DNA from: a bacterium
GTDB lineage: Bacteria > Patescibacteriota > Minisyncoccia > Phycocordibacterales > JAUSHB01
NCBI GenBank assembly: GCA_030648955.1
Contig: JAUSHB010000010.1
Location: forward strand, 13,556-77,555
DNA length: 64,000 nt
Reading direction: 5' to 3'
How positions within the stretch are numbered: position 1 is the first letter of the stretch; each line of letters starts with the position of its first letter. The notes below the pieces were generated by a model, which was not told where the DNA came from, did no database searches, and saw only the letters and a list, made by a program, of their open reading frames with translations. The position numbers and the translations under genes were made by a program. Shown here one piece after another: positions 1-64,000 of this stretch.

Positions 1-467
1 AAAATAACTAAACTAAAATACGAAAAAAATAAATAATATCCGAATCCTGCTATTGCATAATATTTGAAAACATATTTCTCAACCATCGCACTTTCAAAAA
101 TCCCCGGGAAATACAGCCAGCCAAGCAAGTTAAGCACCCACACAACAGCACTGAAAAAATAGGTAACTAAAATAATTATTTTAGTTTTGCTATTCTTTAT
201 ATCCAAAAAAGCATACACAAAATGCAACCAAAAAGCAGGGAGCAAAACGGAGCCGCTTTCCATAAACCAACGCCAAAATAATGCGGACTCTTCTGTGGAA
301 GAAAGAGTTAAGAAATAAAAGCCAATACTCCAAATTGATCCGCAGAGTGATAAAAAGGCAAATCTCTTTCTTATGATTTTATCTTGCCCCTTAAAAATAA
401 TCGCAAGCGCAATAAGCGCAGAAGAAATTGCTCCGAGGAGAAAACTGGTCTGATAGTAAAACAACAT
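1..467 (-). CDS. membrane protein, N-terminal part; the gene runs off the window start
   Basis: ATG at 467-465, then an open frame on the minus strand with no stop through position 1 (>155 codons in AT-rich DNA). The translation MLFYYQTSFLLGAISSALIALAIIFKG... is strongly hydrophobic and multi-TM. It is absent from the ORF track only because it has no in-window stop. Confidence 0.5.
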   Translation of the reverse strand, partial: MLFYYQTSFLLGAISSALIALAIIFKGQDKIIRKRFAFLSLCGSIWSIGFYFLTLSSTEESALFWRWFMESGSVLLPAFWLHFVYAFLDIKNSKTKIIILVTYFFSAVVWVLNLLGWLYFPGIFESAMVEKYVFKYYAIAGFGYYLFFSYFSLVI

Positions 468-469
468 GC

Positions 470-1258
470 TCAAATTTTATAAGGTTGTGATAGGACTTCT
501 GTTGCCTGACGATAGTGCATATGTTTAAGAGGCTTGTCACTTAGCATTAAGTTCTTAAAATACGTATTCGATATTTCATGATTACCAAAATTATATTCGT
601 TATTTTTTGCACCTAAATTTCGTTCGGCAACATAGGCATCAACAACCATCTCAACTTTATGTAGCTCATTATTGTTAGCAAAAAAGGTATTATATTTTTT
701 ATCCTGCATTGGATGATATGTTTTGAACCCCTCCATTTTCATTGAAAATATCTGTTCTTCTGCACTATACGCATTTATTTTTACAAACGATTTATCGTTT
801 TCAATATCGATGGTAACTTTCTTATTAAACGTAGGGTATCCAAAAACATCTTTGGAATGTTGTATGCCGAGATCAGTGTTCATAATTAAAAGTAATGTAT
901 AAAAACCAAAGTTAGAAAACAAAGAATCAAAAAGCAATGGCAAGATAGGTATTTTCTTATCTATTGTGGATGGAACTGATAATGCAATTTCTCTGTAAGG
1001 TCCGACCGGAGCGTCCATGTAGTCAAAAACCGTCACCGCAAGTATGGCCACACCCGGAAAGATTTTCATCGGAAAGATTCTTTTATTCCCGATAAGTTGT
1101 TCTACCTTAGTGTAGGATGCAGGGAAAAAAGACATGGTTGCGGAAACTTTTCCGTAGACGGCGGGTACGTCTATCTCTACACCAGAAACATTTACAGAAT
1201 ATAATTTACTGATTTTTGGTCTCCTCAATATTAAACCCTGCTTATCTGTAAAACTCAT
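470..1258 (-). CDS. hypothetical protein (possibly an acetoacetate-decarboxylase-like fold)
   Basis: 262-aa ORF lying 2 nt upstream of the next minus-strand gene (operon-like). There is no firm motif; the ADC-like suggestion is weak. Confidence 0.5.
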   Translation of the reverse strand: MSFTDKQGLILRRPKISKLYSVNVSGVEIDVPAVYGKVSATMSFFPASYTKVEQLIGNKRIFPMKIFPGVAILAVTVFDYMDAPVGPYREIALSVPSTIDKKIPILPLLFDSLFSNFGFYTLLLIMNTDLGIQHSKDVFGYPTFNKKVTIDIENDKSFVKINAYSAEEQIFSMKMEGFKTYHPMQDKKYNTFFANNNELHKVEMVVDAYVAERNLGAKNNEYNFGNHEISNTYFKNLMLSDKPLKHMHYRQATEVLSQPYKI

Positions 1259-1394
1259 ATTTGTTAAATTACGACAAAATTTTTAACTTTCTTCCGATTG
1301 ACTTACAACATTATAAAAATCTGGTTGATTTTCATCATCATAGTATGCTTGATGGGTATATATAAGTATACCACTGAGTATGAGAGATGGTAAA

Positions 1395-1551
1395 AAAATA
1401 AAGGGGACTACGTTTGTAGTCCCCTTTTCACACTGCTGGTCATCGGTTAGATGTCCAGTTTGCCCTCCTTAGATCCCTTGACGAGAACCCGGAATTGGTC
1501 TTTTGACATTGCGATCGTATTGCCGAAGTCGTCGGTGACAACCACTTGCTT
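1395..1551. repeat. 157-bp direct repeat, copy A; one mismatch to copy B at 2579..2735
   Basis: The copy carries the hairpin AAAGGGGACTACGTTTGTAGTCCCCTTTT plus the last 35 codons (KQVVVTDDFGNTIAMSKDQFRVLVKGSKEGKLDI) of small gene 1447..1638. Confidence 0.9.
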
Positions 1552-1638
1552 ACCCGGATCAGCTGCGTCATCAAGATAGACTTCCGGACATTCCGGATCT
1601 TCGTGTGGGCATAATGTTATAAGGTGCTTTTTGCTCAT
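1447..1638 (-). CDS. small Cys-motif protein (CPHEDPECP), paralog of 2631..2897
   Basis: 63 aa with an N-terminal C-x5-C motif. Its C-terminal 35 aa are identical to the paralog. A perfect hairpin plus T-run terminator lies just downstream on the minus strand at 1398-1430. Confidence 0.5.
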   Translation of the reverse strand: MSKKHLITLCPHEDPECPEVYLDDAADPGKQVVVTDDFGNTIAMSKDQFRVLVKGSKEGKLDI

Positions 1639-1640
1639 AA

Positions 1641-2585
1641 ATGGCCTCCATTAAAGAGCTGGGTGTTGTCAAGACAATCTTAACAACTTCATTATTATAT
1701 TTCCAAATATTGCATAAAATGTCAAGTTCTTGTACACTAAGTGCATTAAAATCTCATGTTAAACATCTGGGACTCGTGCCTATAAAAAAAACATTAAAAA
1801 AAGACGGATTTAATAAGGACTATATTAAACTCGTCTATTCAACACTTCCCCAGAAACTTGCCGACCAGCAAGTTTCTTTCATAATCAAAAAATTTAAGTT
1901 AAAGAAAGGTATGAAAATTCTTGATGTTGGATGCGGTAATGGTAGACACTCTTTAGAGTTTGCACGGGAAGGATACTCAGTGACAGGAATTGATTCTTCG
2001 AAAGATTTGATTGTGCTTGCAAAGAGGAATGCCCGAAAAGAAAAACTAACTATTAAATTTACCCAAAAAGATATGCTGTCACTTCCCTTTATTGAAGAAT
2101 TTGACGCAGTTATAAGTATATTTTCATTTGGTTTTCTTACTAAAAGAGACAATCATAAAATTGCAGTGGGAAAGCTTGCCCGTTCACTGAAAAAGGGAGG
2201 AAGGCTAATACTAGCAACAGGAAATTCTTTATTAAAAATTAAAAACGCAAGAAAGAATTGGATAAAAAATAAAAAGACTAGCTTAATTACAAATATCTCA
2301 AAAAAAATATTAGGCGATGGAATAGTAACTACCACAAAAGAAGTAGTTGATATTGTGTCAATGAAACAAGTGGTTGAGAGCACGTGGAAAGAAGGCGGGA
2401 AGATACATGTGCTAATGTCAACGATGCATCTTTTTACGCCCAATGAGATAAAAAAAATATTAACTGAGAGTGGATTACGTGTCGTGGGCATGTGGAGTGA
2501 TTTTGATAATTCTCATTTCTCACATAATTCTAAAAAACTTATTATTTCAGCAATTAAAAAAGAGTTGCCAGATAATATTAAATAA
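1641..2585 (+). CDS. class I SAM-dependent methyltransferase
   Basis: Motif I is ILDVGCGNGRHS, followed by the acidic-loop and post-I motifs typical of the Rossmann-fold methyltransferase family. The true start is probably downstream (for example the ATG at 1719), because 1641 lies only 2 nt from the divergent minus-strand start. Confidence 0.75.
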   Translation: MASIKELGVVKTILTTSLLYFQILHKMSSSCTLSALKSHVKHLGLVPIKKTLKKDGFNKDYIKLVYSTLPQKLADQQVSFIIKKFKLKKGMKILDVGCGNGRHSLEFAREGYSVTGIDSSKDLIVLAKRNARKEKLTIKFTQKDMLSLPFIEEFDAVISIFSFGFLTKRDNHKIAVGKLARSLKKGGRLILATGNSLLKIKNARKNWIKNKKTSLITNISKKILGDGIVTTTKEVVDIVSMKQVVESTWKEGGKIHVLMSTMHLFTPNEIKKILTESGLRVVGMWSDFDNSHFSHNSKKLIISAIKKELPDNIK

Positions 2586-2735
2586 AGGGGACTACGTTTG
2601 TAGTCCCCTTTTCACACTGCTGGTCATCGGTTAGATGTCCAGCTTGCCCTCCTTAGATCCCTTGACGAGAACCCGGAATTGGTCTTTTGACATTGCGATC
2701 GTATTGCCGAAGTCGTCGGTGACAACCACTTGCTT
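2579..2735. repeat. 157-bp direct repeat, copy B
   Basis: Identical to 1395..1551 except for one base (ccagTttgcc versus ccagCttgcc). Confidence 0.9.
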
Positions 2736-2897
2736 TGTAGACTCTGCAGTGTTGTCCGTGAAAATCTGTGGGCAACCATCGCACTTATCACCACATAAGG
2801 TCATGACAAGTTGCTTTTCTTTGCTATTCATATAAAGAACCTCGCTTTGATCTGTTACCAGGACAATCCCAGCAACCCTATTTTTAATGTACAGCAT
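2631..2897 (-). CDS. small Cys-motif protein (CGDKCDGCP), paralog of 1447..1638
   Basis: 88-aa ORF (the start may be an internal Met). It has a C-x3-C-x2-C motif followed by the shared C-terminal 35 aa and the same terminator hairpin. Confidence 0.5.
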   Translation of the reverse strand: MLYIKNRVAGIVLVTDQSEVLYMNSKEKQLVMTLCGDKCDGCPQIFTDNTAESTKQVVVTDDFGNTIAMSKDQFRVLVKGSKEGKLDI

Positions 2898-3032
2898 GAA
2901 AAAATTATGTCAACAGGCAATGGAAAATGGGCGTACGTATGGAAAAAACAATTTAAAAAGGATAGCCGTAGAAATACTTTCGGTCGTAAAGAAGGAGGCG
3001 AGACTTGTGGATACAATAAAAATCTATCGTCG

Positions 3033-4238
3033 TTACGACAAAATTTTTAATTCCTTTCCAATTAATTCACAACACTTTATAAGATACGCGATTTGATCAT
3101 TTGAATGTGTTGACATAACTGTTAATCTAAGTCTTGCTCGATGTTTAGGAACCGCGGGCCATCTTACACAAGGAGCGTAGATACCTTTATCAAGCAACAT
3201 TCTCGAAAACTCAATTGCTTGTTCGTCTTCTCCTATTAACACAGGAACAATTTGAGTTTGACTCCCCAATGTATCAAAACCAAGTGTATTTAATTTTGCC
3301 CTTAAATCATCTGATTTTTTATTTAATAAAACCCTCAGATTAGGTTCTGATTCTATAACCTCTAGAGAAGTAATGAGTGAAGCTGACACAGCGGGCGGTA
3401 GAGCTGCTGAAAATATATATGGTCTGCTTGCTATTCTTAAATATTTGATTAAATTTTTACTTCCCACTACAAATCCGCCAACTGAAGATAGTGCCTTGCT
3501 ATGTGTTCCCATTACAATATCAACATCAGTAGTTGGTTTTAAGTTAAAGTGCTCAAGTGTGCCGTGGCCATTTTTTCCAATCACTCCGGTGGCATGCGCT
3601 TCATCTACCATCAATAAAGAATTATATTTTTTGCATAAAGTTACTATTTTATCTAAGGGTGCTATATCACCCTCCATACTAAATACACCGTCAGTTACAA
3701 CTAATTTTCTTCTGTGTTTAAATTTTTTGAGCTTCTTTTCTAAATCATTCATATCACAATGCTTATAGACGACGACTTTTTGTCCGCTCGCTTTTGCACC
3801 ATCAACGATACTTGCATGATTCAAATCATCGCTTAGTATGACGCTTCTTCTCCTAAAAAAATCATATGGTCCAACCTTGAAGGGATTCATGACGGCGGAA
3901 ATAACACCAAGATTCGTTTGATACCCCGTAGAAAAAACAATTGCGTCTTCTCCCCCTTTAAATTTAGCTATAGCTAGTTCATACTCTCTGTGTACCTGTA
4001 AATTTCCTGACAACATCCTAGAACCTCCTGACCCGACTCCGTATTTCTTTGTAGCTTCAATTGCGGCTGCAACAACTTTTGGGTGCGTAGCTAGTCCAAG
4101 ATAGTTATTTGAAGAAAACATCAGTACCTTTTTTCCATTTATGATAACTTCTGGTTCCGCAGCCCCATCAATTACATGCAAATCGGGATAGAGATGGTGC
4201 TCCTCCACATACTGCATAATATCTTCGATACGTTTCAT
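3033..4238 (-). CDS. PLP-dependent acyltransferase of the glycine C-acetyltransferase (KBL) / 8-amino-7-oxononanoate synthase family
   Basis: 401 aa with the class-II aminotransferase fold. The lysine motif GTHSKALSSVGG and the FSSNNYLGL region are typical of KBL/BioF/SPT enzymes. Confidence 0.85.
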   Translation of the reverse strand: MKRIEDIMQYVEEHHLYPDLHVIDGAAEPEVIINGKKVLMFSSNNYLGLATHPKVVAAAIEATKKYGVGSGGSRMLSGNLQVHREYELAIAKFKGGEDAIVFSTGYQTNLGVISAVMNPFKVGPYDFFRRRSVILSDDLNHASIVDGAKASGQKVVVYKHCDMNDLEKKLKKFKHRRKLVVTDGVFSMEGDIAPLDKIVTLCKKYNSLLMVDEAHATGVIGKNGHGTLEHFNLKPTTDVDIVMGTHSKALSSVGGFVVGSKNLIKYLRIASRPYIFSAALPPAVSASLITSLEVIESEPNLRVLLNKKSDDLRAKLNTLGFDTLGSQTQIVPVLIGEDEQAIEFSRMLLDKGIYAPCVRWPAVPKHRARLRLTVMSTHSNDQIAYLIKCCELIGKELKILS

Positions 4239-4283
4239 ATACTTTTTGGACTATATTAAAACAGTCAAAATGAGTCTACTACA

Positions 4284-4334
4284 CCCCCAGAATACCAAAA
4301 ATCCCCCGATTTTTCAATGGGTTTGTGGGGATAT
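4284..4334 (-). promoter_or_regulatory. R-repeat copy 1 (promoter/operator-like), 46 nt upstream of the kbl-like start
   Basis: The minus strand reads TTGAAA-17 nt-TATTCT, with the spacer palindrome AAAAATC-GGGG-GATTTTT. It is one of six copies. Confidence 0.5.
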
Positions 4335-4398
4335 TGAGTTTAAGCCCTTGCTTTTTATATTTCAGACCCCACATAATCAATATGTTATAATTAAACCT

Positions 4399-4830
4399 AT
4401 GAAATTAGAAAATATAAAATACTCGACGGATATCAAAGAACTCCAAGGATGTAAATTAGGAATTTTTTTTGAAGGATGGGAAATTAAACCTTCAGATCAA
4501 GTATTTCGGGATTCATTGAAAAATTCATATAAGGTTATTTGTGCCATCGACACAGAAAAAAATATGATCATTGGCTACATAACCGCTATTTCAGATGGCG
4601 TACTAAGTTCTTATATCCCCTTTCTTGAAGTTGATAAGCGCTACCAAAAACAAGGTATAGGTAGTGCTCTATTTAAAAAAATGCTCGAAGAATTAGGTGA
4701 ATTATACATGACCGACCTTGTTTGCGATGAAGAAAAAGCCGGCTTCTATGAGAAAGCCGGCATGATAAGATGGAACGCAATGATTATTCGTCGCTTTAAA
4801 CACCAAGGTGGTGTTCGGCGCAAGGATTAA
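4399..4830 (+). CDS. GNAT family N-acetyltransferase
   Basis: Acetyl-CoA binding motif QKQGIGSALFKKMLEEL. The ORF-track start at 4246 is an artefact of translating R-repeat copy 1; the first plausible ATG is at 4399 (MKLENIKY...). Confidence 0.7.
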   Translation: MKLENIKYSTDIKELQGCKLGIFFEGWEIKPSDQVFRDSLKNSYKVICAIDTEKNMIIGYITAISDGVLSSYIPFLEVDKRYQKQGIGSALFKKMLEELGELYMTDLVCDEEKAGFYEKAGMIRWNAMIIRRFKHQGGVRRKD

Positions 4831-4929
4831 GCAGCTACTTGGAGTGCCTTTTCAGCGTCCTTGAGGGTAATGTCCCCGTTGGCGAGTAGGCGTGCAAAAC
4901 TGAAGATGATGATTGATTCAAGCTGACTC

Positions 4930-5640
4930 TTGAACTCTTCTTCGTGGTTTTTGTGTTTTAGGCAACCTGAATTTGGAAGTCCTGCTTCCAAATTCACTCA
5001 AGTAGTTAAAAGCTTGAGGGACTTTTTTAAAAAATTATTAGTATATGATATGAATACATTTTTACATTCTCAAAATCCAAATATTAAACCGCTTGAATTT
5101 ATTGAGAAAGTTCTTAGTTTTTGTGATACAGGAAATGCTTTAGATCTAGGTGCTGGAACAGGGAGAAATGCAATATTCCTTGCGAAAAAAGGATTTAAGG
5201 TTGTTGCACTTGATTTATCTGGACAATCTGTGGATGAACTTACTCAATACTCTGCGCGTGAAGGTTTGTCATTGAAAACTTTCGTGTATAATCTTGCCAC
5301 AAATACACCTGATTTTTCAAATTACAACATAATTTTATTTACGTTTATACTCCATTATATTTCTAAGGAGAGAGGAGAAGAATTGATTGCTACTGCCCAA
5401 AAACAGGCTAACACGGGGACTATTCACGCGCTGGCTGTTATTACTACGGAAGGAGATTTTTTTGCTAAGGAAACCCAAAAGAAGAATTTTTATCTTGAAC
5501 CGGGGAATCTTGCAAAAAAATATGAGAAAGAGGGGTGGACAGTATTATCGTCGTTTGAAGAAAATCGGGCTATGGCAATAAAGAATGCGGATGGAACTCA
5601 GATGAAAAATTTGGTGTCATTTTTGATTGCAAGAAAATAA
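4930..5640 (+). CDS. SAM-dependent methyltransferase, TehB-like
   Basis: Motif LDLGAGTGRNAIFLAKKGFKVVALDLS. The start may be the internal ATG at 5050. Confidence 0.75.
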   Translation: MNSSSWFLCFRQPEFGSPASKFTQVVKSLRDFFKKLLVYDMNTFLHSQNPNIKPLEFIEKVLSFCDTGNALDLGAGTGRNAIFLAKKGFKVVALDLSGQSVDELTQYSAREGLSLKTFVYNLATNTPDFSNYNIILFTFILHYISKERGEELIATAQKQANTGTIHALAVITTEGDFFAKETQKKNFYLEPGNLAKKYEKEGWTVLSSFEENRAMAIKNADGTQMKNLVSFLIARK

Positions 5641-5649
5641 CAAAGGATA

Positions 5650-5690
5650 AGGAGGTCAGCAAGAGAGGTTTCACCTCCTTACAGCGTTTT
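5650..5690. terminator. hairpin GGAGGT...ACCTCC followed by a T-rich run
   Basis: AGGAGGTCAGCAAGAGAGGTTTCACCTCCTTACAGCGTTTT lies directly after the 4930..5640 stop. It is also the first structure downstream of R-repeat copy 2 on the minus strand. Confidence 0.5.
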
Positions 5691-5717
5691 ACATAAAAAT
5701 TTTAACAAAGAATCTTA

Positions 5718-5768
5718 CCCCCAGAATACCAAAAATCCCCCGATTTTTCAATGGGTTTGTGGGGATAT
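5718..5768 (-). promoter_or_regulatory. R-repeat copy 2, between two convergent genes with no obvious target gene
   Basis: Identical to copy 1 over about 50 nt. Confidence 0.45.
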
Positions 5769-5795
5769 GTTACTTATTTAGAGCTGTGTCTGAAT

Positions 5796-7829
5796 TTAAA
5801 TTTTTAGATCTAAATTTTGAGCAAAAAACGTAAGCAAAAGAGTCTGACTTTCAACAATTTTCTTTATTGGCTTACCTGGACCATGCCCGGTTTCCATTTC
5901 TGTAAAAATCAGCACTGTGTTCTTTTTATTAACGGATTGTAGCATGGCGGTCATTTTTCGTGCATGAAGTGGATCGACACGAGTATCCTTACTTGCTGTT
6001 GTAAAAAGGAAGGAAGGATATTCAACTCCCTCTTTCACGTTGTGGTATGGACTCCACTTTAAAATTCTTTGCAGATCTTCTTTTACTTCGGGGTTACCGT
6101 ATTCATGGACCCAACGAGATGCAATACCAAACAAGGGAAATCTAACCATATCAATTAATGGAACTCGAGAACAAACTGCTTTAAATAATTCTGGTCGCTG
6201 AACGGCAACCGCAGAAACCAATAAACCGCCGTTACTTCCTCCCAAAATACCAAGATGATCTCGGTCGGTATACTTTTCTTGAATAAGATATTCGGCGGCG
6301 GCAATAAAATCATCAAAAGAATTTTGTTTATTTTCTTTCATGCCATCTTTGTGCCATTTTTCACCAAATTCACCGCCACCTCGAATATTCGCAATAACAT
6401 AAATGCCTCCACGCTCCATCCATGACACGAAGCCTCTCATAAACCCTGGTGTGTTGAGGTCTGCAAAACCACCGTACCCATAGAGGATAGTAGGATTAAC
6501 TCCATCAACAGATATATTTTTCTTGTGAAAAATAAAAAGGGGTACTCTAGTTCCGTCTTTGGACTGATACCATTCCTGCTTGGTAACATAATCATTTGGG
6601 TTTATTGGGTTATCTGTTTTTCGGTATACCTCAAACTTATTTTCAATTGGAGAATATCGATATGTTATTTTAGGAAAAGTAAACGAATCAACGCCATAAA
6701 AAAACTCATCTTCTTCAATGTTCCTAGAAATTCCGGCGAGACTCGAATACGGAGGAAGTGGTATTTCGCCGATTTCTTTACCACTATGGTCAAACATTAC
6801 CACCTTTGAACAAGCATCAACAAGATAAGTTACGATTATTTTAGTTTTTGTAGTAGTTTCTGACTGCAAAAGATATTTCCGCTCTGGAATTAATTCTTCC
6901 CAGTCTTCAGTCGGAGTAAATAGATTTATGATAGGAACCGAAAGGATTCTAAAATTATTTGCATTATAATTAGTACCTACAATTACTTTATCTTCTAAAA
7001 ACTTGAGTGAAAATTTCGCAGGCATACCAACTACAAAAGGTTTTGTTTGCTTAGTATCCCTATCGTAAATATAAATATCGTTTTCAGTCCATGTTACCGC
7101 TGATGAAATTGCCAAATATCGTCCATCCATTGAAATAGTAATACCGAGCATATCATCTTTTGGACGATCTTTACCGAAAATAAGTTCATCGTTATTTGGA
7201 TTATCACCAATTTTATGAAAATAGATTTTTGTATGAAGATGTTCCTCGTTTTTAGGAACAGTACCAGGTTCGGGGTTCTTCGTATAGAAAAAACCGGAGT
7301 CATCAGGAAGCCAACTTATTTGGGAATGTCTGCACCGAGGAATTTGTTCTGATAGATTTATACCAGTATCCACTCCCTTTATGTACATTATTGCCATCTC
7401 ATCACCTCCCTGCGAAAGACCATATGCGAGATATTTACCAGTTCGAGATACCGACCAAAAAGCGATATTGATCGTATTGTCATCCCTCATCCCATTAGGA
7501 TCTACAAGTTTAACGGGGTTGCCATTTATTCCAGTTCTCACATAAAGTGCGGATTGGTCCTCGTCCGGTTGGCGCTCGCTATAAAAATACTTTCCCCTAA
7601 CAGGAATAGGATTTGAAAAATTAACAACCTTAAAATTCTTAACGAGTTCGTTAGAGAATATTTCAAAATTTTCATTTCGTAGGAAGGAATCAGTATAGGA
7701 ATTTTGAGATTCAACCCATTCCTTTGTTTCAGAACTTTTTGCATCTTCAAGCCAACGGTATGGATCAGATATTGAAATGCCATTAATAGAATCAATGATG
7801 TTATCTTTTTTAGTTTGTGGAATTTTCAT
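5796..7829 (-). CDS. prolyl oligopeptidase (S9A family serine peptidase)
   Basis: 677 aa with a beta-propeller N-terminal half and a C-terminal alpha/beta hydrolase. Catalytic serine motif GGSNGGLLV, plus YGYGGF. Confidence 0.85.
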   Translation of the reverse strand: MKIPQTKKDNIIDSINGISISDPYRWLEDAKSSETKEWVESQNSYTDSFLRNENFEIFSNELVKNFKVVNFSNPIPVRGKYFYSERQPDEDQSALYVRTGINGNPVKLVDPNGMRDDNTINIAFWSVSRTGKYLAYGLSQGGDEMAIMYIKGVDTGINLSEQIPRCRHSQISWLPDDSGFFYTKNPEPGTVPKNEEHLHTKIYFHKIGDNPNNDELIFGKDRPKDDMLGITISMDGRYLAISSAVTWTENDIYIYDRDTKQTKPFVVGMPAKFSLKFLEDKVIVGTNYNANNFRILSVPIINLFTPTEDWEELIPERKYLLQSETTTKTKIIVTYLVDACSKVVMFDHSGKEIGEIPLPPYSSLAGISRNIEEDEFFYGVDSFTFPKITYRYSPIENKFEVYRKTDNPINPNDYVTKQEWYQSKDGTRVPLFIFHKKNISVDGVNPTILYGYGGFADLNTPGFMRGFVSWMERGGIYVIANIRGGGEFGEKWHKDGMKENKQNSFDDFIAAAEYLIQEKYTDRDHLGILGGSNGGLLVSAVAVQRPELFKAVCSRVPLIDMVRFPLFGIASRWVHEYGNPEVKEDLQRILKWSPYHNVKEGVEYPSFLFTTASKDTRVDPLHARKMTAMLQSVNKKNTVLIFTEMETGHGPGKPIKKIVESQTLLLTFFAQNLDLKI

Positions 7830-7832
7830 TGT

Positions 7833-8048
7833 TTAGCGCAGGTCCTTAAGCGAAGAAAGCTTCTTCCCTTTTCCGTGTTCAAATTGCTCTCGGTCTCTTT
7901 TTAGAGACGCAGTAAAATTTCGTGCTTTTTGCTCACGCAAAAGATGGCGAAAAAATTCACTCGTGGAAGAAAACCCCCCTATCCTCACCTCTTTTCGGAT
8001 TTCTTTGGCGGTTATTTCGGGAACAGAAATATTAATGATGGTACGCAT
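7833..8048 (-). CDS. ribbon-helix-helix (CopG/ParD-like) DNA-binding protein
   Basis: 71 aa. ...TSEFFRHLLREQKA resembles RHH antitoxin/repressor sequences. Its stop lies 3 nt from the peptidase start. Confidence 0.5.
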   Translation of the reverse strand: MRTIINISVPEITAKEIRKEVRIGGFSSTSEFFRHLLREQKARNFTASLKRDREQFEHGKGKKLSSLKDLR

Positions 8049-8062
8049 GATTGTGTATTATT

Positions 8063-8083
8063 TTGTAATAATTTGTATTACAA
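8063..8083. promoter_or_regulatory. perfect 8-bp inverted repeat TTGTAATA-N5-TATTACAA overlapping the RHH gene start region
   Basis: It lies 15-35 nt upstream of the 8048 ATG and overlaps TATATT/TATTAT -10-like hexamers. This is a typical RHH autoregulation operator arrangement. Confidence 0.45.
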
Positions 8084-8147
8084 TATAATACTACCTTCGT
8101 AAGCAGATACTGTCAAGATGTATTATCTCTATACGTTCCAAATACCA

Positions 8148-8184
8148 AAAATTCCCCGGTTTTTCAATGACTTTGTGGGGATAT
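8148..8184 (-). promoter_or_regulatory. R-repeat copy 3 (variant), about 90 nt upstream of the RHH start
   Basis: ccaaataccaaaaattccccggtttttcaatgactttgtggggatat. Confidence 0.45.
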
Positions 8185-8288
8185 TGGAGTAGCTACATAT
8201 ACTGAAATTTTACTTGACAGTAATAGTCCGCATACTATATACTTAAAGCACTAAACGTGAACGGCATCCTATATGGGTGCCGTTCTTG

Positions 8289-8912
8289 TTATCTCCTTTT
8301 TAATCGTTCACGAAGATATTCAAAATCCCTAAAATTACTCCCGGCGAATTGACGAATTTCTTTTGCAGTTCTCGGCCCCCTCGCTAGAACAATAACCTCC
8401 TTTTTTATTTCTCTAAGATACTTAAGCACGGGCAAGAAATCACCATCACCAGAAAGTACGACGATGCGATCAAATTTATCTCGTTCCTTCATAAGATAAA
8501 ATGCCATATCTACATCACAGTTCGCTTTTCGTTTTGTTGTTCCATCTTCCTGGTCATACAACTTCACTGGCTTAAGGAATAATTGATACCCGAACTGTTC
8601 AAGTCTCAGGTAAAATCTTGTTCTTTGTAGGTGTCTACCGATCAAAAGAATGTCAGCCTCATTAAGTTCTTTTCCGCTGTTCTGCAATAATCCAAGAAGA
8701 TGTTTTTCGAGGGATTTTAGCGGAACGGTTTCATTTGTTTGATAATTATATTTAAAATTATGAACTTCAACACCTCCGAAGTAGAGTGTTTTCTTGACAT
8801 CATATTTTTCTTGTAGATACTCTAGTAGTTTTTCGTAATCTATCTTCCACCCTAAACTTTTTTCTCCACCATAAAAGAGATTTGACGCATCAATAAAAGC
8901 AAAAGTTTTCAT
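8289..8912 (-). CDS. NYN-domain (LabA-like, PIN-fold) protein
   Basis: FIDASNLFYGG ... VVLSGDGDFLPVLKYL matches the NYN / LabA family. Confidence 0.75.
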   Translation of the reverse strand: MKTFAFIDASNLFYGGEKSLGWKIDYEKLLEYLQEKYDVKKTLYFGGVEVHNFKYNYQTNETVPLKSLEKHLLGLLQNSGKELNEADILLIGRHLQRTRFYLRLEQFGYQLFLKPVKLYDQEDGTTKRKANCDVDMAFYLMKERDKFDRIVVLSGDGDFLPVLKYLREIKKEVIVLARGPRTAKEIRQFAGSNFRDFEYLRERLKRR

Positions 8913-8937
8913 AGCGAAAAATTATATACCCCCAAAA

Positions 8938-8987
8938 TACCAAAAATCCCCCGATTTTTCAATGCTTCCGTGGGGATAGGTAATTAA
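8938..8987 (-). promoter_or_regulatory. R-repeat copy 4, directly upstream of the NYN gene
   Basis: A TATATAAT element lies about 8 nt before the ATG, so the transcript is probably leaderless or has a very short leader. Confidence 0.5.
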
Positions 8988-9001
8988 GCACGTTAAATCG
9001 T

Positions 9002-9670
9002 CTAATCAATATCGAGTAGCGCTTGTTCGGTTTTTTGATATAGTGCAGTTAATTGTTTTTTGTTGTACATATGGGGGTATTTTGTATTAACGATTTTCAC
9101 GTTTTTTGCCAAAATATCATTTTTGAATAATTCCACCCATACTGCCTTATCATCACCTTTGGAAAAATAAATAAATAATTTATATCCTCGTATATTTTTT
9201 ACCATTTTTCTGATATCCAATTTAGCGAGGTCTCGCGCTAGGGTTTTACTGATATGAAATTTATTTAATTTATATAAATATTTTCCGGCGCTTTTGAGTG
9301 TCCTGTGCCCGTCTTTTGGTATCCATGGCGATGGCGACCAAAAGACAATTTTTTCGATACTTTTAGGGAGTCTTGATAGCATGAGAATGCTCGACCCAAA
9401 ACTATGGCCGATTATATACACGTGCTTATATTGTTTTCTGCGTGCATAATGCGCAAGAAAATGATTAACTCTTTCTATAATTCTCTTTATGTCTTGATGC
9501 AACTTCGTTTTGCCATCATAAAGCGTCAACGAAACAATGTCGCATTTATACTTAATTCTACTTAAGGGGGTAATAATTTCACTCAACGCATTCGTCATCA
9601 ACCCGGGCAAGATAATAATCAGTCGTTGATTATTGTTTGTAGTTTTCAAATAATATTCCTGATTTTTCAT
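9002..9670 (-). CDS. alpha/beta hydrolase
   Basis: Nucleophile elbow GHSFGS; 222 aa. Confidence 0.65.
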   Translation of the reverse strand: MKNQEYYLKTTNNNQRLIIILPGLMTNALSEIITPLSRIKYKCDIVSLTLYDGKTKLHQDIKRIIERVNHFLAHYARRKQYKHVYIIGHSFGSSILMLSRLPKSIEKIVFWSPSPWIPKDGHRTLKSAGKYLYKLNKFHISKTLARDLAKLDIRKMVKNIRGYKLFIYFSKGDDKAVWVELFKNDILAKNVKIVNTKYPHMYNKKQLTALYQKTEQALLDID

Positions 9671-9699
9671 TAATTCTATTTACTTAAAAATATCAAAAA

Positions 9700-9728
9700 T
9701 TAAGGGCTGTAATTATTACAGCCCTTAA
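9700..9728. terminator. perfect palindrome TTAAGGGCTGTAAT-T-ATTACAGCCCTTAA
   Basis: 14-bp stem located between the 9738 stop and the 9670 start. Confidence 0.6.
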
Positions 9729-9737
9729 TCAGAAGGT

Positions 9738-9992
9738 TCACTTTAGATTGAAATCGCCGTTTTTTACTCCCTTGATGAAAAGATCCCATTCCTTGGGAGA
9801 AAAAAGTGCTGTGATCTTTTGGGAATCGTTTGTATTACGCACCACGATAACATCATGCCGCTGTGCGACACCAACACAGGTTTTAATCCCCCAACAGATA
9901 ACGGTACCCTGGGGAGCAACGAAATCTGAATCCTTCAGGCCTTTTGCTGCACGCTGTAATTTGTCCATGAAACGATCACGAGTTTTCGCCAT
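9738..9992 (-). CDS. DUF397-like small protein
   Basis: KTCVGVAQRHDVIVVRNTNDSQKITALFSPKEWDLFIKGVKNGDF matches the DUF397 pattern C-V-x-V-A ... V-R-[DN]-[ST]-xD ... F-[ST]-x-x-EW-x-F-[IL]-x-G-[VA]-K-x-G-[ED]-F. Confidence 0.55.
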   Translation of the reverse strand: MAKTRDRFMDKLQRAAKGLKDSDFVAPQGTVICWGIKTCVGVAQRHDVIVVRNTNDSQKITALFSPKEWDLFIKGVKNGDFNLK

Positions 9993-10026
9993 AATGAATC
10001 TCCTTAAATTTTCAAGATCAAATGCT

Positions 10027-10066
10027 ACTAACGACCGTTAATAGCTCTGTTGTTAGAATACATCAC
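10027..10066 (-). promoter_or_regulatory. conserved 5' element M, copy 1 (shared with 13475..13515)
   Basis: ACTAACGAccGTTAATAGCTCTGT-N5-AGAATACAT lies 34 nt upstream of the 9992 ATG. The second copy has the same geometry upstream of 13445. Confidence 0.5.
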
Positions 10067-10190
10067 CGTTTTAATTCGGTCAAGCAAAATTGCAAATTAC
10101 GAAACTAGAGGGAGATTTTGATCTCCATGAACGATAGCGGATAAAAAGATCCGCAATACTAGAAACTGCAAGCAAAATATGTTGCATGTA

Positions 10191-10240
10191 CACCCTAAAA
10201 ATACCAAAAATCCACTCGTTTTTCAACCCCGTGGTAGTCC
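10191..10240 (-). promoter_or_regulatory. R-repeat copy 5 (degenerate)
   Basis: ataccaaaaatccactcgtttttcaaccccgtggtagtcc. Confidence 0.35.
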
Positions 10241-10259
10241 ACACTGGGCAGATTATTAC

Positions 10260-10514
10260 TTACGCATACAACGTATGAGAACCGACATCCATAAAATATA
10301 CTTTTTTCTTGTGTAGTTTTATAATAATTCGATAAGCAAAATTCACAGAAAAAGCATGGTATTTTTTTAATTTTCCGTGCAATTTATGGAGTTTTATTTC
10401 CCCCTCGTTCTTTTTATTTTTAAACAACGCAACAGTGCGATAACAATCATCTTGGACCGCGGGAGATAATTTTCGAAAGGAACGCAAGAATCTGGCGGTA
10501 TAAAGATATTCCAT
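10260..10514 (-). CDS. type II toxin, RelE/ParE superfamily (YafQ-like)
   Basis: LHKLHGKLKKYHAFSVNFAYRIIIKLHKKKVYFMDVGSHTLY fits the RelE/YafQ C-terminal signature. It overlaps the upstream antitoxin by its start and stop codons. Confidence 0.7.
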   Translation of the reverse strand: MEYLYTARFLRSFRKLSPAVQDDCYRTVALFKNKKNEGEIKLHKLHGKLKKYHAFSVNFAYRIIIKLHKKKVYFMDVGSHTLYA

Positions 10515-10516
10515 TA

Positions 10517-10738
10517 TTACTTACTTCGTCCCGCTAATTTTTTGAGATCGCCCTTATAGACACGTCCTGTTTTAATATCGTTTTCCGCCTCCTGTATCCG
10601 CAAAAGTATCCGTTCTTCGCGAAGACGCTCGAGAGCAAACCGCACGAGATGCGCCTTGCTCTCACTTGTTCCCTGTGCAAGCTCCTCCTCAATAAAATTC
10701 TCGAGGTCTTTATTGATGGGTATGGTAATGGTAGTCAT
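10517..10738 (-). CDS. type II antitoxin, RHH/ParD-like
   Basis: 73 aa, ...SKAHLVRFALERLREE..., sitting immediately upstream of the toxin. Confidence 0.65.
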   Translation of the reverse strand: MTTITIPINKDLENFIEEELAQGTSESKAHLVRFALERLREERILLRIQEAENDIKTGRVYKGDLKKLAGRSK

Positions 10739-10792
10739 ATACTATATCTTAGTACTATATTATAGTAATTGCAAGTCAATAAAAGTGGTTCT

Positions 10793-10849
10793 CTGGAGAT
10801 ACCAAAAATCCCCAGATTTTTCAATGCTTCCGCGGGATACCGCCTATCA
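10793..10849 (-). promoter_or_regulatory. R-repeat copy 6, about 55 nt upstream of the antitoxin start
   Basis: ctggagataccaaaaatccccagatttttcaatgcttccgcgggatacc. Confidence 0.45.
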
Positions 10850-10863
10850 AGTTTCCCACAGGT

Positions 10864-12492
10864 GTGGTATTTTACTCTGTAATGGCCAAAGTAATACTCT
10901 CGGCAAAAGATACATCGTTTGAGCTCCAACATAAAACTCTTTTTAAAGAGCTTAATCTGACGATAAAAGAGGGCGATCGGATCGGATTGGTTGGGAAAAA
11001 CGGCAGTGGAAAAAGCACGCTTTTAAAATTGCTTGCGGGACAAATCGAAACAACAAGAGGCGTGATAGAAAACAAGGGTTCCTCGTACTATCTCCCCCAG
11101 TTAGACTTCTCGCTTTTTGGAAGCACCGACAAAATAGAAGAATATGTTTTTCGCCAAGGAGTAAATTGGTCCGCCCTTAATGCAAAGCTTCGCAAATGGT
11201 TTAAAGAAAACGAAATCAAGCCTGACCAAAAACTTCAAACACTCAGCGGAGGTGAGTTGATGAAACTCAATCTCGCGATCGCCGAAGCACACAATCCCAA
11301 TCTCTTGCTCCTTGATGAGCCAACAAACCACCTCGATGCAGAAGGTATTGATATTTTAAAGAAATTTCTCACAACATTCCCGGGGGCATTCATTATTGTT
11401 TCTCACGATCCATTCTTTCTTAATCTTGTGGTAAATCATATTTGGGAACTTGAGGAAGGAGCTGTCGCCGAGTATGGAGGGAATTATACACATTATGCCG
11501 ACCAGAAGCAGTTTAAGAAAGATGCGCGAGAACGGGATTATACGGCAACCAAGAAAAAATTAAAGAAGGTCAAAAAATCCATTGAAGCAGAACAAAAACG
11601 CGCAGACCGCTCAAAGCGCGTGGGAAGAAAAGAAGTGTTCGCAAACAACATGCCGCCGGTACTGAAAGGATTTTACGCAAACCAAGCATCCGGTACCGCG
11701 GGCAAGCAGGGAAAAAAACTAAGAAAAATCATGGCGCAACGAGATGAGAAAGCCAGTACATTAAAAAAGGAGAAACAACGTCCGCTGCGGTTTGTGATCG
11801 ACCACGACACTTCCGGCGCGCGAAAAACGTTAATTGCCATTAATGACGGAGTGCTTGGGGTTGCAGAAAAAACTCTTATCGAAAATATCGACCTTCGCAT
11901 TGTTTATGGCGACCGCCTTGTGTTAGTCGGCAAAAATGGCAGTGGAAAAAGTACGCTTGCAAAATCTATTGCAGGAGAAGATGCTGTGGTGGAACTCGGA
12001 GGGTACGTCAAACGCTCCCCCGACGCAGGTGTGGTGTATGTGGACCAGAAATACCAAATCATCGCCCCCAACCTTACGCTTATCGAGAATGTGGAAAAAT
12101 ATAATCCGAAACTTACTCATGAAGAAGTGCGGAGACAACTTGGTCGTTTTCTTTTCTATAAAGAAGAAGACGCGCGCAAGAAGGCGGGAGTCTTGAGTGG
12201 AGGCGAGGCGGCACGTCTTGTGTTTGCGATGGTCACGGCGGGATCAGTCGATCTTCTGGTGCTTGATGAACCAACCAACAACCTTGATATTGAAACACTT
12301 GATATTATCGCGGATGCTTTGAAAGATTTCGCGGGCGCATTGGTGATAATCTCTCACAACATACATTTTCTTAAACGTATCGGTATAGACACCGCGCTTA
12401 TCATCGACAAAAAGAAACTCAAAACCATGCGCTCGTCCCCCGCCGAACCAGAAGCGTTTTATAACGAGATGGTTAGTAGCATGAGTTCGTAA
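10864..12492 (+). CDS. ABC-F family ATPase (two tandem ABC domains, no TMD)
   Basis: Two Walker A motifs (GKNGSGKST twice), two LSGGE signature motifs, and an inter-domain linker rich in K/R/E. Confidence 0.85.
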   Translation: MVFYSVMAKVILSAKDTSFELQHKTLFKELNLTIKEGDRIGLVGKNGSGKSTLLKLLAGQIETTRGVIENKGSSYYLPQLDFSLFGSTDKIEEYVFRQGVNWSALNAKLRKWFKENEIKPDQKLQTLSGGELMKLNLAIAEAHNPNLLLLDEPTNHLDAEGIDILKKFLTTFPGAFIIVSHDPFFLNLVVNHIWELEEGAVAEYGGNYTHYADQKQFKKDARERDYTATKKKLKKVKKSIEAEQKRADRSKRVGRKEVFANNMPPVLKGFYANQASGTAGKQGKKLRKIMAQRDEKASTLKKEKQRPLRFVIDHDTSGARKTLIAINDGVLGVAEKTLIENIDLRIVYGDRLVLVGKNGSGKSTLAKSIAGEDAVVELGGYVKRSPDAGVVYVDQKYQIIAPNLTLIENVEKYNPKLTHEEVRRQLGRFLFYKEEDARKKAGVLSGGEAARLVFAMVTAGSVDLLVLDEPTNNLDIETLDIIADALKDFAGALVIISHNIHFLKRIGIDTALIIDKKKLKTMRSSPAEPEAFYNEMVSSMSS

Positions 12493-12512
12493 AAACATAT
12501 AATATTAAATGT

Positions 12513-13031
12513 ATGTCACCCAAGTTAGTAAAACCAAATACAACGTACCAAAAAAGCTATACTGAAGCTCTTTGTGAATTTCTTACTGAGTCTCAATCTC
12601 CAGAACATATTGAATCAGAAATTAGAAATGTACTAGATTCTATAAACCACAAAAATGATGCTGCGCAAGGAAAAAATTTAGTTAGTGGTGAAGTGACTCG
12701 AAGTGAATTTTGGCTCATTGATAAAGAAAAATACATCGGAATGATACAGATTAGACATAAACCAAGTGGTCGAATTCCTGAAGCAGCGAGCCATATTTAT
12801 TATGAAATACGTCCATTAGAGCGTGGAAAAGGTTATGGTGTTGAGATTCTTCGACAAGGACTTATTGAGGCAAAAGGGCTCGGGTTGCAAGAGATAATTA
12901 TTACCTGTGATAAGAATAATATTCCGTCTCAAAAAATTATTCAAACAAGCGGTGGTCAATTTATCGCGGAGATACCTATGCCTAACAAAGAAATCCCCCT
13001 TCTTAAATATAAAATTTCTTTGAGTGAATGA
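12513..13031 (+). CDS. GNAT family acetyltransferase
   Basis: ERGKGYGVEILRQGL matches the R-x-x-G-x-G/A acetyl-CoA motif. Confidence 0.6.
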   Translation: MSPKLVKPNTTYQKSYTEALCEFLTESQSPEHIESEIRNVLDSINHKNDAAQGKNLVSGEVTRSEFWLIDKEKYIGMIQIRHKPSGRIPEAASHIYYEIRPLERGKGYGVEILRQGLIEAKGLGLQEIIITCDKNNIPSQKIIQTSGGQFIAEIPMPNKEIPLLKYKISLSE

Positions 13032-13039
13032 GGAGGAGA

Positions 13040-13072
13040 AAACCGCCCCGAAAATAAATTCGGGGCGGTTAA
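13040..13072. terminator. bidirectional terminator ACCGCCCCG-N10-CGGGGCGGT
   Basis: GC-rich 9-bp stem flanked by A/T runs, between convergent genes. Confidence 0.7.
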
Positions 13073-13091
13073 AAGGGACTATCGAATGTAG

Positions 13092-13445
13092 TTAGCCACG
13101 AGAATGGTGTTCGTGACCATTAGGGGCTTGAATGCAAATACAAGCCATTTGGGGTTTCCCCGTATCGAGCCGCCAGCTTGTGATTCTGGCATGCGTAGCT
13201 TCGATTTCCGCAACCTTAACTGGCCGCATACGCAGTGTACGGTCGTCTGGGTTATTGGTTTCAAGCATCACTTCATCATCACCAACAGAAAAATGCTGGT
13301 GGAGCAAGTTCACCCCGAAACGGTCAAGGCACCTGTGCTTCTTCAGTACTTCCGCAACATCCGCAAGACATTTCTCGTCACTTACAGAGAAGAGAGGAAC
13401 CTGACTAAGGTCAGGGAGTGGATTGGTTTGTGAAATGTTCTGCAT
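13092..13445 (-). CDS. hypothetical small protein
   Basis: 117 aa, with a GGAGG-type RBS 9 nt upstream and conserved element M further upstream. The overlapping plus-strand ORF 13104..13433 is judged spurious. Confidence 0.4.
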   Translation of the reverse strand: MQNISQTNPLPDLSQVPLFSVSDEKCLADVAEVLKKHRCLDRFGVNLLHQHFSVGDDEVMLETNNPDDRTLRMRPVKVAEIEATHARITSWRLDTGKPQMACICIQAPNGHEHHSRG

Positions 13446-13474
13446 TTAAGTACCCTCCTGGGGTTCAAATGGCC

Positions 13475-13515
13475 ACTAACGAATGTTAATAGCTCTGTAA
13501 GGCAGAATACATTCT
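13475..13515 (-). promoter_or_regulatory. conserved 5' element M, copy 2
   Basis: ACTAACGAatGTTAATAGCTCTGT-N5-AGAATACAT lies 30 nt upstream of the 13445 ATG. Confidence 0.5.
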
Positions 13516-13593
13516 AGATAAAATATGTCAATAGTGGCAAGTGGTAATAAATTCTTAGTATTTTGAAGGCTTTGTGGAAATAGAAAAAATAAT

Positions 13594-15391
13594 CTACCGT
13601 AACCCAATATGAAGCTCATAAATGTGGCGATAGGAACCATTAGGAATTTTCATAAGTTCATCGTGACTGCCTTGCTCGATAATATTACCACCGGCCAACA
13701 CTAAAATTCTGTTTGCCTTGCGTACCGTACTTAAGCGGTGAGCAATAATAAATGTGGTACGTCCTTTCATTAACCGCTCAAGAGATTCAGTAATACTCCT
13801 TTCGGTCTTGGGATCAAGCGCGCTTGTCGGCTCATCGAGAATAAGAATTTTGGGATTGCGTAAAATGGCGCGAGCGATCGCAATACGCTGCTTTTGTCCT
13901 ACAGAGAGCTTCACCCCCCGCTCACCTACCAACTGTTCGTACTTCTTCCGAAAACCTTCAATGAACTCGCTCGCATATGCTTCTTTAGCGGCACTATAAA
14001 TCTCCTCATCAGATGCGCCTTGATTCCCATGACGAATATTCATTTTTATTGTGTCATTGAAGAGCACTACTTCCTGTGGCACCACGGCAATATACTTTCG
14101 CAAAAATTCCAAATCAAGATCACTGGTTTTATGCCCATCAACCAACACATTGCCACTTTTAGGAAAATAATAACCGGAAATAAGGTCGACGAGCGTGCTT
14201 TTACCCGCACCGGATTCTCCAACGAGTGCAACTACTTCCCCCGCAGTTACAGAAAAATTCACATTTTTGAGCACAGAATCCCCGCGTTTATAGGAAAATA
14301 CAACATTCGAAAACTCGATATTCCCCTGCAGTGGAGATAAGTTCTTCTTTTTTCCAAACCGATATCGCTCTATAGGCACCGCGAGTATTTTTTCCGCACG
14401 TTCAATCGCAATAATGCCGTTTTGGATGATCTGCCAATTGTGTCCCAGTGTTACAAATGTGTCCCAGTGTTACAAATGGACCAAAGACCATAGCCGCATA
14501 TCCATTGAGCGCGATGAGTCCTCCAATCGTAAGTTCCCCTGCTTGAATAAAATGTACCGACAAAATAAAAATAGTAAGCTGTGTCGCCGCAATCACCATA
14601 CGCTGATAAAATCCAATGCCACTCCAAATTTTCTCGACCTTATACCAAAATGTTGCCGCTTTGTTGATAAATTTTCTCCTTACTTTTTCTGATTCATATT
14701 CTTCCCCTGTTGATTGCTTGATCGTTTGCGTATTGGCAAATGCGTCATATGCATCCCCATATGCTTCATTCCACGCCTTGTTCCCCTTTCGTTGATATTT
14801 CACAATCGGAGGAACAATGATTGCAAGAAGTATCACATAGACTATGATTCCAACAACAATAACAGAAGCGAGAAGTGGATGAATTAAAAAAGCAATAGTA
14901 ACGCCGACTGCGACACTAAGAAATTGCGGGGCGAGATTGATCACTACCTGTTCAATAATATTCGAGAGCGCATTCCCTGCTCTCATAAAACGATCCCAAA
15001 TAATTCCCGTTTTATATTCCTTATGAAACGAGAGCGGGAGTCTTAAAAGGTGGGCGGTTGCACGTGCGGGATATTCCGCATGGATAAATGTTCCTATCCG
15101 TCGACGTTCCTTATCGTTGATCCAATCAGAAATATTTGCGACCAGTTGTACAATTACCCAAAATGCAATAAATCCCGTCCACTGGGGCATAACAACAGGA
15201 TAGTTAAACATAAGTGATGGATTGAGTAAGGAATCTAAAAACTTTCCAACAATAAAAGGCACTGATGCATTTGCAAACGCAGAAAATACCCCCAAAAGAG
15301 AAAGAAAGGTAATTTCTTTTTTATATTCCCCGAGATACTGGAAAAGTATTTTCCAGCCTTCTGTAAGATTAAGTGTTGCTTTTTTCTGCAT
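13594..15391 (-). pseudogene. ABC exporter (fused TMD-NBD, MsbA/ABCB-like) interrupted by a 19-bp tandem duplication
   Basis: 14402..15391 encodes a 6-TM ABC exporter membrane domain. 13594..14379 encodes the NBD (Walker A GESGAGKST, signature LSVGQKQR, Walker B ILILDEPTSALD) and begins at GTG. Deleting one copy of GTGTCCCAGTGTTACAAAT (14439-14457 or 14458-14476) joins them in frame as ...FGPFVTLGHNWQIIQNGIIAIERAEKILAVPIERYRF... Confidence 0.75.
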
Positions 15392-15467
15392 ATCCCTCTA
15401 TTTATAGCATTTCAAGGAACTTGCCACCAATCAAAAGTAATAAAAGGTGGGGAGCATGAATCCTCTA

Positions 15468-16196
15468 TTATCGTGCAACAGGTACTTTGTTAAAATTCGA
15501 GATACGTACATGTTCGCGAGCGGATGAATTGTGTAATTTTGCAACTTGCAACATTATTAATTGTGCCGCGTGTTTATAGTCCTCAATGGTTACTGTTGCA
15601 ACATCAGGAAAAATATCTTTGGGATACAGTGGTTTCCCATATTTAATACTGATTTTCCTTCTGCGCAACACAAAATCAATAGGACTCATTTTGAAATGAC
15701 CGTTCATTGCGACGGGAACAATAGGCACTCCTGTTATATGAGAAAGAAATGCAACACCTCCTTTCCCATTTCCCACTTCCCCGTTCTCTGTTTTCCCTCC
15801 TTCGGGAAACATAAGAATGCTTTTGCCCGCATTAAGGATATTGATGTGTTCTTGAAGCGAGAGTGTGTAATCTTTCTTTCCTGTATGTGCAGGATACGCT
15901 CCCCACAATTTAAACCAAAATCCACCATAAATATATTTACTGAAACCGTCTTTTTCGTAAAATTCCCGCTCGCGAGCAACATAAAATATCGGCGTTATGG
16001 GAGAGAAGGGATTAAGACTCGCAGGCACCAAAATGGGATCAAGCTCACTTCCGTGATTAGCCGCAAAAATTACTCCGTGGGAAAGCCCCTTAAGATTTTC
16101 CTTCCCAAAAACTTTGAAGCGTGCAAAAAAACCAAGCACTAGCCATGTCGGAATCCAAACGAGTGTCTGTAATATGAATGGTGAAAAATACCTCAT
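15468..16196 (-). CDS. plsC: 1-acyl-sn-glycerol-3-phosphate acyltransferase (LPLAT/PlsC family)
   Basis: HX4D motif AANHGSELD, the FPEGG motif, and an N-terminal TM segment. Confidence 0.75.
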   Translation of the reverse strand: MRYFSPFILQTLVWIPTWLVLGFFARFKVFGKENLKGLSHGVIFAANHGSELDPILVPASLNPFSPITPIFYVAREREFYEKDGFSKYIYGGFWFKLWGAYPAHTGKKDYTLSLQEHINILNAGKSILMFPEGGKTENGEVGNGKGGVAFLSHITGVPIVPVAMNGHFKMSPIDFVLRRRKISIKYGKPLYPKDIFPDVATVTIEDYKHAAQLIMLQVAKLHNSSAREHVRISNFNKVPVAR

Positions 16197-16201
16197 TGTT
16201 A

Positions 16202-16723
16202 TTATTTTCGTTCAATAAAAAACACTAGCCCCAAAGAACCTGCTATCCAAAAAAATAACGCCATAGGCGCTATGAATAACTTATCAATACTGGGAGAAAA
16301 ATTATATATAAGTACTTCCCCGTGAAGTAACTGATAATAATACGCAAGAATGAGCCCTGATGAGGCAAGTCCGAGGGATATAGATTGGAAAAACTTCATT
16401 GTCCCCGATGGATAGTCGCCGTGGATTATGCTTCTTAAAATCACATGTACTATTAAAAAAAATATGAAGAACGAAATGACATTGACCAAAAATGCGCTAT
16501 GGGGAAAAAGCGATGCGATAATTTTTTCCCGAAAAGAAAAAGCGACATACATCGAATGCGCGCCAATGAGTGCGATTAAAAATGAAATAGCGCTCCGCTT
16601 CCCCGCATAAAACGCAAACGCGGATAGTGAAACGATGATTACTAAAATGGCAATGGTATCGAGTGAAAAGCTCGCTAGGGGACTGAGGACATTTGCTAAT
16701 ATCTGCTTGCTTTCCATTGGCAT
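16202..16723 (-). CDS. integral membrane protein (hypothetical)
   Basis: 173 aa and hydrophobic throughout. Confidence 0.45.
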   Translation of the reverse strand: MPMESKQILANVLSPLASFSLDTIAILVIIVSLSAFAFYAGKRSAISFLIALIGAHSMYVAFSFREKIIASLFPHSAFLVNVISFFIFFLIVHVILRSIIHGDYPSGTMKFFQSISLGLASSGLILAYYYQLLHGEVLIYNFSPSIDKLFIAPMALFFWIAGSLGLVFFIERK

Positions 16724-16731
16724 AATCTTAA

Positions 16732-17808
16732 TTATATTCCCTCTTTTTTAAGATTTTCTATGATGCCTTCAACTCGCTTCGAGAGCTTGCCCGGCATTTT
16801 TATATTAAGTTTGACCAATAAGTCACCCCGACGCTTGTGGTCAATGGGCACTCCCCTTTCTCGGACACGTAAAATTTCTCCGAATGAAACTCCGGGAGGG
16901 ATTTTGAGAGATAGCGTACTCCCTTCAAGGGTGTTGATTGTATACTCTCCACCCAAAAGTGCGTCTGAAAGTTTAATACTAAGATCCATCACAATGTTGT
17001 TGCCCTCGCGCTTGAATACTGGATGCGATGTGACATGAATCTTGACATAGAGATCACCTGCCACTCCCCCTGAAACTGCTTCTCCCATCCCTGATAATCT
17101 AATCATTTCGCCAGCCGAAATTCCTGCTGGAATTTTTATGGTGATACTTTCTTCACGTTTTTCTACACCAACACCTTTGCAGGTAGGACATTTTTCTTCA
17201 GGAATCTGCCCTCGTCCATGGCAAGCGCTACAATCCACAACGCTCGTAAATACGCCGAAGAATGATTTACGCGTTTCATGAACTTTTCCTTGTCCATTAC
17301 ACGCAGAACATTTCTTCATCGAAGATCCCGGCTTGCCGCCTGACCCGTTGCACGTCTGACACGCAGAAACTTTATTGAGAAGAACGCTTCGCTCGGTACC
17401 CAAGATCGATTCAGTGAATGAAATCTGAAGGTCAATGGAAATATCTCTCCCCCTCTTTACCTTACTTCTTCCCCCCTTTGCACCACCAAAAAAATCACCG
17501 AAAATTTCATCAAGATCAACACCTTCAAATCCTTGCTGTCCCCCAAATCCAGAAAAATCGAAGCCGCCAAAACCTTGTCCGCCCTGTGGTCCACCCCCGG
17601 CAAACGTTTCCCCGTACGAATCATATTCCGCGCGCTTTCGGTCATCCGAGAGTATCTGATACGCTTCATTTACTTCTTTGAATTTTGACTCATCGCCCCC
17701 TCCTTTGTCGGGGTGAAATTTATGTGCAAGCTTCCTGAACGCCTTTTTAATCTCTTCTTTTGAGGCGCTTTTGGGAATCCCTAAAATTTGGTAATAGTCT
17801 TTTGCCAT
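16732..17808 (-). CDS. dnaJ: chaperone DnaJ
   Basis: J domain [31 protein letters not shown], a G/F-rich linker, and four CxxCxGxG zinc-finger repeats. Confidence 0.9.
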
Positions 17809-17842
17809 AAAATGTTGTTTATTGCCATATTATATCACAGCG

Positions 17843-17872
17843 GTTGTTTAAAAAAACAAACATGTGCTTGTT
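17843..17872 (-). terminator. dnaK-dnaJ intergenic hairpin plus T-run (attenuator/terminator)
   Basis: Minus strand: AAAAAAACAAGCACATGTTTGTTTTTTT. Confidence 0.4.
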
Positions 17873-17886
17873 TTTTTAAATGAACG

Positions 17887-19821
17887 CTATTTTTGGGGCG
17901 CTTCTCCGCTATCCCCCTCTTTGAAATCCGCGTCGCGGACATTTCCGTCTTGCCCTGAACTTGTCGAGGGGTCGCCACCTTTTTTATCATCTTTTTTATC
18001 AGAGGATGTAGTACTGGCTTGCGCTTTTGCCATCGCTTCACCAATCTTTTGCATTTCAAGCGAAAGTTCTTCAGTCGCTTTCTTGATGACTGTTGAGTCA
18101 TTGCCGTCCTTAACGCCTTTGAGTGCCGTAACCTTTGCTTCAACAGCTGATTTTACTGGAGCAGGCACCTTGTCGCCTGCGTCGCGAAGTGATTTTTCCG
18201 CAGTATAGATGGTCTGCTCGGCAATGTTGCGCGCATCGACAGAATCCTTTTTCTGACGGTCCGTTTCTGCATTTGCTTCCGCCTCTTTACGCATACGTTC
18301 AATATCTTGTTCTGAAAGTCCCGAACGCGCCTCAATGCGAATTGATTGTTCTTTGCCGGAAGTTTTCTCGCGCGCTTTCACATTGAGAATGCCGTTTGCG
18401 TCAATATCAAAGGTCACTTCGACTTGTGGCATACCGCGAGGTGACGGCGGAACTCCGTCGAGAATGAAGCGACCAAGACTCTTGTTATCTGCCGCCATAG
18501 CGCGCTCTCCTTGCACGATATGAATCTCCACCGATGTCTGATTATCAGCGGCAGTTGAAAACACTTGAGATTTTGATGCTGGAATTGTGGTATTGCGTTC
18601 AATTAATTTTGTCGCGACTCCGCCGAGTGTTTCGATGCCAAGCGAAAGCGGAATAACATCAAGAAGCAAAACGTCTTTCACATCACCCTGCAAAATTCCC
18701 GCCTGAAGCGCGGCACCAAGAGCAACAACTTCGTCAGGGTTGATCGAGCGATTCGGCTCTTTTCCAAAAAGCTTTTTCACCGCATCGATAATGGCAGGCA
18801 TTCTCGTCTGACCTCCCACTAAGATCACTTCTTGAATTTCCCCTATTTTAAATGGTGATGCGCCGATCGCTTTTTTCGTGATCTCAATTGAACGATCAAT
18901 GTATTCGCGTGCAAGCTCTTCAAGAGTTGCGCGGGAAAACTTCAGAAGCAAGTGTTTTGGACCAGAAGCGTCGGAGGTAATGAATGGAATATTGATTTCT
19001 GCTTCAGTTGTTGTTGAGAGTTCATGCTTCGACTTTTCTGCCGCTTCCTTGAGCCTCTGAAGCGCTAAAACATCTTTGGTCACATCAATGCCACTTTCTT
19101 TTTTGTATTCATCGGCAATCCAGCGAATGATTTTTTGATCAATGTCTTCCCCGCCCATGTGCACATCGCCATCGGTTGACTTCACTTCGATGACATCATC
19201 GGCAACTTCAAGCACGGAAACGTCAAACGTACCACCACCGAAGTCATAGACAACGATTTTTTCATCTTTCTTTTTATTAAAACCATATGCAAGCGCCGCC
19301 GCGGTTGGTTCATTGATAATGCGCTTTACGTCAAAACCAGCTATCTTTCCGGCATCTTTGGTTGCCTGTCGCTGACTGTCATTAAAGTACGCGGGAACGG
19401 TAATCACTGCTTCAGTAATTTTTTCTCCAAGTTTTGCTTCTGCGTCGACTTTCAGTTTTTGAAGCACCATCGCTGAAATCTCTTCGGGGCGGTACCATTT
19501 CCCACCCATATCAACCTTAACCCCGTCATTATCGGCGCGTTCTATCGTAAATGAAACATTTTTTTTATCGCGAATTACCCCCTCATCATCAAAACGATGA
19601 CCAATCAAACGCTTGATACCAAAAAGTGTGTTCTTTGGATTGGTCACTGCCTGTCGCTTAGCTAAAAGACCGACGAGACGTTCCCCTGCTTTTGATTGAG
19701 CGATCACCGAGGGTGTAGTGCGTACCCCTTCGGCATTCTCAATAATCTTCGGCTCTCCGCCTTCCATAACCGCCATTGCTGAGTTTGTAGTTCCCAAATC
19801 TATACCTATTATTTTTGCCAT
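17887..19821 (-). CDS. dnaK: chaperone DnaK (Hsp70)
   Basis: [18 protein letters not shown] and full-length Hsp70 homology. Confidence 0.95.
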
Positions 19822-19864
19822 AATTTTATTTTAAAATGATATTAATTAATGTTAAGTTTATGAT

Positions 19865-20476
19865 TTATAATTTTTCTTCAAACACTGCAACCTTAACATT
19901 GGGCGGTTTAATTATTTTTCCATTGAGCGCATATCCCTTCTGAACCACCGCGACAATTATATGATCTTCCTCCGGATTATCTGTTGGTACATTTTCAAAC
20001 GAAGCATGGTGCGTAGGATCAAATTTTTCTCCAACGGGATTTAGTTCTTTTAGCCCGTGTTGTATGAGCGTGCCCATAAGCTTACTGTGAATATACTCAA
20101 CGCCTGTCCGCCAATTTTTATCCACCTTCTCCCATGCTTCTTTGTTCCCAAATGCCATTTCAAAACTTTCAATGACGGGCAAAAGTTCTTCAATAAGACC
20201 TTCGTTCGCAAACTTAATGAAATTATTTCTGCTTTCTTCGTCAGATTTTCTTGCGTTTACGAAATCGGCTTTTGAGCGCTGCCATCCGAGAAGATATTCC
20301 TGTTTTTCTTTGACGCACACCTCGAGTTTTTGCCGTAACTTTTTCATGGCATCACGCGAAAGCGTTTCTCCTACCTCATCATCAATTTCCTTATCAAAGA
20401 TGACATCATCATACTCATTATTTTCACCCTTGTCAAGAGGGGTTTCGTCTTGATGATTGTTATTGTTTTTATTCAT
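19865..20476 (-). CDS. grpE: nucleotide exchange factor GrpE
   Basis: 203 aa with an acidic N-terminus, a coiled coil, and a C-terminal GrpE beta-domain. It sits immediately upstream of dnaK. Confidence 0.85.
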   Translation of the reverse strand: MNKNNNNHQDETPLDKGENNEYDDVIFDKEIDDEVGETLSRDAMKKLRQKLEVCVKEKQEYLLGWQRSKADFVNARKSDEESRNNFIKFANEGLIEELLPVIESFEMAFGNKEAWEKVDKNWRTGVEYIHSKLMGTLIQHGLKELNPVGEKFDPTHHASFENVPTDNPEEDHIIVAVVQKGYALNGKIIKPPNVKVAVFEEKL

Positions 20477-20637
20477 AGAAAAAAACGTGGTGCGTTATGT
20501 AAAGTATATACAAAATTATGGGAAAATTGAAGGGGCTATTTTAGCAGTTTTTTGAGGATGGGAAATTATTTATTTCCCCGCTTCAACTTAAGATAGGTGC
20601 GCACGATTTTTACTAAGGAAGTGATGATGGGGAATGG

Positions 20638-21033
20638 TTAAATTTTTTGATTTTCTTTTCGCAACTTCCAGGATTTTATGCCGATGACAACCAAGGAGAG
20701 AAGGAAAAAGGAAGGAAGAATAAAGAGGTATATTAAAATTTGTGCTTCACTTGAATCAAATTCATGTCTACCTATGACAGTAAGTGGATCAGTTACTGGC
20801 GCCGTTACCGCAAAATAGATGACGCCTAAAGAAATAACGAAAAATGCGACACAAAATTTCCACCACAGACGAAACACTTCTTCTTTTGAAAACGAGAGGA
20901 TTATCGCAAGAACTAGCATTGTAATTGCATAAATCCATAAATCACCAAGATCATCGCTCCCCATAAAACCGAGAATAGCGAAGGCAATCAAACAGGTAAA
21001 AACTATTTTTAAATACTTCATATTTGTATGCAT
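20638..21033 (-). CDS. small membrane protein (hypothetical)
   Basis: 131 aa with about 4 TM segments, downstream of the giant protein gene. Confidence 0.45.
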   Translation of the reverse strand: MHTNMKYLKIVFTCLIAFAILGFMGSDDLGDLWIYAITMLVLAIILSFSKEEVFRLWWKFCVAFFVISLGVIYFAVTAPVTDPLTVIGRHEFDSSEAQILIYLFILPSFFLLSLVVIGIKSWKLRKENQKI

Positions 21034-21047
21034 TAACTTTTAAACTC

Positions 21048-24000
21048 CTAATACCCGACCAGTAACTGTCCTTTGTCTGTCATCACCGTAACCACCGCAA
21101 TTCCCGGCTTTGATATTTTTATTTTTTTACTTTTTCCCTCTTCAACCTCATCCACAATCTTGGTTTCGTTGATTGCTTGTTTATATTTCGTTTCAATTTT
21201 GCGCATATCCTTAAGATGAATTTCTTGAGAGAGTGACTTTAGTATATCATTTTTGAATTTCCATTCATATTCGAGTGTTGTTTTTGGTGTTGCTGTGGCA
21301 ATGCCATTGTAGATGATCGTATTAAAAACAACCTTAATTTCCGTGGGTTCTTCTTCGTACTCAAGGAAAGGGATGTTGGTTGTGTTGCCTGCTTCGTCGG
21401 TAATCGTGGTGCTGGTTGCGGTGGTGTTTACCGTAGTGGATGAGAGATTATCGATGCCCGTGATAAAAAATTTGTTGGCAGCGGGGTCAAAAGTAAAACG
21501 TGCTTCTGGTGGGGTTGCATCATAGATAGTGGTACCGCCAAGAGTTGGTTTAAGTGTGGAATCGATTGTGTTATCGTTGTTGAAATCAATCGCGAGTGTA
21601 GTCGTAGTTGAAAGTACTCCTGTCCATGTAAGAGTCACTTGTGTGGTTGTAGCAGTGGGAATAGCTTCGTAGGTGGTGGAAGCCATGACAATGTCGCCAC
21701 GAAGCTCTTCAAGGTCAAGAGTGAACGAACCTGAAGCGTAGGCATCAAGTTTTACGGTATGCAAAGTATCGGCAGAAACAATGATAATTTTGGTATCACC
21801 AAGAGTGTAGTAAGTACTACCCTTGATGCCTTCTTCAATCAATCCCGTGGTCGTCGAGATACCAGTATGGTTGCCTGCTTGGTCATAGATGTTGAGGTTG
21901 AGGGGTGAATGAAGTTGATACTTGATATATGGTTTTGTGGAGACAAGTAATGAAGAATCATTGGTAATATATTGTTCAGGGGTCGAACTGCTTATGACAA
22001 TCGAATGGATGAAGGAGCGAAGGGGATCAACTTCAAGAATATTTTTGTGCTCACGGTCAATTGTTGATGTTAAATTGTTATACTTTCCCAAATCCACCCA
22101 CCACTTTTGCGTCATTGAAGAAGTCGGCATGAGATGCGCGCTTTCTTCCACCACTGTTTTGTCGCCGTTTAACGTTACCTTATCTTGAATTTTAATGACA
22201 TCAACATATCTCTCACAAATAATTGGTTGTGGTGCGCCGATTGTTTGCGGTGTCGATGGGGGATCTCTGGGGATACATACTTTATTCTTTTCGTAACGAA
22301 TCACCGCGGGAGTATATATCCCCCACCCTGCGATTTCATAAACCATAGTCGATGTGGCAGGAGTCCATTGGTCGAGCGTCGCGTGGATTGTTTCGGCGTT
22401 TGAAAGCAGGGTTGAATTTCCAATCGCAGGAGAAGAAAGATCGTCATAGGCAGGTACAGCCCGTCCGTCACCGCCCGTGAGATAATCTGCAAGCTCATCA
22501 TAGGTGTCGATGGTATCGCCATAACGTGCTGAGATTACGGGACTCACTGCGTTTCCTCCAAACTCAATGAGCGGCGTTGAGGAGCCGATGTATGCACGCG
22601 ATGGAAGGAGATTGTATCCCGTTGGCATATTGTGCAAAAGGTCACGAACGCGCTCCGCATCCATGAGAAAACCTAATGGACCAAGACTTCCGCCATGAAG
22701 AAGCTGGCCGACAGTGTCAGGCGTTCCTGCTTGGGGAACGGCGACAAAAATAACATTGTCGATTCTGTCGTAGAGGGGGTCGTTGGCCTCCTTCAGTTTT
22801 TGAATGAGCGCCTTGGTGACGAGTCCACCGTTTGAATGCGCAACGATGGTGACCTTTTGGGTCTTCGACGAATCCGCGAGTATTTTCAACTGCTTGTATA
22901 GGTAACTATTTGTGAACCCTTGCGGGGTACTGTATGAAATCCCGTCAGTTGATGTTGCGCCATTCTGAAGAATATCCTCGAGTGAGAGCCGCCAATCGTA
23001 TGCGATCATAGAGTAATCGTTGATGATGTGATCGGCTTCTTTCCACTTCTTGAGGTCGTTTATAAACGATTGGTAAATATTGGAAGCATATACTTCATCA
23101 ATAACACCAGCGGTGCCTTCTTTTGTGTATAACGAGTTAATGCTCTTCCCTGCTCCATTGAGTACGAGGCGTTGGTGATTGCAGTCCAGTATTGAAACCC
23201 AGCGTTCTTTTTCATTGTTAAATACTCCACAATCGCTGCTTTTTTCAAACAGTCTTGATCCCATCATCCCCGGCAAAAACAGAACGTTGGAATAACAGTC
23301 GGCGGTGCAGGGAGGGGGTATATTGTTCCACCCATCTTGTGTTGTCCACGGAAGATTATCCTGCCCGCCATAAAAAATATATGGCGAATCGCAGAAGTTG
23401 TCGTTATTTGAATCACTACAACCCTCTGCTGTCGTATCAAAGTTACTCCAGTAGTTGCCACCGATTGATGGGGTGAGATTAAAAACATTACCGTTGCCAC
23501 CATTGACACGAGCCTGCGTAAAGTTGCCGATAAGATTGTTGTTGTAAACTTGGTTGTTGTTGGAAGAGAATAGATAGATTCCGTAAACGTTATTGTTTGA
23601 TGCAGTGTTGTTTGTCAGAATGTTGTTACTGGATAAGGAAAATAAGATTCCATAAAAGTTGTTCCCTAACACAGTGTTGTTTGTCAGTGTGTTATTGTTT
23701 GAGGAACCATAGAGGAGAATTCCGGAGTTGTTGTTTGATGCGATATTGTTTGTCAGAACGTTATTGCTACTGGAAGAGTCGAGATAGATTCCAGAGTTAT
23801 TGTTTGAGGAATTTACGTTCGCAATTGTGGATGAGCTTGTTTGTATGAGAAATAAGCCGTTGTTTTTCTTCGTTATCGAACCGTCAATTGTGATATTGTT
23901 TATATTTGAACCGCCGGCGTTGCACAGTATCAATTCAGAAAAAGTTTCATTACTTAAGGTAACCGCGCTGTTGAAGTATCTGATTGGTCTCCCGCCGGAA

Positions 24001-24977
24001 CCAATAGTGTTGGTAATACTGTTGTCACAATGGCTATCTGACGATACTTGAACATGAAGGTCGTCGGAAGAGTTTTCCTGCGCAACATTGTTCATCAGAA
24101 TATTATTACTGGAAAAGTAGAGGTAGATTCCAAAACCATTTGAACTCGCGGTATTGTTGGTTAAAGTGTTGTTGTTACTAAGATATCCAAGAAAGATTCC
24201 GTAACTATTTGAGGTCGTAGTGTTGTTGGTTAAAGTGTTGTTGGATCCACGGAGTAAGATTCCATTCAAAAATTTCTTAACATTTAAATTCTTGATAGTA
24301 ACGCCAGTCCTTCCAGAAAATCCGGAAAGATAGACACCGTTTCCCGTATTGCTCCCGGTTAACATGTGGCTGTTGCCGTCAAGCGTTATGCCATTGCTGT
24401 CGATCTGAATGGTCTCGGTTAAATCCACATTCAGTGTGCAGGTTTTAATAGCGGAATCCCAGTTGCCAATCAAAGTGCAATCGCCGCCAGTGGCATCATC
24501 ACGAATGAACTTGGTGCTTTTGTGGGTTTGGATAAAGACAATGTGGGGAGTTGAAATGTCTTGCGTGTATGAATATGCGCCGTTTTCGTCAGTGGTAAAT
24601 TGAGTCAGGTTGTGATAATTGTCTTCATATTTATAGTAAGTGGTTGAGGTAGTAAAACCATAAAGGGTGATCTGGGTTGAGGTTGCAATTAAAAGAGCGG
24701 GCGACTCAATCGTCATTGTTACCATGTTGGGAACCGACTCCATTCTAAGTTTGATTACTTCTGTGCTGTCTAAACTGATATTTAAATATGCGCTGTCGGT
24801 GATAGAAAAGTTTGCGCTCGTACCTTCTACGACGCCTGATCGTGTCGATGGTTCAAACGATGGCAACTCTTGAGCTCTTGCGCGATCAGCGAATAAGAAT
24901 ACCCCTGCGACAAAAACCGCCGCAAGTACAAGATGGGGCGCAAAGAAAAACTGTGATTTTAGGTTCGATATATTCAT
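21048..24977 (-). CDS. giant secreted multi-domain protein: signal peptide, parallel beta-helix repeats, lipase-like alpha/beta hydrolase, C-terminal beta-rich domains
   Basis: Signal peptide MNISNLKSQFFFAPHLVLAAVFVAGVFLFADRARA. Repeated N-N-x-[TL]-x-N-N-T-A-S-N-N / GIYL units indicate a right-handed beta-helix. The motif VLFLPGMMGSRL ... VTIVAHSNGGLV is a G-H-S-x-G nucleophile elbow of the PGAP1/LCAT-like lipase type. The C-terminal 400 aa are Thr-rich and Ig-like. Confidence 0.8.
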   Translation of the reverse strand: MNISNLKSQFFFAPHLVLAAVFVAGVFLFADRARAQELPSFEPSTRSGVVEGTSANFSITDSAYLNISLDSTEVIKLRMESVPNMVTMTIESPALLIATSTQITLYGFTTSTTYYKYEDNYHNLTQFTTDENGAYSYTQDISTPHIVFIQTHKSTKFIRDDATGGDCTLIGNWDSAIKTCTLNVDLTETIQIDSNGITLDGNSHMLTGSNTGNGVYLSGFSGRTGVTIKNLNVKKFLNGILLRGSNNTLTNNTTTSNSYGIFLGYLSNNNTLTNNTASSNGFGIYLYFSSNNILMNNVAQENSSDDLHVQVSSDSHCDNSITNTIGSGGRPIRYFNSAVTLSNETFSELILCNAGGSNINNITIDGSITKKNNGLFLIQTSSSTIANVNSSNNNSGIYLDSSSSNNVLTNNIASNNNSGILLYGSSNNNTLTNNTVLGNNFYGILFSLSSNNILTNNTASNNNVYGIYLFSSNNNQVYNNNLIGNFTQARVNGGNGNVFNLTPSIGGNYWSNFDTTAEGCSDSNNDNFCDSPYIFYGGQDNLPWTTQDGWNNIPPPCTADCYSNVLFLPGMMGSRLFEKSSDCGVFNNEKERWVSILDCNHQRLVLNGAGKSINSLYTKEGTAGVIDEVYASNIYQSFINDLKKWKEADHIINDYSMIAYDWRLSLEDILQNGATSTDGISYSTPQGFTNSYLYKQLKILADSSKTQKVTIVAHSNGGLVTKALIQKLKEANDPLYDRIDNVIFVAVPQAGTPDTVGQLLHGGSLGPLGFLMDAERVRDLLHNMPTGYNLLPSRAYIGSSTPLIEFGGNAVSPVISARYGDTIDTYDELADYLTGGDGRAVPAYDDLSSPAIGNSTLLSNAETIHATLDQWTPATSTMVYEIAGWGIYTPAVIRYEKNKVCIPRDPPSTPQTIGAPQPIICERYVDVIKIQDKVTLNGDKTVVEESAHLMPTSSMTQKWWVDLGKYNNLTSTIDREHKNILEVDPLRSFIHSIVISSSTPEQYITNDSSLLVSTKPYIKYQLHSPLNLNIYDQAGNHTGISTTTGLIEEGIKGSTYYTLGDTKIIIVSADTLHTVKLDAYASGSFTLDLEELRGDIVMASTTYEAIPTATTTQVTLTWTGVLSTTTTLAIDFNNDNTIDSTLKPTLGGTTIYDATPPEARFTFDPAANKFFITGIDNLSSTTVNTTATSTTITDEAGNTTNIPFLEYEEEPTEIKVVFNTIIYNGIATATPKTTLEYEWKFKNDILKSLSQEIHLKDMRKIETKYKQAINETKIVDEVEEGKSKKIKISKPGIAVVTVMTDKGQLLVGY

Positions 24978-25107
24978 AACATCTACACCCTAGCAGAGTT
25001 GTTCAGGGGGTCAACAGGCAAGTTTCTAGCCCTTTTCTCCCGCAATTCTGTAAACTAACATTTACTCCCTAATGCGCCTTAGGGGCACGGGCGACACTAG
25101 CCATCGC

Positions 25108-25680
25108 TTAGCGTTTAGACCACTGCGGAGCTTTGCGGGCTTTTTTAAGACCGAATTTTCGGCGTTCTTTCATTCTTGGATCTCGCTTGAGAAAACCAAG
25201 TTTCTTCAAACGCTTACGAAGTTCCAAATCATATTTTACAAGCGCACGAGAAATGCCATGGCGAAGCGCTTCCGCTTGGGAATGAATCCCTCCGCCGTAG
25301 AGACGTCCTTCAACATGAAACTTTGTTAAAACTTTTGATTTGAGACCTGCATCGGCGACAATCATCTGAAGTTCTTTGGTTGGGAAATATGTGGCGAGGT
25401 CTTTGTGGTTGATAGTAAAGGTATTCTTTGAGCTTTCTGTAATTCTCACACGAGCAACAGATGTTTTCCTTCTTCCAATAGCAGAAATATATCGCCCCGT
25501 TGTTTTTGTGGTTGGTTTTTCAACATCCCGCACAAGTGCGTGATCTTCTTCCTGTGGTGTAGAAATTGCACGCGCTGACGTAGTCGCAACTTTTTTAGCG
25601 GTTGGCTTGGTTTTTGTTTTTACCCCTTTGACTGCGAGCGACTCAACAGGGGTGCTTGTGGTTTTTGTATCGTTTTCCAT
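25108..25680 (-). CDS. rpsI: 30S ribosomal protein S9 with about 60-aa low-complexity N-terminal extension
   Basis: C-terminal 125 aa: ...GRRKTSVARVRI ... GGGIHSQAEALRHGISRAL ... KKARKAPQWSKR. The N-terminus is T/K/A-rich, so the true start may be internal. Confidence 0.85.
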   Translation of the reverse strand: MENDTKTTSTPVESLAVKGVKTKTKPTAKKVATTSARAISTPQEEDHALVRDVEKPTTKTTGRYISAIGRRKTSVARVRITESSKNTFTINHKDLATYFPTKELQMIVADAGLKSKVLTKFHVEGRLYGGGIHSQAEALRHGISRALVKYDLELRKRLKKLGFLKRDPRMKERRKFGLKKARKAPQWSKR

Positions 25681-25709
25681 AAATAATTATTCAAATTATA
25701 TTTACATTA

Positions 25710-26066
25710 CTACAGACTAATTTTAAGATTCTTCATCATTAACGGACGGATACTGTTGCGCGCCAACATTCGAGTAATCGCCTTGATAAGAACCTCTTCA
25801 TATCCCTTTTTTGCGATCATGCTTTCAAGCGTCTGCTCTTTAAGACCGCCCGGATATCCGGAATATGATTGATATATTTTTTGCTTTGTTTTCTTTAATG
25901 AAATGGAAAGTTTTGATGCATTAATAATCTCTACTTTTGAAGTAGGGATGGTATGTCGTTCAAATGAAGGAGAATTCTTACCACGTAATGAGGCCGCCGC
26001 TTCGGTCGCAACCCTGCCAATCGTTCTTCCTGTCGCATCAATAGTATGTGTTTTTGTTGTTGTCAT
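25710..26066 (-). CDS. rplM: 50S ribosomal protein L13
   Basis: IDATGRTIGRVATEAAASLRGK ... GYPGGLK. Confidence 0.85.
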   Translation of the reverse strand: MTTTKTHTIDATGRTIGRVATEAAASLRGKNSPSFERHTIPTSKVEIINASKLSISLKKTKQKIYQSYSGYPGGLKEQTLESMIAKKGYEEVLIKAITRMLARNSIRPLMMKNLKISL

Positions 26067-26077
26067 AATTATAGTAT

Positions 26078-26428
26078 CTAAACAAATTCAATGATCGCCA
26101 TTTTACTTGCATCTCCTTGACGCGGAGTGAGCTTCACAATTCGTGTATAACCACCCGTACGCTCTTTGTATCGAGGTGCTATTTTCTCTACAAGCTTTTT
26201 AGTGGCACTTTCATTACCCAACCGAGACACCAATAGCCTGCGAGAAAAAACATCTCCCTTGCGCCCACGTGTTACCATTTTTTCAATATATGGTCTAAGT
26301 TCTTTTGCTTTTGCTTCCGTTGTTCTAATCTTCTCTTTTATTATAAGAGAGCAAGCAAGAGAACGAATCAGCGCTTGGCGTTGGTCGGCCGTTCTTCCAA
26401 ATTTTCTAATTGCGTTGTGGTGTTTCAT
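26078..26428 (-). CDS. rplQ: 50S ribosomal protein L17
   Basis: MKHHNAIRKFGRTADQRQALIRSL ... GGYTRIVKL. Confidence 0.9.
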   Translation of the reverse strand: MKHHNAIRKFGRTADQRQALIRSLACSLIIKEKIRTTEAKAKELRPYIEKMVTRGRKGDVFSRRLLVSRLGNESATKKLVEKIAPRYKERTGGYTRIVKLTPRQGDASKMAIIEFV

Positions 26429-26450
26429 GGTTAAACCAATATTAAAGTTA

Positions 26451-26469
26451 AAAAATCAAAGTTTAAAAT
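26451..26469. repeat. AT-rich element core AAAAATCAAAGTTTAAAAT (family copy i)
   Basis: The same 19-mer, or its reverse complement, recurs at 37703-37721, 57190-57208 and, as a variant, at 60924-60956. Confidence 0.6.
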
Positions 26470-26550
26470 TTTTGTATTCGCCTGTCTGCGTGCATCGCAC
26501 AGGCAGGCCAGCGACGAATACCATGATTTTTCATTTTGATATTTGCATTT

Positions 26551-27513
26551 TTATTTTTCCCTAAGAACTAGGCCAAGATTCCCAAGCGCCCGCCTGATTT
26601 CCTGAATTCCCTTTTCGCCAAGTCCCTCGAGCTCAAGAAGATCTTCTTCACTTTTCTTGGAAAGTCCCCCTACGGTTCTGATGTTTGCGCTTGCAAGAGC
26701 ATTCGCAGTACGCGTCGAGAGATCGAGACTTTCGACTTTCATTTTTGAAACTTCTTCTTCGTCGGTGGTTTTGATTGCGTTTCCTTCGCTAATATCAACT
26801 CCACTTGAAACAAACTCTTCTTCCTTAAATCCAACAATCGACTTAAGTTGATTGATCATTATCTCGATTGATTTCTCGAGTGCTTCACGTGGAGTAAGTG
26901 TTCCATCTGTCTCAATGGAAATTTTGAGCCTGTTGTGGTCTGTCCTATCACCTACGCGCATGTTTTCTACTTCGTAATTCACGCGACGAATTGGAGTAAA
27001 TATAGCATCTACCGCAATAGTTCCAATGTCCACTTTTTCTTTTTGATGTACATCTTTTGCAATATACCCGAGACCTTTCTCGACTCTCAATTCTATATCA
27101 AGCGTTGTTCCCTTGTCAGTAATAGTAGCGATCGGAGCATCTTTTGATAATACTTCAACTTGACCGGGAACTTTGATGTCTGCCGCCGAAACATTTTTTA
27201 CACCCTTCACCGTCAATGTTACGGTTTGCGGTTCATCAGTCAACATCTTGAACCGTACTTTTTTTAAATTAAGCAATATGGTGATAACATCTTCTTTCAC
27301 GCCTTGAATGGTTGAAAACTCATGTGACACGCCACTGATCTTTACAGACGTAATCGCCGCTCCCGGAAGAGACGAGAGAATGATCCTTCGTAATGAATTA
27401 CCAAGTGTGTGACCATATCCCGGGTACAAACCGTCAATCTCGTAAACACCGGAGATTGCATCTTCGGAGATTACACGAGGTTTTGAGGGAAGAATGACAT
27501 TGTATTCAGGCAT
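26551..27513 (-). CDS. rpoA: DNA-directed RNA polymerase alpha subunit
   Basis: N-terminal dimerisation domain and a C-terminal domain (...EDLLELEGLGEKGIQEIRRAL). Confidence 0.9.
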   Translation of the reverse strand: MPEYNVILPSKPRVISEDAISGVYEIDGLYPGYGHTLGNSLRRIILSSLPGAAITSVKISGVSHEFSTIQGVKEDVITILLNLKKVRFKMLTDEPQTVTLTVKGVKNVSAADIKVPGQVEVLSKDAPIATITDKGTTLDIELRVEKGLGYIAKDVHQKEKVDIGTIAVDAIFTPIRRVNYEVENMRVGDRTDHNRLKISIETDGTLTPREALEKSIEIMINQLKSIVGFKEEEFVSSGVDISEGNAIKTTDEEEVSKMKVESLDLSTRTANALASANIRTVGGLSKKSEEDLLELEGLGEKGIQEIRRALGNLGLVLREK

Positions 27514-27557
27514 AAATTTCGAAATAATTAATAAATAATAAATTCCAATAATAAAAT

Positions 27558-28169
27558 TTATCTGCTGTAAAATTCAATAACTGAAGCTAGGTTAAACGTC
27601 ATCTCTCCTTCTGCAAGTTTAGGGCTCGAAGCAAGAGTCCCCTTAAGTTGCACCGGGTCCATTGTCGCCCAGTATGGAGTTTTATGCTTTTCGAGGCGCT
27701 CAGCTAATCCTGAAAAAAGTACTTTTGATTTGCTTCCCTCACGTATTGCAAGAACGTCTCCCGTTTTGACACGATACGATGGAACATTCATTCTTTTTCC
27801 ATTCACGGTAATGTGCCCATGTGACACCATTTGGCGAGCAGTCGATCGAGCAGTAGCAAACCCCAAGCGGTATGCGACATTATCAAGACGTGACTCAAGA
27901 TTCTCATAGAGTCGCTCAACGGGATTTGTTCCTGATTTCGAAGAAGCTTCTTTCACATAGTTTGAAAATTGTTTTTCACGAAGTCCATACGTATTGCGCA
28001 CCTTCTGCTTTTCACGAAGCTGAGTACCAAACTCGGAAACACTTCCACGATGCTTGCGATCGCTATCCCGAATACCAGGAGGGTACGGCTTTTTTACCGA
28101 GGCGCATTTATCGCCACGCCCACAAATACTTTCTCCTAATCTTCTACATGTTTTACAACTTATTCTCAT
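27558..28169 (-). CDS. rpsD: 30S ribosomal protein S4
   Basis: Zn-ribbon CKTCRRLGESICGRGDKC, and an S4 domain HGHITVNGKRMNVPSYRVKTGDVL. Confidence 0.9.
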   Translation of the reverse strand: MRISCKTCRRLGESICGRGDKCASVKKPYPPGIRDSDRKHRGSVSEFGTQLREKQKVRNTYGLREKQFSNYVKEASSKSGTNPVERLYENLESRLDNVAYRLGFATARSTARQMVSHGHITVNGKRMNVPSYRVKTGDVLAIREGSKSKVLFSGLAERLEKHKTPYWATMDPVQLKGTLASSPKLAEGEMTFNLASVIEFYSR

Positions 28170-28183
28170 ATCAGTTAAAATAA

Positions 28184-28615
28184 TTATACTCTTCGGGGTT
28201 TCTTTGGCCTTGGTCCATTGTGTGGAACAGGTGTTTTGTCGCTAATCCCCGTAATATCAATCCCTTTTGAAGCAAACGCTCTAATCGATGATTCACGACC
28301 AGAACCAACACCCTTCACCACCACATCAACTTCCTTGATTCCCATGAGTACTGCTTTCTCGCCAATTAGTTCTCCAACTTTTGCAGCTGCAAACGGTGTC
28401 CCCTTTTTAGCTCCAGAAAATCCAAGCGCTCCGCATGATGAAAATATAAGCGAGTTTCCTTCTTTGTCGGTCACAAGGAGTTTAGTGTTGTTATATGTTG
28501 ATTGAACATATAAAACACCTGCCGTAACACGTTTCTTGGGTACGCGCGCCGCCGATTGAGATATTTGCCCATCTTCTTTGTCTCCTCCCTTTTTTACAAT
28601 TCGTTTTTTTCCCAT
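28184..28615 (-). CDS. rpsK: 30S ribosomal protein S11
   Basis: ...FSSCGALGFSGAKKGTPFAA ... GIKEVDVVVKGVGSGRESSIRA ... DKTPVPHNGPRPKKPRRV. Confidence 0.9.
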   Translation of the reverse strand: MGKKRIVKKGGDKEDGQISQSAARVPKKRVTAGVLYVQSTYNNTKLLVTDKEGNSLIFSSCGALGFSGAKKGTPFAAAKVGELIGEKAVLMGIKEVDVVVKGVGSGRESSIRAFASKGIDITGISDKTPVPHNGPRPKKPRRV

Positions 28616-28694
28616 GTTTATTTTATAGCTTCGTTAGCTTCTAGCTTCTTAAGCTTCGGAAGCTTTTGAAGCTCGTGAAGCTGGAACCTTGTTT

Positions 28695-29075
28695 CTATGT
28701 CTTCTCAACCTTGCGACGACCAGAACCCATGGTTTTTCTCACGTTTCCGCGAACAGTGCGAGAATTTGTCTTTGTTCTTTGTCCGCGTACCGGCAATCCG
28801 CGCATATGACGACTACCACGATAACTTTTAATGTCCTTCAATCGCTTAATATTCATAGAGATCTCGCGCTTAAGATCTCCTTCAGTCTTAAATGTTTCAA
28901 TAATCTTTCTGATCTTATTTTCATCTGCAGGAGACACCTCTTTCCCCTTTGTATCAAAACTTACCCCCGCCTCATTAAGTATTTTTTGTGCACGAGCACG
29001 TCCAATACCAAAGATTGCGCTTAATCCTATCTCTAATCTTTTATTGTCTGGTATGGTAATTCCTGAAATACGCAT
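28695..29075 (-). CDS. rpsM: 30S ribosomal protein S13
   Basis: MRISGITIPDNKRLEIGLSAIFGIGRARAQKIL. Confidence 0.9.
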   Translation of the reverse strand: MRISGITIPDNKRLEIGLSAIFGIGRARAQKILNEAGVSFDTKGKEVSPADENKIRKIIETFKTEGDLKREISMNIKRLKDIKSYRGSRHMRGLPVRGQRTKTNSRTVRGNVRKTMGSGRRKVEKT

Positions 29076-29076
29076 A

Positions 29077-29175
29077 AAATGAAGTTTTTAAAGTTTATAA
29101 AGTTAAAAGTTTATAAAGTGAATCTCTTTGTTGTTGTCTGACTTTATGAACTTTATGGACTTTATAACTTTCTAC
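29077..29175 (-). promoter_or_regulatory. AT-rich imperfect inverted-repeat structure in the rpsM leader / rpmJ-rpsM spacer
   Basis: AAGTTTATAAAGT x2 ... GACTTTATGAACTTTATGGACTTTATAACTTT. Its position matches where S4 autoregulates alpha operons (established in E. coli). Confidence 0.35.
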
Positions 29176-29179
29176 TTGG

Positions 29180-29293
29180 TTATCCTTGCTTCTGCTTGTG
29201 TTTTGGGTTAACACAAATAACATACAAAAGTCGTTTTCGTCTGACCATTTTGCATTTTACGCAGATTTTTTTTACCGATGATCTAACCTTCAT
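29180..29293 (-). CDS. rpmJ: 50S ribosomal protein L36
   Basis: Not in the ORF track because it is under 60 aa. Minus-strand translation [37 protein letters not shown] (38 aa, CxxC ... C ... H zinc ribbon), in the canonical infA-rpmJ-rpsM position. Confidence 0.75.
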
Positions 29294-29358
29294 CCTATAA
29301 TGAAAACGGCATCGCTCTTAATTGACGGAGCAGATGTGCCATATTATTTTGTTATTAA

Positions 29359-29559
29359 TTATATTTCGACACAGTACTTACTCATAAAATTATGCTCTTC
29401 CTCCAATACTGTTTCCCCTGCCTGCCAGTAGATAGGACAGACGAGTACTGCGGGATTCGTAGCACATATACACAAAAATGAAACCAATGGTTTGCCATAC
29501 AAACCATCAGTAATAATTCTCAAAACCAAAACAATGGCTAAAATTCCGACTGCCTGCAC
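29359..29559 (-). CDS. hypothetical 66-aa hydrophobic protein between infA and rpmJ
   Basis: ORF only, with no recognised motif; it may be spurious. Confidence 0.25.
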   Translation of the reverse strand: MQAVGILAIVLVLRIITDGLYGKPLVSFLCICATNPAVLVCPIYWQAGETVLEEEHNFMSKYCVEI

Positions 29560-29628
29560 TACAATGCCCGGAGACGTAAAAATGCGAGTATTTTTGCACA
29601 GGAAGACCAGAGTGCGATTATATATTAT

Positions 29629-29874
29629 TTATAATCTTTTGACAACCCTTCCTTTCCCACCATAGGGGTCAAGCTTAATCATAACTTTATCGCCAATAAG
29701 AACCCGAATGCGATTAAACCGCATTTTCCCTGAAAGGTACGCGAGTATAACACTTTTATCAGGAAGCTCAACACGAAACATTGTATCCGGTAATGCCTCG
29801 GTGACAACCCCGTTAACGTGAAGGTCCTTATCGTCTTTTATATCAACCATTTTTTGATGTAAAGATATTATCAA
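29629..29874 (-). CDS. infA: translation initiation factor IF-1
   Basis: S1-like OB fold: ...GVVTEALPDTMFRVELPDKSVILAYLSGKMRFNRIRVLIGDKVMIKLDPY. Confidence 0.9.
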   Translation of the reverse strand: MIISLHQKMVDIKDDKDLHVNGVVTEALPDTMFRVELPDKSVILAYLSGKMRFNRIRVLIGDKVMIKLDPYGGKGRVVKRL

Positions 29875-30127
29875 ATATAAACAAAAGCGTCAAGGAAATA
29901 AAGCGAGTTCGGTACAGATTATCAACTAATCAATCTGCGCCAGATGTGGTTATCTAAAGCACTATCCCCCTCCCGTTTTAATAATATCCTGGCGGGGTAA
30001 TATTAAAACTATTAACAATACCTCCCCTATTTAAATAGTAGGTAGTTGTATGTCTCGCCTTTCCAGTATAAATGTTAAAATATATATACTTTATATCACC
30101 CTGGGATATCGCGATAGAAATCTACTT

Positions 30128-31564
30128 TTATTCAAGTGCTTCAACGATGGTAATGTTCTTAGGATTTTTAGGAAAATTTGTCATCCAAAATGGCTGTATA
30201 ACTGCTTCTGCTTTCCAAATTGAAGCATATTGACTAATAACATTCTTAAATCCATCTTTTTTAGAAACACCCGTAAGTTCCCCCTTAAGTTTTTCTTGGT
30301 CAACATCCCACACAATAGAAGCTTGACCCGATATCACCAGAGAAATGTCTTTTAGATTTCCTGGATCAAGAATCTCGTGTTTGGGCTCCACATCAAGTTC
30401 CTCAATATTACGAATTAGCAAAGGACTTCCGTCATATGAGTCATCTATTTTTTTGACGATAAACCCACTAAGAATGCTTCTATTGAACATAACACCGTAC
30501 AGTGAGCCTTTTACCGTGATATGAGTCGGATTTTGAGGATTTATTGCCTCAAGGTCATTAAATATTATGAATATGGTGCTATCGTAGAGGATAAAACCCT
30601 CCGGAATCTGTGCTCGCGCTTTTTTAATGAGTTCACCTCGCAATGATTCTTTTAAGCGAGCAACTGCTTTATTTTGATCCTCTTCCGAAGGGACTTTTAC
30701 CTTGCCAGAAAACCCTCCCATCAAAGGAGTCTGGGATCGAGCATAAAATTTTGTATAACGGGGATCACCCTTAAAACCAGGAATGGTAAAATCTGATGGA
30801 CCACTGTTGTATTCTTCGCCCGGAGCGTCTCCATAAACTTTCGCTTCAACGCTTCCCGGGGTGGTTTTACCTCCCGCAACAGACATTCCGGGCACTACGA
30901 TTGAGTTATCAATACGATAAATTTTTCCGCTCTTTGATTCAAACCGTGTATTTTTAATCAATCGCTGACTTGCTGTACTATATTCGTTGTAAATTTTTAT
31001 TGTTCCCGAAGCTTTTTTTGTTATCTCTTTCTCAAGTGTTGCGGGAATATCTTCCGACATTTCTTCATTGGGGAGAGGAATCTTTTGGTAAGGAACGAAC
31101 CCTTCTTCGGTTGTATTTTCTCGCGCAACAATATCCAACTCAAGGGAAACAGATTTATTAAGTGGTATTATTTTAATTGTTGCTCCAAAAAAAATAGTGG
31201 AAAATGCAACACCAAGCGTGCCAACAATGACCACTACGGCAAGAATCCAAAGTACAAAATGAGAAGATTTTTTTTTGACATTATTTGAATTGCTTATCCG
31301 TGAAGACATACCGCTGCGAGAATGCTCGAAATCAGACACGTTCGATTCTGTGTGGTACGACTTCTTTATCAAGCGAGGAAGAAAATTTTCTGGCTGACCA
31401 CTTTGTAAAATCATTGGTGGTTTCTCGACAGTATCGTGTAAATCACGTGATTGTGTTGGGGCACTATTGGACGATGCACCAGGAATCTCACCTGAAACAT
31501 TTTTGAACCCTTCTTTCATCCTCTTGGAGGGAAACACGACATCCTGAATAATTCTTCTTGCCAT
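30128..31564 (-). CDS. single-pass membrane protein with a large extracytoplasmic domain (hypothetical; possibly PilN/O- or FtsQ-like)
   Basis: Cytoplasmic N-terminus of about 120 aa, then a TM segment FVLWILAVVVIVGTLGVAFSTIFFG, then about 330 aa of beta-rich domain. Confidence 0.55.
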   Translation of the reverse strand: MARRIIQDVVFPSKRMKEGFKNVSGEIPGASSNSAPTQSRDLHDTVEKPPMILQSGQPENFLPRLIKKSYHTESNVSDFEHSRSGMSSRISNSNNVKKKSSHFVLWILAVVVIVGTLGVAFSTIFFGATIKIIPLNKSVSLELDIVARENTTEEGFVPYQKIPLPNEEMSEDIPATLEKEITKKASGTIKIYNEYSTASQRLIKNTRFESKSGKIYRIDNSIVVPGMSVAGGKTTPGSVEAKVYGDAPGEEYNSGPSDFTIPGFKGDPRYTKFYARSQTPLMGGFSGKVKVPSEEDQNKAVARLKESLRGELIKKARAQIPEGFILYDSTIFIIFNDLEAINPQNPTHITVKGSLYGVMFNRSILSGFIVKKIDDSYDGSPLLIRNIEELDVEPKHEILDPGNLKDISLVISGQASIVWDVDQEKLKGELTGVSKKDGFKNVISQYASIWKAEAVIQPFWMTNFPKNPKNITIVEALE

Positions 31565-31596
31565 AAATTTCTTAGTATTGTATCAAATAAAAAAAA

Positions 31597-32787
31597 TTAT
31601 ATATGTCCGAGCTCGACAATACGATCAGCAAACAATGCTTCAACAACAATGAACGGGTCTTTTTCGGTCTGCGGACTGAAAATGGAGAATTTTCCCATGG
31701 TTGCATTATCGAGCAACGTGACTTCAAATGGTGATCCTGTTCCGGTAAATTCTCCTAGACTTGGGGATGTGAGACAATCAAAAAACCATGGAGCAACATC
31801 AGCGTCCGAAGTGAAGAAAACTGTATTCGGAAGTGAAATATCATCAGAAAGACTTCGGAGTCCCTCTTTGAGCGAATAGGTCCATTCCCCCTTTGATTCA
31901 TTAAGAATTTTTTGAATCTTTACCTTAGTACTATCGTTCGTCTTCCCTTCACGATACATGGTGTAGAGTGAGGCAACTTCTTCCGGTATCGTATTTAATC
32001 CACTTGATAGTCGTCGTAGTAAATAATTCTTCCCCAAGGGAAATGACGCCGTCTCGAGAAGAACATTGCTTTTCACCAATGATATGTCCGCAACTTCGCC
32101 ACTGATATCCATAAATAAGAAGTCGCTCTTGTGTGAGAAAATATCGCGTATCGTGCTAAATGCGGTAAGTGAAAATGAACTAAATTTAATATTTCGTGAA
32201 CCAAAAATTTTAGATACGCGAGATTTCACTGAACTCAATACTCTTTTGGGGACCATGCTGATGTAGAGTGATATCTCAAGATTTTTTGCACGCATGCCGT
32301 ACGGATTATCTGTAACATATCCATTCAACTTCATTTGAATGGTATGCGTTTCCATAATTTCTACTTCTTCCTCCCCCATACGTTTATACTTGCCAATATT
32401 GTGTGCCTTAAAACTTTCGATTTCACTCTCAACAAGATCATCAATACCATGTCTACTTACTGCAAATTCTTTACCTTGTTTCATCTTTATCACACGAGTC
32501 TGAGATACATACCATGGAGATGAAAAAACGCATAAAAAACTTCGTGGATTTTGCATTCCTGACTTCTGCATCCTTACCAACACCTTTTCAAGCGTCTCGA
32601 GCATAGAAGAAAGAAATCTCCCGAAATTAAGATCACTTTGAAATACCATACTTTCCCGAGCACTCCAAAGTATTTTTGGGGTAGAACCAGCCTCAAAGGA
32701 AATAAGCGCTCCACCAATACTCGCTGAACCAATATCAAAGACTGCAATGGTAGTCTTTTTGTCGGATTTTTTTAAAAAAGAGAACAT
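31597..32787 (-). CDS. actin-like ATPase (ASKHA fold; FtsA/PilM-like)
   Basis: Phosphate-1 motif IAVFDIGSASIGGAL and phosphate-2 motif FLFMDISGEVADISLV. It lies upstream of the membrane protein at 30128. Confidence 0.45.
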   Translation of the reverse strand: MFSFLKKSDKKTTIAVFDIGSASIGGALISFEAGSTPKILWSARESMVFQSDLNFGRFLSSMLETLEKVLVRMQKSGMQNPRSFLCVFSSPWYVSQTRVIKMKQGKEFAVSRHGIDDLVESEIESFKAHNIGKYKRMGEEEVEIMETHTIQMKLNGYVTDNPYGMRAKNLEISLYISMVPKRVLSSVKSRVSKIFGSRNIKFSSFSLTAFSTIRDIFSHKSDFLFMDISGEVADISLVKSNVLLETASFPLGKNYLLRRLSSGLNTIPEEVASLYTMYREGKTNDSTKVKIQKILNESKGEWTYSLKEGLRSLSDDISLPNTVFFTSDADVAPWFFDCLTSPSLGEFTGTGSPFEVTLLDNATMGKFSIFSPQTEKDPFIVVEALFADRIVELGHI

Positions 32788-32893
32788 ACATGTTCAGTAT
32801 AGCACAATAGAAAATAAGCTATGTGGAAAATTGAATCGTTAGAGCACTGAAACGTCTAGCCATAACAACCGTGGTGAATTTCCATAGGAAACA

Positions 32894-34720
32894 TTATTCC
32901 ACAACTGCCTTAATGCGCCTTACTCCAGCCGCAACCGCCTCTTCTTTTATTATTTTAAATTTACCGATTTCTTGTGTGTTTCCTACGTGAGGACCCCCGC
33001 ATAATTCGCGAGAATAGACCACGCCATCAGACGCTTTAACCACATACACATTGACCGTATTCGGATACTTTTCCCAAAAACTTCCCTCAACGCCCACTTT
33101 TTGTGCTTCATCTTTTGGCATCTGTTCAATGACCACCGTGCATTCCTTAATAATCGCTTCGTTAACATAGTCTTCCACTTTTTTGAGAATCTCTGGAGAT
33201 ACTTTTTCCGGATGAGTAAAATCAAAACGCGTGCGTTCTTGGGTGATATTGGAACCTGCTTGATGCACATGGTTACCCAAATATTTACGCAACCCTGCGA
33301 GCATCAAATGTGTGGAAGTGTGAAGCATGGTGGTTTTCTCGCCTGTGTCAGCGAGTCCTCCTTTGAATTTTTGTTCTGCACCAGCGCGAGAGAGGTCTTG
33401 GTGTTTTATTAATATTTCAGCATATTTTTCCTCGAACCTATCTTCTAAACTCATTTTCTTCTCTTGCACAATCTCTTTAGTCATTTCAACAGGAAAACCG
33501 TAAGTTTGGAAAAGATCGAACGCCTTTTTTGCAGATAATTGATTACTCGAAATAACCTCACCATCACCAAGGTTACGCACCTTTTCAAAACGGATGAGTC
33601 CTAATCCAAGCGTCTTTCTAAACTTATCCTCTTCAGCCCTAATCTCAGTTGCAATATGTTCTGCTTTTTGAGTGATGTTGTTGTATACCCCTTTATATTT
33701 TTGAGCAACAGTCGGCACAAATTGAGAAAGCATATTGTGTGAAATGCCAAGCACGTCTGCGTAACGCACTGCGCGGCGAAGAAGGCGGCGTAAAATATAT
33801 CCTTGATCAGTATTGGACGGAACTACCCCATCAGCAATCATAAAGACTGCTGTTCGAATATGGTCTGCGATGATACGTGCCGCACGTTCGTCGTATTCCC
33901 CCGCAGAAGATCGGATTTGTTTCATAAGCGGAGCAAATAAATCCGTATCAAACACATTATTCGTCTCCTGCATCACCATCGTAAGCCGCTCAAGTCCCGC
34001 GCCCGTATCAACATTTTTATTTTTAAGCTTTCCAATCACTTTGCCATCCTTTTTTTCATATTCCATAAACACGTCATTCCAAATTTCAACCACATCTTGC
34101 CGCTCATCAGCTACCAAATATTCTTCTTTACTCATTCCTTTATCAATTTTACCTGTTACATCGTAGAACATCTCCGTATCGGGACCGCATGGGCCATTGT
34201 CTCCCGCGCTCCACCAATTTTTACTTGCAGGCAAGAAATAGATTCTTTCGCCTTTGATGCCCTTCTCTTCAAAAATCTTTTTCCAAATTTCCGCTGATTC
34301 ATTGTCGCGCGGCGCATCATCATTTCCCTCAAACACAGTCACGTAGAGCCGATTTGGATCAAGCCCGAGCCCCTCTTCTTTTGACGTAAGAAATTCATAG
34401 CTCCACTTGATTGCATCCTCTTTAAAGTAGCCCCCGAGCGACCAATTGCCAAGCATTTCAAAAAACGTGTCGTGAGTGTTGTCCCCTACTTCATCTATAT
34501 CCTGCGTACGAACGCATTTTTGAGCATTTACGAGACGTTTCCCTGCCGGGTGTGGCGCGCCAAGAAGATACGGTACGAGCGGTTGCATGCCCGCAGTCGT
34601 AAAAAGCACCGAGGGGTCGTTCTCGGGCACAAGAGAAGCCGAGGGGATGATTGCATGCCCTCGTTTTTCAAAAAATTTGAGGAATTTTCCCCTAATCTCT
34701 TTTGAGTCCATAATACCCAT
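32894..34720 (-). CDS. alaS: alanine--tRNA ligase (short form: catalytic + tRNA-recognition + editing domains, no C-Ala domain)
   Basis: FLKFFEKRGHAIIPSASLVPENDPSVLFTTAGMQPLVPY; editing-site HTSTHLM and CGGPHV. Confidence 0.9.
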   Translation of the reverse strand: MGIMDSKEIRGKFLKFFEKRGHAIIPSASLVPENDPSVLFTTAGMQPLVPYLLGAPHPAGKRLVNAQKCVRTQDIDEVGDNTHDTFFEMLGNWSLGGYFKEDAIKWSYEFLTSKEEGLGLDPNRLYVTVFEGNDDAPRDNESAEIWKKIFEEKGIKGERIYFLPASKNWWSAGDNGPCGPDTEMFYDVTGKIDKGMSKEEYLVADERQDVVEIWNDVFMEYEKKDGKVIGKLKNKNVDTGAGLERLTMVMQETNNVFDTDLFAPLMKQIRSSAGEYDERAARIIADHIRTAVFMIADGVVPSNTDQGYILRRLLRRAVRYADVLGISHNMLSQFVPTVAQKYKGVYNNITQKAEHIATEIRAEEDKFRKTLGLGLIRFEKVRNLGDGEVISSNQLSAKKAFDLFQTYGFPVEMTKEIVQEKKMSLEDRFEEKYAEILIKHQDLSRAGAEQKFKGGLADTGEKTTMLHTSTHLMLAGLRKYLGNHVHQAGSNITQERTRFDFTHPEKVSPEILKKVEDYVNEAIIKECTVVIEQMPKDEAQKVGVEGSFWEKYPNTVNVYVVKASDGVVYSRELCGGPHVGNTQEIGKFKIIKEEAVAAGVRRIKAVVE

Positions 34721-34777
34721 TACTATAGCAGAAAGTTGCCAGCAAAAGAACGATACGCCCTATCGTAAGCCATATTA

Positions 34778-36577
34778 TTAGGATTGTGGCACCGCAAGCG
34801 CGCGGGAAATTTCATCATCGCTCCATCCGGCATCCTTAAGCGCCTTCTCGATTGCTTGAAATGTAAGCCCCGCCTCTCGTGCTTGTTTAATGTAATCGAG
34901 AAGCGACTTGTTTGGTGGCTTTAGTTCTCCATGATTGAGAGTTTTACTCTCAATGTTGTTTACATTACTTACTTGACTAATACCAGAAGCAGTGTCGGGC
35001 ATACCTCCTTCTTCGGTAGTTTCTTTTTCAGCACGTAGATTTTTTAATGTACCTACTTGTTCTACTGCAGTGGCGAATGGACTTTGTGGGGAAACTGCTT
35101 CGCTTGTTGTGTTTTGATGCCCTATCACGTGTTTAAGATGGTCCACGTCTAGGTGATCTTTTTTAAAATGCTTAAAAAGAATTGCGATGCCGATACCAAG
35201 ACCGATGAGAAGAAAGATGCCTGAAGCTACGAGTGCCCATGCAAGCATCCCCATCGAACGAATCTTATTCATAAACTCATCCCACTTTGAATCAATTGAA
35301 ACCCCCGAAGCAATAAGGGCATTGCACTGTTCAATATACGGTTCGACGTATTTTTCAACGCCAAATTTCTCGTTGACACTTTTTGCAAGTTCAAATTCAT
35401 CGATAGCCAATTTGCAGTGATTGTCGTGAAGAAGAATCAATCCGGATTTTAGATGCCCGCCATAGTTACCCTCATCGTTGATAATAAATGAATTGGAAAG
35501 AATTGCCTTTGCAATATCTGCAGGAACGGCAAATGCAAAATTATCGCCCGCCTGTTCCGTTGACACAACAGACAGACCATTTGATTGACTTTGAGAGCTT
35601 GTTTGCATGGTGACAAGCCCGGCTACTTGTCCATCAGTGTCAAACAAGGGTCCCCCGCTGGAACCAGTAGAAATTTTTGCGTCGGTTTGGAATATTTTAA
35701 AATCAGTATTTTGTGAATTTTTAAATGCACTGACTACTCCTTTTGTGAACATTGATTCGAGTAGATTGTTGCCATTCAACTCGGCATTTGAAGGAAAGCT
35801 AAATACATATACCGGACTTCCTATTGATAACTTATTCCCCCCTCCCAATCGAAGCGACGGAAGATTTTTTTCTAATATTTTTAATACGGCGACATCCTTA
35901 TCGTCTTTATACCAATTGTCATTCACACTCATAATCTCGACAGGAAATCCTGTTTCAGTAAGTTTTTTAAGCGTAACTTCTTTTGAAGTCGGATCAAGAA
36001 CAACAATCTTTTTTGTGAGATTAAAGGTGCTCTGTTCCACTACATAATCAAGGATCTGGCGCCCAAAGGCTACCCCCTCTTCTTTTGTTCTGCTACTATT
36101 CATTTTTGTAGCCTCGACATCACTGAGAGAAGATAGCTCCCCAGCAAGAAGAAGGTTAATAATGGGCTCCACAACTTGAATCTTTGCTGTGGCATCAGAA
36201 ACCACATGTGAATTCGTGAGGATATATCCATCCGGATTAACGACAAAACCGCTCCCCGCAAAATCAAGATTGACGGGCATCTTAAGTGGTTTTTCCCCGG
36301 GAATTGAACGCACGGTAAAATCTTTCAGATTGATTTTGAACGGTGCGATTGAAACATCGCCTTCAACGTGTACAACGATGCGTACGACTGCTGGCTTTAC
36401 CATACTCACCAATTCTTCTTCGGAAAGCTTTAATGGTGAAGCATCGAGTGATGTATCAAGAGTGCTTGCGAGTTGGCCTTGTGAAATGTCCCCCTGTTGA
36501 TAGATCTCCAATACGGAGGCGGATGAAACACCGAACAAGACAAAGAAAATGAGAAGGTAGAAATACTGTTTACGCAT
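34778..36577 (-). CDS. trypsin-like serine protease (S1C/HtrA-like) with signal peptide, a TM segment and a C-terminal domain
   Basis: TNSHVV (His), the D site, GSSGGPLF (Ser); a late TM segment WALVASGIFLLIGLGIGIAILF. Confidence 0.7.
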   Translation of the reverse strand: MRKQYFYLLIFFVLFGVSSASVLEIYQQGDISQGQLASTLDTSLDASPLKLSEEELVSMVKPAVVRIVVHVEGDVSIAPFKINLKDFTVRSIPGEKPLKMPVNLDFAGSGFVVNPDGYILTNSHVVSDATAKIQVVEPIINLLLAGELSSLSDVEATKMNSSRTKEEGVAFGRQILDYVVEQSTFNLTKKIVVLDPTSKEVTLKKLTETGFPVEIMSVNDNWYKDDKDVAVLKILEKNLPSLRLGGGNKLSIGSPVYVFSFPSNAELNGNNLLESMFTKGVVSAFKNSQNTDFKIFQTDAKISTGSSGGPLFDTDGQVAGLVTMQTSSQSQSNGLSVVSTEQAGDNFAFAVPADIAKAILSNSFIINDEGNYGGHLKSGLILLHDNHCKLAIDEFELAKSVNEKFGVEKYVEPYIEQCNALIASGVSIDSKWDEFMNKIRSMGMLAWALVASGIFLLIGLGIGIAILFKHFKKDHLDVDHLKHVIGHQNTTSEAVSPQSPFATAVEQVGTLKNLRAEKETTEEGGMPDTASGISQVSNVNNIESKTLNHGELKPPNKSLLDYIKQAREAGLTFQAIEKALKDAGWSDDEISRALAVPQS

Positions 36578-36642
36578 GCGTTATAGTATATATTAAATTT
36601 AAAACTCCGTAAAAGTTATAAAAACACCCGGTGCGCAAGATG

Positions 36643-36930
36643 TTAGTTACCATGTTTTTCTGCAACAATGTATCGACATCCTTCGCTTCCCATTTTGACA
36701 GAATGGACCGTTCCCGCAATCACGTCTATGCGATCGCCACGTTTTAAAATTCGGCCCGTGTGTTCAGAAATAACTTTCATTTCTCCTTCTAATACAATGT
36801 GTGCGGAAGTAAATACATGTGAGTGATCGCGATATTCAGCGTTGGGACCATCGTGCCAAAGATAGATGTTTTCAAATCCTTCATCAAGAAGTTTTCTTCT
36901 CCATTGTTCTTCTATTGATGGTTCGTGCAT
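36643..36930 (-). CDS. cupin-domain protein
   Basis: 95 aa with His-rich cupin-like motifs HDGPNAEYRDHSH ... GTVHS. Confidence 0.45.
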   Translation of the reverse strand: MHEPSIEEQWRRKLLDEGFENIYLWHDGPNAEYRDHSHVFTSAHIVLEGEMKVISEHTGRILKRGDRIDVIAGTVHSVKMGSEGCRYIVAEKHGN

Positions 36931-37097
36931 ATAAACAATAGTTATATATTAGAATCTCCATTATCAATTGCAAGATGTTCCTGGTGTTTCTTTTTTCTTC
37001 GGTGAAGTGCCAGAGATCGCCCAAGTAAAATACCAGCGGCAAGAGATAACAATAAAATAAAATATTCAAAGAAGGTGTCCATGTATGTGTAAAATAA

Positions 37098-37601
37098 TTA
37101 TTCGTTGTGGTGTTTGTTTTCCTGATTCGATCCACTATACAGCCCCTTAAACGTTCCCTGTTCAATATACCGCTCTTCAACAAACCACATTACCGTAAAA
37201 ATAAAGAGAGTGATGAGGGTCGCGATAAGCGCAAGAAGAAAAAGACCGAAACCAGACGCCATGCCGATTCCCGCAGCAACCCACAACCCCGCGGCAGTAG
37301 TAAGACCACTTAGGTGAGATTCTTTGAAGACAATGAGTCCTGCACCAAGAAAACCTATCCCTACAACGATTTGTGATGCCATACGAAGTGGATCAAATGA
37401 CACTTGCCCAAGATACCAACCGGAAACGATCAAAGAAATAATTACAAATAATGCCGCACCGATGGAAACGAGTGCATACGTTCGCACGCCGGCGGTCTTT
37501 CCCGCAACAGCGCGCTCAATACCAAGCAAAACCCCAAGAACCATCGCAATAAGAAGACGCGCAATGAGATCTATGTTTGAAATGAGAATGTGTTGATCCA
37601 T
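37098..37601 (-). CDS. MgtC/SapB family membrane protein
   Basis: LIAMVLGVLLGIERAVAGKTAGVRTYALVSIGAALFVI. Confidence 0.75.
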   Translation of the reverse strand: MDQHILISNIDLIARLLIAMVLGVLLGIERAVAGKTAGVRTYALVSIGAALFVIISLIVSGWYLGQVSFDPLRMASQIVVGIGFLGAGLIVFKESHLSGLTTAAGLWVAAGIGMASGFGLFLLALIATLITLFIFTVMWFVEERYIEQGTFKGLYSGSNQENKHHNE

Positions 37602-37604
37602 GAT

Positions 37605-37740
37605 GATAATTCAAAATGTAAATATCAAAATGTAAAATTACAGTTTAAAATTTAAAGACAAGGAAGGATTGTGCTGTTTTTCTTTTTGAATTTTCATTTG
37701 TGATTTTAAACTTTGATTTTTTAATTTGTTGTAACAGAAT
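37605..37740. repeat. AT-rich palindromic element (family copy ii) upstream of the MgtC gene
   Basis: CAAAATGTAAAT direct repeats on one arm, and the reverse complement of AAAAAATCAAAGTTTAAAATC at 37703-37721 on the other arm. Confidence 0.5.
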
Positions 37741-37818
37741 TCCATTCCTTTAATTAATAGTACTAGAAAGGATGGGGACGTGCAAATAAGGGGGGTGTGG
37801 TGAGTATCGCCACACGAG

Positions 37819-38439
37819 TTATTTAAGCACCTTCTGCAATATAGGATAAATACGATCTGCAATAATGGCATACCCGGAATTATTTGGATGCACAGAATCA
37901 CTCATATAGTTAGTATTCCCCAGTAATCCCTTGAGCACATTGGGGACATACGCACTGCCTGTTTTTTCCGCAAGCGACTGCAAGTCAGATTCATATCCAT
38001 CAGTAATCAGTCCGCCACGCACACCAAGGAGAATGACCACGGCACCCGCATCTTGTATGGTGATAATTATTTGTTCAAGATTCTTAAGTGTTTCTGTTTT
38101 GGGAACACGCCTGAGAAAATCATTTCCTCCCAAAAGCACCATGACCACCTTGGGATTTTTTGAAAGTACACTCTCAATGCGCGTTAATGCCATTGCAGTC
38201 GTATCGCCTGCATATCCAAAATTTTCAATTGGCGTATTGATGCGTTCTGAAAGAAGCGACACGAAATCATTCCCTTCTGTGGATCCCACACCGCGCGCGA
38301 GACTATCTCCAAAAACAATGACTGCTTCACCCGACGATGGATAGTTTTTTATATCGTAACCCCTGTTCATTCCAAACCAAAGCGCGACTGCAATAAATAT
38401 GAGAACAACTGCAACGCCTGTAATTTTTGAGTATTTCAT
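37819..38439 (-). CDS. SGNH/GDSL hydrolase
   Basis: Block I VIVFGDSLARG, block III GGNDF, block V DSVHPN; N-terminal TM anchor. Confidence 0.75.
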   Translation of the reverse strand: MKYSKITGVAVVLIFIAVALWFGMNRGYDIKNYPSSGEAVIVFGDSLARGVGSTEGNDFVSLLSERINTPIENFGYAGDTTAMALTRIESVLSKNPKVVMVLLGGNDFLRRVPKTETLKNLEQIIITIQDAGAVVILLGVRGGLITDGYESDLQSLAEKTGSAYVPNVLKGLLGNTNYMSDSVHPNNSGYAIIADRIYPILQKVLK

Positions 38440-38447
38440 GGAAACAC

Positions 38448-38810
38448 TTATACCAGCAGTGAACTATGAGCAAAGGTAATGATGGCAACAACAATCCCAG
38501 CAAATATAAATGAAACGAGAACGGCACCAGAAGCGATATCTTTACTTGCTCCGATTAATTCATGATGTTCAGGGTGAAGTTTTTTAAATGCAGTTTCCAA
38601 TGCAGTATTGGTAAGTTCTGTAACGAGAATAAGTGCGTAGGCAAGAATAAGAAATAGGAATTCCGTCTCTGTGAGGGGCCACAATAAAAATGCTATTGCG
38701 ATAAATGGAAAACAACCCCAAACTTCCATGTGAAAACTTTTATCGGATTGATATGCAAATCGTATTCCCCGCATTGCATGACATATCGATATGTAGATTT
38801 TTTTAATCAT
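38448..38810 (-). CDS. dgkA: diacylglycerol kinase / undecaprenol kinase (DgkA family)
   Basis: 120 aa. EFLFLILAYALILVTELTNTALE ... HELIGASKDIASGAVLVSFIFAGIVV closely parallels the E. coli DgkA sequence ...EILNSAIE ... HELSGRAKDMGSAAVL. Confidence 0.8.
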   Translation of the reverse strand: MIKKIYISICHAMRGIRFAYQSDKSFHMEVWGCFPFIAIAFLLWPLTETEFLFLILAYALILVTELTNTALETAFKKLHPEHHELIGASKDIASGAVLVSFIFAGIVVAIITFAHSSLLV

Positions 38811-38843
38811 TACCTTTATAGTATCTTATCTGTACAGGAAGCA

Positions 38844-39698
38844 TTAATCCTGAACAGGTAAACACAACTCTCCTGCTTCATCCAAAACATTTTTAATTTC
38901 GTTTTCAGTCATTCCATGTTCTCGTAAAATATTCTGATTACGTTCCACATCGCGACACAGCACGACATTGTTTTGAAGTAGGTGATTTTTTGAATTACTG
39001 GGAAGCGTAGACAGGCAGGTGAGCGGATGAACACCAGTATTTAAAATAAGATCCTGGAGATTCCCCTTTTGGGGATAATTCCAGCCAATAAGCGTGAGTC
39101 CGGCGCATGTTCCATAGTCAATTGCTTGCGAAGTTAGTTTTGTATTTGTCATAAGCCACCCCTCATGTACTCGCGGACTTCTTCCCTCTTTTTCCGCACG
39201 CGCTTCGTGAGCCTTGGTGATATCATCAAAGCGAGCCTTTACGTAAAGCGCCACCTTCACATCACTTTTAATCCCATGACTGTTGTGAAATTTGCATTCT
39301 ACAAAAATATGCTTATCTCCTTTTTCGGCAAGAATATCAACTTCGTGTTCAACGCAATATCCGGGCAAAATACCTCCTACCTTTACAGAATACCCTTGCG
39401 CTTTCAAAATCTCACCGACAAAACGTTCAAAAGGAAACCCTGATGGCCCGAGTTGCATTATGGCTTGCCTCAAACTATACCGTGCCGCAACAGGCGGACG
39501 GTGGCGTCGTAGAAGCGTAAATGCATGGTGATAAATGTCAGAAGTTTTTACATCATCACCGAGCTCACTTTCAACGTGTGCGATGATTTCCTCCGTAAGA
39601 GCTGATGGCGCACCAGCACTTTTAAGAGACATGCGAAGTTTGTTTGCCGAAAATTCCTCGCGTTCTCCTGATGCTTTTGTAATCCATCGTGGGGACAT
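38844..39698 (-). CDS. ATP-cone domain fused to an Mrr-like (PD-(D/E)xK) restriction-endonuclease-fold domain
   Basis: N-terminal ITKASGEREEFSANKLRMSLKSAGA ... is an ATP-cone, as in NrdR/RNR. The central FERFVGEILKAQGYSVKV ... HEVDILAEKGDKHIFVECKFHN gives the D ... E-x-K Mrr_cat pattern. Confidence 0.7.
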   Translation of the reverse strand: MSPRWITKASGEREEFSANKLRMSLKSAGAPSALTEEIIAHVESELGDDVKTSDIYHHAFTLLRRHRPPVAARYSLRQAIMQLGPSGFPFERFVGEILKAQGYSVKVGGILPGYCVEHEVDILAEKGDKHIFVECKFHNSHGIKSDVKVALYVKARFDDITKAHEARAEKEGRSPRVHEGWLMTNTKLTSQAIDYGTCAGLTLIGWNYPQKGNLQDLILNTGVHPLTCLSTLPSNSKNHLLQNNVVLCRDVERNQNILREHGMTENEIKNVLDEAGELCLPVQD

Positions 39699-39702
39699 AA
39701 TT

Positions 39703-40359
39703 TTAATTACACGTTGCTTGTTTAATTATTTCTGGATTATCAAACATTACTGTCTCAAGAATATCACTAAATTTAGTTTCTGGATAATCATTTGTGCCAG
39801 AGAAAATGAGAAGTCCCCCTTGTAAAATAATTGCGTATACTTCGGGTCTTCCTGGATTGGCTCTACCATCTCCTACAAAATAAGAAGGTATGCTCTGTAT
39901 CCCTAAGGGGAGGGTGCGTTCACAACTAGGGTTGCCGTCATGAATCCAGCGATTTGTATTCCGATCATAATGTAATTTCTCACTTGCCGCTGCAATTGAG
40001 AATTTAGTATCGAAAGGAGCCATATAGATTTCATGACAGGAAAATTCATTTTCACCGCAGTTCGGAAAAGAAATAGTTATCGAATCATCTTTATTAACTT
40101 GAACACTATTTTCTGCAGGATATTTAAACGATATGTTGTATTTTGTGGAAGAATATGTCTTCCAGCTAGATATCGCTGGGTCATTATCCATAAATAATGA
40201 AGAAGTAGATTGGGTTTGCAGAATATCTTCTGTGGTAAATATTCGATTGTCTGAAGCTAATTTAATTCTCTCCCTACTATAATACCAGACCCCTCCCCAT
40301 AAAATTATTAAGCCCGTAACAAGCAATATGGTTATTGAAATAATAGTTTTATTTTTCAT
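39703..40359 (-). CDS. membrane-anchored/secreted hypothetical protein
   Basis: N-terminal TM segment IISITILLVTGLIILWGGVWYY followed by a Cys-containing beta-rich domain. Confidence 0.45.
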   Translation of the reverse strand: MKNKTIISITILLVTGLIILWGGVWYYSRERIKLASDNRIFTTEDILQTQSTSSLFMDNDPAISSWKTYSSTKYNISFKYPAENSVQVNKDDSITISFPNCGENEFSCHEIYMAPFDTKFSIAAASEKLHYDRNTNRWIHDGNPSCERTLPLGIQSIPSYFVGDGRANPGRPEVYAIILQGGLLIFSGTNDYPETKFSDILETVMFDNPEIIKQATCN

Positions 40360-40387
40360 ACTCTGATTATCTCATACCATGTCTCTT

Positions 40388-41542
40388 CTAATCAACAACC
40401 CCTCCACCAAGACACTCATCTCCATCATAAAGAACCAGTGATTGCCCAGGAGAAGCAATCTGGGAATTAGCGAAAATGATTTCAGCGTTTTTTATATCAA
40501 CGTGAACAATAGTGCACGTTTCGAGTGGTTGACGGTACCGCACACGCGCTGTATACCGATCTCCTTTTTTTGGAGAAACACCCCTTATCCAATTTATGTG
40601 TGAAATGTTGACTCGTTTACGTTCTCCTCCACCTGCAATCTCAAATGGCTCATGCGATACATCAACTCCGCTAATCGGACCGTGCGATACCGTAATTGTA
40701 TTTTTAATAATATCTTTTTCTACAACATAATACGGCACATCATGAGTCCCCTTTTGGGTTATCGTAAATCCATGTCGCTCGCCCAATGTAAAAAATACAG
40801 CACCCTTGTGTTCGCCTATAATTACCCCTTTTACATCAAGCACGTCACCAACTTTTTCCTTTATGAAATGTTTTAGAAAATCTTTCATGTCAAGTTTCCC
40901 CATAAAGCAGAGCCCTTGACTGTCTTTTTTTTCGGCAGTTGGCAAGCCAAATTTCTTCGCAAGTTTTCGCACTTCAGGTTTTTCATATCCGCCGACAGGA
41001 AATAATGTTTTTGAAAGTTCTTTTTGTGTGAGCGTCCATAAAAAATATGACTGGTCTTTTTCTGTATCAACGCCGGCGAGTAATGTATATCCAACCGTAG
41101 ATTTTTTCTGCGTAGGTCTGCGTTTAGTCTGCAAGAATCTACGGTCGCCACGGGCGACACGCGCGTAATGCCCCGTTGCGACAAAATCCGCACCTGCAGC
41201 AATGGCTTTCTTAAAAAACGCACCAAATTTAACGTACTGATTACACATCACATCCGGATTGGGGGTTCTTCCTTTTTTGTATTCGGCGATCATATAATCA
41301 ACCACCTCTTTTTTATATTCCTTTTCAAGATCAAGGGTAATGAATGGAATATCAAGATGCGCCGCTACGCGCATCGCATCAAAACGATCTTCTTTCCATG
41401 TACAGGGCAAGAAGTCCGGCTGCCAGACCTTAATAAAAACCCCGGTGACATCATATCCCTCCTTTTTAAGAAGCGCCGCGGAAACAGAAGAATCAACTCC
41501 CCCTGAAAGTCCCACAAAAACCGTACCCTTGCTTTTATTCAT
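40388..41542 (-). CDS. mnmA: tRNA-specific 2-thiouridylase MnmA
   Basis: PP-loop VFVGLSGGVDSSVSA; catalytic Cys residues; 384 aa. Confidence 0.9.
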   Translation of the reverse strand: MNKSKGTVFVGLSGGVDSSVSAALLKKEGYDVTGVFIKVWQPDFLPCTWKEDRFDAMRVAAHLDIPFITLDLEKEYKKEVVDYMIAEYKKGRTPNPDVMCNQYVKFGAFFKKAIAAGADFVATGHYARVARGDRRFLQTKRRPTQKKSTVGYTLLAGVDTEKDQSYFLWTLTQKELSKTLFPVGGYEKPEVRKLAKKFGLPTAEKKDSQGLCFMGKLDMKDFLKHFIKEKVGDVLDVKGVIIGEHKGAVFFTLGERHGFTITQKGTHDVPYYVVEKDIIKNTITVSHGPISGVDVSHEPFEIAGGGERKRVNISHINWIRGVSPKKGDRYTARVRYRQPLETCTIVHVDIKNAEIIFANSQIASPGQSLVLYDGDECLGGGVVD

Positions 41543-41571
41543 AGAAATACTGTAGTATTCGATAGAGAAAT

Positions 41572-41730
41572 TTGCAAGTATTCAAAACTATTTTATTTAT
41601 AACCCCTTCTTTCAACTTACTACTTTCGATCATTGCCATTATTGTTGCACTATTGATTTTCGTGGGAAGTTGGGCAATTATTGACTGGGAAGGAAGGGCG
41701 CAGCGATTTATTAAAGCTGAAAAAAAATAA
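41572..41730 (+). CDS. possible small hydrophobic protein (about 52 aa; TTG or other non-ATG start)
   Basis: Open frame ...FNLLLSIIAIIVALLIFVGSWAIIDWEGRAQRFIKAEKK, followed at 41755-41784 by the hairpin AAAACCACTGCTGTTGGGCGGTGGTTTTTT (plus-strand intrinsic terminator). There is no ATG start. Confidence 0.25.
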   Translation: MQVFKTILFITPSFNLLLSIIAIIVALLIFVGSWAIIDWEGRAQRFIKAEKK

Positions 41731-41821
41731 AAGTTTATTTCCAAATTTCTTTATAAAACCACTGCTGTTGGGCGGTGGTTTTTTGTACCCATAATAACCT
41801 TCCGTAATATCACTCTGCAGC

Positions 41822-42826
41822 TCAAAGGTACTTCGCTTTATTTTTCTTATGTTCCTCAAATGTTTTACTGTAGTGCATCATTCCTTGCTTGTCTGAAAGA
41901 TAGTATAAATACGAAGACGTTTGCGGTTCTATCGTAGCCATGATTGCATCCAGTCCCGGATTTCCAATTGGCCCCTTAGGAAGGCCTTTGTAACGATATG
42001 TATTATAGGGAGAGTCGATTTTTAAATCTTCGAGAGACAATCCTGCAGTTGTTTCACCATTTACATACAAAAATGCCGCATCAACTTGCAGGGGCATGCC
42101 GATTTTCATACGATTCCACAATATTCCAGAAACAAAGCGACGATCTTCCGGGGTCATAGCTTCTCGTTCTATAATAGAAGCCATGATGATTATATCGTGA
42201 AGGGGTTCTCCAAAAGCATTTATCTTATCTTTAATCCCGGCGATTTTTTTATTAAAATTCTCACTCATGATCTTTATACTTTCATCGGGTGAAATATTAG
42301 GATGTAAAAAATATGTGTCGGGGAATAGATATCCTTCTTTTTCTTGGGCTTGTGCAAGAAACATTGATTCATTGAAATTCAAAATTTTCTGCTTGAAAAT
42401 ATGTGCGATTTCGCTCGCCATCGCACCTTCAAGAATAGTCACGCGAATAGGAGTCAAGCCAAATTCTCCGCGCGTAAATCTTCGAGCAACGGATTCCGAT
42501 GAAAGTGGTCTTGTAAAAAAATAATCACCTGCTTGTACGCGCCGTTCCCCCCCTCGAAGAGTGACTGAGATTTCAAAGAGAAGTTCTGACCGGATTAGAT
42601 GTTGCGCCTTAAGAGTGTGTGATATATCGACAAGAGGTATCCCCACTGGTATGGATATAATAGTCCGCACGGGGAAATCTGCGGGCGGACACAGTGTGTA
42701 CCAAATGAATAGCGTGAAAAGCAAGAGCGCAAAGAGAACTGCTCGGATACGAAAATCACACCAACTTTTTTTTAAAAATATTATTATTCGATTACTCAAG
42801 GCAATGTTCTTCATGGCAAACATCAT
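41822..42826 (-). CDS. mltG: endolytic murein transglycosylase MltG (YceG-like)
   Basis: N-terminal TM segment and a YceG domain: ...YNTYRYKGLPKGPIGNPGLDAI... Confidence 0.85.
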   Translation of the reverse strand: MMFAMKNIALSNRIIIFLKKSWCDFRIRAVLFALLLFTLFIWYTLCPPADFPVRTIISIPVGIPLVDISHTLKAQHLIRSELLFEISVTLRGGERRVQAGDYFFTRPLSSESVARRFTRGEFGLTPIRVTILEGAMASEIAHIFKQKILNFNESMFLAQAQEKEGYLFPDTYFLHPNISPDESIKIMSENFNKKIAGIKDKINAFGEPLHDIIIMASIIEREAMTPEDRRFVSGILWNRMKIGMPLQVDAAFLYVNGETTAGLSLEDLKIDSPYNTYRYKGLPKGPIGNPGLDAIMATIEPQTSSYLYYLSDKQGMMHYSKTFEEHKKNKAKYL

Positions 42827-42838
42827 TAATCAATTTAT

Positions 42839-44065
42839 TTACACAGGAAGGTTTGGAGGGGGTTCGGCTTTACGCGACTCAATACGTCCGAAAGTCGGAG
42901 TCTGAAGAACACCGCCGGGGAAATGGTAGATGGTAGCCAATTCTTCGGTGTTTAATATAAACGGTTTCCATTGAAACGGCTTGTAAAAATATCCCCGACT
43001 TTTATATGCCTTAAATAAATCAATTTTTTTCTTTGTTACGCGATACTTGTTGTAATCCTGCCATGGAAAATCAAATGACGTAACTCGTGTAGGCTTAAAG
43101 CCATTGAGATCATTGGTCGTATATTGTCGTAAAATCCCCATAAGTCCTTTGATGTGCGTACCATTAAATGAGTCTTTTTTTGCAAGATACATCGCGCGAA
43201 TTCCACAATCAAATCCTAATTTGGAAATACTGCGATTCAGTGCTTTGATTAAATCTTGTTCTGCCGTGGTAAGAAATCTCCCCGTTTTACCCTCTCCTTT
43301 CGGTTGTGATTTTTCGGTAATTTTACTTATCAAATCTTTGCCCTCATCTTTCCAACTTCGCATTCCCCACCCCATAAAACTATCCGGGTCCCGGTGACGA
43401 TCTTCGGCAGCACGAATTAATATCTGAATCCAAAATTGTTCATCCTTCTCCATTGTACCCAAAAATTCAAGCGTTGCTGTCATGGGGTCAGTTTTGAATT
43501 CTTCCTTGGTTGATTCTCTATCAAGACCATAATCGACATACGTTTTGATCGGATATGCATCTTCTTTTGAAAGAACAAACTCGGTTCCGAAAATTTCCCA
43601 CGAAGATTCTTTGCCGACATATTTTACATAACGAGTATAGTCGGGAACTTCATAAATTTCTACTTGAGGGTATTGTGCGTAAATCTGCGACTCAATAAGA
43701 TTTTTGTACACTTTATTGGTACGAATGAAAAACTTCACCGCGCCACCGAGTGACACCATTTCAAGAGAAAACCAATCTCGCACACGACCCTTGAAATACC
43801 AGTCATACCACGTCCCCTTGCTTGTTTGAAAAAATACATTAAGTAAAAGCTCCATCGCAAGGGGTGGTTTTGTAATTTCTCTTGGAAGTCTTACCTCAAG
43901 GATGACCCACTCAATCTTTGAAAGATATACCGCGCGAATATAATAGAGCCAAATGCGCCACAACACAATGAGAAGTACGAAAGGACCCCAAAAAACAAGA
44001 TAGCGAAAGGCTGCTTCGTAGATACTTAAAACTTGCCCGAATAGTTGAAAAAGCTGTTCAAACAT
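42839..44065 (-). CDS. hypothetical membrane-anchored protein (two N-terminal TM segments plus about 330 aa of soluble domain)
   Basis: No recognised motif. Confidence 0.5.
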   Translation of the reverse strand: MFEQLFQLFGQVLSIYEAAFRYLVFWGPFVLLIVLWRIWLYYIRAVYLSKIEWVILEVRLPREITKPPLAMELLLNVFFQTSKGTWYDWYFKGRVRDWFSLEMVSLGGAVKFFIRTNKVYKNLIESQIYAQYPQVEIYEVPDYTRYVKYVGKESSWEIFGTEFVLSKEDAYPIKTYVDYGLDRESTKEEFKTDPMTATLEFLGTMEKDEQFWIQILIRAAEDRHRDPDSFMGWGMRSWKDEGKDLISKITEKSQPKGEGKTGRFLTTAEQDLIKALNRSISKLGFDCGIRAMYLAKKDSFNGTHIKGLMGILRQYTTNDLNGFKPTRVTSFDFPWQDYNKYRVTKKKIDLFKAYKSRGYFYKPFQWKPFILNTEELATIYHFPGGVLQTPTFGRIESRKAEPPPNLPV

Positions 44066-44157
44066 ATGTTCCTTGTATCATATCGCACAATATCGATTTT
44101 AGGTAGTGGAATAAAGCTTCCAGAGCTTCATAAGCTTCGTTAGCTTTCTGAAGACTT

Positions 44158-44192
44158 AAAAGGGATTTGGAAGCAAGGCTTCCAAATCCCGC
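44158..44192 (-). terminator. intrinsic terminator GGGATTTGGAAGC-AAG-GCTTCCAAATCCC plus T-run (minus strand)
   Basis: 13-bp perfect stem. It lies downstream of the 44226 stop and is embedded in a GAAGCTTC-rich spacer. Confidence 0.65.
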
Positions 44193-44225
44193 AAGCTCCT
44201 GAAGCTATTGAAGCTCTGTCTTTGT

Positions 44226-45257
44226 CTATGCCGTAACTCGATATTTCCCTTTCTCGTCTCGTGCAAAATAATTGCTGTTTTGAAGATTTACCATAATAGT
44301 ATTTTCTTTCACCTGTCGTTCTTTGAGCACACGATCTACAATTTCTTTTTTTGTAAGGGGTCCCTCTTTTTTGAGAATCTTGCCAATAACATCACGCACA
44401 ACACCGCCTTCATAGCCCCATTGAGAGAGAGCGTAGAGACCTCGTCCAACAAGAACAAAACGTTTGTCTTTTATAAGTTCGTTGTGTGTTGTTGCAATAT
44501 GAGCACGCTTTCCAAAAACATCTGATATTGTTTTCGCGACATCGGTAAAATGCATGGGATTTCCTTGTTTTCGAAGCACTAAAAAAGCGTAATCTCTCAC
44601 ACCACGTGCAGACACATTGGGTGATGTTGAAACGCCCCATTCCCCCATAAGATTTCTTTTAATCTTTTTTGAAAGAAAAAGCCATCGTTTGAGAATTTCT
44701 TCATTTTTATATTGTTCTGAAATGTCTTTGAGGTGGTCAAGAAAGGAAGCGATCATTTCTGCTTCAGAAATAAGATCGTCGTCTGAAATATTTTCAAATA
44801 ATTTTTTGAGAGATTGATGAACTCTTTCGGCTATATTTTTATCGACAACCCAGCGATTCTTAAAGTGTTCATCTTCTTTGTGTTTCTCAAAAAGATGCCC
44901 GAGTACGAGTAAAAAGTTTATATTATTCTGAATAATTTTATCTGTTGAAATGTGCGTCAAAAGGCTTTCTTCGTCCACTACTCCACCCAATGAAACAAGT
45001 ACATCCTTAAGGTCGCTAAATGATTCCTGTGATTGCTTGAAAACTTCAGATTTTCTAATAATTTCAAGTGCAGCATTTTCAATCTGACGCACTCTCTCTC
45101 GTGTAATTGAGTACTTTTTCCCTATTGCCTCAAGCGTCATTTTCTTCCCATCACTCAATCCAAAACGGCCCTCGATTACGTTTCGGGCTCGCTCCGGTAT
45201 TACGGTAAGAAGTTTCTTAACAACTTGTTTGGGCTTGAAGGCTATAGTTTTTGCCAT
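44226..45257 (-). CDS. DNA-binding protein with an N-terminal sigma-70 region-4-like HTH and a C-terminal HARE-HTH-like winged helix
   Basis: MTLEAIGKKYSITRERVRQIENAAL is a classic region-4 signature. C-terminal MHFTDVAKTISDVFGKRAHIATTHNELIKDKRFVLVGRGLYALSQWGY fits the HARE-HTH / RpoE-N pattern (RFV-x-VG-x-G-x-Y-x-L-x-x-W). Confidence 0.55.
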   Translation of the reverse strand: MAKTIAFKPKQVVKKLLTVIPERARNVIEGRFGLSDGKKMTLEAIGKKYSITRERVRQIENAALEIIRKSEVFKQSQESFSDLKDVLVSLGGVVDEESLLTHISTDKIIQNNINFLLVLGHLFEKHKEDEHFKNRWVVDKNIAERVHQSLKKLFENISDDDLISEAEMIASFLDHLKDISEQYKNEEILKRWLFLSKKIKRNLMGEWGVSTSPNVSARGVRDYAFLVLRKQGNPMHFTDVAKTISDVFGKRAHIATTHNELIKDKRFVLVGRGLYALSQWGYEGGVVRDVIGKILKKEGPLTKKEIVDRVLKERQVKENTIMVNLQNSNYFARDEKGKYRVTA

Positions 45258-45376
45258 GGGGAGAATATTTATACTATTTGATAATTAATATATGGTTGCT
45301 ATATTTTTAGCATTAATGGAGAAATAAGTCAAATATTTGCACTGGGTCAGTGTATAGTTGACAGTAGACGAGCCCC

Positions 45377-46776
45377 TTGAAAACAATGAACAACCTGAAA
45401 ATACCGCTAAGAAACGACTGGCTGGGGGAGATCAAAAGGCGTAGCCTTGAGCGTATGCGAAATACTGCTGAAAAGGAGCTGAATCCAAACCATTACCAAT
45501 TGTCGAGCGAGGCAAAGAAGAGACTATGCTGGATGTATGCGCTTTACAAAGAACAGGGCGGGAATGTGACTGTCGCTGCACGCAATATCGGGATTTCCAG
45601 ACAGTGGCTGTCGGAGCTGAAGGCAGTCTTTGAAAAGCACAGGAAAGATCCCCGCTCGCTTGAACCGGAATCGAAAGCTCCAAAGAATACGCGGAACAGA
45701 AAAAGGATATCGAAGGAAGTGGAGGGTAAGATACTGGAAGTGAGGGCTCTGTCAAAGAATGTGTGGGGAAAACAGAAGATTGCGGTGGTGCTTCTGCGAG
45801 ACCATCACATCGTCGTTGCCCCCAACACCGTGAACAAATATCTGCACAAACACAAGAAGATTGACCCAAAAATATCACTGAAGAATGAGCGTGCATGGAA
45901 AGCAAAATTGGAAAGAGAGAAACCGGAAGCAGAGTTGTTTGTAAGATACCGCCCGCCGAAAGCAATCAGAAAGCAATCAAGGATTTGGCACCGGGAGCAC
46001 TTGTGGAGAAAGACATGAAATATGCTGTAAAACCAAGCTCAAACGATACACACGGCACCGTGAGCAACTTCTGGTATCAACATACAGCAACAGATTCTTT
46101 TACGAGAATCCGAGCACTCACGCTCGCGAAAGACAGCACCGCAGATGGCTCTGCAATTGCGTATGCGGAGTCAAAAGAAAAGTTTCCATTCCGTACCGCA
46201 TGTGCGAACACCGACAATGGGAGCGAGAACAAGGGGGAGCTCCGCGAGATGCTCAAGAAAGATACCGTCTTCCACTTCTACTCAAACGCAGGGACTCCAA
46301 CTGACAATCCGAGAGTCGAGAGATCGCACCTCACGGATGAGCTTGAGTTCTACCAGAAAGGCGGTTTCAAGAAAACATTTGGGGAGCAACAAGAAGCGAC
46401 GGCAGTATGGGAGCACTTCTACAACTTCGTGAGACCGCATCAAGCACTGGGATACCTGACACCGATGGCATTCTATGAATTATGGAAAACGGATGAAGAA
46501 AGTGCGTTTGAAATCGTGGGGAAATATCAAAAGTATTTGGCGAAACAAAGTAAGAGGCTTGCGGGGGCGAGGAGGATTAAAAAGACGGAGCAAGTACAAA
46601 AACTTATGGAATTTATCGATGTAAAATTAAATCAAAAGGTCGGACTAAAAAGAGCTAAAGAAGCTCTGATCAACTGTCAATTATGTTCCATAGCTTGAAC
46701 ACAATCGAATGGCCTCACCAAAAATCTAAGTGTGGCAAGTATCGTGACCTCACGAAAAATCTAACTGTGAGATATT
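45377..46776 (+). mobile_element. insertion sequence 1: rve-type DDE transposase in two overlapping frames (orfA 45377..46018, orfB 45895..46698); ends not resolved
   Basis: orfA has an HTH and an IS481/IS3-like N-terminus (...VTVAARNIGISRQWLSEL...). orfB has an integrase-core DDE domain (...DNGSENKGE ... NPRVERSHLTDELEFYQ ... FVRPHQALGYLTPMAFYEL). orfB is in the -1 frame relative to orfA with a 124-nt overlap. A 65-bp block with two CCTCACsAAAAAT subterminal repeats sits at 46707-46771. Confidence 0.7.
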
Positions 46777-46898
46777 GACAGAGGAGATCGGGAATTCAAA
46801 TATTACGCCACACAATTACCGAAACAATTACGGCTGTCCCTATTATCCCACCTATTATCCCACCTATTATCTATTATCTTTATAAAAAACACACCATT

Positions 46899-47405
46899 TT
46901 ACTTATTTGTATTTATTTTTTTGAAATGTAAAAAACCAATAACCACAGTACTAATCCCAATGCTCAATGTAACCACATCGACAATCTGCAAAAAAATATA
47001 AGAATCGTATCCTCTTGGTAATAATATTACTCCACCAAATACTATCAGAAACAAGCTCGCAAGAAACATATTAGCAAGACTGACTACATGGAGAATTACA
47101 TAACAATCACTAAAATTACTCCCACTAATCCAATTTTTTTTGTTAAAAATAATGAAGGGTGCGCCATACAGCGCAACTCCTAAAATGCCCAGAAATGGGT
47201 CGTACCATGAGGGTGCGGCGGGTTCAAAGATTATTGAAAATAAATAAATATACACTGAAAAAAACGTGACCCATTTATACACAGCGACACTCAATTGAGA
47301 GATTCTGTGCTCCTTGTACATTTGCATTGCAAGTAACGGATTAAAGAATTTTTGTATATTCATATATATTAAAATAATGATGCCCAAATATCCTGTACCA
47401 ACCAT
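46899..47405 (-). CDS. small multi-TM membrane protein (hypothetical; candidate immunity/transport partner)
   Basis: 168 aa with 4-5 TM segments, located between the two insertion sequences. Confidence 0.45.
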   Translation of the reverse strand: MVGTGYLGIIILIYMNIQKFFNPLLAMQMYKEHRISQLSVAVYKWVTFFSVYIYLFSIIFEPAAPSWYDPFLGILGVALYGAPFIIFNKKNWISGSNFSDCYVILHVVSLANMFLASLFLIVFGGVILLPRGYDSYIFLQIVDVVTLSIGISTVVIGFLHFKKINTNK

Positions 47406-47502
47406 TTAAAAAATTCCTTGATTTTTAAGAGTGTTTTCTTTATCATATTTTGTTACAAAAAGTGGGTTGGATAAATCCAACCCACCGAAGGTTACTGTAT
47501 TT

Positions 47503-47826
47503 TCAACATGAAGGCTGTTGAATGGTTGGTGCACAAGCTTTTAGTGGTGAAAACAAGGTAAAGCGAGAATCGCTTCCTATCCAGCCAGCAATTACATTGT
47601 AAGTTGCACCTATGATTTTATTGATAAACCACCCCTCCCCCCTCATCTCCGCCGCATCAGCATCCGAGAGCGGAAGACCGATCTTCTCGATCTCTGCCAG
47701 AGCTGCGGTTGGGTTTGACGCTAAGGCGTGGTTGATTTCACCTGCGGAAACAAATGAAGGAACAAGTGCAGTACACGCAATGGTGATTGCGATTGCAACG
47801 GATGCTACCTTTTTCTTCAAAAGCAT
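47503..47826 (-). CDS. small secreted protein (signal peptide plus about 79-aa mature peptide with two C-terminal Cys)
   Basis: MLLKKKVASVAIAITIACTALVPSFVSA | GEIN ... ACAPTIQQPSC. The transcript appears to end in a hairpin at 47466-47490 (TGGGTTGGATAAATCCAACCCA). Confidence 0.5.
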   Translation of the reverse strand: MLLKKKVASVAIAITIACTALVPSFVSAGEINHALASNPTAALAEIEKIGLPLSDADAAEMRGEGWFINKIIGATYNVIAGWIGSDSRFTLFSPLKACAPTIQQPSC

Positions 47827-47942
47827 GAGTGACCTCCTAGGGTCGCGAGTGGTATCTATGGTGTTAAGGGGCTACTTTTCAGGTACGGTGATCTGTATCT
47901 AGGGGAGAGTATATATGAAGTGTGGCGTGTTGTAAATACCCC

Positions 47943-49263
47943 GAATGGCCTCACCAAAAATGTTACCAGCCAAGGTATCGTGACCTCACGAAAAAGGTTA
48001 CCAAGGATTAGTATTGGTGCATATGAAAATGCATACAAAACATGAAGTAACAAAAGAGATACTACCAAGATATTTAAAGGCCAGTAAAGACGAAAAGGGG
48101 AAAATTCTAGATGAGTTTGGAGCTATCACGGGATATCATAAAAAATCGGCGATTAGAAAACTACGAGAACTTCAAATGACTCCGCATAGTAAGGAAGGCA
48201 TAGCGGGGAAACATACGAGAAATCGTGAAAGAAAATACGACGGGTATGTCGAGGTTGTTGTGGAACAACTATATGAAGCTTTGGGTGGTATCGGTTCAAG
48301 AAGAATATATCCCTTACTTGAGACAATGATTGATAAAGGAATTGAGTTTGGACATATTAAAACTGATCCGATAACAGAAATGAAAGTTCGCGTCATGAGC
48401 AAAAGCACTCTTGATCGGATGATTACGCGGGTCAGAGAAAGAAATGCCATCAAAGGTATTTCAACGACCAGGCCGGGAACACTGTTGAAAAGCGAGATAC
48501 CGCTTCGGGTCGGCGTGTGGGAAGAAACAGATCCCGGGTTTTCCGAGATTGATCTGGTTGCTCACTGCGGAGACAGTGGTGCTGGAATGTTCATTTCGAC
48601 CTTAAATACCACGGATATTGCGACAGCTTGGTTTGAGGCGGAAGCTGTCATGGGTAAAGCTCAAGAACGCGTATTGGACGGTATGCGAGAGATTGAAGCG
48701 AGACTGCCTTTTACTCTCGCCGGTATCGATTCCGACAATGGATCAGAATTCATCAATCGTCAGTTGTATGGATATTGTTTAAAAAACAAAATCATTTTTA
48801 CCAGATCAAGGCCGTACAAGAAAAATGACAATGCACATATCGAGCAGAAGAATTATACGACCGTCAGACAAGTATTGGGATACCAAAGATTTGATACTGA
48901 AGAAGTACTTAAGCTGATGAAAACTTTGTATCGCGGACCGCTTCGATTGTACATTAATTTTTTTCAGCCTTCAGTAAAATGTGTGAAGAAAACAAGAATC
49001 GGTTCGAGAATCAAGAAAATATATGATGTGGCTAAAACTCCGTATGAACGAGTGCTTGCTCATCCAAAGATATCACAGAAAACAAAAGAGACGCTTACGC
49101 GTCTCTTTAAGAGTCTTGATCCATTCGAACTAAGAAAAGAAATTGATGTCTTGGTTAGAGAAATTCAAAAGCGCGGACGATGGCATTTGTGATATACTTT
49201 TTGCATTAAAAGTTAATCGCGCCCAGATTAATCCTCGGTAACATTCTTAGATGAGGTCATGCG
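47943..49263 (+). mobile_element. insertion sequence 2: single-ORF rve-type DDE transposase (48014..49192) with imperfect terminal inverted repeats
   Basis: Transposase of 392 aa with an N-terminal HTH and DDE residues in DLVAHCG / IDSDNGSEF / NAHIEQKN. The left end 47975-48010 (CGTGACCTCACGAAAAAGGTTACCAAGGATTAGTATTGG) matches the reverse complement of 49223-49263 (CGCATGACCTCATCTAAGAATGTTACCGAGGATTAATCTGG). The left end carries two subterminal direct repeats. Confidence 0.75.
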
Positions 49264-49374
49264 TCCCCCTTCATACAGCTCTACCCTTATGATCTGACAA
49301 GAAGTGAGAGTGACTTAGAACCTGCCTAAAATCTCACCGCACAGTAACCCAATACATACAATGCTTGTCGTCCG

Positions 49375-51801
49375 CTATATAACAATACTCACGAGTTTCC
49401 CTTTCACATAGATTACTTTTTTGATATCCTTCCCTTCTGTCCACTTTCGCACGCTCTCCTCGGTTAATGCATGCGCCCTTGCGTCATCCTCGGAAATTCC
49501 CGTGGGGGTAATAAAACTTCCCCGTACCTTGCCGTTAACTTGAATCATGATCGTCACCGATTTTTCTCGTATTTTCGCCTCATCCCACTTGGGCCACGGT
49601 TCAATGTGGATCGACTTCTTGTGCCCTAGTGTCTCCCAAAGCTCTTCGGTCACATGGGGCGCGAATGGAGCAAGAAGGAGGAGGAGTGTCCCAAACTGAT
49701 TTTTCGAAGGCTTCGCTTTCTCTATGCCATTAATAAAAATCATGAGTGCTGAAACTGCCGTATTGAGACTGAATAATTCAATATCTTCTGTGATTTTTTT
49801 TATTGTTTTATGGGTAAGCGCTTCAAGGGTGACATCATCAACAAGAGCAAGTTTCTCTGTAAGCCGCCAGACTTTTTCCAAAAATCTCCGCGGTCCGATA
49901 ATGCTTTCCGTGCTCCATGAGACAGATTGGTTGAACGGCCCCATGAACATCTCGTACAAACGAAGCGTATCGGCGCCATAGGTCGCCACGATATCATCCG
50001 GGTTCACCACATTGCCATAGCGTTTACTCATTTTACGTCCGTCTTCCGCCTGAATGATTCCCACATTTTGAAGACGTGAAAATGGTTCCACATAGTTCAC
50101 TGCTCCAGTATCATAAAGAAACTTATGCCAAAAGCGCGCGTAGATAAGATGGCGTGTCGCGTGCTCCGCTCCGCCGACATACATATCAACCGGCGACCAG
50201 TATTTTTCTTTTTTCTTGTCAACAAGCGCTTTTTTATTTTTCGGATCGACATAGCGAAGGTAATACCACGAAGACCCTGCCCATTGCGGCATCGTGTTTG
50301 TCTCTCGCTTCGCGGGACCTTTACATGTGGGACATTTTACGTTGACCCATTTAGAAATCCCCGCAAGTGGTGATTCCCCTGTTCCCGTTGGTTCGTATGA
50401 TTTAACATTAGGAAGCTTAACAGGAAGATCTTTTTCTGGAACTGCAACAACACCACATTTCTTGCAGTGAATAAGCGGAATCGGCTCGCCCCAATAGCGC
50501 TGACGAGAGAATACCCAGTCTTTTAACTTATATTGGGTATTTCTTACTCCCCACTTATGACTTTCTATATAATTTGCAATATCGCTCCTTGCTTCATCTG
50601 GTCTTCTGCCTTTAAATTCTTTTGGTTCAAGAATAATTGAATGTTTAAAATCAGAAAAACAAATCTCATAATTCTCTACTTTACTTTGTAGTGTTTCGTC
50701 GTCAGGAAGCAGTACTGTTATAAGATTGATTCCATACTTCTTTGCAAAAGCAAAATCACGATTATCATGCGCGGAACATTTTACAATACCTGTGCCATAA
50801 TCGGCTAAAGCATAACTACTCACCCAAAGAGGAAGGTCTCGTTTGGTTATAGGGTCCTCAAGATAAACACCCGTAAAAACACCTTCGCATATTTCGTCTG
50901 TCTTAAAACCAGCACTACTGCGAAGTGCTGTAATTTTTTCTGCATTTTCAATAATTTCATTTTTTTCAGGAATATCTGATAGAAGTTCGGGTAAAAGTTT
51001 ATGATCAGAGGCAATTACAGCAAAAGTATCTGCAAAAAAAGCTTCGTAGTGAGTCGAATATGTTTCTATGTATTTATCTTTCCCTTTTACTTTAAGTTTA
51101 TATTTAACGCCATAATTTCTTCCGATCCAATTGCGTTGAGACTCTTTGATCGATTCCGGCCAGTTAAGCATGTCTAGGTCTTTGAGCAAGCGGTCAGCAT
51201 ATTTAGTGATGCGAAGCACCCACTGTCGCACAGGTTTTTTCTCCACGACCGTGCCGCATCGCTCACACCGATCTCCCTCAAGATCTTCATTGGCAAGGCC
51301 TGTCTGACACGATGGACACCAATTGATCGGCTCGTGCGATTCATACGCAAGCCCTTTTTTGAACATCTGTAAAAATGTCCACTGTGTCCATCGATAATAT
51401 TCCGAGTCAGTGGTATTGATCTCTCGTTCCCAATCGTAACTAAATCCAATGATAGAAAGCTGCTCTTTGTAGCGTTTGGTATTTTTTAAAACGGCCACGC
51501 GAGGGTGAGTCTTGGTTTTGATCGCGTATTGTTCCGCGGGAAGTCCGAATGCATCCCAACCCATTGGATGCAACACGCTAAAATTGTTCATTCTTTTGAA
51601 CCGCGCGTAGATATCCGTTGCGATATATCCCTTGGGATGCCCAACATGAAGACCTTCGCCTGATGGATATGGAAACATGTCAAGAACATAACACTTTTTC
51701 TTTTTTGTGTCCGTGCGTGTTTTATAGAGTTTCTTTTTTGCCCACTCCTTTTGCCACTTTTTCTCAATCTTTTTGTGGTCGTATGATTTATTTTTCTTCA
51801 T
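49375..51801 (-). CDS. leuS: leucine--tRNA ligase
   Basis: HIGH motif (HVGHPKGY) and KMSKS motif (KMSKRYGN); 808 aa with editing and anticodon-binding domains. Confidence 0.95.
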   Translation of the reverse strand: MKKNKSYDHKKIEKKWQKEWAKKKLYKTRTDTKKKKCYVLDMFPYPSGEGLHVGHPKGYIATDIYARFKRMNNFSVLHPMGWDAFGLPAEQYAIKTKTHPRVAVLKNTKRYKEQLSIIGFSYDWEREINTTDSEYYRWTQWTFLQMFKKGLAYESHEPINWCPSCQTGLANEDLEGDRCERCGTVVEKKPVRQWVLRITKYADRLLKDLDMLNWPESIKESQRNWIGRNYGVKYKLKVKGKDKYIETYSTHYEAFFADTFAVIASDHKLLPELLSDIPEKNEIIENAEKITALRSSAGFKTDEICEGVFTGVYLEDPITKRDLPLWVSSYALADYGTGIVKCSAHDNRDFAFAKKYGINLITVLLPDDETLQSKVENYEICFSDFKHSIILEPKEFKGRRPDEARSDIANYIESHKWGVRNTQYKLKDWVFSRQRYWGEPIPLIHCKKCGVVAVPEKDLPVKLPNVKSYEPTGTGESPLAGISKWVNVKCPTCKGPAKRETNTMPQWAGSSWYYLRYVDPKNKKALVDKKKEKYWSPVDMYVGGAEHATRHLIYARFWHKFLYDTGAVNYVEPFSRLQNVGIIQAEDGRKMSKRYGNVVNPDDIVATYGADTLRLYEMFMGPFNQSVSWSTESIIGPRRFLEKVWRLTEKLALVDDVTLEALTHKTIKKITEDIELFSLNTAVSALMIFINGIEKAKPSKNQFGTLLLLLAPFAPHVTEELWETLGHKKSIHIEPWPKWDEAKIREKSVTIMIQVNGKVRGSFITPTGISEDDARAHALTEESVRKWTEGKDIKKVIYVKGKLVSIVI

Positions 51802-51826
51802 AATATATATGACCCATTCTAACGAA

Positions 51827-51861
51827 AAAGCGCGACGTGCACAATGTGCACGTCGCGCTTT
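51827..51861. terminator. perfect 17-bp palindrome AAAGCGCGACGTGCACA-A-TGTGCACGTCGCGCTTT
   Basis: Located between the 51874 stop and the leuS start, and flanked by A/T runs. Confidence 0.7.
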
Positions 51862-51873
51862 AAAACAAAAAGA

Positions 51874-52839
51874 TTACTTTTTTTTCAGTGATGGGTAGAG
51901 TTCGGGGTCAATCGTACGGTCAAAGCATGTTTTCCCAACACCGTGTTGCCAATTTTCATCAAGGCCATTCCCGTATCCCTTGGCTGGAATTGGCATAGGA
52001 ACCGGGCGAGAAGTTTCGTAAGACACTTGACCGCCTTGGTTTGAGGCGCCAAAGGTAGCACAGAGTTTAAATGCATTCTTCCCCGTAGTTTCATATCCAT
52101 ACGCCTCCCCAGAAACAGGGTCCGTCGGAACAATAAACCCACCGATGGGATCATGAAGTTGATCGAGTGTCTCTGGTAATTTCTCTTTTTGCTGCCAGTA
52201 ATTAACAATTTGCCATTGGATACTGCTCAGTGCTTGGACTCGTTGATCATCAAGCCGAACCAGACGTTGTGCTTGGGGGGATCCCATCACCATAAAACCA
52301 ACAACAATTGAGACAAGGATGAACAATGTGGATCCCCAAACAAAATACCTACGACCCTTTTCTTGAGTAAACTTCCCATGAATATCTGACATGTAATACC
52401 CAAAAATAGAACCAATCACTGCCAGCACGACGAGTACTTTGAGAATAAAGCGCGTAGTAATTTCTCCCCCGAGAAATGTATTGATGAGCACGATAAGATC
52501 TACCGCGATAATTACACTTGCGATAAATAAGGTGAGGAACGTGAGCCATTTACGAACCGAGAGTTCCTTTTTCTCTGGGTTTTTTTCAATATCACGATTG
52601 AGGATCCATGAAAACAAAATATGGAGCGGGAAAATAATAACAAGTGAAGCAATAGTCCATCGAATGGTTGAAGAATATGGATCGATATACATCTGCAACG
52701 GATCAGGGAACACGCGATTAATTACCTCAAATAAGAGGTTGAGGATACTCACCACACTCACATACAGTGTTGCAATCACGGCGAGATTAAGAAAAAAATC
52801 TTTAGGAGTTGTTTTTGGTTTTTGTATTGGTGTTTCCAT
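51874..52839 (-). CDS. multi-TM membrane protein with a C-terminal soluble domain (hypothetical)
   Basis: 321 aa with about 5 TM segments. Confidence 0.5.
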   Translation of the reverse strand: METPIQKPKTTPKDFFLNLAVIATLYVSVVSILNLLFEVINRVFPDPLQMYIDPYSSTIRWTIASLVIIFPLHILFSWILNRDIEKNPEKKELSVRKWLTFLTLFIASVIIAVDLIVLINTFLGGEITTRFILKVLVVLAVIGSIFGYYMSDIHGKFTQEKGRRYFVWGSTLFILVSIVVGFMVMGSPQAQRLVRLDDQRVQALSSIQWQIVNYWQQKEKLPETLDQLHDPIGGFIVPTDPVSGEAYGYETTGKNAFKLCATFGASNQGGQVSYETSRPVPMPIPAKGYGNGLDENWQHGVGKTCFDRTIDPELYPSLKKK

Positions 52840-52898
52840 AATTAAGAATTATACAAAAATTAAGCCCCCATGTCCATGGGGGCTTAACGCAATAGTTA

Positions 52899-53405
52899 TT
52901 AATCCTGTGATAATGTTTTTGCGATACGTTTGGAGGTTCTCTCCCTACTGTGAGACCTCGCCTGTTCTAAAGCAGATATTGCTTTCGAGGCAAGATAGCC
53001 ATCCTCGTTGAAAAAACCTTGCTCAACAAGTAATGGATCAATTTTACCCCCATAACGTAGCGGATCTTCCATAAAGTCACTTACAGTAAAACAAAATGAT
53101 AATGTGACTTTTCGAGGACACGTCGAGACATATTTTCCATAATCTCGATACGCACATGCCCGATCATGATTATCATAATTACTTTCAAGAAATGATGAGA
53201 GTCGTACATCGATGAATCGAGATTCATCGCTTGAAAAATACTTACGCCCCTTTGGTGTTAAATGTCCTTTCTTATTTGAAAGCCCTTTTTGTAAAAGTGC
53301 TTTCAAAATTTCGGGTTCATTCCCAGTATAGCGATTGGGATCAAGGTTAAGATCTTTATCAGGAAATGTCAGTATAACGTCAAATTCCACTGTATCTGGT
53401 GGCAT
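52899..53405 (-). CDS. hypothetical protein
   Basis: 168 aa with no recognised motif. Two palindromes lie upstream: TAGTGTA-N5-TACACTA at 53488-53508 and ATTATATAGG-GTAAT-CCTATATAAT at 53528-53552. Confidence 0.4.
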   Translation of the reverse strand: MPPDTVEFDVILTFPDKDLNLDPNRYTGNEPEILKALLQKGLSNKKGHLTPKGRKYFSSDESRFIDVRLSSFLESNYDNHDRACAYRDYGKYVSTCPRKVTLSFCFTVSDFMEDPLRYGGKIDPLLVEQGFFNEDGYLASKAISALEQARSHSRERTSKRIAKTLSQD

Positions 53406-53562
53406 GATGATTCACCTCGCTCGTAAATTGAGTTTTGAAGAACTAAACTACTATCGAAAACTTACCATAAGAATTACTGGTGAGCAAGGTTAGTGTATGT
53501 AATACACTAAAATTCAATCAACTTTCAGATTATATAGGGTAATCCTATATAATTCAAGATTC

Positions 53563-54663
53563 TTAGATCTTAAATTCTACCACATCGCCATCTTTAACAA
53601 CATATTCCTTCCCTTCCGTCCGTACAAGCCCTTTTTCGCGAGCTTTTGCGTAGGAACCGACGCCTAAAAGGTCTTGCCAAAATATGACTTCTGCGCGGAT
53701 AAACTTGTCCTTAAAATCATTATGAATCGCGGTTCCAGCAACGGGCGCTGTGGAATCCTTTTTGATCGTCCATCCGCGTGTTTCATCTTCTCCTGTCGTG
53801 AAGTATGTGATGAGTCCCAACATCTCATATCCTTTTTTAATAAGCTCGTTAATTCCCGAACCGTCCTTGACACCCAATTCTTTTTTAAACTCCTCGCGTT
53901 CCATGCCAGTAATCCCCGAGAGTTCTTGTTCAACTTTTGCGTCAATCACTACCCATGAGGCGTTCATCCCGTTGAGAAAATCAGTAAGTTTTTTGAATCG
54001 CTCGTCTTGCATCTCATCAAGATTTTTCCCGCCAGCTTTTTTATTGAGTGCGTAAAGAATTGGCTTCGTGGTAAGAAAGTTGAGGCTTTTGACGGCATTT
54101 TTTTCATCATCAGTAAGAATTGCGGATGACGCGAGCTTGCCTTCTGTTAATACTTTGTCCAGTTTTTCCAAAACCGCCTTTTCGGCGACTGCAACTTTGT
54201 CTCCCCGCTTTGCATCCTTTTCAACACTCCCGAGTCGTTTGGTAACGGTCTGTAAATCTGCAAGAACAAGTTCGAGATTGATCACTTCGATATCATCCAC
54301 AGGGTCTACACGGTTGCTTACATGAATCACGTTATCGTCTTCAAAAATCCGCACAACCTCAAGTATCGCGTCCGTCTCGCGAATGTTCGTAAGAAATTTA
54401 TTTCCCAACCCCTCGCCTTCAGAAGCGCCTTTCACGAGTCCTGCAATATCCACAAACTCAACTGCCGCCGGAACTGTTTTTGCGGATTGTGAAAATTCAG
54501 ATAATTTTCCAAGACGCTCATCGGGTACACCAACAACACCTACCGACGGATCGATGGTGCAGAATGGATAGTTCTCCGCGGGAACGGATTTTTCCGTCAA
54601 CGCGTTAAATAGTGTAGACTTTCCGACATTCGGTAAACCAACAATTCCTATAGATAACGACAT
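53563..54663 (-). CDS. ychF: ribosome-binding ATPase YchF (Obg-family GTPase fold with TGS domain)
   Basis: GIVGLPNVGKSTLFNALT and a C-terminal TGS domain (...KDGDVVEFKI). Confidence 0.9.
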   Translation of the reverse strand: MSLSIGIVGLPNVGKSTLFNALTEKSVPAENYPFCTIDPSVGVVGVPDERLGKLSEFSQSAKTVPAAVEFVDIAGLVKGASEGEGLGNKFLTNIRETDAILEVVRIFEDDNVIHVSNRVDPVDDIEVINLELVLADLQTVTKRLGSVEKDAKRGDKVAVAEKAVLEKLDKVLTEGKLASSAILTDDEKNAVKSLNFLTTKPILYALNKKAGGKNLDEMQDERFKKLTDFLNGMNASWVVIDAKVEQELSGITGMEREEFKKELGVKDGSGINELIKKGYEMLGLITYFTTGEDETRGWTIKKDSTAPVAGTAIHNDFKDKFIRAEVIFWQDLLGVGSYAKAREKGLVRTEGKEYVVKDGDVVEFKI

Positions 54664-54873
54664 AATAAATGCGATGAAATAAAGTATTAGATTACCACTA
54701 CTCGCCCCGTAGTCAGCTTTGCTGTACTACTGGGGCCCACATTGGGAAGCCCTACGATGCCGATAGATAAAGACATGAGTGATTATGATTATGGCGACAC
54801 GAAATAACTAGTTTACCACAACACTAACCCCCGTGCCATAAAAAGCACGGGGGTAAAACAAGTACCTATTACT

Positions 54874-55089
54874 TCACTGAAAATCGATTGCTCGATATGG
54901 GCAACATGAGTCACTGGCATTATGCCCCACATTGCCACACACGGAACAAAATTCGACCTTATTGGAAGAGGGCTTCTTCTCTATTTCCCCTCCTTGAACT
55001 TCCCCTACGCCTGCATGAAATACTCCCTCTGCGAAGAAAATTGATGCTGTTGTGTTGCCATTTTGCACAATACTCCGTTGTGTACTCAT
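54874..55089 (-). CDS. possible small Cys-containing protein (71 aa)
   Basis: GGGAGG lies 9 nt upstream of the ATG, and a hairpin CCCCCGTGC-N6-GCACGGGGG sits at 54828-54853 downstream. C-x2-C ... H ... CC motif (CSVCGNVGHNASDSCC). Three overlapping ORFs exist here and the choice rests on the RBS. Confidence 0.3.
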   Translation of the reverse strand: MSTQRSIVQNGNTTASIFFAEGVFHAGVGEVQGGEIEKKPSSNKVEFCSVCGNVGHNASDSCCPYRAIDFQ

Positions 55090-55127
55090 ATGAATATCCT
55101 CCCAGTTGACAAGTTACGACGAGAAAA

Positions 55128-55157
55128 ATGTACTGAAATGTACTGAAATGTACTGTG
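55128..55157. repeat. 10-bp tandem direct repeat ATGTACTGAA x2.8 upstream of the small ORF
   Basis: The helical-turn periodicity is typical of response-regulator (OmpR/PhoB-type) binding sites. Confidence 0.5.
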
Positions 55158-55240
55158 ACTGTTCCCAATCATACAGATACCTTCGTGATAAGAACATGAA
55201 GACACCGAGAACGCCCTTACATTTTTAACTCAAGTTTACG

Positions 55241-55825
55241 TTATATCCCTTTGCGTCCAAAATCGCGAATTTTTTCAATAACAGCTTTTTTCTTTGCATC
55301 GCTCATGCGCGGCAACGGACCAATCGTCGTAAGCCACACAGGGCGAACACCGCAGAACATTAGAATTGCGCGGCGAAGTTCATTGGTGAAATCACCAAAG
55401 AGCATGCGCGTATGAAACGGGTTTGTGTCCATTGTGATGACCACGCGACCACTTTTACCGCGCAAGAGACCATCCCATCCAAAATCAACCTTATGAAACT
55501 TAAAAGAAAATCCGGGAATAAATGCCCGATCAAAAAACCCCTTGAGAAGCGCGGGCATTGTTCCCCACCAGTTAGGGTAGATAACGACAATATGATCAGC
55601 CCATTTAATATCCTCTTGCGCTTTCAAGAGGTCGGGTTCGAGCGCCTGAATCACCTTGTATCCCTTGTGTAAAATCGGATCAAACACAAGATCACCGATA
55701 TTAGTACGCCTGACTTCATGCCCTGCACTTTTAGCACCCTCTTCATAGGCGGATGCAAGGGCTCCCGACATGGTCTCTTTGTCAGGATGACCAACAAGAA
55801 GATAGATTTTTTTTGCCATAATCAA
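55241..55825 (-). CDS. NAD(P)H dehydrogenase (quinone), flavodoxin-like fold (MdaB/YwrO-like)
   Basis: KIYLLVGHPDKETMSGALASAY ... VIYPNWWGTMPALLKGFFDR. Confidence 0.7.
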   Translation of the reverse strand: MIMAKKIYLLVGHPDKETMSGALASAYEEGAKSAGHEVRRTNIGDLVFDPILHKGYKVIQALEPDLLKAQEDIKWADHIVVIYPNWWGTMPALLKGFFDRAFIPGFSFKFHKVDFGWDGLLRGKSGRVVITMDTNPFHTRMLFGDFTNELRRAILMFCGVRPVWLTTIGPLPRMSDAKKKAVIEKIRDFGRKGI

Positions 55826-55895
55826 TTTTTAATGAGTGATACGATAATCGTAGCAAAACTAAAGGTTTTTGCAAATGATATCGAGGAACAACTAA

Positions 55896-56219
55896 TTAGT
55901 GTTTGAAAAATTCATACGTAAAAAATAGGAAAAGCGTGAGCGCGCCGAAAATTAAAGTCCACGCAAGAGCGCGCATGAAGCGGGTGGTACTATCGCTTGT
56001 ATCTATTTTTTTTATAAAAAAATATCCAGAAGTGACCGCAACAAAAAAAATAGTCGCCCATATTCCTTTCCCCACCCAATGGTGGTAATGCGCGTCCTTG
56101 AGAAGTTTTTTAAGCGGTGCATATAGATCGGCGACAATAGTAAGCACGACAATGAAAATTACCGCGGAGATCGCTCCAATAATACATGCGTTTACCAGCT
56201 TTGTTTTTGAAATTTCCAT
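55896..56219 (-). CDS. small membrane protein (hypothetical)
   Basis: 107 aa with 3 TM segments. Confidence 0.4.
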   Translation of the reverse strand: MEISKTKLVNACIIGAISAVIFIVVLTIVADLYAPLKKLLKDAHYHHWVGKGIWATIFFVAVTSGYFFIKKIDTSDSTTRFMRALAWTLIFGALTLFLFFTYEFFKH

Positions 56220-56225
56220 ATATTT

Positions 56226-56684
56226 TTAGCGCACAGCGCCCGATATGATAATGCCGGCTAGTGCGATTAAAAGTCCTAATACAGTTATCGATCCAGCAAG
56301 AAATACGGCCCCTTTTCGTAACCCCTCATTCTGTGATAAATCTTGATTCATTTTCCATATAACGATCAGCAAAGCAAGGGCTGCAAAAGGAAGGAAGAGA
56401 AAAATATGTTCCTTTGCTTCCGTAAAAATTTTGTGCGCCCACGGATACGCTCCGGCAACAATTTTTGGCTTTTGAATATCTCCATAATACACAACGTAAT
56501 AGTAACCCCCTGAAAACCATGAGAAAAGATACGAGAAAAAAGAGATAAGCGAGGATTTCTTGAGGAAGGATACGGATGGAGATTTTTTGATAAGTTCCAA
56601 CCATACCGCATAGGACGCGGCAACAGCTATGATTCCAAGAATCACATGGGCGATCAAGGAAAATGTTAGTAGTGGGGTAATCAT
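56226..56684 (-). CDS. membrane protein (hypothetical)
   Basis: 152 aa with 4 TM segments. Confidence 0.4.
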   Translation of the reverse strand: MITPLLTFSLIAHVILGIIAVAASYAVWLELIKKSPSVSFLKKSSLISFFSYLFSWFSGGYYYVVYYGDIQKPKIVAGAYPWAHKIFTEAKEHIFLFLPFAALALLIVIWKMNQDLSQNEGLRKGAVFLAGSITVLGLLIALAGIIISGAVR

Positions 56685-57184
56685 GCTTTTGCGCTAGAGG
56701 ATTTTCTAATAAGATCCAGAATGATACTTCCCGCAATAACTGCGATCGTATAGTATAGCATCACCTCAAAATATGAATATGACTTCGCATTGGTAAGAAA
56801 AACTCCAACAATCAGAGCTCCATACCATGATACAAAAGAAAATGCACTTCCCCAATAGAGAGAAATTTTATGCGCCTGAAGGAGGAGCGCATTAGCGGCA
56901 ATAACAATGACAATAGTGAGTTTTGCCCAGAGAAGTGGATTATAAAGTTTGAATGCCTGCCCGTTCAGCTGATAGTAAAGAAGAAACCCGAAACCAGAAA
57001 GAAGGGCGAGGATGAGACCCACTCGCACTACTGTGAATGTTGTTTTAAGAAAATCACCTTCTACAGGGTCTACATGACCATCTCTAAGTGATTTGGTAAG
57101 AAAGATTTCAATAAACGTTGCCCCGCCTACACCGAGAACGGTTCCAATGAGATGAACGATGACGAGAAATATATAAATGTCCAT
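56681..57184 (-). CDS. membrane protein (hypothetical)
   Basis: 167 aa with 5 TM segments; its start overlaps the stop of the next gene by 4 nt. Confidence 0.45.
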   Translation of the reverse strand: MDIYIFLVIVHLIGTVLGVGGATFIEIFLTKSLRDGHVDPVEGDFLKTTFTVVRVGLILALLSGFGFLLYYQLNGQAFKLYNPLLWAKLTIVIVIAANALLLQAHKISLYWGSAFSFVSWYGALIVGVFLTNAKSYSYFEVMLYYTIAVIAGSIILDLIRKSSSAKA

Positions 57185-57316
57185 GTTATAAAATCAAAGT
57201 TTAAAAATCAAAGTGCAAAATGGCATTGTAAAATTTAAAATTTTAGAGACCTTTCCCTTTTATTTTGCATTTTTAATTGTCATTTTTAATTTTGATATTT
57301 ACATTTTACATTTTTC
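57185..57316. repeat. AT-rich palindromic element (family copy iii) between copZ and the membrane-protein operon
   Basis: Arm 1 AAAATCAAAGTTTAAAAATCAAAGTGCAAAATGGCATTGTAAAATTTAAAATTTT. Arm 2 TTTTGCATTTTTAATTGTCATTTTTAATTTTGATATTTACATTTTACATTTTT is roughly its reverse complement. Confidence 0.5.
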
Positions 57317-57523
57317 TTACGTCGCCGTATATCCAAGTTCCGCAATCGACTTAATAATAGCATCTTTAGTCACTTTTGCCGAGTCAAACTCTACCTCTCC
57401 TTTCTTTTTATCGTAATCGACAAAGATAGATTTAACGCCATCCATCCCGGATACAAGCATTTGTATGCCAGTCGCGCATGCCCCGCAGTGCATTCCTCCT
57501 ATATCAAGTGTTATTTTTTCCAT
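57317..57523 (-). CDS. copZ: copper chaperone CopZ (HMA domain)
   Basis: MEKITLDIGGMHCGACATGIQ contains the G-M-x-C-x-x-C motif. Confidence 0.8.
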   Translation of the reverse strand: MEKITLDIGGMHCGACATGIQMLVSGMDGVKSIFVDYDKKKGEVEFDSAKVTKDAIIKSIAELGYTAT

Positions 57524-57728
57524 AGTGTTTTTTTAATCAAAAGGGTTGTAATCACATAATCTTACATCTCCCTGCCAACAATTACCAAAATACTCGAGAG
57601 AATTAATTCTTTTACCTCCAAATAAACTGTCATGTTGCCACACCGGCAATAAACTAAGGACGAGGATACTTATTACAATTACGACACCGGACTTCATGCC
57701 CAACACTATATCACTTCTCTATACTACG

Positions 57729-57752
57729 CTCAATCGGCGGGACATAACGCTT
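57729..57752. repeat. 24-bp direct repeat CTCAATCGGCGGGACATAACGCTT (copy 1; copy 2 at 58139..58162 inside the copA 3' end)
   Basis: Exact 24/24 match. The pair brackets a 386-bp low-GC segment carrying ORF 57761..58084. Confidence 0.85.
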
Positions 57753-57760
57753 TTATATTT

Positions 57761-58084
57761 TTAAAAAATGATTATATGACCAAGCCAAATAAGAATAAAA
57801 AAGATATTAATAGAAAACGCAATAAAGCTAGCGATGACAAGCAAGGCATTAGGAGCATGTTCTCCTTTTTCTTGCTTTTCTTTTAAGGACTGCTGGCTAA
57901 ACATTGAAAGAATACCCACCGAAAAAGTAACAAAAATGATTACAACACTAATAGAAATTATTCCTACCCCGGAACATATATGATATTTGTAATTAATCAC
58001 CTCACAAAATGCCACCATAAAACCGAGAATAATCGATGTAATTACCACAAGGTGGTTTATATCTATATTTATTTTTTTCATCAT
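57761..58084 (-). CDS. small hydrophobic protein encoded on the low-GC insert
   Basis: 107 aa with 3 TM segments. Very AT-rich compared with the flanking copA. Confidence 0.4.
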   Translation of the reverse strand: MMKKINIDINHLVVITSIILGFMVAFCEVINYKYHICSGVGIISISVVIIFVTFSVGILSMFSQQSLKEKQEKGEHAPNALLVIASFIAFSINIFFILIWLGHIIIF

Positions 58085-58122
58085 AAAGTTTAATCGCGTT
58101 AGATGTTATAGAATTTGAATAA

Positions 58123-60468
58123 TTACTTAACGCCCTTCTCAATCGGCGGGACATAACGCTTGAGGAGGAGGGAGTTGAGAACGACTGATACTGATGAGAA
58201 TGCCATGGCGAATCCCGCGATTTCTGGGCGGAGCGTTGCTTGCGAGAGGCTCAAGAAATATGTTCCGAATCTTCCCAAGTTTTCACTCATCACAATCACC
58301 CAAGCCGCGGGGACGCCACCCACGAACGCAGTCTTTGTTATCAGGAGATGAATTCCTCCGGCGACTGGAATAGCAATAACGTTATAAAAGAACGCCCAGA
58401 AAAGATTCTGCCAAACTTTCTTAATTGTTTTTCCGGAAAGTTGGATCGCGGTCACCACGTCGCGAAGATCGTCTTTCACGAGCACGATTTCGCCCGTTTC
58501 AATAGCGACATCAGTTCCCGAACCGATTGCAATACCGACATCCGCTTGCGCAAGCGCAGGCGAGTCATTAATACCGTCTCCCACCATCGCGACAGTTTTT
58601 CCTTCTGCCTGAAGCTGTTTAACCATTTTTGCTTTATCTTGCGGCAACACTTCCGCCATCACCCGATCGATGCCGACTTCACGTCCGATCGCTTCTGCTG
58701 TTTTTTTATTATCGCCAGTAATCATCACGATCTCTTTGCCCATTTTTTTCAATTCCGCGATAGCTTCTTTTGCAAATGGCTTCAATGTGTCCGCCATTGC
58801 GATCATCGCGGTAGGAATTCCATCGACTGCCATAAACACAACTGTTTTTGCTTCGCCCTGCAATGTATCAACCTTATCTTGGTATAAAGCAATATCAATA
58901 CCGAGGTTTTTCATATACGCAGGATTTCCAATTTCAACTTTCTTATCGCTTCCCTTATCAAAAACCATCCCATACACGCCGTATCCAGAAATAGCTTTAA
59001 AATCTTTCGGCGATACGAGTTCCCCTTGCGCTTTTCCTTTCTCAATGACTGCGCGGGCAAGAGGATGTTCGGATCCTTGTTCTACGGACGCCGCGAGGAA
59101 TACTGCTTCCCCCTCATCAACTTGGGCTAATGGAAGCATGAGAAAATTTGTTACCACTGGCTTTCCTATTGTAAGTGTTCCCGTTTTATCAAACACAATC
59201 GCCGTAACCTTGTATGCTTTTTCAAGCGCTTCGCCGCCCTTCAAAATAATTCCATATTTTGCCGCACGTCCGATTCCCACCACGAGCGCTGTCGGTGTCG
59301 CAAGACCCATGGCGCACGGGCACGAGATCACGAGCACTGCAATCGTCGTCATGAGCGCCGCCCTAAACGGCAGCTCCGCAATGAAATACCAGCCGACAAA
59401 AACCAATATCGAAAGAACCACCACGGCAGGCACGAAGTATTCGCTGATTTTATCCACAAGATCCTGAATGGGGGCGCGAGATGCCTGTGCTTCTTCAACC
59501 ATTCTGACAATTTGAGATAAAAGCGTGTTTTTCCCGACTTTGGTCGCTTTGAACCTAATAAGTCCTTCTTGGTTTATGGTGGCGCCGATTACTTCTTCTC
59601 CGACACCCTTGCCAACCGGAAATGATTCTCCTGTTACTACCTTTTCATCAATATGAGTCCTCCCTTCAACAATAATGCCGTCCACGGGGATTTTCTCTCC
59701 CGGACGCACCACAACAATATCTCCCTCTTTAATTTCATTGATGGGAACCGTCATTTCCTTTCCATCGCGCACCACATGAGCTTCTTTTGCTTCAAGCTTA
59801 AGAAGTTCTTTGATAGCGTTTGACGCTCTCCCGCGCGCGAGCACTTCAATGTATCTGCCGAGAAGAATAAACACGAGAAGCGCAGCAGAGCTTTCCCAAA
59901 ATGGATGGCTTATATTAAACCAAAGGAATCCGATCATACTATAAAAATATGCGGCGGAAGTTCCGAGGACTACGAGCACATCCATATTTGCCGATCCGAC
60001 ACGAATCGCCGTGAATGCATTCCTATAAAATGACCAGCAAATAACAAATTGAATGGGCGTTGAAAGTATCCAGTAGAAGTAATTGAGATCGATCCCCCAG
60101 AGCTGATGCACGTGCTGGAGATTGAACATATGAACCGCCATGTAATACACAACAATGGGAGCGGCCAAAATAAATGCCGCGATCACGCGGTTTCGCGCCT
60201 GTTTGATCTGTTTTGCTTCTTTTTGTTCTTCTTCTTCGATCGTTGCGCTCTCTTCATCGGGACGAATCACATCATATCCGAGCTTATTGACAAACGCGTC
60301 AATTGTTTCGAGAGAAATTTTTGATTCATCAAACTCAATCGCTGTTTTTGCCGAGCCATAATTTGTTTTTACGCTCGTGACACCCGGCTGCTTGCCAACC
60401 AACTTGTCGATGAGAATCGAACACGATGCGCAATGCATTCCTTTTACTTTGAGTACTAGTTTTGCCAT
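58123..60468 (-). CDS. copA: copper-translocating P1B-type ATPase
   Basis: N-terminal HMA (GMHCASCS), a CPC motif in the TM region (SCPCAMGLATP), DKTGTLT and GDGINDSPAL. Confidence 0.9.
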   Translation of the reverse strand: MAKLVLKVKGMHCASCSILIDKLVGKQPGVTSVKTNYGSAKTAIEFDESKISLETIDAFVNKLGYDVIRPDEESATIEEEEQKEAKQIKQARNRVIAAFILAAPIVVYYMAVHMFNLQHVHQLWGIDLNYFYWILSTPIQFVICWSFYRNAFTAIRVGSANMDVLVVLGTSAAYFYSMIGFLWFNISHPFWESSAALLVFILLGRYIEVLARGRASNAIKELLKLEAKEAHVVRDGKEMTVPINEIKEGDIVVVRPGEKIPVDGIIVEGRTHIDEKVVTGESFPVGKGVGEEVIGATINQEGLIRFKATKVGKNTLLSQIVRMVEEAQASRAPIQDLVDKISEYFVPAVVVLSILVFVGWYFIAELPFRAALMTTIAVLVISCPCAMGLATPTALVVGIGRAAKYGIILKGGEALEKAYKVTAIVFDKTGTLTIGKPVVTNFLMLPLAQVDEGEAVFLAASVEQGSEHPLARAVIEKGKAQGELVSPKDFKAISGYGVYGMVFDKGSDKKVEIGNPAYMKNLGIDIALYQDKVDTLQGEAKTVVFMAVDGIPTAMIAMADTLKPFAKEAIAELKKMGKEIVMITGDNKKTAEAIGREVGIDRVMAEVLPQDKAKMVKQLQAEGKTVAMVGDGINDSPALAQADVGIAIGSGTDVAIETGEIVLVKDDLRDVVTAIQLSGKTIKKVWQNLFWAFFYNVIAIPVAGGIHLLITKTAFVGGVPAAWVIVMSENLGRFGTYFLSLSQATLRPEIAGFAMAFSSVSVVLNSLLLKRYVPPIEKGVK

Positions 60469-60486
60469 ACATTATTTATTATTATA

Positions 60487-60918
60487 TTACCGTGTTTCCA
60501 TAAGAGATTTTATATGAAGCTTGCCCACCTGATCTATGTGGCCACGGGCATGCCCATTTACCTCCCCATCACCACATGGGACAGAGCAATAAAATGGAAA
60601 TTCGCCCGGTTGTGTCGCCACAAATTGAATGTTGATGGTTGAAAGTGCCGGAATTCTTTCTGAAACGCCAAACGCGTCGATAGCAATGCCGTGGTCATAA
60701 CTATCTTCGTTTACTATCTTCAACATAACTTTGTCGCCCTGATTGACGGTTATATCGTCGGGTTCAAATTTCCATTCGTCTTTCTTTGCGGTCAGAGTAA
60801 ATTCGCGGACAATCCCCGTATCAAGGGGTTTCCGTTCGTCTCCTGAAAAAAAACGAAATGCGACACCAGCGCCAATGAGCACGACGAGCACTATTCCTAA
60901 TGTAATGTATTTATTCAT
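60487..60918 (-). CDS. cupredoxin-like small secreted protein
   Basis: N-terminal TM/signal segment; C-terminal ...HGIAIDAFGV ... FYCSVPCGDGEVNGHARGH ... M has Cys/His spacing resembling CuA / cupredoxin copper sites. Confidence 0.5.
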   Translation of the reverse strand: MNKYITLGIVLVVLIGAGVAFRFFSGDERKPLDTGIVREFTLTAKKDEWKFEPDDITVNQGDKVMLKIVNEDSYDHGIAIDAFGVSERIPALSTINIQFVATQPGEFPFYCSVPCGDGEVNGHARGHIDQVGKLHIKSLMETR

Positions 60919-61103
60919 GGCTACAAAATCAAATTTTAAAAATCAAAAATTAAAGTCACAATGTAAAGATAAAAATTAAAACATTAACATGCGCCTGTTA
61001 AGTCTTATAATCCTCTTACGTTTATAATTCCGATTTTACCATTCATTACTTTTAAATTTTCAATTGTCATTTTGCATTTTGACATTTACATTTTTATTTT
61101 TTG
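60919..61103. repeat. AT-rich palindromic element (family copy iv)
   Basis: CAAAATCAAATTTTAAAAATCAAAAATTAAAGT ... TTTTGCATTTTGACATTTACATTTTTATTTTTTGTCATTTA. Confidence 0.5.
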
Positions 61104-63590
61104 TCATTTAACCTGCAAAAATCGATGCACCCCATAACTCAAAAGTGACATAAGAATGATCGAGCTAATAAAAAGTGTCCACCATCGTGCCTGCGGATCA
61201 ACCTTGTTTGTCGATGGCACGACTGGTTTATTGACCTCTTTTGCGACCTTCACATAAAATTCAGCGCGGATTGCTTCATCGGGCGCAAGGTTTGCATCTT
61301 TGGGTCTGAACTGCGCAAAAAGTTTATACACGCCTTCCGTGGGAAAGGTAACACTGAACGGGAGTTCCGATGATTCTAGGTGGGGTTCTTCCACTCCACC
61401 ATGCGCACGAGCTGTTTTTATAATTACTTCCGACAACTGGGATTCTTCTCCATCGATCATCCCGTGATGACCGTCTGAATCATCGTGTCCGGTATTGTCC
61501 GGAGTAATTTCACTACCCGGACTGGCTGCAGCGCCCGGATGAGTATGAACATACTCACTTAAATCATCTTTAACGAGCACAAGATGCATAGGTGCCCCGA
61601 GATAACTTTCAAGCTCCACGCCATTGCCATAGAGATTTTTTACCGCAAGACGAATCGTTTCTTCTCTACCCTTCACGAGCGGCGCGCCATGACTAAACGC
61701 AACTTGATAATCGCCTACCATCGTATTCGAGAGAAAATCAACAGACTGCTTTGTGGAGGATACGACACTTCCATCCTTTCCAAACACCGAAAGTTTCGTG
61801 TGACCGAATGTATAAGCAGTACCGCCCTGTTTTATATCAGACCAAATTTTATATGTTCCCCCCTCGGTGAATGTATAGAGAACCTCCCACGTTCCCGCTT
61901 TTGTTTTCTTCGGATGAAGATGGAAGAATTGCGTAAGATCGTCTCGCATACCGATGACATGAATATATTTCTCGTGCGATATTTCAAGATCGTCAACCGG
62001 CTTTCCGGACAGTTTTTCATTCACAAAAAATTGCAATTTCACCGGCACTCCCACACCCGGATTCTTTGGAGCGATACTATTAACCACAAGACCTTCGATA
62101 ATTTCTCCTTCTTCACGTAATTGCGCGCTCGCGGACATTATATGGTCGTTTCCCATCATCATATCCCCATCGGTCATCACGTGACCGCCCGCTGTTGCAT
62201 TTGAGTCTATGGAATTTCCGACATCATCGTGCCCGTGAGGCATGCTTTCATCAAGAATAACGGGAGTTTTTTGGTCGGCAGTTTGAGTATTGTCTTCTTC
62301 TCCCATTACATGCGAAGTATCATTGGCGTCGAGAACTGAGTTTCCTGTCGAATCGTGTCCGTGAGGCATATTCTCGTCAATCGTGACCCCCATATGTCCG
62401 CCTTCAAGCGCTTCGTGTTTAAGAAAATTATGCGGAAGTATGTAGATAAAAATAAGTGCCAACACTATGGTGAGGGTGGTGAAGAATTTTTCACGGGACA
62501 TTAAAAGACCGTGCTCCGCATCTTTTTCCTTGACTTGATTCGCCTCGGGAATCATACTGACACGATTCTTTTCCCTAAACCACCACCACCAAATAGGGAA
62601 TACCCACAAAAACACCAAGAACCAATTGCCGAGCCAGAGCGGGAGACCAAAAAGTCCTGTCCCCACTTCCATGCCATGGTCATGAGTTACCGCACTGCCA
62701 ATATTTTGCTTAACGATATTAAGAAGTGATTCTTCTTGGGTTAGCTTTTCAAGCCCTGTATGAATCCCGGAGTTCACCCACCAATCGTGACTGAAAAGTC
62801 CGAGAGTGAGGATAAATCCAGCGACAAAAACCATCGCCCAGCCAGTAATTCGTTCAACTTTATCCTTTCGCGCAATAATCCATGAAAGCCCGTTGACTCC
62901 CATAATACCAAGAAGTGCAAGGAAAATAAGGGGTAATACTCGCCCAATCGCATGAACAAGGAAAAGCATCCATCCGTAGAGAACGTCTCCACTTGAAGCG
63001 ATCTCAACCAAGATAAGTGGCGTTGCGGGATGTGGACATCCGATGCCGACATTACCCAAGAAAAGTCCGAGAAGAAGCGCCTTGAGATAATCTTGTTTCT
63101 TTTGAATGAACGCCGGAGCTGCGCCAGTATAGGTCGGCATTCGGAATTTCATAAGGCCGATTTCGCTCAATGCAAAGACAAGCGCGAACATTCCGGCAAT
63201 AAAGTACACCCAGTTTTTAATAGTTTCGGCGGCATCAGAGCCGAGCGCACCGATGGCAGCCTTTCCAAAAAGCGCGGCGGCAACTCCGTAAAGACTTAGG
63301 GTAATCGCTATACCAAGCCCGAATGAAAGCGCCATACCAAGACCTTTCACAATTCCACGTCCCATAGAGAGCGGCACAATGACAAACGCGAGCGGCAAGG
63401 TGCACGGCAACACAATCATGGAAAGCCCGGCCGCAAAACTGAAGATCCACCAGAATAGTCCGAGGTTATTCGGATCTCCTGCCACAACGGTTCCCTTATA
63501 CGAAAAAAGCCAAAATAGACCTAGTGCGATAACTGCGAACAATACAATAGCGAGAAAAATAACAATCTTCTTAGAAACTTTTGATTCCAT
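61104..63590 (-). CDS. DsbD/CcdA-like transmembrane thiol-disulfide transporter fused to His/Met-rich segments and two tandem beta-rich domains
   Basis: The TM domain has Cys in VLPCTLPLAFV and GCPHPATPL. The periplasmic part has two MPHGHD motifs, an M-M-M-G-N-D-H run, and two roughly 100-aa repeats each ending in ...DDL[TS][QE][FY]xHxHP. Confidence 0.6.
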   Translation of the reverse strand: MESKVSKKIVIFLAIVLFAVIALGLFWLFSYKGTVVAGDPNNLGLFWWIFSFAAGLSMIVLPCTLPLAFVIVPLSMGRGIVKGLGMALSFGLGIAITLSLYGVAAALFGKAAIGALGSDAAETIKNWVYFIAGMFALVFALSEIGLMKFRMPTYTGAAPAFIQKKQDYLKALLLGLFLGNVGIGCPHPATPLILVEIASSGDVLYGWMLFLVHAIGRVLPLIFLALLGIMGVNGLSWIIARKDKVERITGWAMVFVAGFILTLGLFSHDWWVNSGIHTGLEKLTQEESLLNIVKQNIGSAVTHDHGMEVGTGLFGLPLWLGNWFLVFLWVFPIWWWWFREKNRVSMIPEANQVKEKDAEHGLLMSREKFFTTLTIVLALIFIYILPHNFLKHEALEGGHMGVTIDENMPHGHDSTGNSVLDANDTSHVMGEEDNTQTADQKTPVILDESMPHGHDDVGNSIDSNATAGGHVMTDGDMMMGNDHIMSASAQLREEGEIIEGLVVNSIAPKNPGVGVPVKLQFFVNEKLSGKPVDDLEISHEKYIHVIGMRDDLTQFFHLHPKKTKAGTWEVLYTFTEGGTYKIWSDIKQGGTAYTFGHTKLSVFGKDGSVVSSTKQSVDFLSNTMVGDYQVAFSHGAPLVKGREETIRLAVKNLYGNGVELESYLGAPMHLVLVKDDLSEYVHTHPGAAASPGSEITPDNTGHDDSDGHHGMIDGEESQLSEVIIKTARAHGGVEEPHLESSELPFSVTFPTEGVYKLFAQFRPKDANLAPDEAIRAEFYVKVAKEVNKPVVPSTNKVDPQARWWTLFISSIILMSLLSYGVHRFLQVK

Positions 63591-63598
63591 AAAATAAA

Positions 63599-63862
63599 TT
63601 ATTTTGAAAGTTCTGTGATGTACGTAATAAATTTTTCTTTATCAAACCCTCCTGTCGCCCATAATTCCCCGTTTATGATAATCCCTGGTGAAGCAAATAT
63701 CATATATTTCTGCGCAATCTCTTGCCCTTCTGAATCCATGATACTTACATTTTTGTAAGAAACGTTAGGCCAGTCTTTCTCCACTGAATGCCAAAATTCC
63801 TCAAATGCCTTGCAGTTGTGACAACCCGGCGATGATAATTCCTCAAGAGTGATTGGTTTCAT
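63599..63862 (-). CDS. thioredoxin-fold protein (CxxC)
   Basis: SPGCHNCKAFEEFW, 87 aa. It sits upstream of the DsbD-like gene, an arrangement like ScsB/ScsC or CcdA/ResA modules. Confidence 0.7.
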   Translation of the reverse strand: MKPITLEELSSPGCHNCKAFEEFWHSVEKDWPNVSYKNVSIMDSEGQEIAQKYMIFASPGIIINGELWATGGFDKEKFITYITELSK

Positions 63863-64000
63863 TATGTAGTGCGAAAATCAAACTCGCCGGTTTTTTAAAA
63901 CATTTAAAGATATCACGTGGGTACAACAATAGTATATCAATTAAACAGAAGCTTAAGAAATAAAGTTATCCACAAAGTGCCTACCTGCACCCAACCATAC

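Follow-up and report, generated by a model that had tools for sequence, protein, structure and literature searches.

Why do two small genes with unrelated products share the same stretch of upstream sequence? The question arose in a window of 64,000 nt (64 kb), the whole stretch of DNA that was analysed, which derives from an uncultured, probably ultra-small bacterium (Minisyncoccota/CPR). On the minus strand of the window, ACAGAGCTATTAAC-NN-TCGTTAGT occurs twice, at 10027-10050 and at 13475-13498. The first copy (E1) precedes a DUF397-like gene and the second copy (E2) precedes a gene for a 117-aa protein. The features of E1 and its surroundings are:

10111-10157, minus strand: GCGGAU-CUUUUU-AUCCGC and GGAGAU-CAAA-AUCUCC, a pair of small hairpins that separate the -35 hexamer of E1 from the D1 repeat upstream
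10078-10083, minus strand: predicted -35 hexamer TTGACC (TTGACC-17-TATTCT, 9/12 consensus positions)
10055-10063, minus strand: conserved block ATGTATTCT, holding the predicted -10 hexamer TATTCT (10055-10060)
10046-10050, minus strand: conserved ACAGA before hairpin P1
10024-10045, minus strand: hairpin P1, GCUAUUAAC-GGUC-GUUAGUAGC, with a 4-nt loop and a stem of 9 bp, one of them G.U; ~-10.6 kcal/mol
10018-10024, minus strand: CAUUUGA, the conserved 3′ block with which the shared module ends; in RNAfold its UUUG pairs with the upstream CAGA and extends P1
10000-10005, minus strand: Shine-Dalgarno sequence AAGGAG of the DUF397-like gene, not common to E2
9738-9992, minus strand: DUF397-like gene, 84 aa
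9002-9670: alpha/beta-hydrolase-like gene after the DUF397-like gene

Those of E2 are:

13526-13531, minus strand: predicted -35 hexamer TTGACA (TTGACA-16-TATTCT, 10/12 consensus positions)
13504-13512, minus strand: conserved block ATGTATTCT, holding the predicted -10 hexamer TATTCT (13504-13509)
13494-13498, minus strand: conserved ACAGA before hairpin P1
13472-13493, minus strand: hairpin P1, GCUAUUAAC-AUUC-GUUAGUGGC, with a stem of 9 bp, two of them G.U; ~-9.8 kcal/mol
13443-13471, minus strand: predicted hairpin P2, in E2 only, joining CAUUUGA and ACCC to GGGU (within the Shine-Dalgarno sequence) and to UUAAAUG (start codon)
13092-13445, minus strand: gene for the 117-aa protein, from an uncharacterised His/Cys-rich family; a GNAT gene (12513-13031) is convergent with it

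Two copies upstream of unrelated genes

An earlier note had reported two conserved elements, and both were found at the positions it gave. A motif scan of the window with ACAGAGCTATTAACNNTCGTTAGT matched 10027-10050 and 13475-13498 on the minus strand with 0 mismatches, and no third site appeared in the window even when up to 3 mismatches were allowed; 100 shuffles gave 0 matches, so that 0 are expected by chance. The local alignment of E1 and E2 covered 48 columns, 40 of them identical (83%), with two 1-nt indels. The shared stretch was sharply bounded by ATGTATTCT at one end and CATTTGA at the other, with unrelated flanks. Exact blocks of 9 nt (ATGTATTCT), 14 nt, 8 nt and 7 nt (CATTTGA) were found; the 14- and 8-nt blocks had been sized correctly before, but the first had been given as 8 nt and the 7-nt block lies just past the 3′ end that was then assigned to the element. 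Each copy is followed by a ribosome-binding site, as had been noted (AAGGAG at 10000-10005 and GGAGGG at 13453-13458). Spacing up to the start codon had been called identical, but is only approximately so, with 34 nt from TCGTTAGT to the ATG at 9992 and 29 nt to the ATG at 13445.

The 84-aa protein matched DUF397 in Pfam (6e-6, over the gathering score), and the 117-aa protein had no Pfam match. BLASTP between the two gave E=0.48, which bears out that the proteins are unrelated and that the conservation sits in non-coding regulatory sequence and not in the proteins. The genes upstream of the two units, an ABC ATPase and a RelE-like toxin, are also non-homologous. E1 and E2 differ in the loop of the hairpin (2/4 nt), in the spacer between the -10 hexamer and ACAGA (4/5 positions) and at a single position of the stem (A-U to G.U). 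This sole stem difference, which lies outside the blocks, is a wobble that keeps the pairing, and the 38 block positions are unchanged. With the variable positions saturated and the blocks intact, a recent neutral duplication is unlikely.

Exact and IUPAC motif scans of genome, viral and metagenome contig collections gave nothing, and neither did blastn with the E2 region against phage and plasmid collections. A covariance model of the module (R1) was run on the window without filters and on 38 loci under default filters. It recovered no more than the known copies and one in an orthologous leader (L008, see below); the next-best match, with 15.6 bits and E=0.23, was a terminator-like hairpin at 51811-51863. 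A block-wise regular-expression search returned no partial copies. The wider regulon that the earlier note envisaged did not emerge, as there were two copies within the 64-kb window, the part of the genome at hand, and none in the public collections searched. Because only two copies are known, we regard this as a modest local regulatory feature and not as a new system. A REP-type repeat, of which there are many copies per genome, was rejected on the same count.

Predicted promoter and leader hairpin

Both copies match a sigma-70-type promoter, by consensus only, with a -35 hexamer near TTGACA, a -10 hexamer near TATAAT that has A at position 2 and T at position 6, and a spacer (17 nt in E1, 16 nt in E2) inside the usual 16-18 nt. 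From such a promoter, transcription would begin about 7 nt past the -10. Across the region there were 11 promoter-like sites compared to 9.0 ± 3.4 in shuffles, which is no excess, and a consensus match alone is thus weak evidence. E1 and E2 have neither the -35 region nor the spacer in common. The distance from TTGAC to ACAGAG is 27 nt in E1, in E2 and in L008, a locus with a 71%-identical orthologue of the 117-aa gene, and the leader of L008 retains the promoter layout (TTGACG-17-CAAAAT). The -10 element had previously been assigned to TATTAAC, but the promoter scan gave TTGACN-16/17-TATTCT, and TATTAAC belongs to the 5′ arm of a hairpin. TATTAAC lacks an acceptable -35 at 16-18 nt, L008 has CTGTCAGC at that position, and transcripts starting there would miss the 5′ arm of the hairpin that shows compensation. 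A promoter and a 5′-UTR element had been offered as alternatives, and the module combines both.

The hairpin, P1, has the consensus GCUAUUAAC-NNNN-GUUAGURGC with 9 bp, 3 of them G-C, and a 4-nt loop, and is situated a few bases (+3 to +6) past the predicted transcription start. P1 folded at -10.6 kcal/mol (z-score -4.8) in E1, at -9.8 kcal/mol (z-score -4.7) in E2 and at -10.7 kcal/mol (z-score -2.9) in L008. When these three sequences were aligned, 96% of the cells were paired and 3/9 pairs carried double changes (two from A-U to G-C, one from U-A to C-G), compared to 11-70% paired and 0 double changes in slid controls; the three double compensatory changes set L008 apart within the same promoter-hairpin layout. 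The addition of a hairpin from L003, a locus with a 64% orthologue of the 117-aa gene where the hairpin has a different context (upstream of the promoter and with a U-tract), gave 97% paired and 4/9 pairs with double changes, and 1/500 shuffles was equally good. Compensatory changes in homologues, which mark a conserved RNA hairpin, are thus present, and with only 3-4 sequences they give moderate support. Rfam had no match for the whole window at the gathering threshold or for the two regions at E<=5.

Stem-loops at the 5′ end of the mRNA act as stabilisers in the E. coli ompA 5′ UTR and the B. subtilis aprE leader. Such hairpins lie no more than about 5 nt from the 5′ end and prolong the half-life of the mRNA. 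P1 resembles these as a stable hairpin predicted a few nucleotides from the transcript 5′ end (+3 to +6 from the predicted start, a position that fits), upstream of the Shine-Dalgarno sequence and with compensatory changes. It differs in that the stem sequence itself is constant between copies in one genome, a constraint that a pure stabiliser would not impose.

The constancy of the stem, and not just of its pairing, could also be that of a DNA operator. P1 would then be an imperfect 9-4-9 inverted repeat, GCTATTAAC-N4-GTTAGTRGC over +4 to +25, at which a dimeric repressor shuts both promoters in a two-operon mini-regulon. As in known repressor operators, the repeat has conserved arms and a variable centre in both copies and lies directly downstream of the -10 at two promoters, in the classical position of a repressor site. 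The orthologue in the other genome has a different palindrome, as expected with a co-evolving sequence-specific partner. In the window copies the mismatches in the palindrome form G.U pairs on the sense strand but not on the antisense strand, and the sense strand folds better than the antisense strand (-10.6/-6.4 and -9.8/-3.1 kcal/mol); in L008 the antisense strand pairs equally well or better (-14.5 vs -10.7), so the strand asymmetry is mixed and to that extent agrees with an operator. In contrast, three symmetric transition-type changes in both arms, together with G.U intermediates, are a signature of RNA pairing and not of half-site conservation, and the conserved blocks reach past the palindrome to ACAGA and CAUUUGA. 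No cognate regulator was found, as Pfam analysis of most large ORFs at window positions 1-43000 turned up only two RHH antitoxin-type proteins. Binding by the DUF397-like protein, which had been put forward for testing, appears unlikely by analogy, because for BldB, the DUF397-family member that has been studied, neither ChIP-seq nor SPR detected binding to DNA (PMC10294661). We consider a DNA operator possible but unlikely.

P1 might instead be, or derive from, an intrinsic terminator or attenuator that stops read-through from the ABC ATPase gene or the RelE/RHH operon, or that ends the new transcript early. In its standard form an intrinsic terminator has a G+C-rich stem with a U-tract directly behind it. 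The closely similar L003 hairpin, AGCCCCUAAC-AUU-GUUAGGGGCU (folded region at -21.8 kcal/mol), precedes a UUUUU stretch and has a terminator-like setting after a possible 33-aa ORF and upstream of the promoter of the 117-aa gene, and a consensus scan flagged the E1 hairpin (tail AUUUGAUCUU) as terminator-like. However, E2 (tail CAUUUGAACC), with just 3 U among the 10 nt that follow the stem, was not flagged, L008 has no U-tract and the stems are AU-rich. A terminator downstream of a good promoter, as in the window and L008, would also abort its own transcript at about +30, and we find this explanation very improbable.

The leader of the 117-aa gene

In E2 the sequence after P1 is predicted to form P2, which hides the Shine-Dalgarno sequence and the AUG, and an equal architecture was predicted for the L008 orthologue. 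Leader hairpins that sequester the Shine-Dalgarno sequence are known as RNA-thermometer-like elements or translational operators. The predicted pairing with GGAGGG and AUG in E2 and L008 is similar, but it occurs in one of the two window copies only, lacks FourU or ROSE sequence features and has no Rfam match. E2 and L008 share the Shine-Dalgarno/start sequence GGAGGGUAYUUAAAUG. Because this sequence and the predicted sequestering hairpin are found in E2 and L008 and are absent from E1, E2 would be the native leader; E1 retains CAUUUGA although its pairing partner, the Shine-Dalgarno/AUG region of the 117-aa gene, is missing there.

On this sequence comparison, the hairpin seems to be ancestral to the 117-aa gene. 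The leaders of four further orthologues (L009, L006, L010 and L039) have different or only weak hairpins. The DUF397-like protein had only one close relative in a set of 5.8 billion proteins, and the leader of the DUF397 gene in L003 is unrelated. In a second sample (L007), E1 is 100% identical while its flanks carry SNPs. The ABC exporter, DUF397, hydrolase-like, 117-aa and GNAT families are also neighbours in a second genome (L002/L003), as would fit if the two units were functionally linked. The gene order there (L003) is ABC-DUF397-hydrolase-117aa-GNAT, compared to ABC-117aa-GNAT-...-DUF397-hydrolase in the window.

Origin and possible role of the module

We lean, by a little more than an even judgement, towards a lineage-specific promoter with a 5′-leader RNA hairpin that was propagated to a second gene. 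Each copy would be a compact transcription-start module, with a sigma-70-type promoter (-35 TTGACN, a spacer of 16-17 nt, -10 TATTCT) followed by the first ~35 nt of the mRNA, in which P1, with its 9-bp stem and 4-nt loop, begins ~3-6 nt past the predicted start and is flanked by ACAGA and CAUUUGA. The module would be native to the 117-aa gene, and the 5′ part of the leader alone, 48 nt from the -10 through CAUUUGA, would also have come to stand before the unrelated DUF397-like gene. The two transcription units would consequently share promoter strength and 5′-terminal RNA structure. We infer that P1 acts at the RNA level, where it could shield transcripts from 5′-end-dependent decay and/or offer a binding site for a trans-acting factor common to both; translational masking by P2 would be added to this in the leader of the 117-aa gene. 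The module may co-regulate both genes, which, because two copies are known, is read from their shared sequence.

Reuse of this kind has a precedent in putative mobile promoters (PMPs), which are conserved upstream sequences common to non-homologous genes in a genome, with a smallest reported family size of two members (Matus-Garcia, Nijveen & van Passel 2012, PMC3488235). The module resembles a PMP in that it contains a promoter, lies no more than 100 nt before two CDSs that are not homologous, has non-homologous CDSs also upstream and comprises two members, and a larger family of the same kind (D1) adjoins it. It differs in that the alignment of 48 columns at 83% identity is 2 nt short of the PMP definition (>=50 nt, >=80% identity), and in that what the copies share is for the most part transcribed leader with a structured hairpin and not upstream promoter DNA.

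The sharing could also have no function beyond the promoter, with E1 a retained by-product of rearrangements in which a patch of the 117-aa leader was copied before the DUF397 gene. The module order differs between L003 and the window, E1 is located in a low-GC, repeat-bounded accessory stretch with duplicated flanks around inserted genes (D1 at 4283/5717, D2 at 1396/2580), CAUUUGA was kept in E1 without its Shine-Dalgarno/AUG partner, and promoter reuse before non-homologous genes is widespread (PMC3488235). However, spacer and loop positions diverged while the 38 block positions stayed intact, which looks like selection on both copies, and the identity of E1 in L007 despite flanking SNPs points in the same direction. 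We judge this to be quite unlikely.

As direct repeats with a palindromic core around a 3.4-kb segment of accessory-type cargo (10067-13474, with RelE/RHH, ABC-F, GNAT and the 117-aa gene), the copies might be recombination or mobile-element sites. This is hardly credible, since no recombinase or transposase was among the genes scanned at window positions 1-16700, other genomes keep the orthologous hairpin together with the 117-aa gene, and the other contigs (L001 and L007) show no alternative arrangement. An integrated element or attachment site was rejected on the same two grounds, with no recombinase nearby and the hairpin accompanying the 117-aa gene elsewhere. From reading the sequence, an integron attC site was rejected as well, as TATTAAC and GTTAGTR do not fit the R'' RYYYAAC and R' GTTRRRY cores and the hairpin has 22 nt compared to ~55-140 nt.

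A bolder proposal, which we regard as decidedly doubtful, is that P1, ACAGA and CAUUUGA form a sequence-specific cis-regulatory RNA operator for a co-evolving putative trans-acting protein or sRNA. It would switch between an extended P1 (CAGA-UUUG, translation on) and the hairpin that masks the Shine-Dalgarno sequence and AUG (off), and so coordinate the DUF397/hydrolase and 117-aa/GNAT units beside the ABC exporter. A co-evolving partner would account for a stem that does not vary inside one genome but shows compensation from genome to genome. If true, this would be among the first defined post-transcriptional regulons in Minisyncoccota/CPR bacteria.

Very little is known of promoters, leaders and gene regulation in CPR/Patescibacteria, which do not grow in pure culture. 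The locus offers a concrete example of a sigma-70-like promoter with a -10 of TATTCT and a leader hairpin kept by compensatory evolution. It also illustrates the reuse of a promoter and leader before an unrelated gene, next to D1 promoter-like modules that bound accessory-gene units, and is of value as an entry point for metatranscriptome 5′-end mapping.

Module sharing is common in this region, where the D1 family of upstream modules has 6 copies and genes inserted nearby carry duplicated D1 or D2 flanks. The earlier note also saw two 6-bp hairpins beyond the first copy. Both are there, at 10111-10126 and 10140-10157, and each takes up the predicted fold; they resemble terminators or insulators and lie outside the shared module.

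Extent, predicted promoter and copy number of the shared module

The 84-aa DUF397-like gene (9738..9992) and the 117-aa gene of a His/Cys-rich uncharacterised family (13092..13445) were each preceded by a minus-strand module, E1 and E2, respectively. Read from the sequence, the two leaders were as follows.

E1 leader, minus strand: TTGACC-GAATTAAAACGGTGATG-TATTCT-AACA-ACAGAGCTATTAAC-GG-TCGTTAGT-AG-CATTTGA-...AAGGAG-N7-ATG(9992)
E2 leader, minus strand: TTGACA-TATTTTATCTAGAATG-TATTCT-GCCTT-ACAGAGCTATTAAC-AT-TCGTTAGT-GGC-CATTTGA-...GGAGGG-N7-ATG(13445)

When the window was scanned with a 24-nt core pattern and up to three mismatches, only 10027-10050(-) and 13475-13498(-) matched, and shuffled sequence gave no matches. 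A local alignment of E1 and E2, with sharp limits at ATGTATTCT and CATTTGA, showed identity in 40 of 48 columns with two single-base indels, and outside these columns, the -35/-10 spacer included, the leaders were unrelated. The differences lay in the first two loop bases of the hairpin P1, in the 4-5 nt separating the -10 from ACAGA, and at one stem position where A-U became G.U. The conserved blocks in the earlier note were thus real, with two matching copies and one block more at the 3′ end than first described, but the distance to the ATG, claimed to be identical, was only similar (34 nt in E1, 29 nt in E2). The 84-aa protein exceeded the gathering score for DUF397 in Pfam, the 117-aa protein matched no Pfam family, and BLASTP confirmed that the two are unrelated. 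The general idea of a regulatory element common to both genes was right.

A promoter consensus scan identified TTGACA-16-TATTCT in E2 (10/12 consensus positions) and TTGACC-17-TATTCT in E1 (9/12). Since TTGACN-16/17-TATTCT was located exactly at both copies, the conserved ATGTATTCT block holds the predicted -10 hexamer. TATTAAC, previously proposed as the -10, was rejected, as it belongs to the 5′ arm of P1.

A covariance model of the module, R1, was built from E1, E2 and the leader in L008, a fetched contig with a relative of the 117-aa gene. With filters off, R1 found two copies only in the whole window (58 and 54 bits); the next match, at 15.6 bits (E=0.23), was an unrelated terminator-like hairpin. 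Block-wise pattern searches found no additional copies, and among 38 fetched loci R1 matched only L001, L007 and L008. The regulon implied earlier gained no support from the 64 kb and the loci searched, and two copies 3.4 kb apart with none elsewhere in the window suggest a local phenomenon.

Hairpin P1 and the leaders of orthologous genes

P1, the leader hairpin common to both modules, has the form GCUAUUAAC-NNNN-GUUAGURGC (written GAGCUAUUAAC-N4-GUUAGURGC for scanning), with nine pairs and a 4-nt loop. Its folding energy was -10.6 kcal/mol in E1 and -9.8 kcal/mol in E2, with z about -4.8 compared to shuffles. If transcription starts about 7 nt past the predicted -10, P1 would begin 3-6 nt from the mRNA 5′ end. 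The antisense folds were much weaker (-6.4 kcal/mol for E1 and -3.1 kcal/mol for E2) because each mismatch of the palindrome, as DNA, becomes a G.U pair in the sense-strand RNA.

Searches of genome, viral and metagenome contig collections gave no match to the motif, it was absent from phage and plasmid records, and no Rfam family matched the module even at E<=5. Further motif copies were confined to this organism: the Logan contig L001, which belongs to the same genome, contained both E1 and E2, and L007, from a strain whose DUF397 protein is 98% identical, had an unchanged E1 despite differing nearby bases. We then compared the contigs of a handful of close relatives of the 117-aa protein. 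The L008 leader (71% protein identity) aligned with E2 as TTGACG-17-CAAAAT-7-GAGCUGUCAGC-GGGU-GCUGACAAC, with the promoter-then-hairpin layout and the SD/start sequence GGAGGGUAUUUAAAUG in common. Its hairpin differed from that in the window by three pairs in which both bases had changed (two from A-U to G-C, one from U-A to C-G). Across E1, E2 and L008, 96% of cells paired, compared to 11-70% and no double changes in controls with a slid 3′ partner.

In L003 and L017 (64% identity), a very similar hairpin, AGCCCCUAAC-AUU-GUUAGGGGCU followed by ...AUUUGAA, was located upstream of the orthologous gene, after a possible 33-aa ORF and before the gene's promoter. Adding the L003 hairpin gave 97% pairing with four double-change pairs, and 1/500 shuffles was as good. 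This hairpin has a U-tract, as would be expected if P1 were a terminator or attenuator; E2 and L008 are without one, and we regard that reading as very improbable. The possible ORF (L003:9715-9816, MEVGQDFRKEVLIERIEKSDTWRVFKKDGFVSP) carries a promoter, TTGAAA-16-TATTAT, situated nearly at the ATG, and it ends a short way before the 117-aa gene with a stop codon that falls within the P1-like terminator hairpin; it had no counterpart in the window. Leaders of the orthologues in L009, L006/L012, L010, L039 and L041 held other hairpins or only weak ones, and the DUF397 gene in L003 had an unrelated leader. The comparison of orthologous leaders argues that P1 has long accompanied the 117-aa gene in one clade, and that E1 reproduces this leader in its 5′ part only, transplanted in front of a different gene with an SD of its own.

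RNAfold predicted that CAUUUGA-ACCC in E2 and GUUUAAA-AUCCUU in L008, both just 3′ of P1, pair with the SD and start codon, whereas E1 is without such a partner. For E1, the prediction instead joined UUUG of the conserved CAUUUGA to CAGA, a conserved sequence upstream, thereby extending P1. The UUUG-CAGA pairing is possible in E2 as well, where, speculatively, the choice between P1 extension and the SD/AUG hairpin would constitute a simple on/off switch.

We consider it slightly more probable than its negation that P1 acts at the RNA level, as a 5′-proximal stem-loop that would be either protective or factor-bound, combined in the native 117-aa leader with SD masking. This reading was favoured because transitions in the stem compensate each other, G.U intermediates occur on the sense strand, and sense-strand stability hardly varies among the three leaders. 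The main rival, a DNA operator for a repressor, would account for the stem sequence, and not pairing alone, being identical in both copies of one genome. Against it stand the lack of a candidate regulator among the genes scanned and the finding that BldB, the DUF397-family protein that has been studied, does not bind DNA (PMC10294661); we judge an operator unlikely. The module is a lineage-specific case of known kinds, in which promoter reuse is combined with a structured 5′ leader.

Genomic setting and the D1 repeat

The window is chromosomal, encoding ribosomal proteins, RpoA, AlaRS and DnaK/DnaJ/GrpE. Among named relatives of the 117-aa protein, the nearest came from a Minisyncoccota MAG, which suggests that the source organism is probably a CPR/Patescibacteria bacterium. 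Positions 1-10800 had a lower G+C content (0.34-0.38 vs 0.40-0.46) and accessory-type genes (GNAT, two methyltransferases, NYN, RelE/RHH, hydrolase, DUF397). In this stretch, small accessory-gene units were separated by D1, a 52-nt intergenic repeat in six same-strand copies.

4283-4334, minus-strand orientation, D1 copy
5717-5768, minus-strand orientation, D1 copy
8133-8184, minus-strand orientation, D1 copy
8928-8979, minus-strand orientation, D1 copy
10192-10243, minus-strand orientation, D1 copy
10790-10841, minus-strand orientation, D1 copy

On the minus strand D1 reads ATATCCCCAC..CATTGAAAAATCGGGGGATTTTTGGTATTCTGGGGGT, with an internal palindrome, AAAAATC/GATTTTT. Its invariant columns, TTGAAAAA and ATTT-TGGTAT, spell TTGAAA-17-TATTCT after TGG, an extended -10 promoter. 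Two copies, 100% identical, flanked an inverted GNAT+TehB pair. D1 also occurred at L008:1292-1322, and the short-read contigs L007 and L008 have both their ends within it, which marks D1 as a multi-copy repeat in these genomes. D1 could represent either a promoter module that has been propagated or a small element of mobile or recombination type. That the E1 and E2 copies are themselves recombination sites found no support and is scarcely credible.

E1 lies within the D1 array and E2 just outside it; taken together, the array and the two modules indicate that unrelated genes in this part of the genome habitually share promoter-like modules. Such sharing matches the 'putative mobile promoters' described by Matus-Garcia et al. 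(PMC3488235), although the E1/E2 module is two columns under the 50-nt criterion used there. In L002 and L003, the ABC exporter, DUF397, hydrolase-like, 117-aa and GNAT families were also neighbours, in an order different from the window. Module shuffling has thus occurred at these boundaries, and the E1- and E2-driven units may be functionally linked. A neutral leftover of rearrangement would agree with this history but not with saturated variable positions beside intact blocks, and we find it rather improbable.

Other features nearby

Upstream of E1, the hairpin GCGGAU-CUUUUU-AUCCGC (10140-10157) differed by two bases at L007:71-88. These changes lengthen the stem and add one G.U pair on the minus-strand RNA (UAGUGGAUC...GAUCCGCUA), as would fit a terminator or insulator hairpin acting at the RNA level after the RelE/RHH operon. 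A 156-nt direct repeat (1396-1551 and 2580-2735, 99% identical) flanks a methyltransferase gene (1641-2585) on the plus strand, opposite to its neighbours, and resembles a further insertion whose flank was duplicated. Within the repeat lie a terminator palindrome, AAAGGGGACTACGTTTGTAGTCCCCTTT, and the 3′ ends, identical to each other, of two small ORFs on the minus strand (about 1447-1638 and 2631-2897), whose C-termini (VVVTDDFGNTIAMSKDQFRVLVKGSKEGKLDI) are faintly like that of DUF397 (pairwise E=0.02, no Pfam hit).

The ABC exporter adjoining E2 was split into a 329-aa membrane ORF and a 261-aa ATPase ORF, 22 nt apart, likewise in L001, whereas L002/L003 and L039 encode single 563-594-aa proteins; either a pseudogene created by a frameshift or a gene that is truly split would explain this. 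AT-rich repeated elements of the AAAATCAAAGTTTAAAAATCAAAG and TTTACATTTTGATATTTACATTTT types directly precede several genes on the minus strand (dnaK, MgtC-family and others) and may form a further family of shared promoters or UP elements.

13594-14379 and 14402-15391, minus strand, ORFs of the split ABC exporter
About 19817-19876, 26438-26563, 37597-37733, 57176-57319 and 60915-61107, direct and inverted arrangements, AT-rich elements

Finally, the gene for a 1309-aa NosD/beta-helix protein (21048-24977) contained imperfect 69-nt tandem coding repeats at 23535-24265.

Follow-up and report, generated by a model that had tools for sequence, protein, structure and literature searches.

The gene for a single-polypeptide ABCB-type exporter, in an uncultured host placed among the Patescibacteria (Paceibacterota, near Candidatus Yonathbacteria), is interrupted by a perfect tandem duplication of 19 nt, and we consider it probable that this is a null allele or a very young pseudogene produced by a slippage-type duplication; nothing shows switching. 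The allele is regarded as null because the linker between the two domains is made by neither of the resulting open reading frames (ORFs) and because the ATPase half would be left with neither an ATG nor a ribosome-binding site. In the window, i.e. the whole 64-kb stretch of DNA that was analysed, the inactivated gene covers positions 13594..15391 of the minus strand and encodes, once one copy is removed, a 592-aa ABCB-type half-transporter (type IV fold).

As described in the first-pass annotation, two ORFs flank the duplication, both on the minus strand. The 5′ fragment (14402..15391; 329 aa; MDO8572507.1 in the source genome) carries the membrane domain: its codons 1-311 encode an authentic six-helix membrane domain, its final 18 codons are out of frame and it ends at the TGA of 14402-14404. 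The 3′ fragment (13594..14379; 261 aa; MDO8572506.1), which starts with the GTG of 14377-14379, encodes the nucleotide-binding domain, with Walker A (GESGAGKST), Q-loop (PQE), signature (LSVGQKQR), Walker B (ILILDEPTSALD) and H-loop (AHRL) motifs all intact and, in the alignment, conserved with the orthologues. Excision of one copy yields a single 592-aa ORF reading ...FGPFVTLGHNWQIIQNGIIAIERAEKILAVPIERYRF..., which bears out the in-frame fusion that had been proposed. In this restored protein, ABC_membrane (PF00664, E=2.5e-27) matches residues 32-306 over positions 6-274 of the 274-position profile, and ABC_tran (PF00005, E=4.9e-36) matches residues 368-517; a membrane and an ATPase domain on one polypeptide are encountered only with one copy removed and not in the window as it stands. 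The restored protein is 95% identical to its nearest orthologues over 100% of its length. Its earlier designation as an MsbA-like half-transporter of about 600 aa is appropriate for the architecture and the length, but the MsbA equivalog models score under their curated cutoffs (TIGR02203, 363 bits for a cutoff of 602; NF008381, 281 for a cutoff of 867). The protein falls below the cutoff of every named NCBIfam equivalog and has thus no orthologue in a named family; the solved structures that match it best are ABCB1, ABCB4, Atm1 and HlyB.

Regarding the lesion itself, the 19-mer GTGTCCCAGTGTTACAAAT is present exactly twice in the window, on the plus strand, in adjacent copies at 14440-14458 and 14459-14477. 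The perfect two-copy 19-bp tandem is therefore as first reported, with the coordinates of this 19-mer lying one base further to the right; the intervals originally given, 14439-14457 and 14458-14476, are likewise identical in sequence, the unit being rotated to TGTGTCCCAGTGTTACAAA. The exact period-19 stretch, on the minus strand, extends over 14439..14478 (40 nt, 2.1 copies) and reads in gene sense C-ATTTGTAACACTGGGACAC-ATTTGTAACACTGGGACAC-A, i.e. two perfect copies with 2 nt of flanking microhomology, while Tandem Repeats Finder delineates an array at 14435-14478 with a period of 19 and a score of 81. Since 19 = 18+1, this insertion of 19 nt shifts the reading frame by +1. Two matches to the 19-mer were obtained in 0 of 100 dinucleotide-preserving shuffles, even with three mismatches tolerated, and chance is no explanation for the duplication. 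There are no inverted repeats around the 19-nt site, hence a hairpin or quasi-palindrome origin was rejected.

In this strain, a 19-nt segment in the transmembrane-helix-6 region has been duplicated in tandem, most likely by replication slippage or misalignment, the sole flanking homology being the dinucleotide CA. The copy that the ribosome reaches first (14459..14477, minus strand) retains the genuine coding for ...F V T L G H and, in the nucleotide-binding-domain frame, supplies the TAA of 14470-14472. Out of frame, the second copy in gene sense (14440..14458, minus strand) gives I C N T G T, the beginning of an aberrant 18-residue tail, ICNTGTQLADHPKRHYCD followed by the stop (tail peptide ICNTGTQLADHPKR in the translation of the 329-aa ORF). 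Ribosomes would be expected to quit the authentic frame after ...GPFVTLGH, to add 18 wrong residues and to halt at the TGA of 14402-14404. Approximately 20 residues, forming the linker NWQ..QNG..ERAE..L between helix 6 and the ATPase domain (NWQIIQNGIIAIERAEKILA), are missing from both ORFs. This lost stretch is the most conserved of its region, with NWQ, QNG, E, AE and L conserved at 80% or more across 121 sequences. Exporter function has presumably been lost, and the population probably carries the two-copy allele as its majority or fixed variant; as with any perfect tandem duplication, reversion by precise excision could occur.

Among relatives, an unbroken gene is the general state. The best 120 homologues listed all carry both the ABC_membrane and ABC_tran Pfam domains, with lengths of 573-636 aa for 115 of them and of 432-562 aa for five fragments, and a natural split occurs in none of the 120. 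When the comparison with orthologues advocated by the first-pass annotation was run, all nine orthologous loci read as DNA (L001-L008 and L037) proved to be single-copy at the site, where they have no repeat tract and where the single copy is non-repetitive; in 17 further homologous loci, the reading frame is open across the whole match. The only other split relative (L033) bears different lesions and is also 5′-truncated: in the orthologue of the Yonathbacteria genome GCA_016235485.1 (also in Logan SRR12113407), the first ~52 codons are lost and a 1-nt insertion is found 65 nt upstream of the duplication site. This independent loss suggests that the exporter is dispensable in this clade. The unique changes on the window branch amount to 4 amino-acid versus 34 synonymous substitutions (3 versus 45 for the intact L001), and no secondary decay, be it other stops, indels or relaxed constraint, was found in the gene. 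Because the two copies are identical and the gene is free of other decay, the duplication is likely to be recent; the absence of secondary decay means that the lesion is young or that the allele is not fixed. The clear purifying selection seen in the remainder of the gene can be reconciled both with a lesion of very recent date and with a state that is regularly reversed. Of the options initially put forward, the frameshifted pseudogene is the one supported, by the one-copy orthologues, the loss of the conserved linker, the lack of a credible start for the downstream half and the independent loss in a relative.

Several candidates from the gene neighbourhood were also considered. A 198-aa gene that neighbours the exporter in relatives was rejected as a lost partner, its product being a variable secreted protein with a PEP-CTERM-like tail, and it was not counted as evidence. 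This neighbour is absent beside the window gene, the remainder of the window contains no homologue of it, and L002 has a different version of 120 aa. Two ORFs of ~600 aa at 32894-36577, examined as a heterodimer partner or paralogue, encode an alanyl-tRNA synthetase and a trypsin-like protease and not ABC exporters; apart from the exporter, the vicinity encodes a single ABC protein, an ABC-F ATPase (10864-12492). Scans of the window for tRNAs and Rfam families returned nothing relevant.

The window contains a second gene interrupted in this manner. Here an IS481-like transposase, which lies apart from the exporter gene, is broken into ORFs 45377..46018 and 45895..46698 by two perfect tandem copies of the 11-bp unit GAAAGCAATCA (45958..45979, plus strand), and removal of one copy gives a 433-aa transposase that matches its relatives seamlessly (...RYRPPKAIKDLAPGALVEKDMKY...). 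Counting units of 9 nt or longer, the window has four perfect tandem duplications versus a mean of 0.3 per shuffled window; with a unit of at least 10 nt, there are four in the 64-kb window versus one in 168 kb of related loci. Two of those in the window with a unit of at least 10 nt are intragenic, and both are frameshift knockouts in genes that are otherwise pristine.

This excess, together with the silencing of two genes within the same 64 kb, is what one might expect of an on/off contingency locus in which slipped-strand gain and precise loss alternate, two copies being OFF and one copy ON. With two perfect copies side by side in a gene that is otherwise undamaged and under purifying selection, precise excision would restore function at once, and a precedent exists in pneumococcal capsule genes (Waite et al., 2001, 2003, as cited in PMC4022640). 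We nevertheless consider such a switch unlikely. Indeed, the long unit occurs just twice, and apart from the 2-nt microhomology nothing repetitive in the single-copy sequence would promote recurrent duplication; no orthologue shows any repeat there, and no conserved hypermutable repeat tract of the kind that defines contingency loci is seen among the relatives. The exact fused one-copy protein of this strain is absent from ~15 billion proteins, a search of JGI metagenome contigs with a DNA pattern permitting one or two copies found neither allele, and the scan of genome contigs returned only relatives at 58% identity or less, which means that the source genome is not itself a GTDB representative. 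In addition, the other affected gene encodes a transposase, for which switching has no evident value, and the irreversible 5′ truncation of the same exporter in a relative points to dispensability and not to regulated switching. The broader proposal, that intragenic perfect duplications act as a recurrent and reversible means of gene silencing in this repair-poor, small-genome lineage of Patescibacteria, appears quite unlikely to us. If it were true, i.e. if mixed one- and two-copy alleles existed, duplication-based phase variation would extend from pneumococcal capsule genes to a membrane transporter of an uncultured episymbiont.

The suspicion, also raised in the first-pass annotation, that an assembler had created the second copy can be effectively set aside, the independent Logan assembly of SRR13727527 being identical and the junction k-mers being impossible to obtain from a one-copy template. 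Logan contig SRR13727527_891522 is 100% identical to window positions 10468-18349 (7.9 kb) and encodes the same 329-aa frameshifted product, and contig SRR13727527_317436 carries the 11-bp duplication, again with 100% identity. As the strain is known from this single run, the two assemblies probably rest on the same reads, and the true genome might then be one-copy if a chimera from amplification or ligation, or an error in polishing, had arisen in the library or its processing; two gene-breaking duplications per 64 kb is, besides, a high figure for a streamlined genome. Such an artefact is in our opinion decidedly unlikely. Two different assemblers agree exactly through both duplications, and with k=31 the 40-nt periodic stretch has no k-mer repeats, so that a de Bruijn graph is unable to create an extra copy. 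Moreover, the novel junction sequence must occur in the reads at no less than the k-mer abundance that the assembler requires, whereas random chimeras do not reach consensus, and sequencing typically errs by substitution or by homopolymer indels, and not by adding perfect tandem copies of 11 and 19 nt.

A working transporter could also be imagined as two polypeptides, the truncated membrane domain and a free ATPase domain translated by reinitiation at the GTG of position 14379, assembling non-covalently. The GTG begins 22 nt past the membrane-domain stop, a spacing at which translational coupling or reinitiation is conceivable, and weak termination-reinitiation yielding a free ATPase domain is itself conceivable. 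The 261-aa product, whose N-terminus would be MPIERYRF, would keep the entire ATPase domain including the A-loop Tyr, and the PGAP annotation of the source genome lists both halves as proteins. We find this very unlikely, however, considering that the most conserved linker residues are in neither product, that the membrane domain would bear 18 foreign residues and that no natural split exists among the best 120 homologues. The GTG is an internal Val codon; family members have T, L, E, M, S or V at this position, and the closest orthologues have a Met encoded by ATG. Having replaced a Met codon at a variable position, the GTG was not selected as a start. No Shine–Dalgarno-like motif is present in the 25 nt upstream of it, and the first-start codons of the 34 other long ORFs examined in the window are all ATG but one. 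The gene caller used for the Logan contigs chose independently a different GTG, 35 codons further in, which gives a 226-aa product devoid of the A-loop. The in-frame upstream stop of the nucleotide-binding-domain frame, TAA at 14470-14472, lies within the extra copy itself. The view already held from the outset, that this GTG and this stop weigh against a free-standing nucleotide-binding domain, is in agreement with the variable position, the missing Shine–Dalgarno-like motif and the creation of the stop by the extra copy; judged by sequence, the downstream half has no credible independent start.

Least credible of all, and extremely unlikely, are programmed +1 ribosomal frameshifting, which would deliver a full-length protein of ~598 aa with a 6-residue insertion, and a transposon-excision footprint, the repeat then being a target-site duplication. 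Inspection of the sequence indicates that a +1 shift anywhere from 14469 to 14405 would rejoin the frames and that GGG-A at 14443-14446 would let tRNA-Gly re-pair, but no prfB-type shift site (a slow or stop codon in the A site with an upstream Shine–Dalgarno sequence) is seen in 14402-14478 and the stop context GAU-UGA-A prevents re-pairing. Frameshift rescue was rejected on these grounds, a -1 shift going in the wrong direction and a +1 shift having only the weak GGG-A re-pairing and no stimulator. The feature is not conserved in any relative, and relatives need no frameshift. As for a footprint, an IS element does reside within the window, but the two duplications are of unequal length (11 versus 19 nt). 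Excision of bacterial IS elements normally leaves no intact target duplications, and 19 nt is beyond the usual target-site sizes; the transposon origin was rejected for the unequal lengths and this atypical size.

Retaining the null allele or very young pseudogene as the preferred reading, MDO8572507.1 and MDO8572506.1 are to be considered as halves of one frameshifted gene, which matters mainly for annotation and genome-quality bookkeeping: ABC transporter counts and metabolic inferences for the source genome should treat this exporter as absent or off. Two gene-breaking perfect duplications in 64 kb might further give a hint on the mutational spectrum or the population bottlenecks of these bacteria. 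The biological point is otherwise modest, and the duplication opens no long-standing question.

Compared with the ABCB-type half-transporters MsbA, Sav1866, Atm1 and HlyB, the restored protein has its domains in the same order, with a complete ABC_membrane domain and every ATPase motif; unlike them, the window gene is currently split, and none of these named members is its orthologue. With regard to frame control, the simple-sequence-repeat contingency loci of Haemophilus, Neisseria and Campylobacter consist of homopolymer or tetranucleotide tracts, with many units of 1-7 nt, that are conserved among strains. The window gene resembles them in that the coding frame is set by the copy number of a repeat, but it has two copies of a 19-nt unit, and its relatives lack a tract.

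A closer resemblance in form is offered by Streptococcus pneumoniae cap3A, cap8E and tts, for which tandem-duplication phase variation is described (Waite et al., 2001, Mol Microbiol 42:1223; Waite et al., 2003, Microbiology 149:497; both as cited in PMC4022640). As far as can be told from that account, these genes share with the exporter an intragenic perfect duplication that turns the gene off, whose precise excision would turn it on, and the involvement of more than one gene per genome; in the pneumococcus, however, gain and loss were directly observed, at high frequency, whereas for the window strain no one-copy allele was found. Short tandem duplications that arise spontaneously and abolish gene function provide a further comparison, namely those of 26-116 bp in Xenorhabdus lrp (PMC6786866) and one reported for pneumococcal wchA (PMC4022640). 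Those mutations came with a phenotype and were seen to arise in cultures or clinical isolates, whereas ours is a single snapshot in a metagenome-assembled genome. With them the exporter gene shares a perfect head-to-tail intragenic duplication, a length that is not a multiple of three and a non-repetitive sequence of origin; as a gene-inactivating mutation it is of an ordinary kind and involves no new mechanism.

The exporter gene (minus strand, 13594..15391) is interrupted by a perfect tandem duplication. The window contains two occurrences of the 19-mer GTGTCCCAGTGTTACAAAT and no more, in head-to-tail order (14440-14458 and 14459-14477), within an exact period-19 stretch of 40 nt (14439-14478), and the same array was recovered by Tandem Repeats Finder. 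The first-pass annotation had described these two identical adjacent 19-mers, with coordinates shifted by one base relative to the quoted string, and the flanking ORFs, 14402..15391 (minus strand, 329 aa, membrane domain) and 13594..14379 (minus strand, 261 aa, GTG start, ATPase domain), are as it reported. The pair is not a product of chance: in 100 dinucleotide-preserving shuffles, two matches to the 19-mer never occurred, even with three mismatches allowed, and shuffled windows average 0.3 perfect tandem duplications with units of 9 nt or longer. In gene sense, the site reads ...GGTCC ATTTGTAACACTGGGACAC ATTTGTAACACTGGGACAC AATTGG...; translation of the first copy is normal (FVTLGH), whereas the second is shifted by one base (ICNTGT), with a stop 18 codons further on (TGA, 14402-14404), while the extra copy supplies a TAA to the downstream frame (14470-14472). 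Removing either copy yields a single 592-aa ORF in which a full-length ABC_membrane domain spans residues 32-306 and an ABC_tran domain spans residues 368-517, in agreement with the split anatomy originally proposed. Since the best solved-structure matches of this restored protein are ABCB1/ABCB4, Atm1, ABCB6/7 and HlyB, it is assigned an ABCB/type IV exporter fold. The earlier label "MsbA-like" thus holds for architecture but not for orthology, the protein falling below the curated cutoff of every named family (MsbA, 363 versus 602 bits).

Both domains occur in every one of the 120 top-ranking homologues, which come without exception from Patescibacteria-type metagenome sequences; 115 of them measure 573-636 aa and five are fragments (432-562 aa); the nearest share 95%, 94% and 84% identity over 100% of the restored protein. 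The comparison with orthologues suggested by the first-pass annotation was carried out at the DNA level on eight loci (L001-L008), then on L037 (90% amino-acid identity) and L033/L034, and each has one copy only at the duplication site. In seventeen more homologous loci, drawn from scans of genomes and metagenomes, the frame stays open over the full length of the match. The segment encoded by neither ORF, namely the end of transmembrane helix 6 and the cytoplasmic extension towards the ATPase domain, holds the most conserved residues of the region, NWQ.+QNG++++E+AE++L (121 aligned proteins). With this segment lost, a single copy in the loci fetched and no Shine-Dalgarno-like motif in the 25 nt upstream of the GTG, the frameshifted pseudogene is the best supported of the options initially raised: the feature is probably a spontaneous slippage-type tandem duplication that shifted the frame by +1 and left a dispensable exporter with a null allele.

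All perfect tandem duplications of the window were screened for the effect of excising one copy on the ORF that spans them. The ORF becomes longer in two cases only, from 331 to 594 codons with the 19-mer and from 269 to 439 codons with the 11-mer GAAAGCAATCA, present twice at 45958-45979 (plus strand), where ORFs 45377..46018 and 45895..46698 meet. Once one 11-mer is removed, the restored product is an IS481-like transposase of 433 aa, with HTH and rve_3 domains, which aligns gap-free with relatives of 430-434 aa across ...RYRPPKAIKDLAPGALVEKDMKY..., and the duplication is also found in a separate Logan contig (SRR13727527_317436, 100% identity). Two further perfect tandem repeats are intergenic, the 10-mer AAATGTACTG (3.0 copies, 55126-55155) and the 12-mer CCTATTATCCCA (2.75 copies, 46839-46871, ~140 nt past the transposase stop codon). 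Counting units of 10 nt or more, the window hence has four perfect tandem duplications versus one in 168 kb of related loci, a small sample which suggests that such mutations are frequent or well tolerated in this genome.

Other repeats were also observed. A dispersed ~50-nt intergenic element (ATACCAAAAATCCCCCGATTTTTCAATG…GTGGGGATA) with an internal hairpin (AAAAATC-CCCC-GATTTTT) has five copies within 7 kb (4283-4334, 5717-5768, 8141-8186, 8927-8981 and 10799-10836); it has no Rfam match and is conserved in the relative L001 (5821-5867, 86% nucleotide identity). A 156-bp direct repeat (1396-1551 and 2580-2735, ~1.2 kb apart, 99.4% identity) overlaps the ends of ORFs 1641..2585 and 2631..2897, and a degenerate 69-nt tandem repeat (23553-23807, 3.7 copies, 64% matches) within ORF 21048..24977 (1309 aa) probably encodes a repeated 23-residue module.

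Regarding its age, the lesion appears recent, since the two copies are identical, the remainder of the gene is intact and branch substitution counts give no sign of relaxed constraint in the window's exporter: with L003 as outgroup, unique amino-acid versus unique synonymous changes amount to 4 versus 34 on the window branch, 3 versus 45 for the intact L001 and 12 versus 45 for L002. An orthologue with 87% nucleotide identity, from Candidatus Yonathbacteria (L033; GCA_016235485.1, JACRKS010000068.1, 1-1786; same DNA as L034, Logan SRR12113407), is also annotated as two proteins. Its lesions differ from the window's: unrelated DNA stands in place of the first ~52 codons, and, 65 nt upstream of the position duplicated in the window, one nucleotide has been inserted (CAAG-CAGGGG to CAAGTCGGGGG) next to a G5 run. 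Judged from this DNA, the same exporter is independently and irreversibly inactivated in a related lineage, which speaks for a dispensable gene and against regulated switching. A reversible switch, also among the initial proposals, would turn the exporter on and off by copy number; however, relatives have no repeat tract at the site, the strain's one-copy allele was found in no collection searched, the other gene hit in the window encodes a transposase and a relative has lost the exporter irreversibly, making this option unlikely.

These loci show additional features. In the same Yonathbacteria genome, the neighbouring ABC-F ATPase gene is also frameshifted (L033 1802-3411, minus strand; L034 1664-3324), with a G8 run, one base shorter, in place of the relatives' signature codons GGAGGTGAG; this run may reflect a genuine homopolymer or a poly-G sequencing artefact. 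In L016 (CAZRNH010000003.1), a homologue at 50% identity from a genome labelled 'Saccharibacteria', an in-frame TAG at ~3286-3291 (…FSNVI*LDYLAKGF…) interrupts an otherwise collinear match, representing either a putative nonsense mutation or recoding. Between the acyltransferase and the exporter, relatives encode a small, variable secreted protein of 198 or 120 aa with a PEP-CTERM-like C-terminus (PVPVPxSFWLLGSGLIGLIRFKR; L001 1679-2275, L002 274-636, L003 3189-3746, L004 1748-2344); its gene is absent from the window, where the two flanking genes lie 76 nt apart.

The source is a 91,951-bp contig of an NCBI metagenome-assembled genome, in which the halves are annotated separately (MDO8572507.1 and MDO8572506.1). 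In the independent Logan assembly of SRR13727527, a 10,094-bp contig is 100% identical to window 10468-18349 and encodes the same 329-aa frameshifted product. Moreover, no 31-mer is repeated within the 40-nt periodic stretch; a de Bruijn graph is therefore unable to invent the extra copy, and the junction between copies must be in the reads. The assembly artefact initially envisaged is thus excluded. An artefact arising in the library, from a true genome with one copy, is unlikely, although the strain is known from one sample only (SRR13727527).

A functional split transporter would require reinitiation at the GTG. This codon is internal and occupies a variable family position (T, L, E, M, S or V in 121 aligned proteins); as the three nearest orthologues have ATG (Met) there, the window's GTG makes, if anything, a poorer start than its counterpart in relatives. 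The downstream frame holds no ATG, GTG or TTG before the GTG at 14379, and an independent gene caller starts the ATPase domain 35 codons later, a choice that would remove the A-loop tyrosine. Of 34 other long ORFs inspected in the window, all but one have ATG as first-start codon, frequently preceded within a few bases by a TATAAT-like box. Taken together, these features make a functional split transporter very doubtful. More generally, most genes lack a Shine-Dalgarno sequence and have a TATAAT-like box 5-12 nt before the ATG (34 long ORFs; e.g., 8912, 13031, 15391, 28169, 45257 and 52839), a pattern suggesting that leaderless or very short-leader mRNAs may be the norm in this genome. Programmed +1 frameshifting or a transposon footprint is barely credible. 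Under the slippage reading, 19 nt would have been duplicated in tandem with a 2-nt CA as sole microhomology and no inverted repeats near the site; the extra 19 nt shift the frame by +1 and would abolish a dispensable exporter.

The feature is real and, in kind, an ordinary tandem-duplication frameshift in a metagenome-assembled genome. Its main weight is for annotation, two "proteins" being really one broken gene, together with a small hint on gene loss and mutational spectrum in Patescibacteria. Spontaneous knock-out by short tandem duplication is a documented mutation class (PMC6786866, PMC4022640). In pneumococcal capsule genes, such duplications revert frequently and serve as phase switches (Waite et al. 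2001, 2003, as cited in PMC4022640).

What the first reader, a model, noticed from the sequence alone, without database searches (positions are those of the whole stretch)
21048..24977. 1309-aa secreted beta-helix plus lipase-like protein
This is the largest gene in the window. It has a Sec signal peptide, about 15 N-N-x-T-x-N-N-T-A-S-N-N-type parallel beta-helix rungs, an embedded alpha/beta-hydrolase with G-H-S-N-G nucleophile (PGAP1/LCAT-like lipase type), and Thr-rich Ig-like C-terminal domains. A small 4-TM protein follows at 20638..21033. This architecture is typical of surface or host-interaction proteins in episymbiotic small-genome bacteria. Combining an adhesin-like helix with a lipase is unusual.
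Basis: partly seen in the sequence, partly recalled or inferred. Interest (0 to 1): 0.5.

Follow-up and report, generated by a model that had tools for sequence, protein, structure and literature searches.

The report
Exported lipase with conserved membrane partner
This gene from an ultra-small (Patescibacteria) bacterium encodes an exported, modular enzyme whose core looks like a membrane-lipid-cutting phospholipase, always paired with a tiny membrane protein. That makes the pair a concrete candidate for how these lipid-dependent bacteria attack or harvest other cells' membranes.

Summary
ORF 21048..24977(-) encodes a 1309-aa protein with a signal peptide, an N-domain, a NosD-type beta-helix, an LCAT-type alpha/beta-hydrolase and an all-beta C-terminal region. 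A 4-TM gene follows at 20638..21033(-).

Corrections:
- The nucleophile elbow is A-H-S715-N-G, not G-H-S-N-G.
- Only 9 canonical rungs are visible.
- The C-terminus is not demonstrably Ig-like.

The real conserved unit is hydrolase + C-terminal module + small membrane protein:
- The C-terminal domain occurs in about 1,960 protein clusters, nearly all Patescibacteria where a source names the organism.
- The small gene follows 68 of 87 testable family ORFs, at a median gap of 15 nt.
- Here the AGGAG Shine-Dalgarno overlaps the hydrolase stop codon.

The beta-helix is a swappable N-terminal module. Its closest relatives carry peptidoglycan hydrolase domains instead.

Some relatives carry arrays of signal-less C-terminal cassettes, each with a divergent small partner, like polymorphic-toxin loci.

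Most likely this is a host-membrane-directed phospholipase A with a cognate self-protection or docking partner. Activity and partner role are inferred. It is a new variant of a known kind, of moderately high interest.

The parts
21048..24977 (-). Whole gene, 1309 codons plus TAG stop. Exported modular LCAT-type hydrolase (public accession MDO8572514.1).
   Evidence: ORF list; identical public protein; Pfam domains.
24873..24977 (-). Residues 1-35: N-terminal export signal. Hydrophobic core plus A-R-A|Q-E cleavage-type site. A signal peptide is inferred; an uncleaved signal anchor is not excluded.
   Evidence: Sequence and hydropathy. 113 of 124 full-length family members have such a segment.
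24483..24872 (-). Residues 36-165: Thr/Ser-rich N-domain of unknown fold. It travels together with the beta-helix.
   Evidence: It co-occurs with the helix in 106 of the 238 sampled proteins. No Pfam family.
23343..24482 (-). Residues 166-545: right-handed parallel beta-helix of NosD/CASH type. It has 9 canonical rungs in two blocks and ends in the cap motif G-G-N-Y-W-S-N...D-N-L-P-W.
   Evidence: Pfam NosD 2.1e-35 and Beta_helix 3.5e-27; TIGR03804 in 7 stretches. AlgG epimerase helix 2e-7. Rung count.
21978..23342 (-). Residues 546-1000: LCAT/LPLA2/Tle4-type alpha/beta-hydrolase with a large cap insertion.
22833..22835 (-). Codon of Ser715, the predicted nucleophile in I-V-A-H-S-N-G-G-L.
   Evidence: H714, S715, G717 and G718 are invariant in 128 sequences and in 69 sequences. 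Coordinates verified.
22161..22163 (-). Codon of Asp939, the predicted triad acid in G-D-K-T-V (family consensus D-G-D-G-T-V).
   Evidence: G938, D939 and V942 are invariant. Coordinates verified.
22047..22049 (-). Codon of His977, the predicted triad base in E-H-K-N-I-L.
   Evidence: Invariant. Coordinates verified.
22989..23000 (-). Y660-D-W-R663 motif.
   Evidence: Invariant in 128 sequences. That it is a hallmark of the LCAT family is my recollection and was not tested here.
21051..21977 (-). Residues 1001-1309: family-specific all-beta C-terminal module. It is probably two domains, with conserved H-S-P-L and a D-x-N-x-D-type loop around D1131.
20638..21033 (-). Partner gene: 131-aa (127 aa in NCBI's call) 4-TM membrane protein with the conserved TM2-TM3 turn motif ...S-K-E-E-V-F-R-L-W-W-K-F... 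(public accession MDO8572513.1).
   Evidence: Family HMM hit 1.3e-19 (this copy is one of the 29 sequences the HMM was built from, so that score is partly circular). The independent support is tblastn hits just downstream of the hydrolase in other loci (L002 1.6e-7, L031 6.4e-5). A homologous gene follows the hydrolase in 68 of 87 testable cases at a median gap of 15 nt. Alignment A4. No Pfam or PDB relative.
21034..21050 (-). Junction TAGGAGTTTAAAAGTT-ATG. The hydrolase stop codon overlaps an AGGAG Shine-Dalgarno 9 nt before the partner's ATG, which implies translational coupling.
   Evidence: Sequence read directly.

Best explanation
The two genes form a cassette typical of Patescibacteria (class Paceibacteria).

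Gene 1 is exported through the Sec pathway. It is built from two units that evolve separately.
- Unit A is the N-terminal domain plus a NosD/CASH-type beta-helix. It is a rigid stalk or glycan-binding targeting module. Sister proteins use the same module to carry peptidoglycan hydrolases.
- Unit B is the constant core: an LCAT/LPLA2/Tle4-fold serine hydrolase (Ser715-Asp939-His977) followed by a family-specific all-beta C-terminal module.

I propose the enzyme acts as a phospholipase A, possibly also a transacylase, on the membrane phospholipids of the host or a neighbouring cell. That would weaken the membrane and release fatty acids and lysolipids. These lipid-auxotrophic bacteria could use those products.

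Gene 2 is translationally coupled and encodes a 4-TM protein. I propose it is the cognate partner of the C-terminal module in the producer's own membrane. Its most likely role is immunity-like self-protection. Docking is the alternative.

Shown:
- the domain anatomy;
- the fold;
- the invariant triad residues;
- export signals across the family;
- modular exchange of the N-terminal unit;
- tight, widespread pairing with the small gene;
- orphan C-terminal cassette arrays in relatives.

Inferred:
- the lipid substrate;
- the host as target;
- lipid salvage;
- the partner's role.
For: Fold and catalysis:
- AF2 model pLDDT 92, pTM 0.87.
- Pfam LCAT is above cutoff here. In 75%-identical relatives it spans profile positions 87-358 of 392.
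- P569, G570, Y660-D-W-R663, H714, S715, G717, G718, G938, D939 and H977 are invariant in 128 sequences.
- The Ser-Asp-His order matches LCAT S181/D345/H377 (PMC5880497).

Export:
- 113 of 124 members have an N-terminal hydrophobic signal.
- There is no C-terminal anchor and no LPXTG.

Envelope-attack context:
- The nearest N-module relatives (45-62% identity over about 510 aa) carry NlpC/P60, M23, SLT, C39-like or metallophosphatase domains.

Partner:
- A small-TM gene follows 68 of 87 testable family ORFs and 33 of 35 complete ones at gaps of 0-29 nt.
- It is the only recurrent neighbour among 829 ORFs.
- It is absent next to sister beta-helix peptidases but present after the LCAT-type P0122.
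- The Shine-Dalgarno overlaps the stop codon.

Link between C-terminal module and partner:
- Arrays of signal-less C-terminal cassettes are 55-86% identical to the main gene's last 130-310 aa. Each is followed by a small-TM gene only 25-60% identical to its siblings.
- The cassettes are under purifying selection: pN 0.15-0.29 against saturated pS, and dN/dS 0.17-0.26 in L016.
- Extra small-TM genes without a cassette occur in L013, L016, L028, L061 and L074.

Biology:
- CPR bacteria lack lipid synthesis, are enriched in lysolipids, and phospholipase A was suggested as the source (PMC7242380).
- Lipid uptake and breakdown mechanisms remain unidentified (PMC11665869).
- A secreted phospholipase was proposed for the same dual role in Vampirococcus (PMC8080830).
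Against: - No activity data exist. The substrate is inferred from fold similarity at only 14-18% identity.
- Triad geometry could not be measured because model coordinates are not exposed.
- By sequence alone no solved LCAT or LPLA2 is detected.
- Known phospholipase immunity proteins (the Tli families) are soluble or lipoprotein binders of the catalytic domain. Here the partner has only about 20-aa and 10-aa external loops. The cassette evidence ties it to the non-catalytic C-terminus, which is unprecedented for immunity.
- Its best-conserved motif lies at the predicted cytoplasmic TM2-TM3 turn, which is odd for a purely extracellular docking or immunity role.
- The window's own partner lacks the loop-1 Cys pair that most members have.
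- The window has no orphan cassettes.
- The host is unknown. Nothing shows that the enzyme reaches another cell.
- The PlsC-like acyltransferase nearby is not a conserved neighbour.
Confidence: 0.45

Rival explanations
1. The enzyme is the same, but the small 4-TM protein is a membrane dock or assembly factor rather than an immunity protein. The exported hydrolase has no anchor of its own. It would be held on the producer's surface through its C-terminal beta module, which binds the partner's short external loops. The enzyme would then work at the epibiont-host contact. The cassettes would be duplication products that keep dock and ligand matched.
For: - There is no LPXTG, no C-terminal TM and no lipobox, yet the protein is exported.
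- The partner is tied to the C-terminal module, not to the catalytic or helix modules.
- Translational coupling implies matched synthesis.
- Most partners have a Cys-x(5-10)-Cys external loop that could form a structured epitope.
Against: - A generic dock should be conserved, but partners diverge much faster than the enzyme. Partner identity is about 35% where the enzyme module is 75% identical (window against L002).
- Partner genes accumulate in extra copies. That is more typical of immunity-like diversification.
- The external loops are very short.
- The window's copy lacks the Cys pair.
Confidence: 0.25
2. It is a housekeeping envelope enzyme. As an LCAT-type acyltransferase or lipase it would remodel the bacterium's own membrane or transfer acyl chains to an own-surface acceptor. 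The small membrane protein would act as substrate presenter or regulator, and no other cell would be attacked.
For: - LCAT-family enzymes are acyltransferases as well as lipases (PMC5880497).
- The gene sits among housekeeping genes here: rpsI upstream and grpE-dnaK-dnaJ downstream.
- A PlsC-like acyltransferase lies 4.4 kb away.
- CPR membranes are lysolipid-rich (PMC7242380).
Against: - The housekeeping neighbourhood is not conserved in any of 80 other loci.
- Copy number varies, and cassette arrays and N-terminal module swapping with cell-wall hydrolases are features of conflict or host-interaction genes, not core metabolism.
- The second-best structural match is an antibacterial effector.
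Confidence: 0.15
3. It is not a lipid enzyme. The alpha/beta-hydrolase would be a carbohydrate esterase or polyester depolymerase that works on a polymer bound by the CASH-type beta-helix, for example O-acetylated cell-wall glycans or PHB.
For: - NosD/CASH helices are typically carbohydrate-binding or carbohydrate-modifying. The AlgG match is 2e-7.
Against: - Most family members have no beta-helix at all (117 of 149), so the helix cannot define the substrate.
- The Pfam LCAT hit is above cutoff.
Confidence: 0.1
4. It is a purely structural adhesin or S-layer-like surface protein in which the hydrolase fold is a catalytically dead scaffold.
For: - It is a large, Thr/Asn/Ser-rich, exported, repeat-containing protein.
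- One relative is named 'Cell surface protein' by its source (P0007).
Against: - The nucleophile, acid, base, elbow glycines and the P-G of the F-L-P-G motif are invariant across 128 sequences at only 26-75% overall identity. A dead scaffold would not show that.
Confidence: 0.03

Closest known systems
Lysosomal phospholipase A2 (PLA2G15) and LCAT (Pfam PF02450, LCAT family)
   Same: - The Pfam LCAT model is matched above its cutoff.
- The Ser-Asp-His order is the same.
- It shares the x-H-S-x-G elbow, the Y-D-W-R motif and the G-D-x-T-V acid motif. That the last two are family hallmarks is my recollection.
- Both are secreted enzymes that act on membrane or lipoprotein surfaces.
   Different: - Sequence identity is only 14-18%, undetectable by phmmer against PDB.
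- The cap insertion is larger (Ser to Asp spacing 224 against 164 residues).
- It is embedded in a 1309-aa bacterial multi-domain protein with a beta-helix in front and a 309-aa all-beta module behind.
- It has an obligate 4-TM partner gene.
- Activity is untested.
Tle4/Tli4 (TplE) type VI secretion antibacterial phospholipase and immunity pair of Pseudomonas aeruginosa (PDB 4r1d)
   Same: - It is a bacterial lipase aimed at other cells' membranes.
- It is encoded next to a small cognate partner gene.
   Different: - There is no T6SS. Export is by a Sec signal, and no VgrG, PAAR or Hcp gene recurs nearby.
- The partner is a 4-TM membrane protein with no detectable similarity to any PDB sequence, Tli4 included. 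It is not a periplasmic protein.
- The cassette data link the partner to the non-catalytic C-terminus.
Polymorphic toxin loci with orphan C-terminus/immunity cassettes (CdiA-CT/CdiI, Rhs, MafB type)
   Same: In relatives (L022, L025/L026, L016, L003, L002, L024) a full-length gene and its small partner are followed by tightly packed, signal-less C-terminal fragments. Each fragment has its own divergent small partner gene. The fragments are kept open under purifying selection.
   Different: - The variable C-terminal cassette is a beta-sandwich-like module, not the toxic enzyme. The enzyme domain is constant and lies outside the cassette.
- The cassettes are only moderately divergent (55-86% identity).
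- No arrays are present in this window.
- An immunity function of the partner is untested.
NosD (nitrous oxide reductase maturation) and CASH-domain beta-helix proteins such as AlgG C5-epimerase
   Same: - Right-handed parallel beta-helix.
- Pfam NosD 2.1e-35.
- PDB sequence match to AlgG 2e-7.
- This is the basis of the public name 'NosD domain-containing protein'.
   Different: - It is not a NosD orthologue. TIGR04247 scores 55.7 bits against a cutoff of 300.
- There is no nos gene context.
- Here the helix is an N-terminal carrier module shared with peptidoglycan hydrolases.
Secreted phospholipase proposed for host-lipid use in the CPR predator Vampirococcus lugosii (Vamp_34_196; PMC8080830)
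   Same: It is the same proposed biological logic: a secreted lipase in a lipid-auxotrophic CPR bacterium that both damages the host membrane and supplies lipids.
   Different: - The family relationship was not tested, because I did not have that sequence.
- That report describes a single gene with no partner protein, no cassette arrays and no modular architecture.

Membership tests
LCAT family (Pfam PF02450; LCAT/LPLA2/PDAT) | Match to the family HMM at or above the curated gathering score | tested here: met
   29.6 bits against a cutoff of 21, E 5.5e-7, residues 656-797. In 75%-identical relatives the match is 49.3 bits and spans profile positions 88-358 of 392.
LCAT family (Pfam PF02450; LCAT/LPLA2/PDAT) | Alpha/beta-hydrolase core with the LCAT/LPLA2-type cap and accessory subdomains (overall fold) | tested here: met
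   [not shown]
LCAT family (Pfam PF02450; LCAT/LPLA2/PDAT) | Ser-Asp-His catalytic triad in that order, with the nucleophile in a small-x-S-x-G elbow | tested here: met
   A-H-S715-N-G, G-D939-K-T-V and E-H977-K-N-I-L. All three residues are invariant in 128 and in 69 aligned homologues. The order is as in LCAT S181/D345/H377 (PMC5880497). 3-D geometry could not be measured because no coordinates are available.
LCAT family (Pfam PF02450; LCAT/LPLA2/PDAT) | Phospholipase A and/or acyltransferase activity on phospholipids | not testable with these tools
   This needs an enzyme assay.
T6SS Tle4 phospholipase effectors with Tli4 immunity | Structural similarity of the lipase domain | tested here: met
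   [not shown]
T6SS Tle4 phospholipase effectors with Tli4 immunity | Delivery by, and genetic linkage to, a type VI secretion system (VgrG/PAAR/Hcp) | tested here: not met
   The protein has an N-terminal Sec-type signal instead. Among 829 ORFs in 80 related loci, the only recurrent neighbour is the small TM protein.
T6SS Tle4 phospholipase effectors with Tli4 immunity | Adjacent Tli4-family periplasmic immunity protein | tested here: not met
   The adjacent partner is a 4-TM protein. Its family profile finds no PDB sequence at E<=10, and the PDB includes Tli4 of 4r1d. It has no shared Pfam family.
NosD (nitrous oxide reductase maturation protein) | Match to the NosD subfamily model at its curated cutoff | tested here: not met
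   TIGR04247 scores 55.7 bits against a cutoff of 300. Only the generic NosD/Beta_helix domain models are met.
Right-handed parallel beta-helix (CASH/NosD-type) domain proteins | Repeated ~22-24-aa rungs matching the Beta_helix/NosD/para_beta_helix models | tested here: met
   NosD 122.5 bits, Beta_helix 95.4 bits, TIGR03804 102.6 bits in 7 stretches. There are 9 canonical rungs.
Polymorphic toxin systems with orphan CT/immunity arrays | Small cognate gene immediately downstream of the large exported protein | tested here: met
   The gap in the window is 14 nt, with the Shine-Dalgarno overlapping the stop codon. 68 of 87 family ORFs are paired.
Polymorphic toxin systems with orphan CT/immunity arrays | Arrays of orphan C-terminal fragments, each with its own partner gene | tested here: inconclusive
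   Arrays are present in relatives L022, L025/L026, L016, L003, L002 and L024. They are absent from this window, where only 161 nt separate the small gene from grpE.
Polymorphic toxin systems with orphan CT/immunity arrays | The variable C-terminal cassette is the toxic domain, and the partner neutralises it | tested here: not met
   The cassette covers only the all-beta C-terminal module. The hydrolase lies upstream of it and is not part of the cassettes. Neutralisation cannot be tested here.
   [not shown]
   15.8 bits against a cutoff of 24.3.

The most novel reading that the evidence does not exclude
The cassette could be the long-sought lipid-acquisition device of Paceibacteria. A surface phospholipase A or transacylase would cut host phospholipids into lysolipids and fatty acids at the cell-cell contact. 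Its C-terminal beta module would engage a cognate 4-TM protein in the epibiont membrane, either to hand over the products or to shield that membrane. The specificity of this pair would be diversified by silent C-terminal/partner cassettes. That would be a polymorphic-toxin-style switching system in which the variable part is the partner-recognition module and not the enzyme.
Probability: 0.2. Interest if true: 0.85.

Novelty: new variant of a known kind. Interest (0 to 1): 0.6.

Why it matters
Patescibacteria make up a large share of bacterial diversity. They cannot make their own lipids, yet they have normal acyl-lipid membranes rich in lysolipids. [quoted passage not shown]

This finding points to one defined, very widespread gene pair:
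- an exported LCAT/LPLA2-fold enzyme with an intact triad;
- an uncharacterised 4-TM partner that is always next to it.

The pair can be tested directly by lipase assays, by toxicity and rescue experiments in E. coli, and by complex prediction or pull-down.

It also shows that the beta-helix N-terminus is a shared carrier for a set of envelope-degrading enzymes (lipase, NlpC/P60, M23, SLT). That gives a way to list the host-attack toolkit of these organisms. The public name 'NosD domain-containing protein' hides all of this.

The cassette arrays, if functional, would be an unusual form of diversification in reduced genomes.

Tried and rejected
- Sequence search of solved structures with the family profile and with the hydrolase domain alone found no LCAT or LPLA2. 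Only fold comparison and the Pfam HMM make the link.
- I could not measure triad distances. Model coordinates are not exposed in /data.
- A word-seeded homologue search with the window's small protein found only itself. The family had to be recovered by position in related loci and then with an HMM.
- The small-protein family was searched against Pfam, NCBIfam (window copy only) and PDB sequences. Nothing was shared by more than one member.
- Conserved synteny with rpsI/rplM/grpE/dnaK was rejected. None of 80 other loci has these neighbours.
- The promoter and terminator scan of 20400-25250 gave counts within shuffled expectation, so it is uninformative.
- Repeat-number variation between strains is not assessable. 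The cluster has a single member and the only second contig is identical. The DNA-level repeat is degenerate.
- A co-fold of the C-terminal module with the partner was not attempted. The two genes are in different frames, and no paired alignment of eligible sequences was available.
- Literature searches for 'Candidate Phyla Radiation' + LCAT, for DUF7379, and for Patescibacteria + polymorphic toxin found no description of this family.
- The window has no Rfam hits and no tRNAs, so it offers no RNA-based taxonomy.

Full report

Yes. The window has an ATG-initiated ORF at 21048..24977 on the minus strand, 1309 aa. It is the longest ORF in the 64 kb; the next is 828 aa. The identical protein is already public as MDO8572514.1, auto-named 'NosD domain-containing protein', from an unclassified MAG. 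The downstream 4-TM gene is MDO8572513.1, 'hypothetical protein'. A second assembly contig (L001) carries the same arrangement.

**2. Anatomy of the protein**

- Residues 1-35 are an N-terminal hydrophobic export signal ending in A-R-A|Q-E.
- Residues 36-165 are a Thr/Ser-rich domain with no Pfam family.
- Residues 166-545 are a right-handed parallel beta-helix:
  - Pfam NosD 2.1e-35, Beta_helix 3.5e-27, TIGR03804 repeat in 7 stretches.
  - It matches the AlgG epimerase helix in PDB at 2e-7.
  - It is not a true NosD: TIGR04247 scores 55.7 bits against a cutoff of 300.
  - At the DNA level only a degenerate 69-nt repeat remains, so there is no sign of recent repeat expansion.
- Residues 546-1000 are the hydrolase. 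Pfam LCAT scores 29.6 bits (cutoff 21) and DUF7379 34.3 bits (cutoff 33). PGAP1 is below its cutoff.
- The nucleophile elbow reads V-A-H-S715-N-G-G, not G-H-S-N-G.
- Residues 1001-1309 are Thr-rich and all-beta.

**3. The hydrolase**

- An AlphaFold2 model of residues 545-1309, built on 69 homologues, is very confident (pLDDT 92, pTM 0.87).
- Foldseek agrees: LPLA2 7.5e-13, LCAT about 1e-10, Tle4 1.7e-9.
- In an alignment of 128 homologues (26-75% identical) these residues are invariant: P569, G570, W593, Y660-D-W-R663, H714, S715, G717, G718, G938, D939, V942, S946 and H977 (repeated with 69 sequences).
- The Ser-Asp-His order matches LCAT's S181/D345/H377 (PMC5880497).
- By sequence alone, solved LCAT and LPLA2 structures are not detected.

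**4. What is the conserved unit?**

- A search with only the last 765 residues gave more than 100 proteins aligned end to end at about 40% identity. They were 750-1340 aa long, and most had no beta-helix.
- Of 149 hydrolase-bearing hits, 145 also carry the C-terminal module. Only 32 carry the helix. The N-terminal extension varies from about 120 to 720 aa.
- An exhaustive search finds the C-terminal module in 1,958 cluster representatives (E<=1e-3). It is almost always at the very end of 900-1500-aa proteins.
- In species-representative genomes at least 573 stretches encode relatives. Most records that name an organism are Patescibacteria (Yonath-, Lloyd-, Zambryski-, Nomura-, Kaiser- and Moranbacteria). 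A few carry other labels (Bdellovibrionales, Nitrospira sp., Acidimicrobiales) and several are labelled only 'bacterium'.
- The best match is a Yonathbacteria MAG at 75% identity.

**5. The protein is a mosaic**

- The 12 closest relatives of the N-terminal unit (residues 36-545; 45-62% identity over about 510 aa) have no LCAT module.
- Where a domain is detectable, they carry NlpC/P60, M23 peptidase, SLT transglycosylase, a C39-like peptidase or a metallophosphatase.
- The closest relatives of the C-terminal unit (59-76% identity) have no homologue of the N-terminal unit.
- Only one protein (P0002) shares both, at 56% each.
- The helix is thus an exchangeable carrier for envelope-degrading enzymes. 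'Helix + lipase' is one recurrent combination, not a unique oddity.

**6. The small membrane protein is an obligate partner**

- Weak tblastn hits of the window's 131-aa protein fall just downstream of the hydrolase gene in more than 20 other loci.
- Systematic extraction shows a 122-145-aa, 3-5-TM ORF starting 0-29 nt after the stop in 33 of 35 loci with a complete C-terminus.
- After clustering all 829 ORFs of 80 loci, this is the only recurrent neighbour: 77 ORFs in 61 loci, with no other family in more than 9 loci.
- 68 of 87 testable hydrolase-family ORFs are followed by it within 150 nt, at a median gap of 15 nt.
- A family HMM built from 29 of these sequences, including the window's own copy, finds exactly one ORF in the window, that copy (1.3e-19). 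That score is partly circular, so it shows only that the window has no second copy.
- The HMM hits two genes after the LCAT-type relative P0122 (about 1e-35 and 1e-33). It hits nothing next to the sister beta-helix peptidases P0018 and P0021.
- The housekeeping neighbours of the window (rpsI, rplM, grpE, dnaK) are not shared by any other locus.
- In the window the hydrolase stop codon overlaps an AGGAG Shine-Dalgarno 9 nt before the partner's ATG, which implies translational coupling.
- The partner family has no Pfam, NCBIfam or PDB relative.
- From the alignment I infer this layout:
  - the N-terminus is inside;
  - there are four TM helices;
  - external loop 1 is short and usually carries Cys-x(5-10)-Cys, which the window's copy lacks;
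  - the conserved turn motif S-L-I-T-Y-x-x-R-E-E-x-F-x-A-W lies at TM2/TM3;
  - one Trp is invariant.

**7. Cassette arrays in relatives**

- In L022, L025/L026, L016, L003, L002 and L024 the full-length gene and its partner are followed by tightly packed fragments. For example, L022 reads H1422 - s - Hct302 - s - Hct302 - s - Hct155.
- These fragments correspond only to the last 130-310 residues, which is the C-terminal module. They are 55-86% identical to the main gene's C-terminus.
- The small genes within one array are only 25-60% identical to each other.
- The fragments lack signal peptides and start in the middle of a domain.
- They are nevertheless under purifying selection: pN 0.15-0.29 against saturated pS of about 0.8, and dN/dS 0.17-0.26 in L016.
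- Extra partner genes without a fragment also occur.
- This resembles the orphan C-terminus/immunity arrays of polymorphic toxin loci, with one important difference: the cassette excludes the enzyme.
- The window itself has a single pair and no orphans.

**8. Most likely mechanism**

Shown:
- an exported, modular protein with an LCAT/LPLA2/Tle4-fold domain and a conserved triad;
- a carrier module shared with cell-wall hydrolases;
- a cognate membrane partner genetically tied to the C-terminal module.

Inferred: the enzyme is a phospholipase A, possibly also a transacylase, acting on another cell's membrane, and the partner protects or docks it on the producer.

This fits three published points:
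- CPR bacteria lack lipid synthesis, are lysolipid-rich, and phospholipase A was suggested as the source (PMC7242380).
- Lipid acquisition mechanisms remain unidentified (PMC11665869).
- A secreted phospholipase was proposed for this dual role in Vampirococcus (PMC8080830).

Export is general in the family: 113 of 124 members have an N-terminal signal, and none has an obvious anchor of its own.

I put 0.45 on the full chain. By my estimate:
- 'LCAT-fold serine hydrolase' is about 0.9;
- 'conserved two-gene cassette' is about 0.95;
- a lipid substrate is about 0.7;
- an immunity-like role and a docking role for the partner are close to even.

**9. Rivals**

- The partner is a dock or assembly factor (0.25).
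- The enzyme remodels the bacterium's own envelope (0.15).
- The enzyme is a carbohydrate or polyester esterase (0.10).
- The protein is a dead-enzyme adhesin (0.03; invariant catalytic residues argue against it).

**10. Novelty**

The enzyme fold and the general idea are known, and the protein is already deposited but misleadingly named. Four things appear undescribed in the literature I could search:
- the family-level architecture;
- the obligate 4-TM partner;
- the C-terminal module with no solved relative;
- the cassette arrays.

I rate it a new variant of a known kind, with interest 0.6.

Noticed in passing
window 15468-16196 (-), with 14402-15391 (-) and 13594-14379 (-): A PlsC-type acyltransferase (Pfam Acyltransferase, 7.9e-17) lies about 4.4 kb downstream of the lipase on the same strand. 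Next to it is a split ABC exporter (ABC_membrane + ABC_tran). Such an enzyme could re-acylate lysolipids. It is not a conserved neighbour of the cassette in other loci.
   Followed up: partly
L022 9297-12871; L025/L026 9256-12435; L016 4242-9632; also L003, L002, L024, L085: Arrays of signal-less C-terminal cassettes (the last 130-310 aa of the hydrolase gene) alternate with divergent small 4-TM genes. The cassettes are under purifying selection. This resembles orphan CT/immunity arrays, except that the cassette excludes the enzyme domain.
   Followed up: partly
L013 7024-7425; L016 4671-5078; L028 11825-12235; L061 9540-9926; L074 8971-9387: Extra copies of the small 4-TM gene occur without a preceding hydrolase fragment, as 'orphan partners'. 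They are 29-60% identical to the first copy.
   Followed up: no
L082/L083 6360-9176; L084 6116-7912: The sister beta-helix enzymes (C39-like P0018 and NlpC/P60 P0021) are followed by their own tightly packed genes of unknown function (343-345 and 589 aa; 198, 42 and 357 aa) with no Pfam hits. These may be partners of those enzymes.
   Followed up: no
window 20001-26000: GC skew is positive (+0.06 to +0.09) across the lipase gene but negative (-0.1 to -0.17) in the flanking genes on the same strand. GC content is unremarkable. The Asn/Thr/Ser-rich coding composition probably explains this. Foreign origin is not excluded.
   Followed up: no
window 45377-46698 (+): An integrase-core (rve_3, 4.1e-12) ORF of 267 aa overlaps ORFs on both strands. 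It is probably an insertion sequence or its remnant.
   Followed up: no
window 30128-31564, 31597-32787, 42839-44065 (all -), 48014-49192 (+): Four ORFs of 392-478 aa have no Pfam family at E<=1e-5.
   Followed up: no
window 34778-36577 (-), 5796-7829 (-), 61104-63590 (-): Other large, possibly envelope- or host-related proteins: a 599-aa trypsin-like peptidase, a 677-aa prolyl oligopeptidase (S9), and an 828-aa protein with a DsbD-type transmembrane domain.
   Followed up: no
window 1-64000: The 64 kb contains no tRNA or tmRNA gene (ARAGORN) and no Rfam family at gathering score, despite many housekeeping genes.
   Followed up: yes
window 20638-21033 (-), residues 27-40 of the small protein: The window's copy of the 4-TM partner lacks the Cys-x(5-10)-Cys pair that most family members have in external loop 1. 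It is among the most divergent members (14-29% identity to the others).
   Followed up: partly
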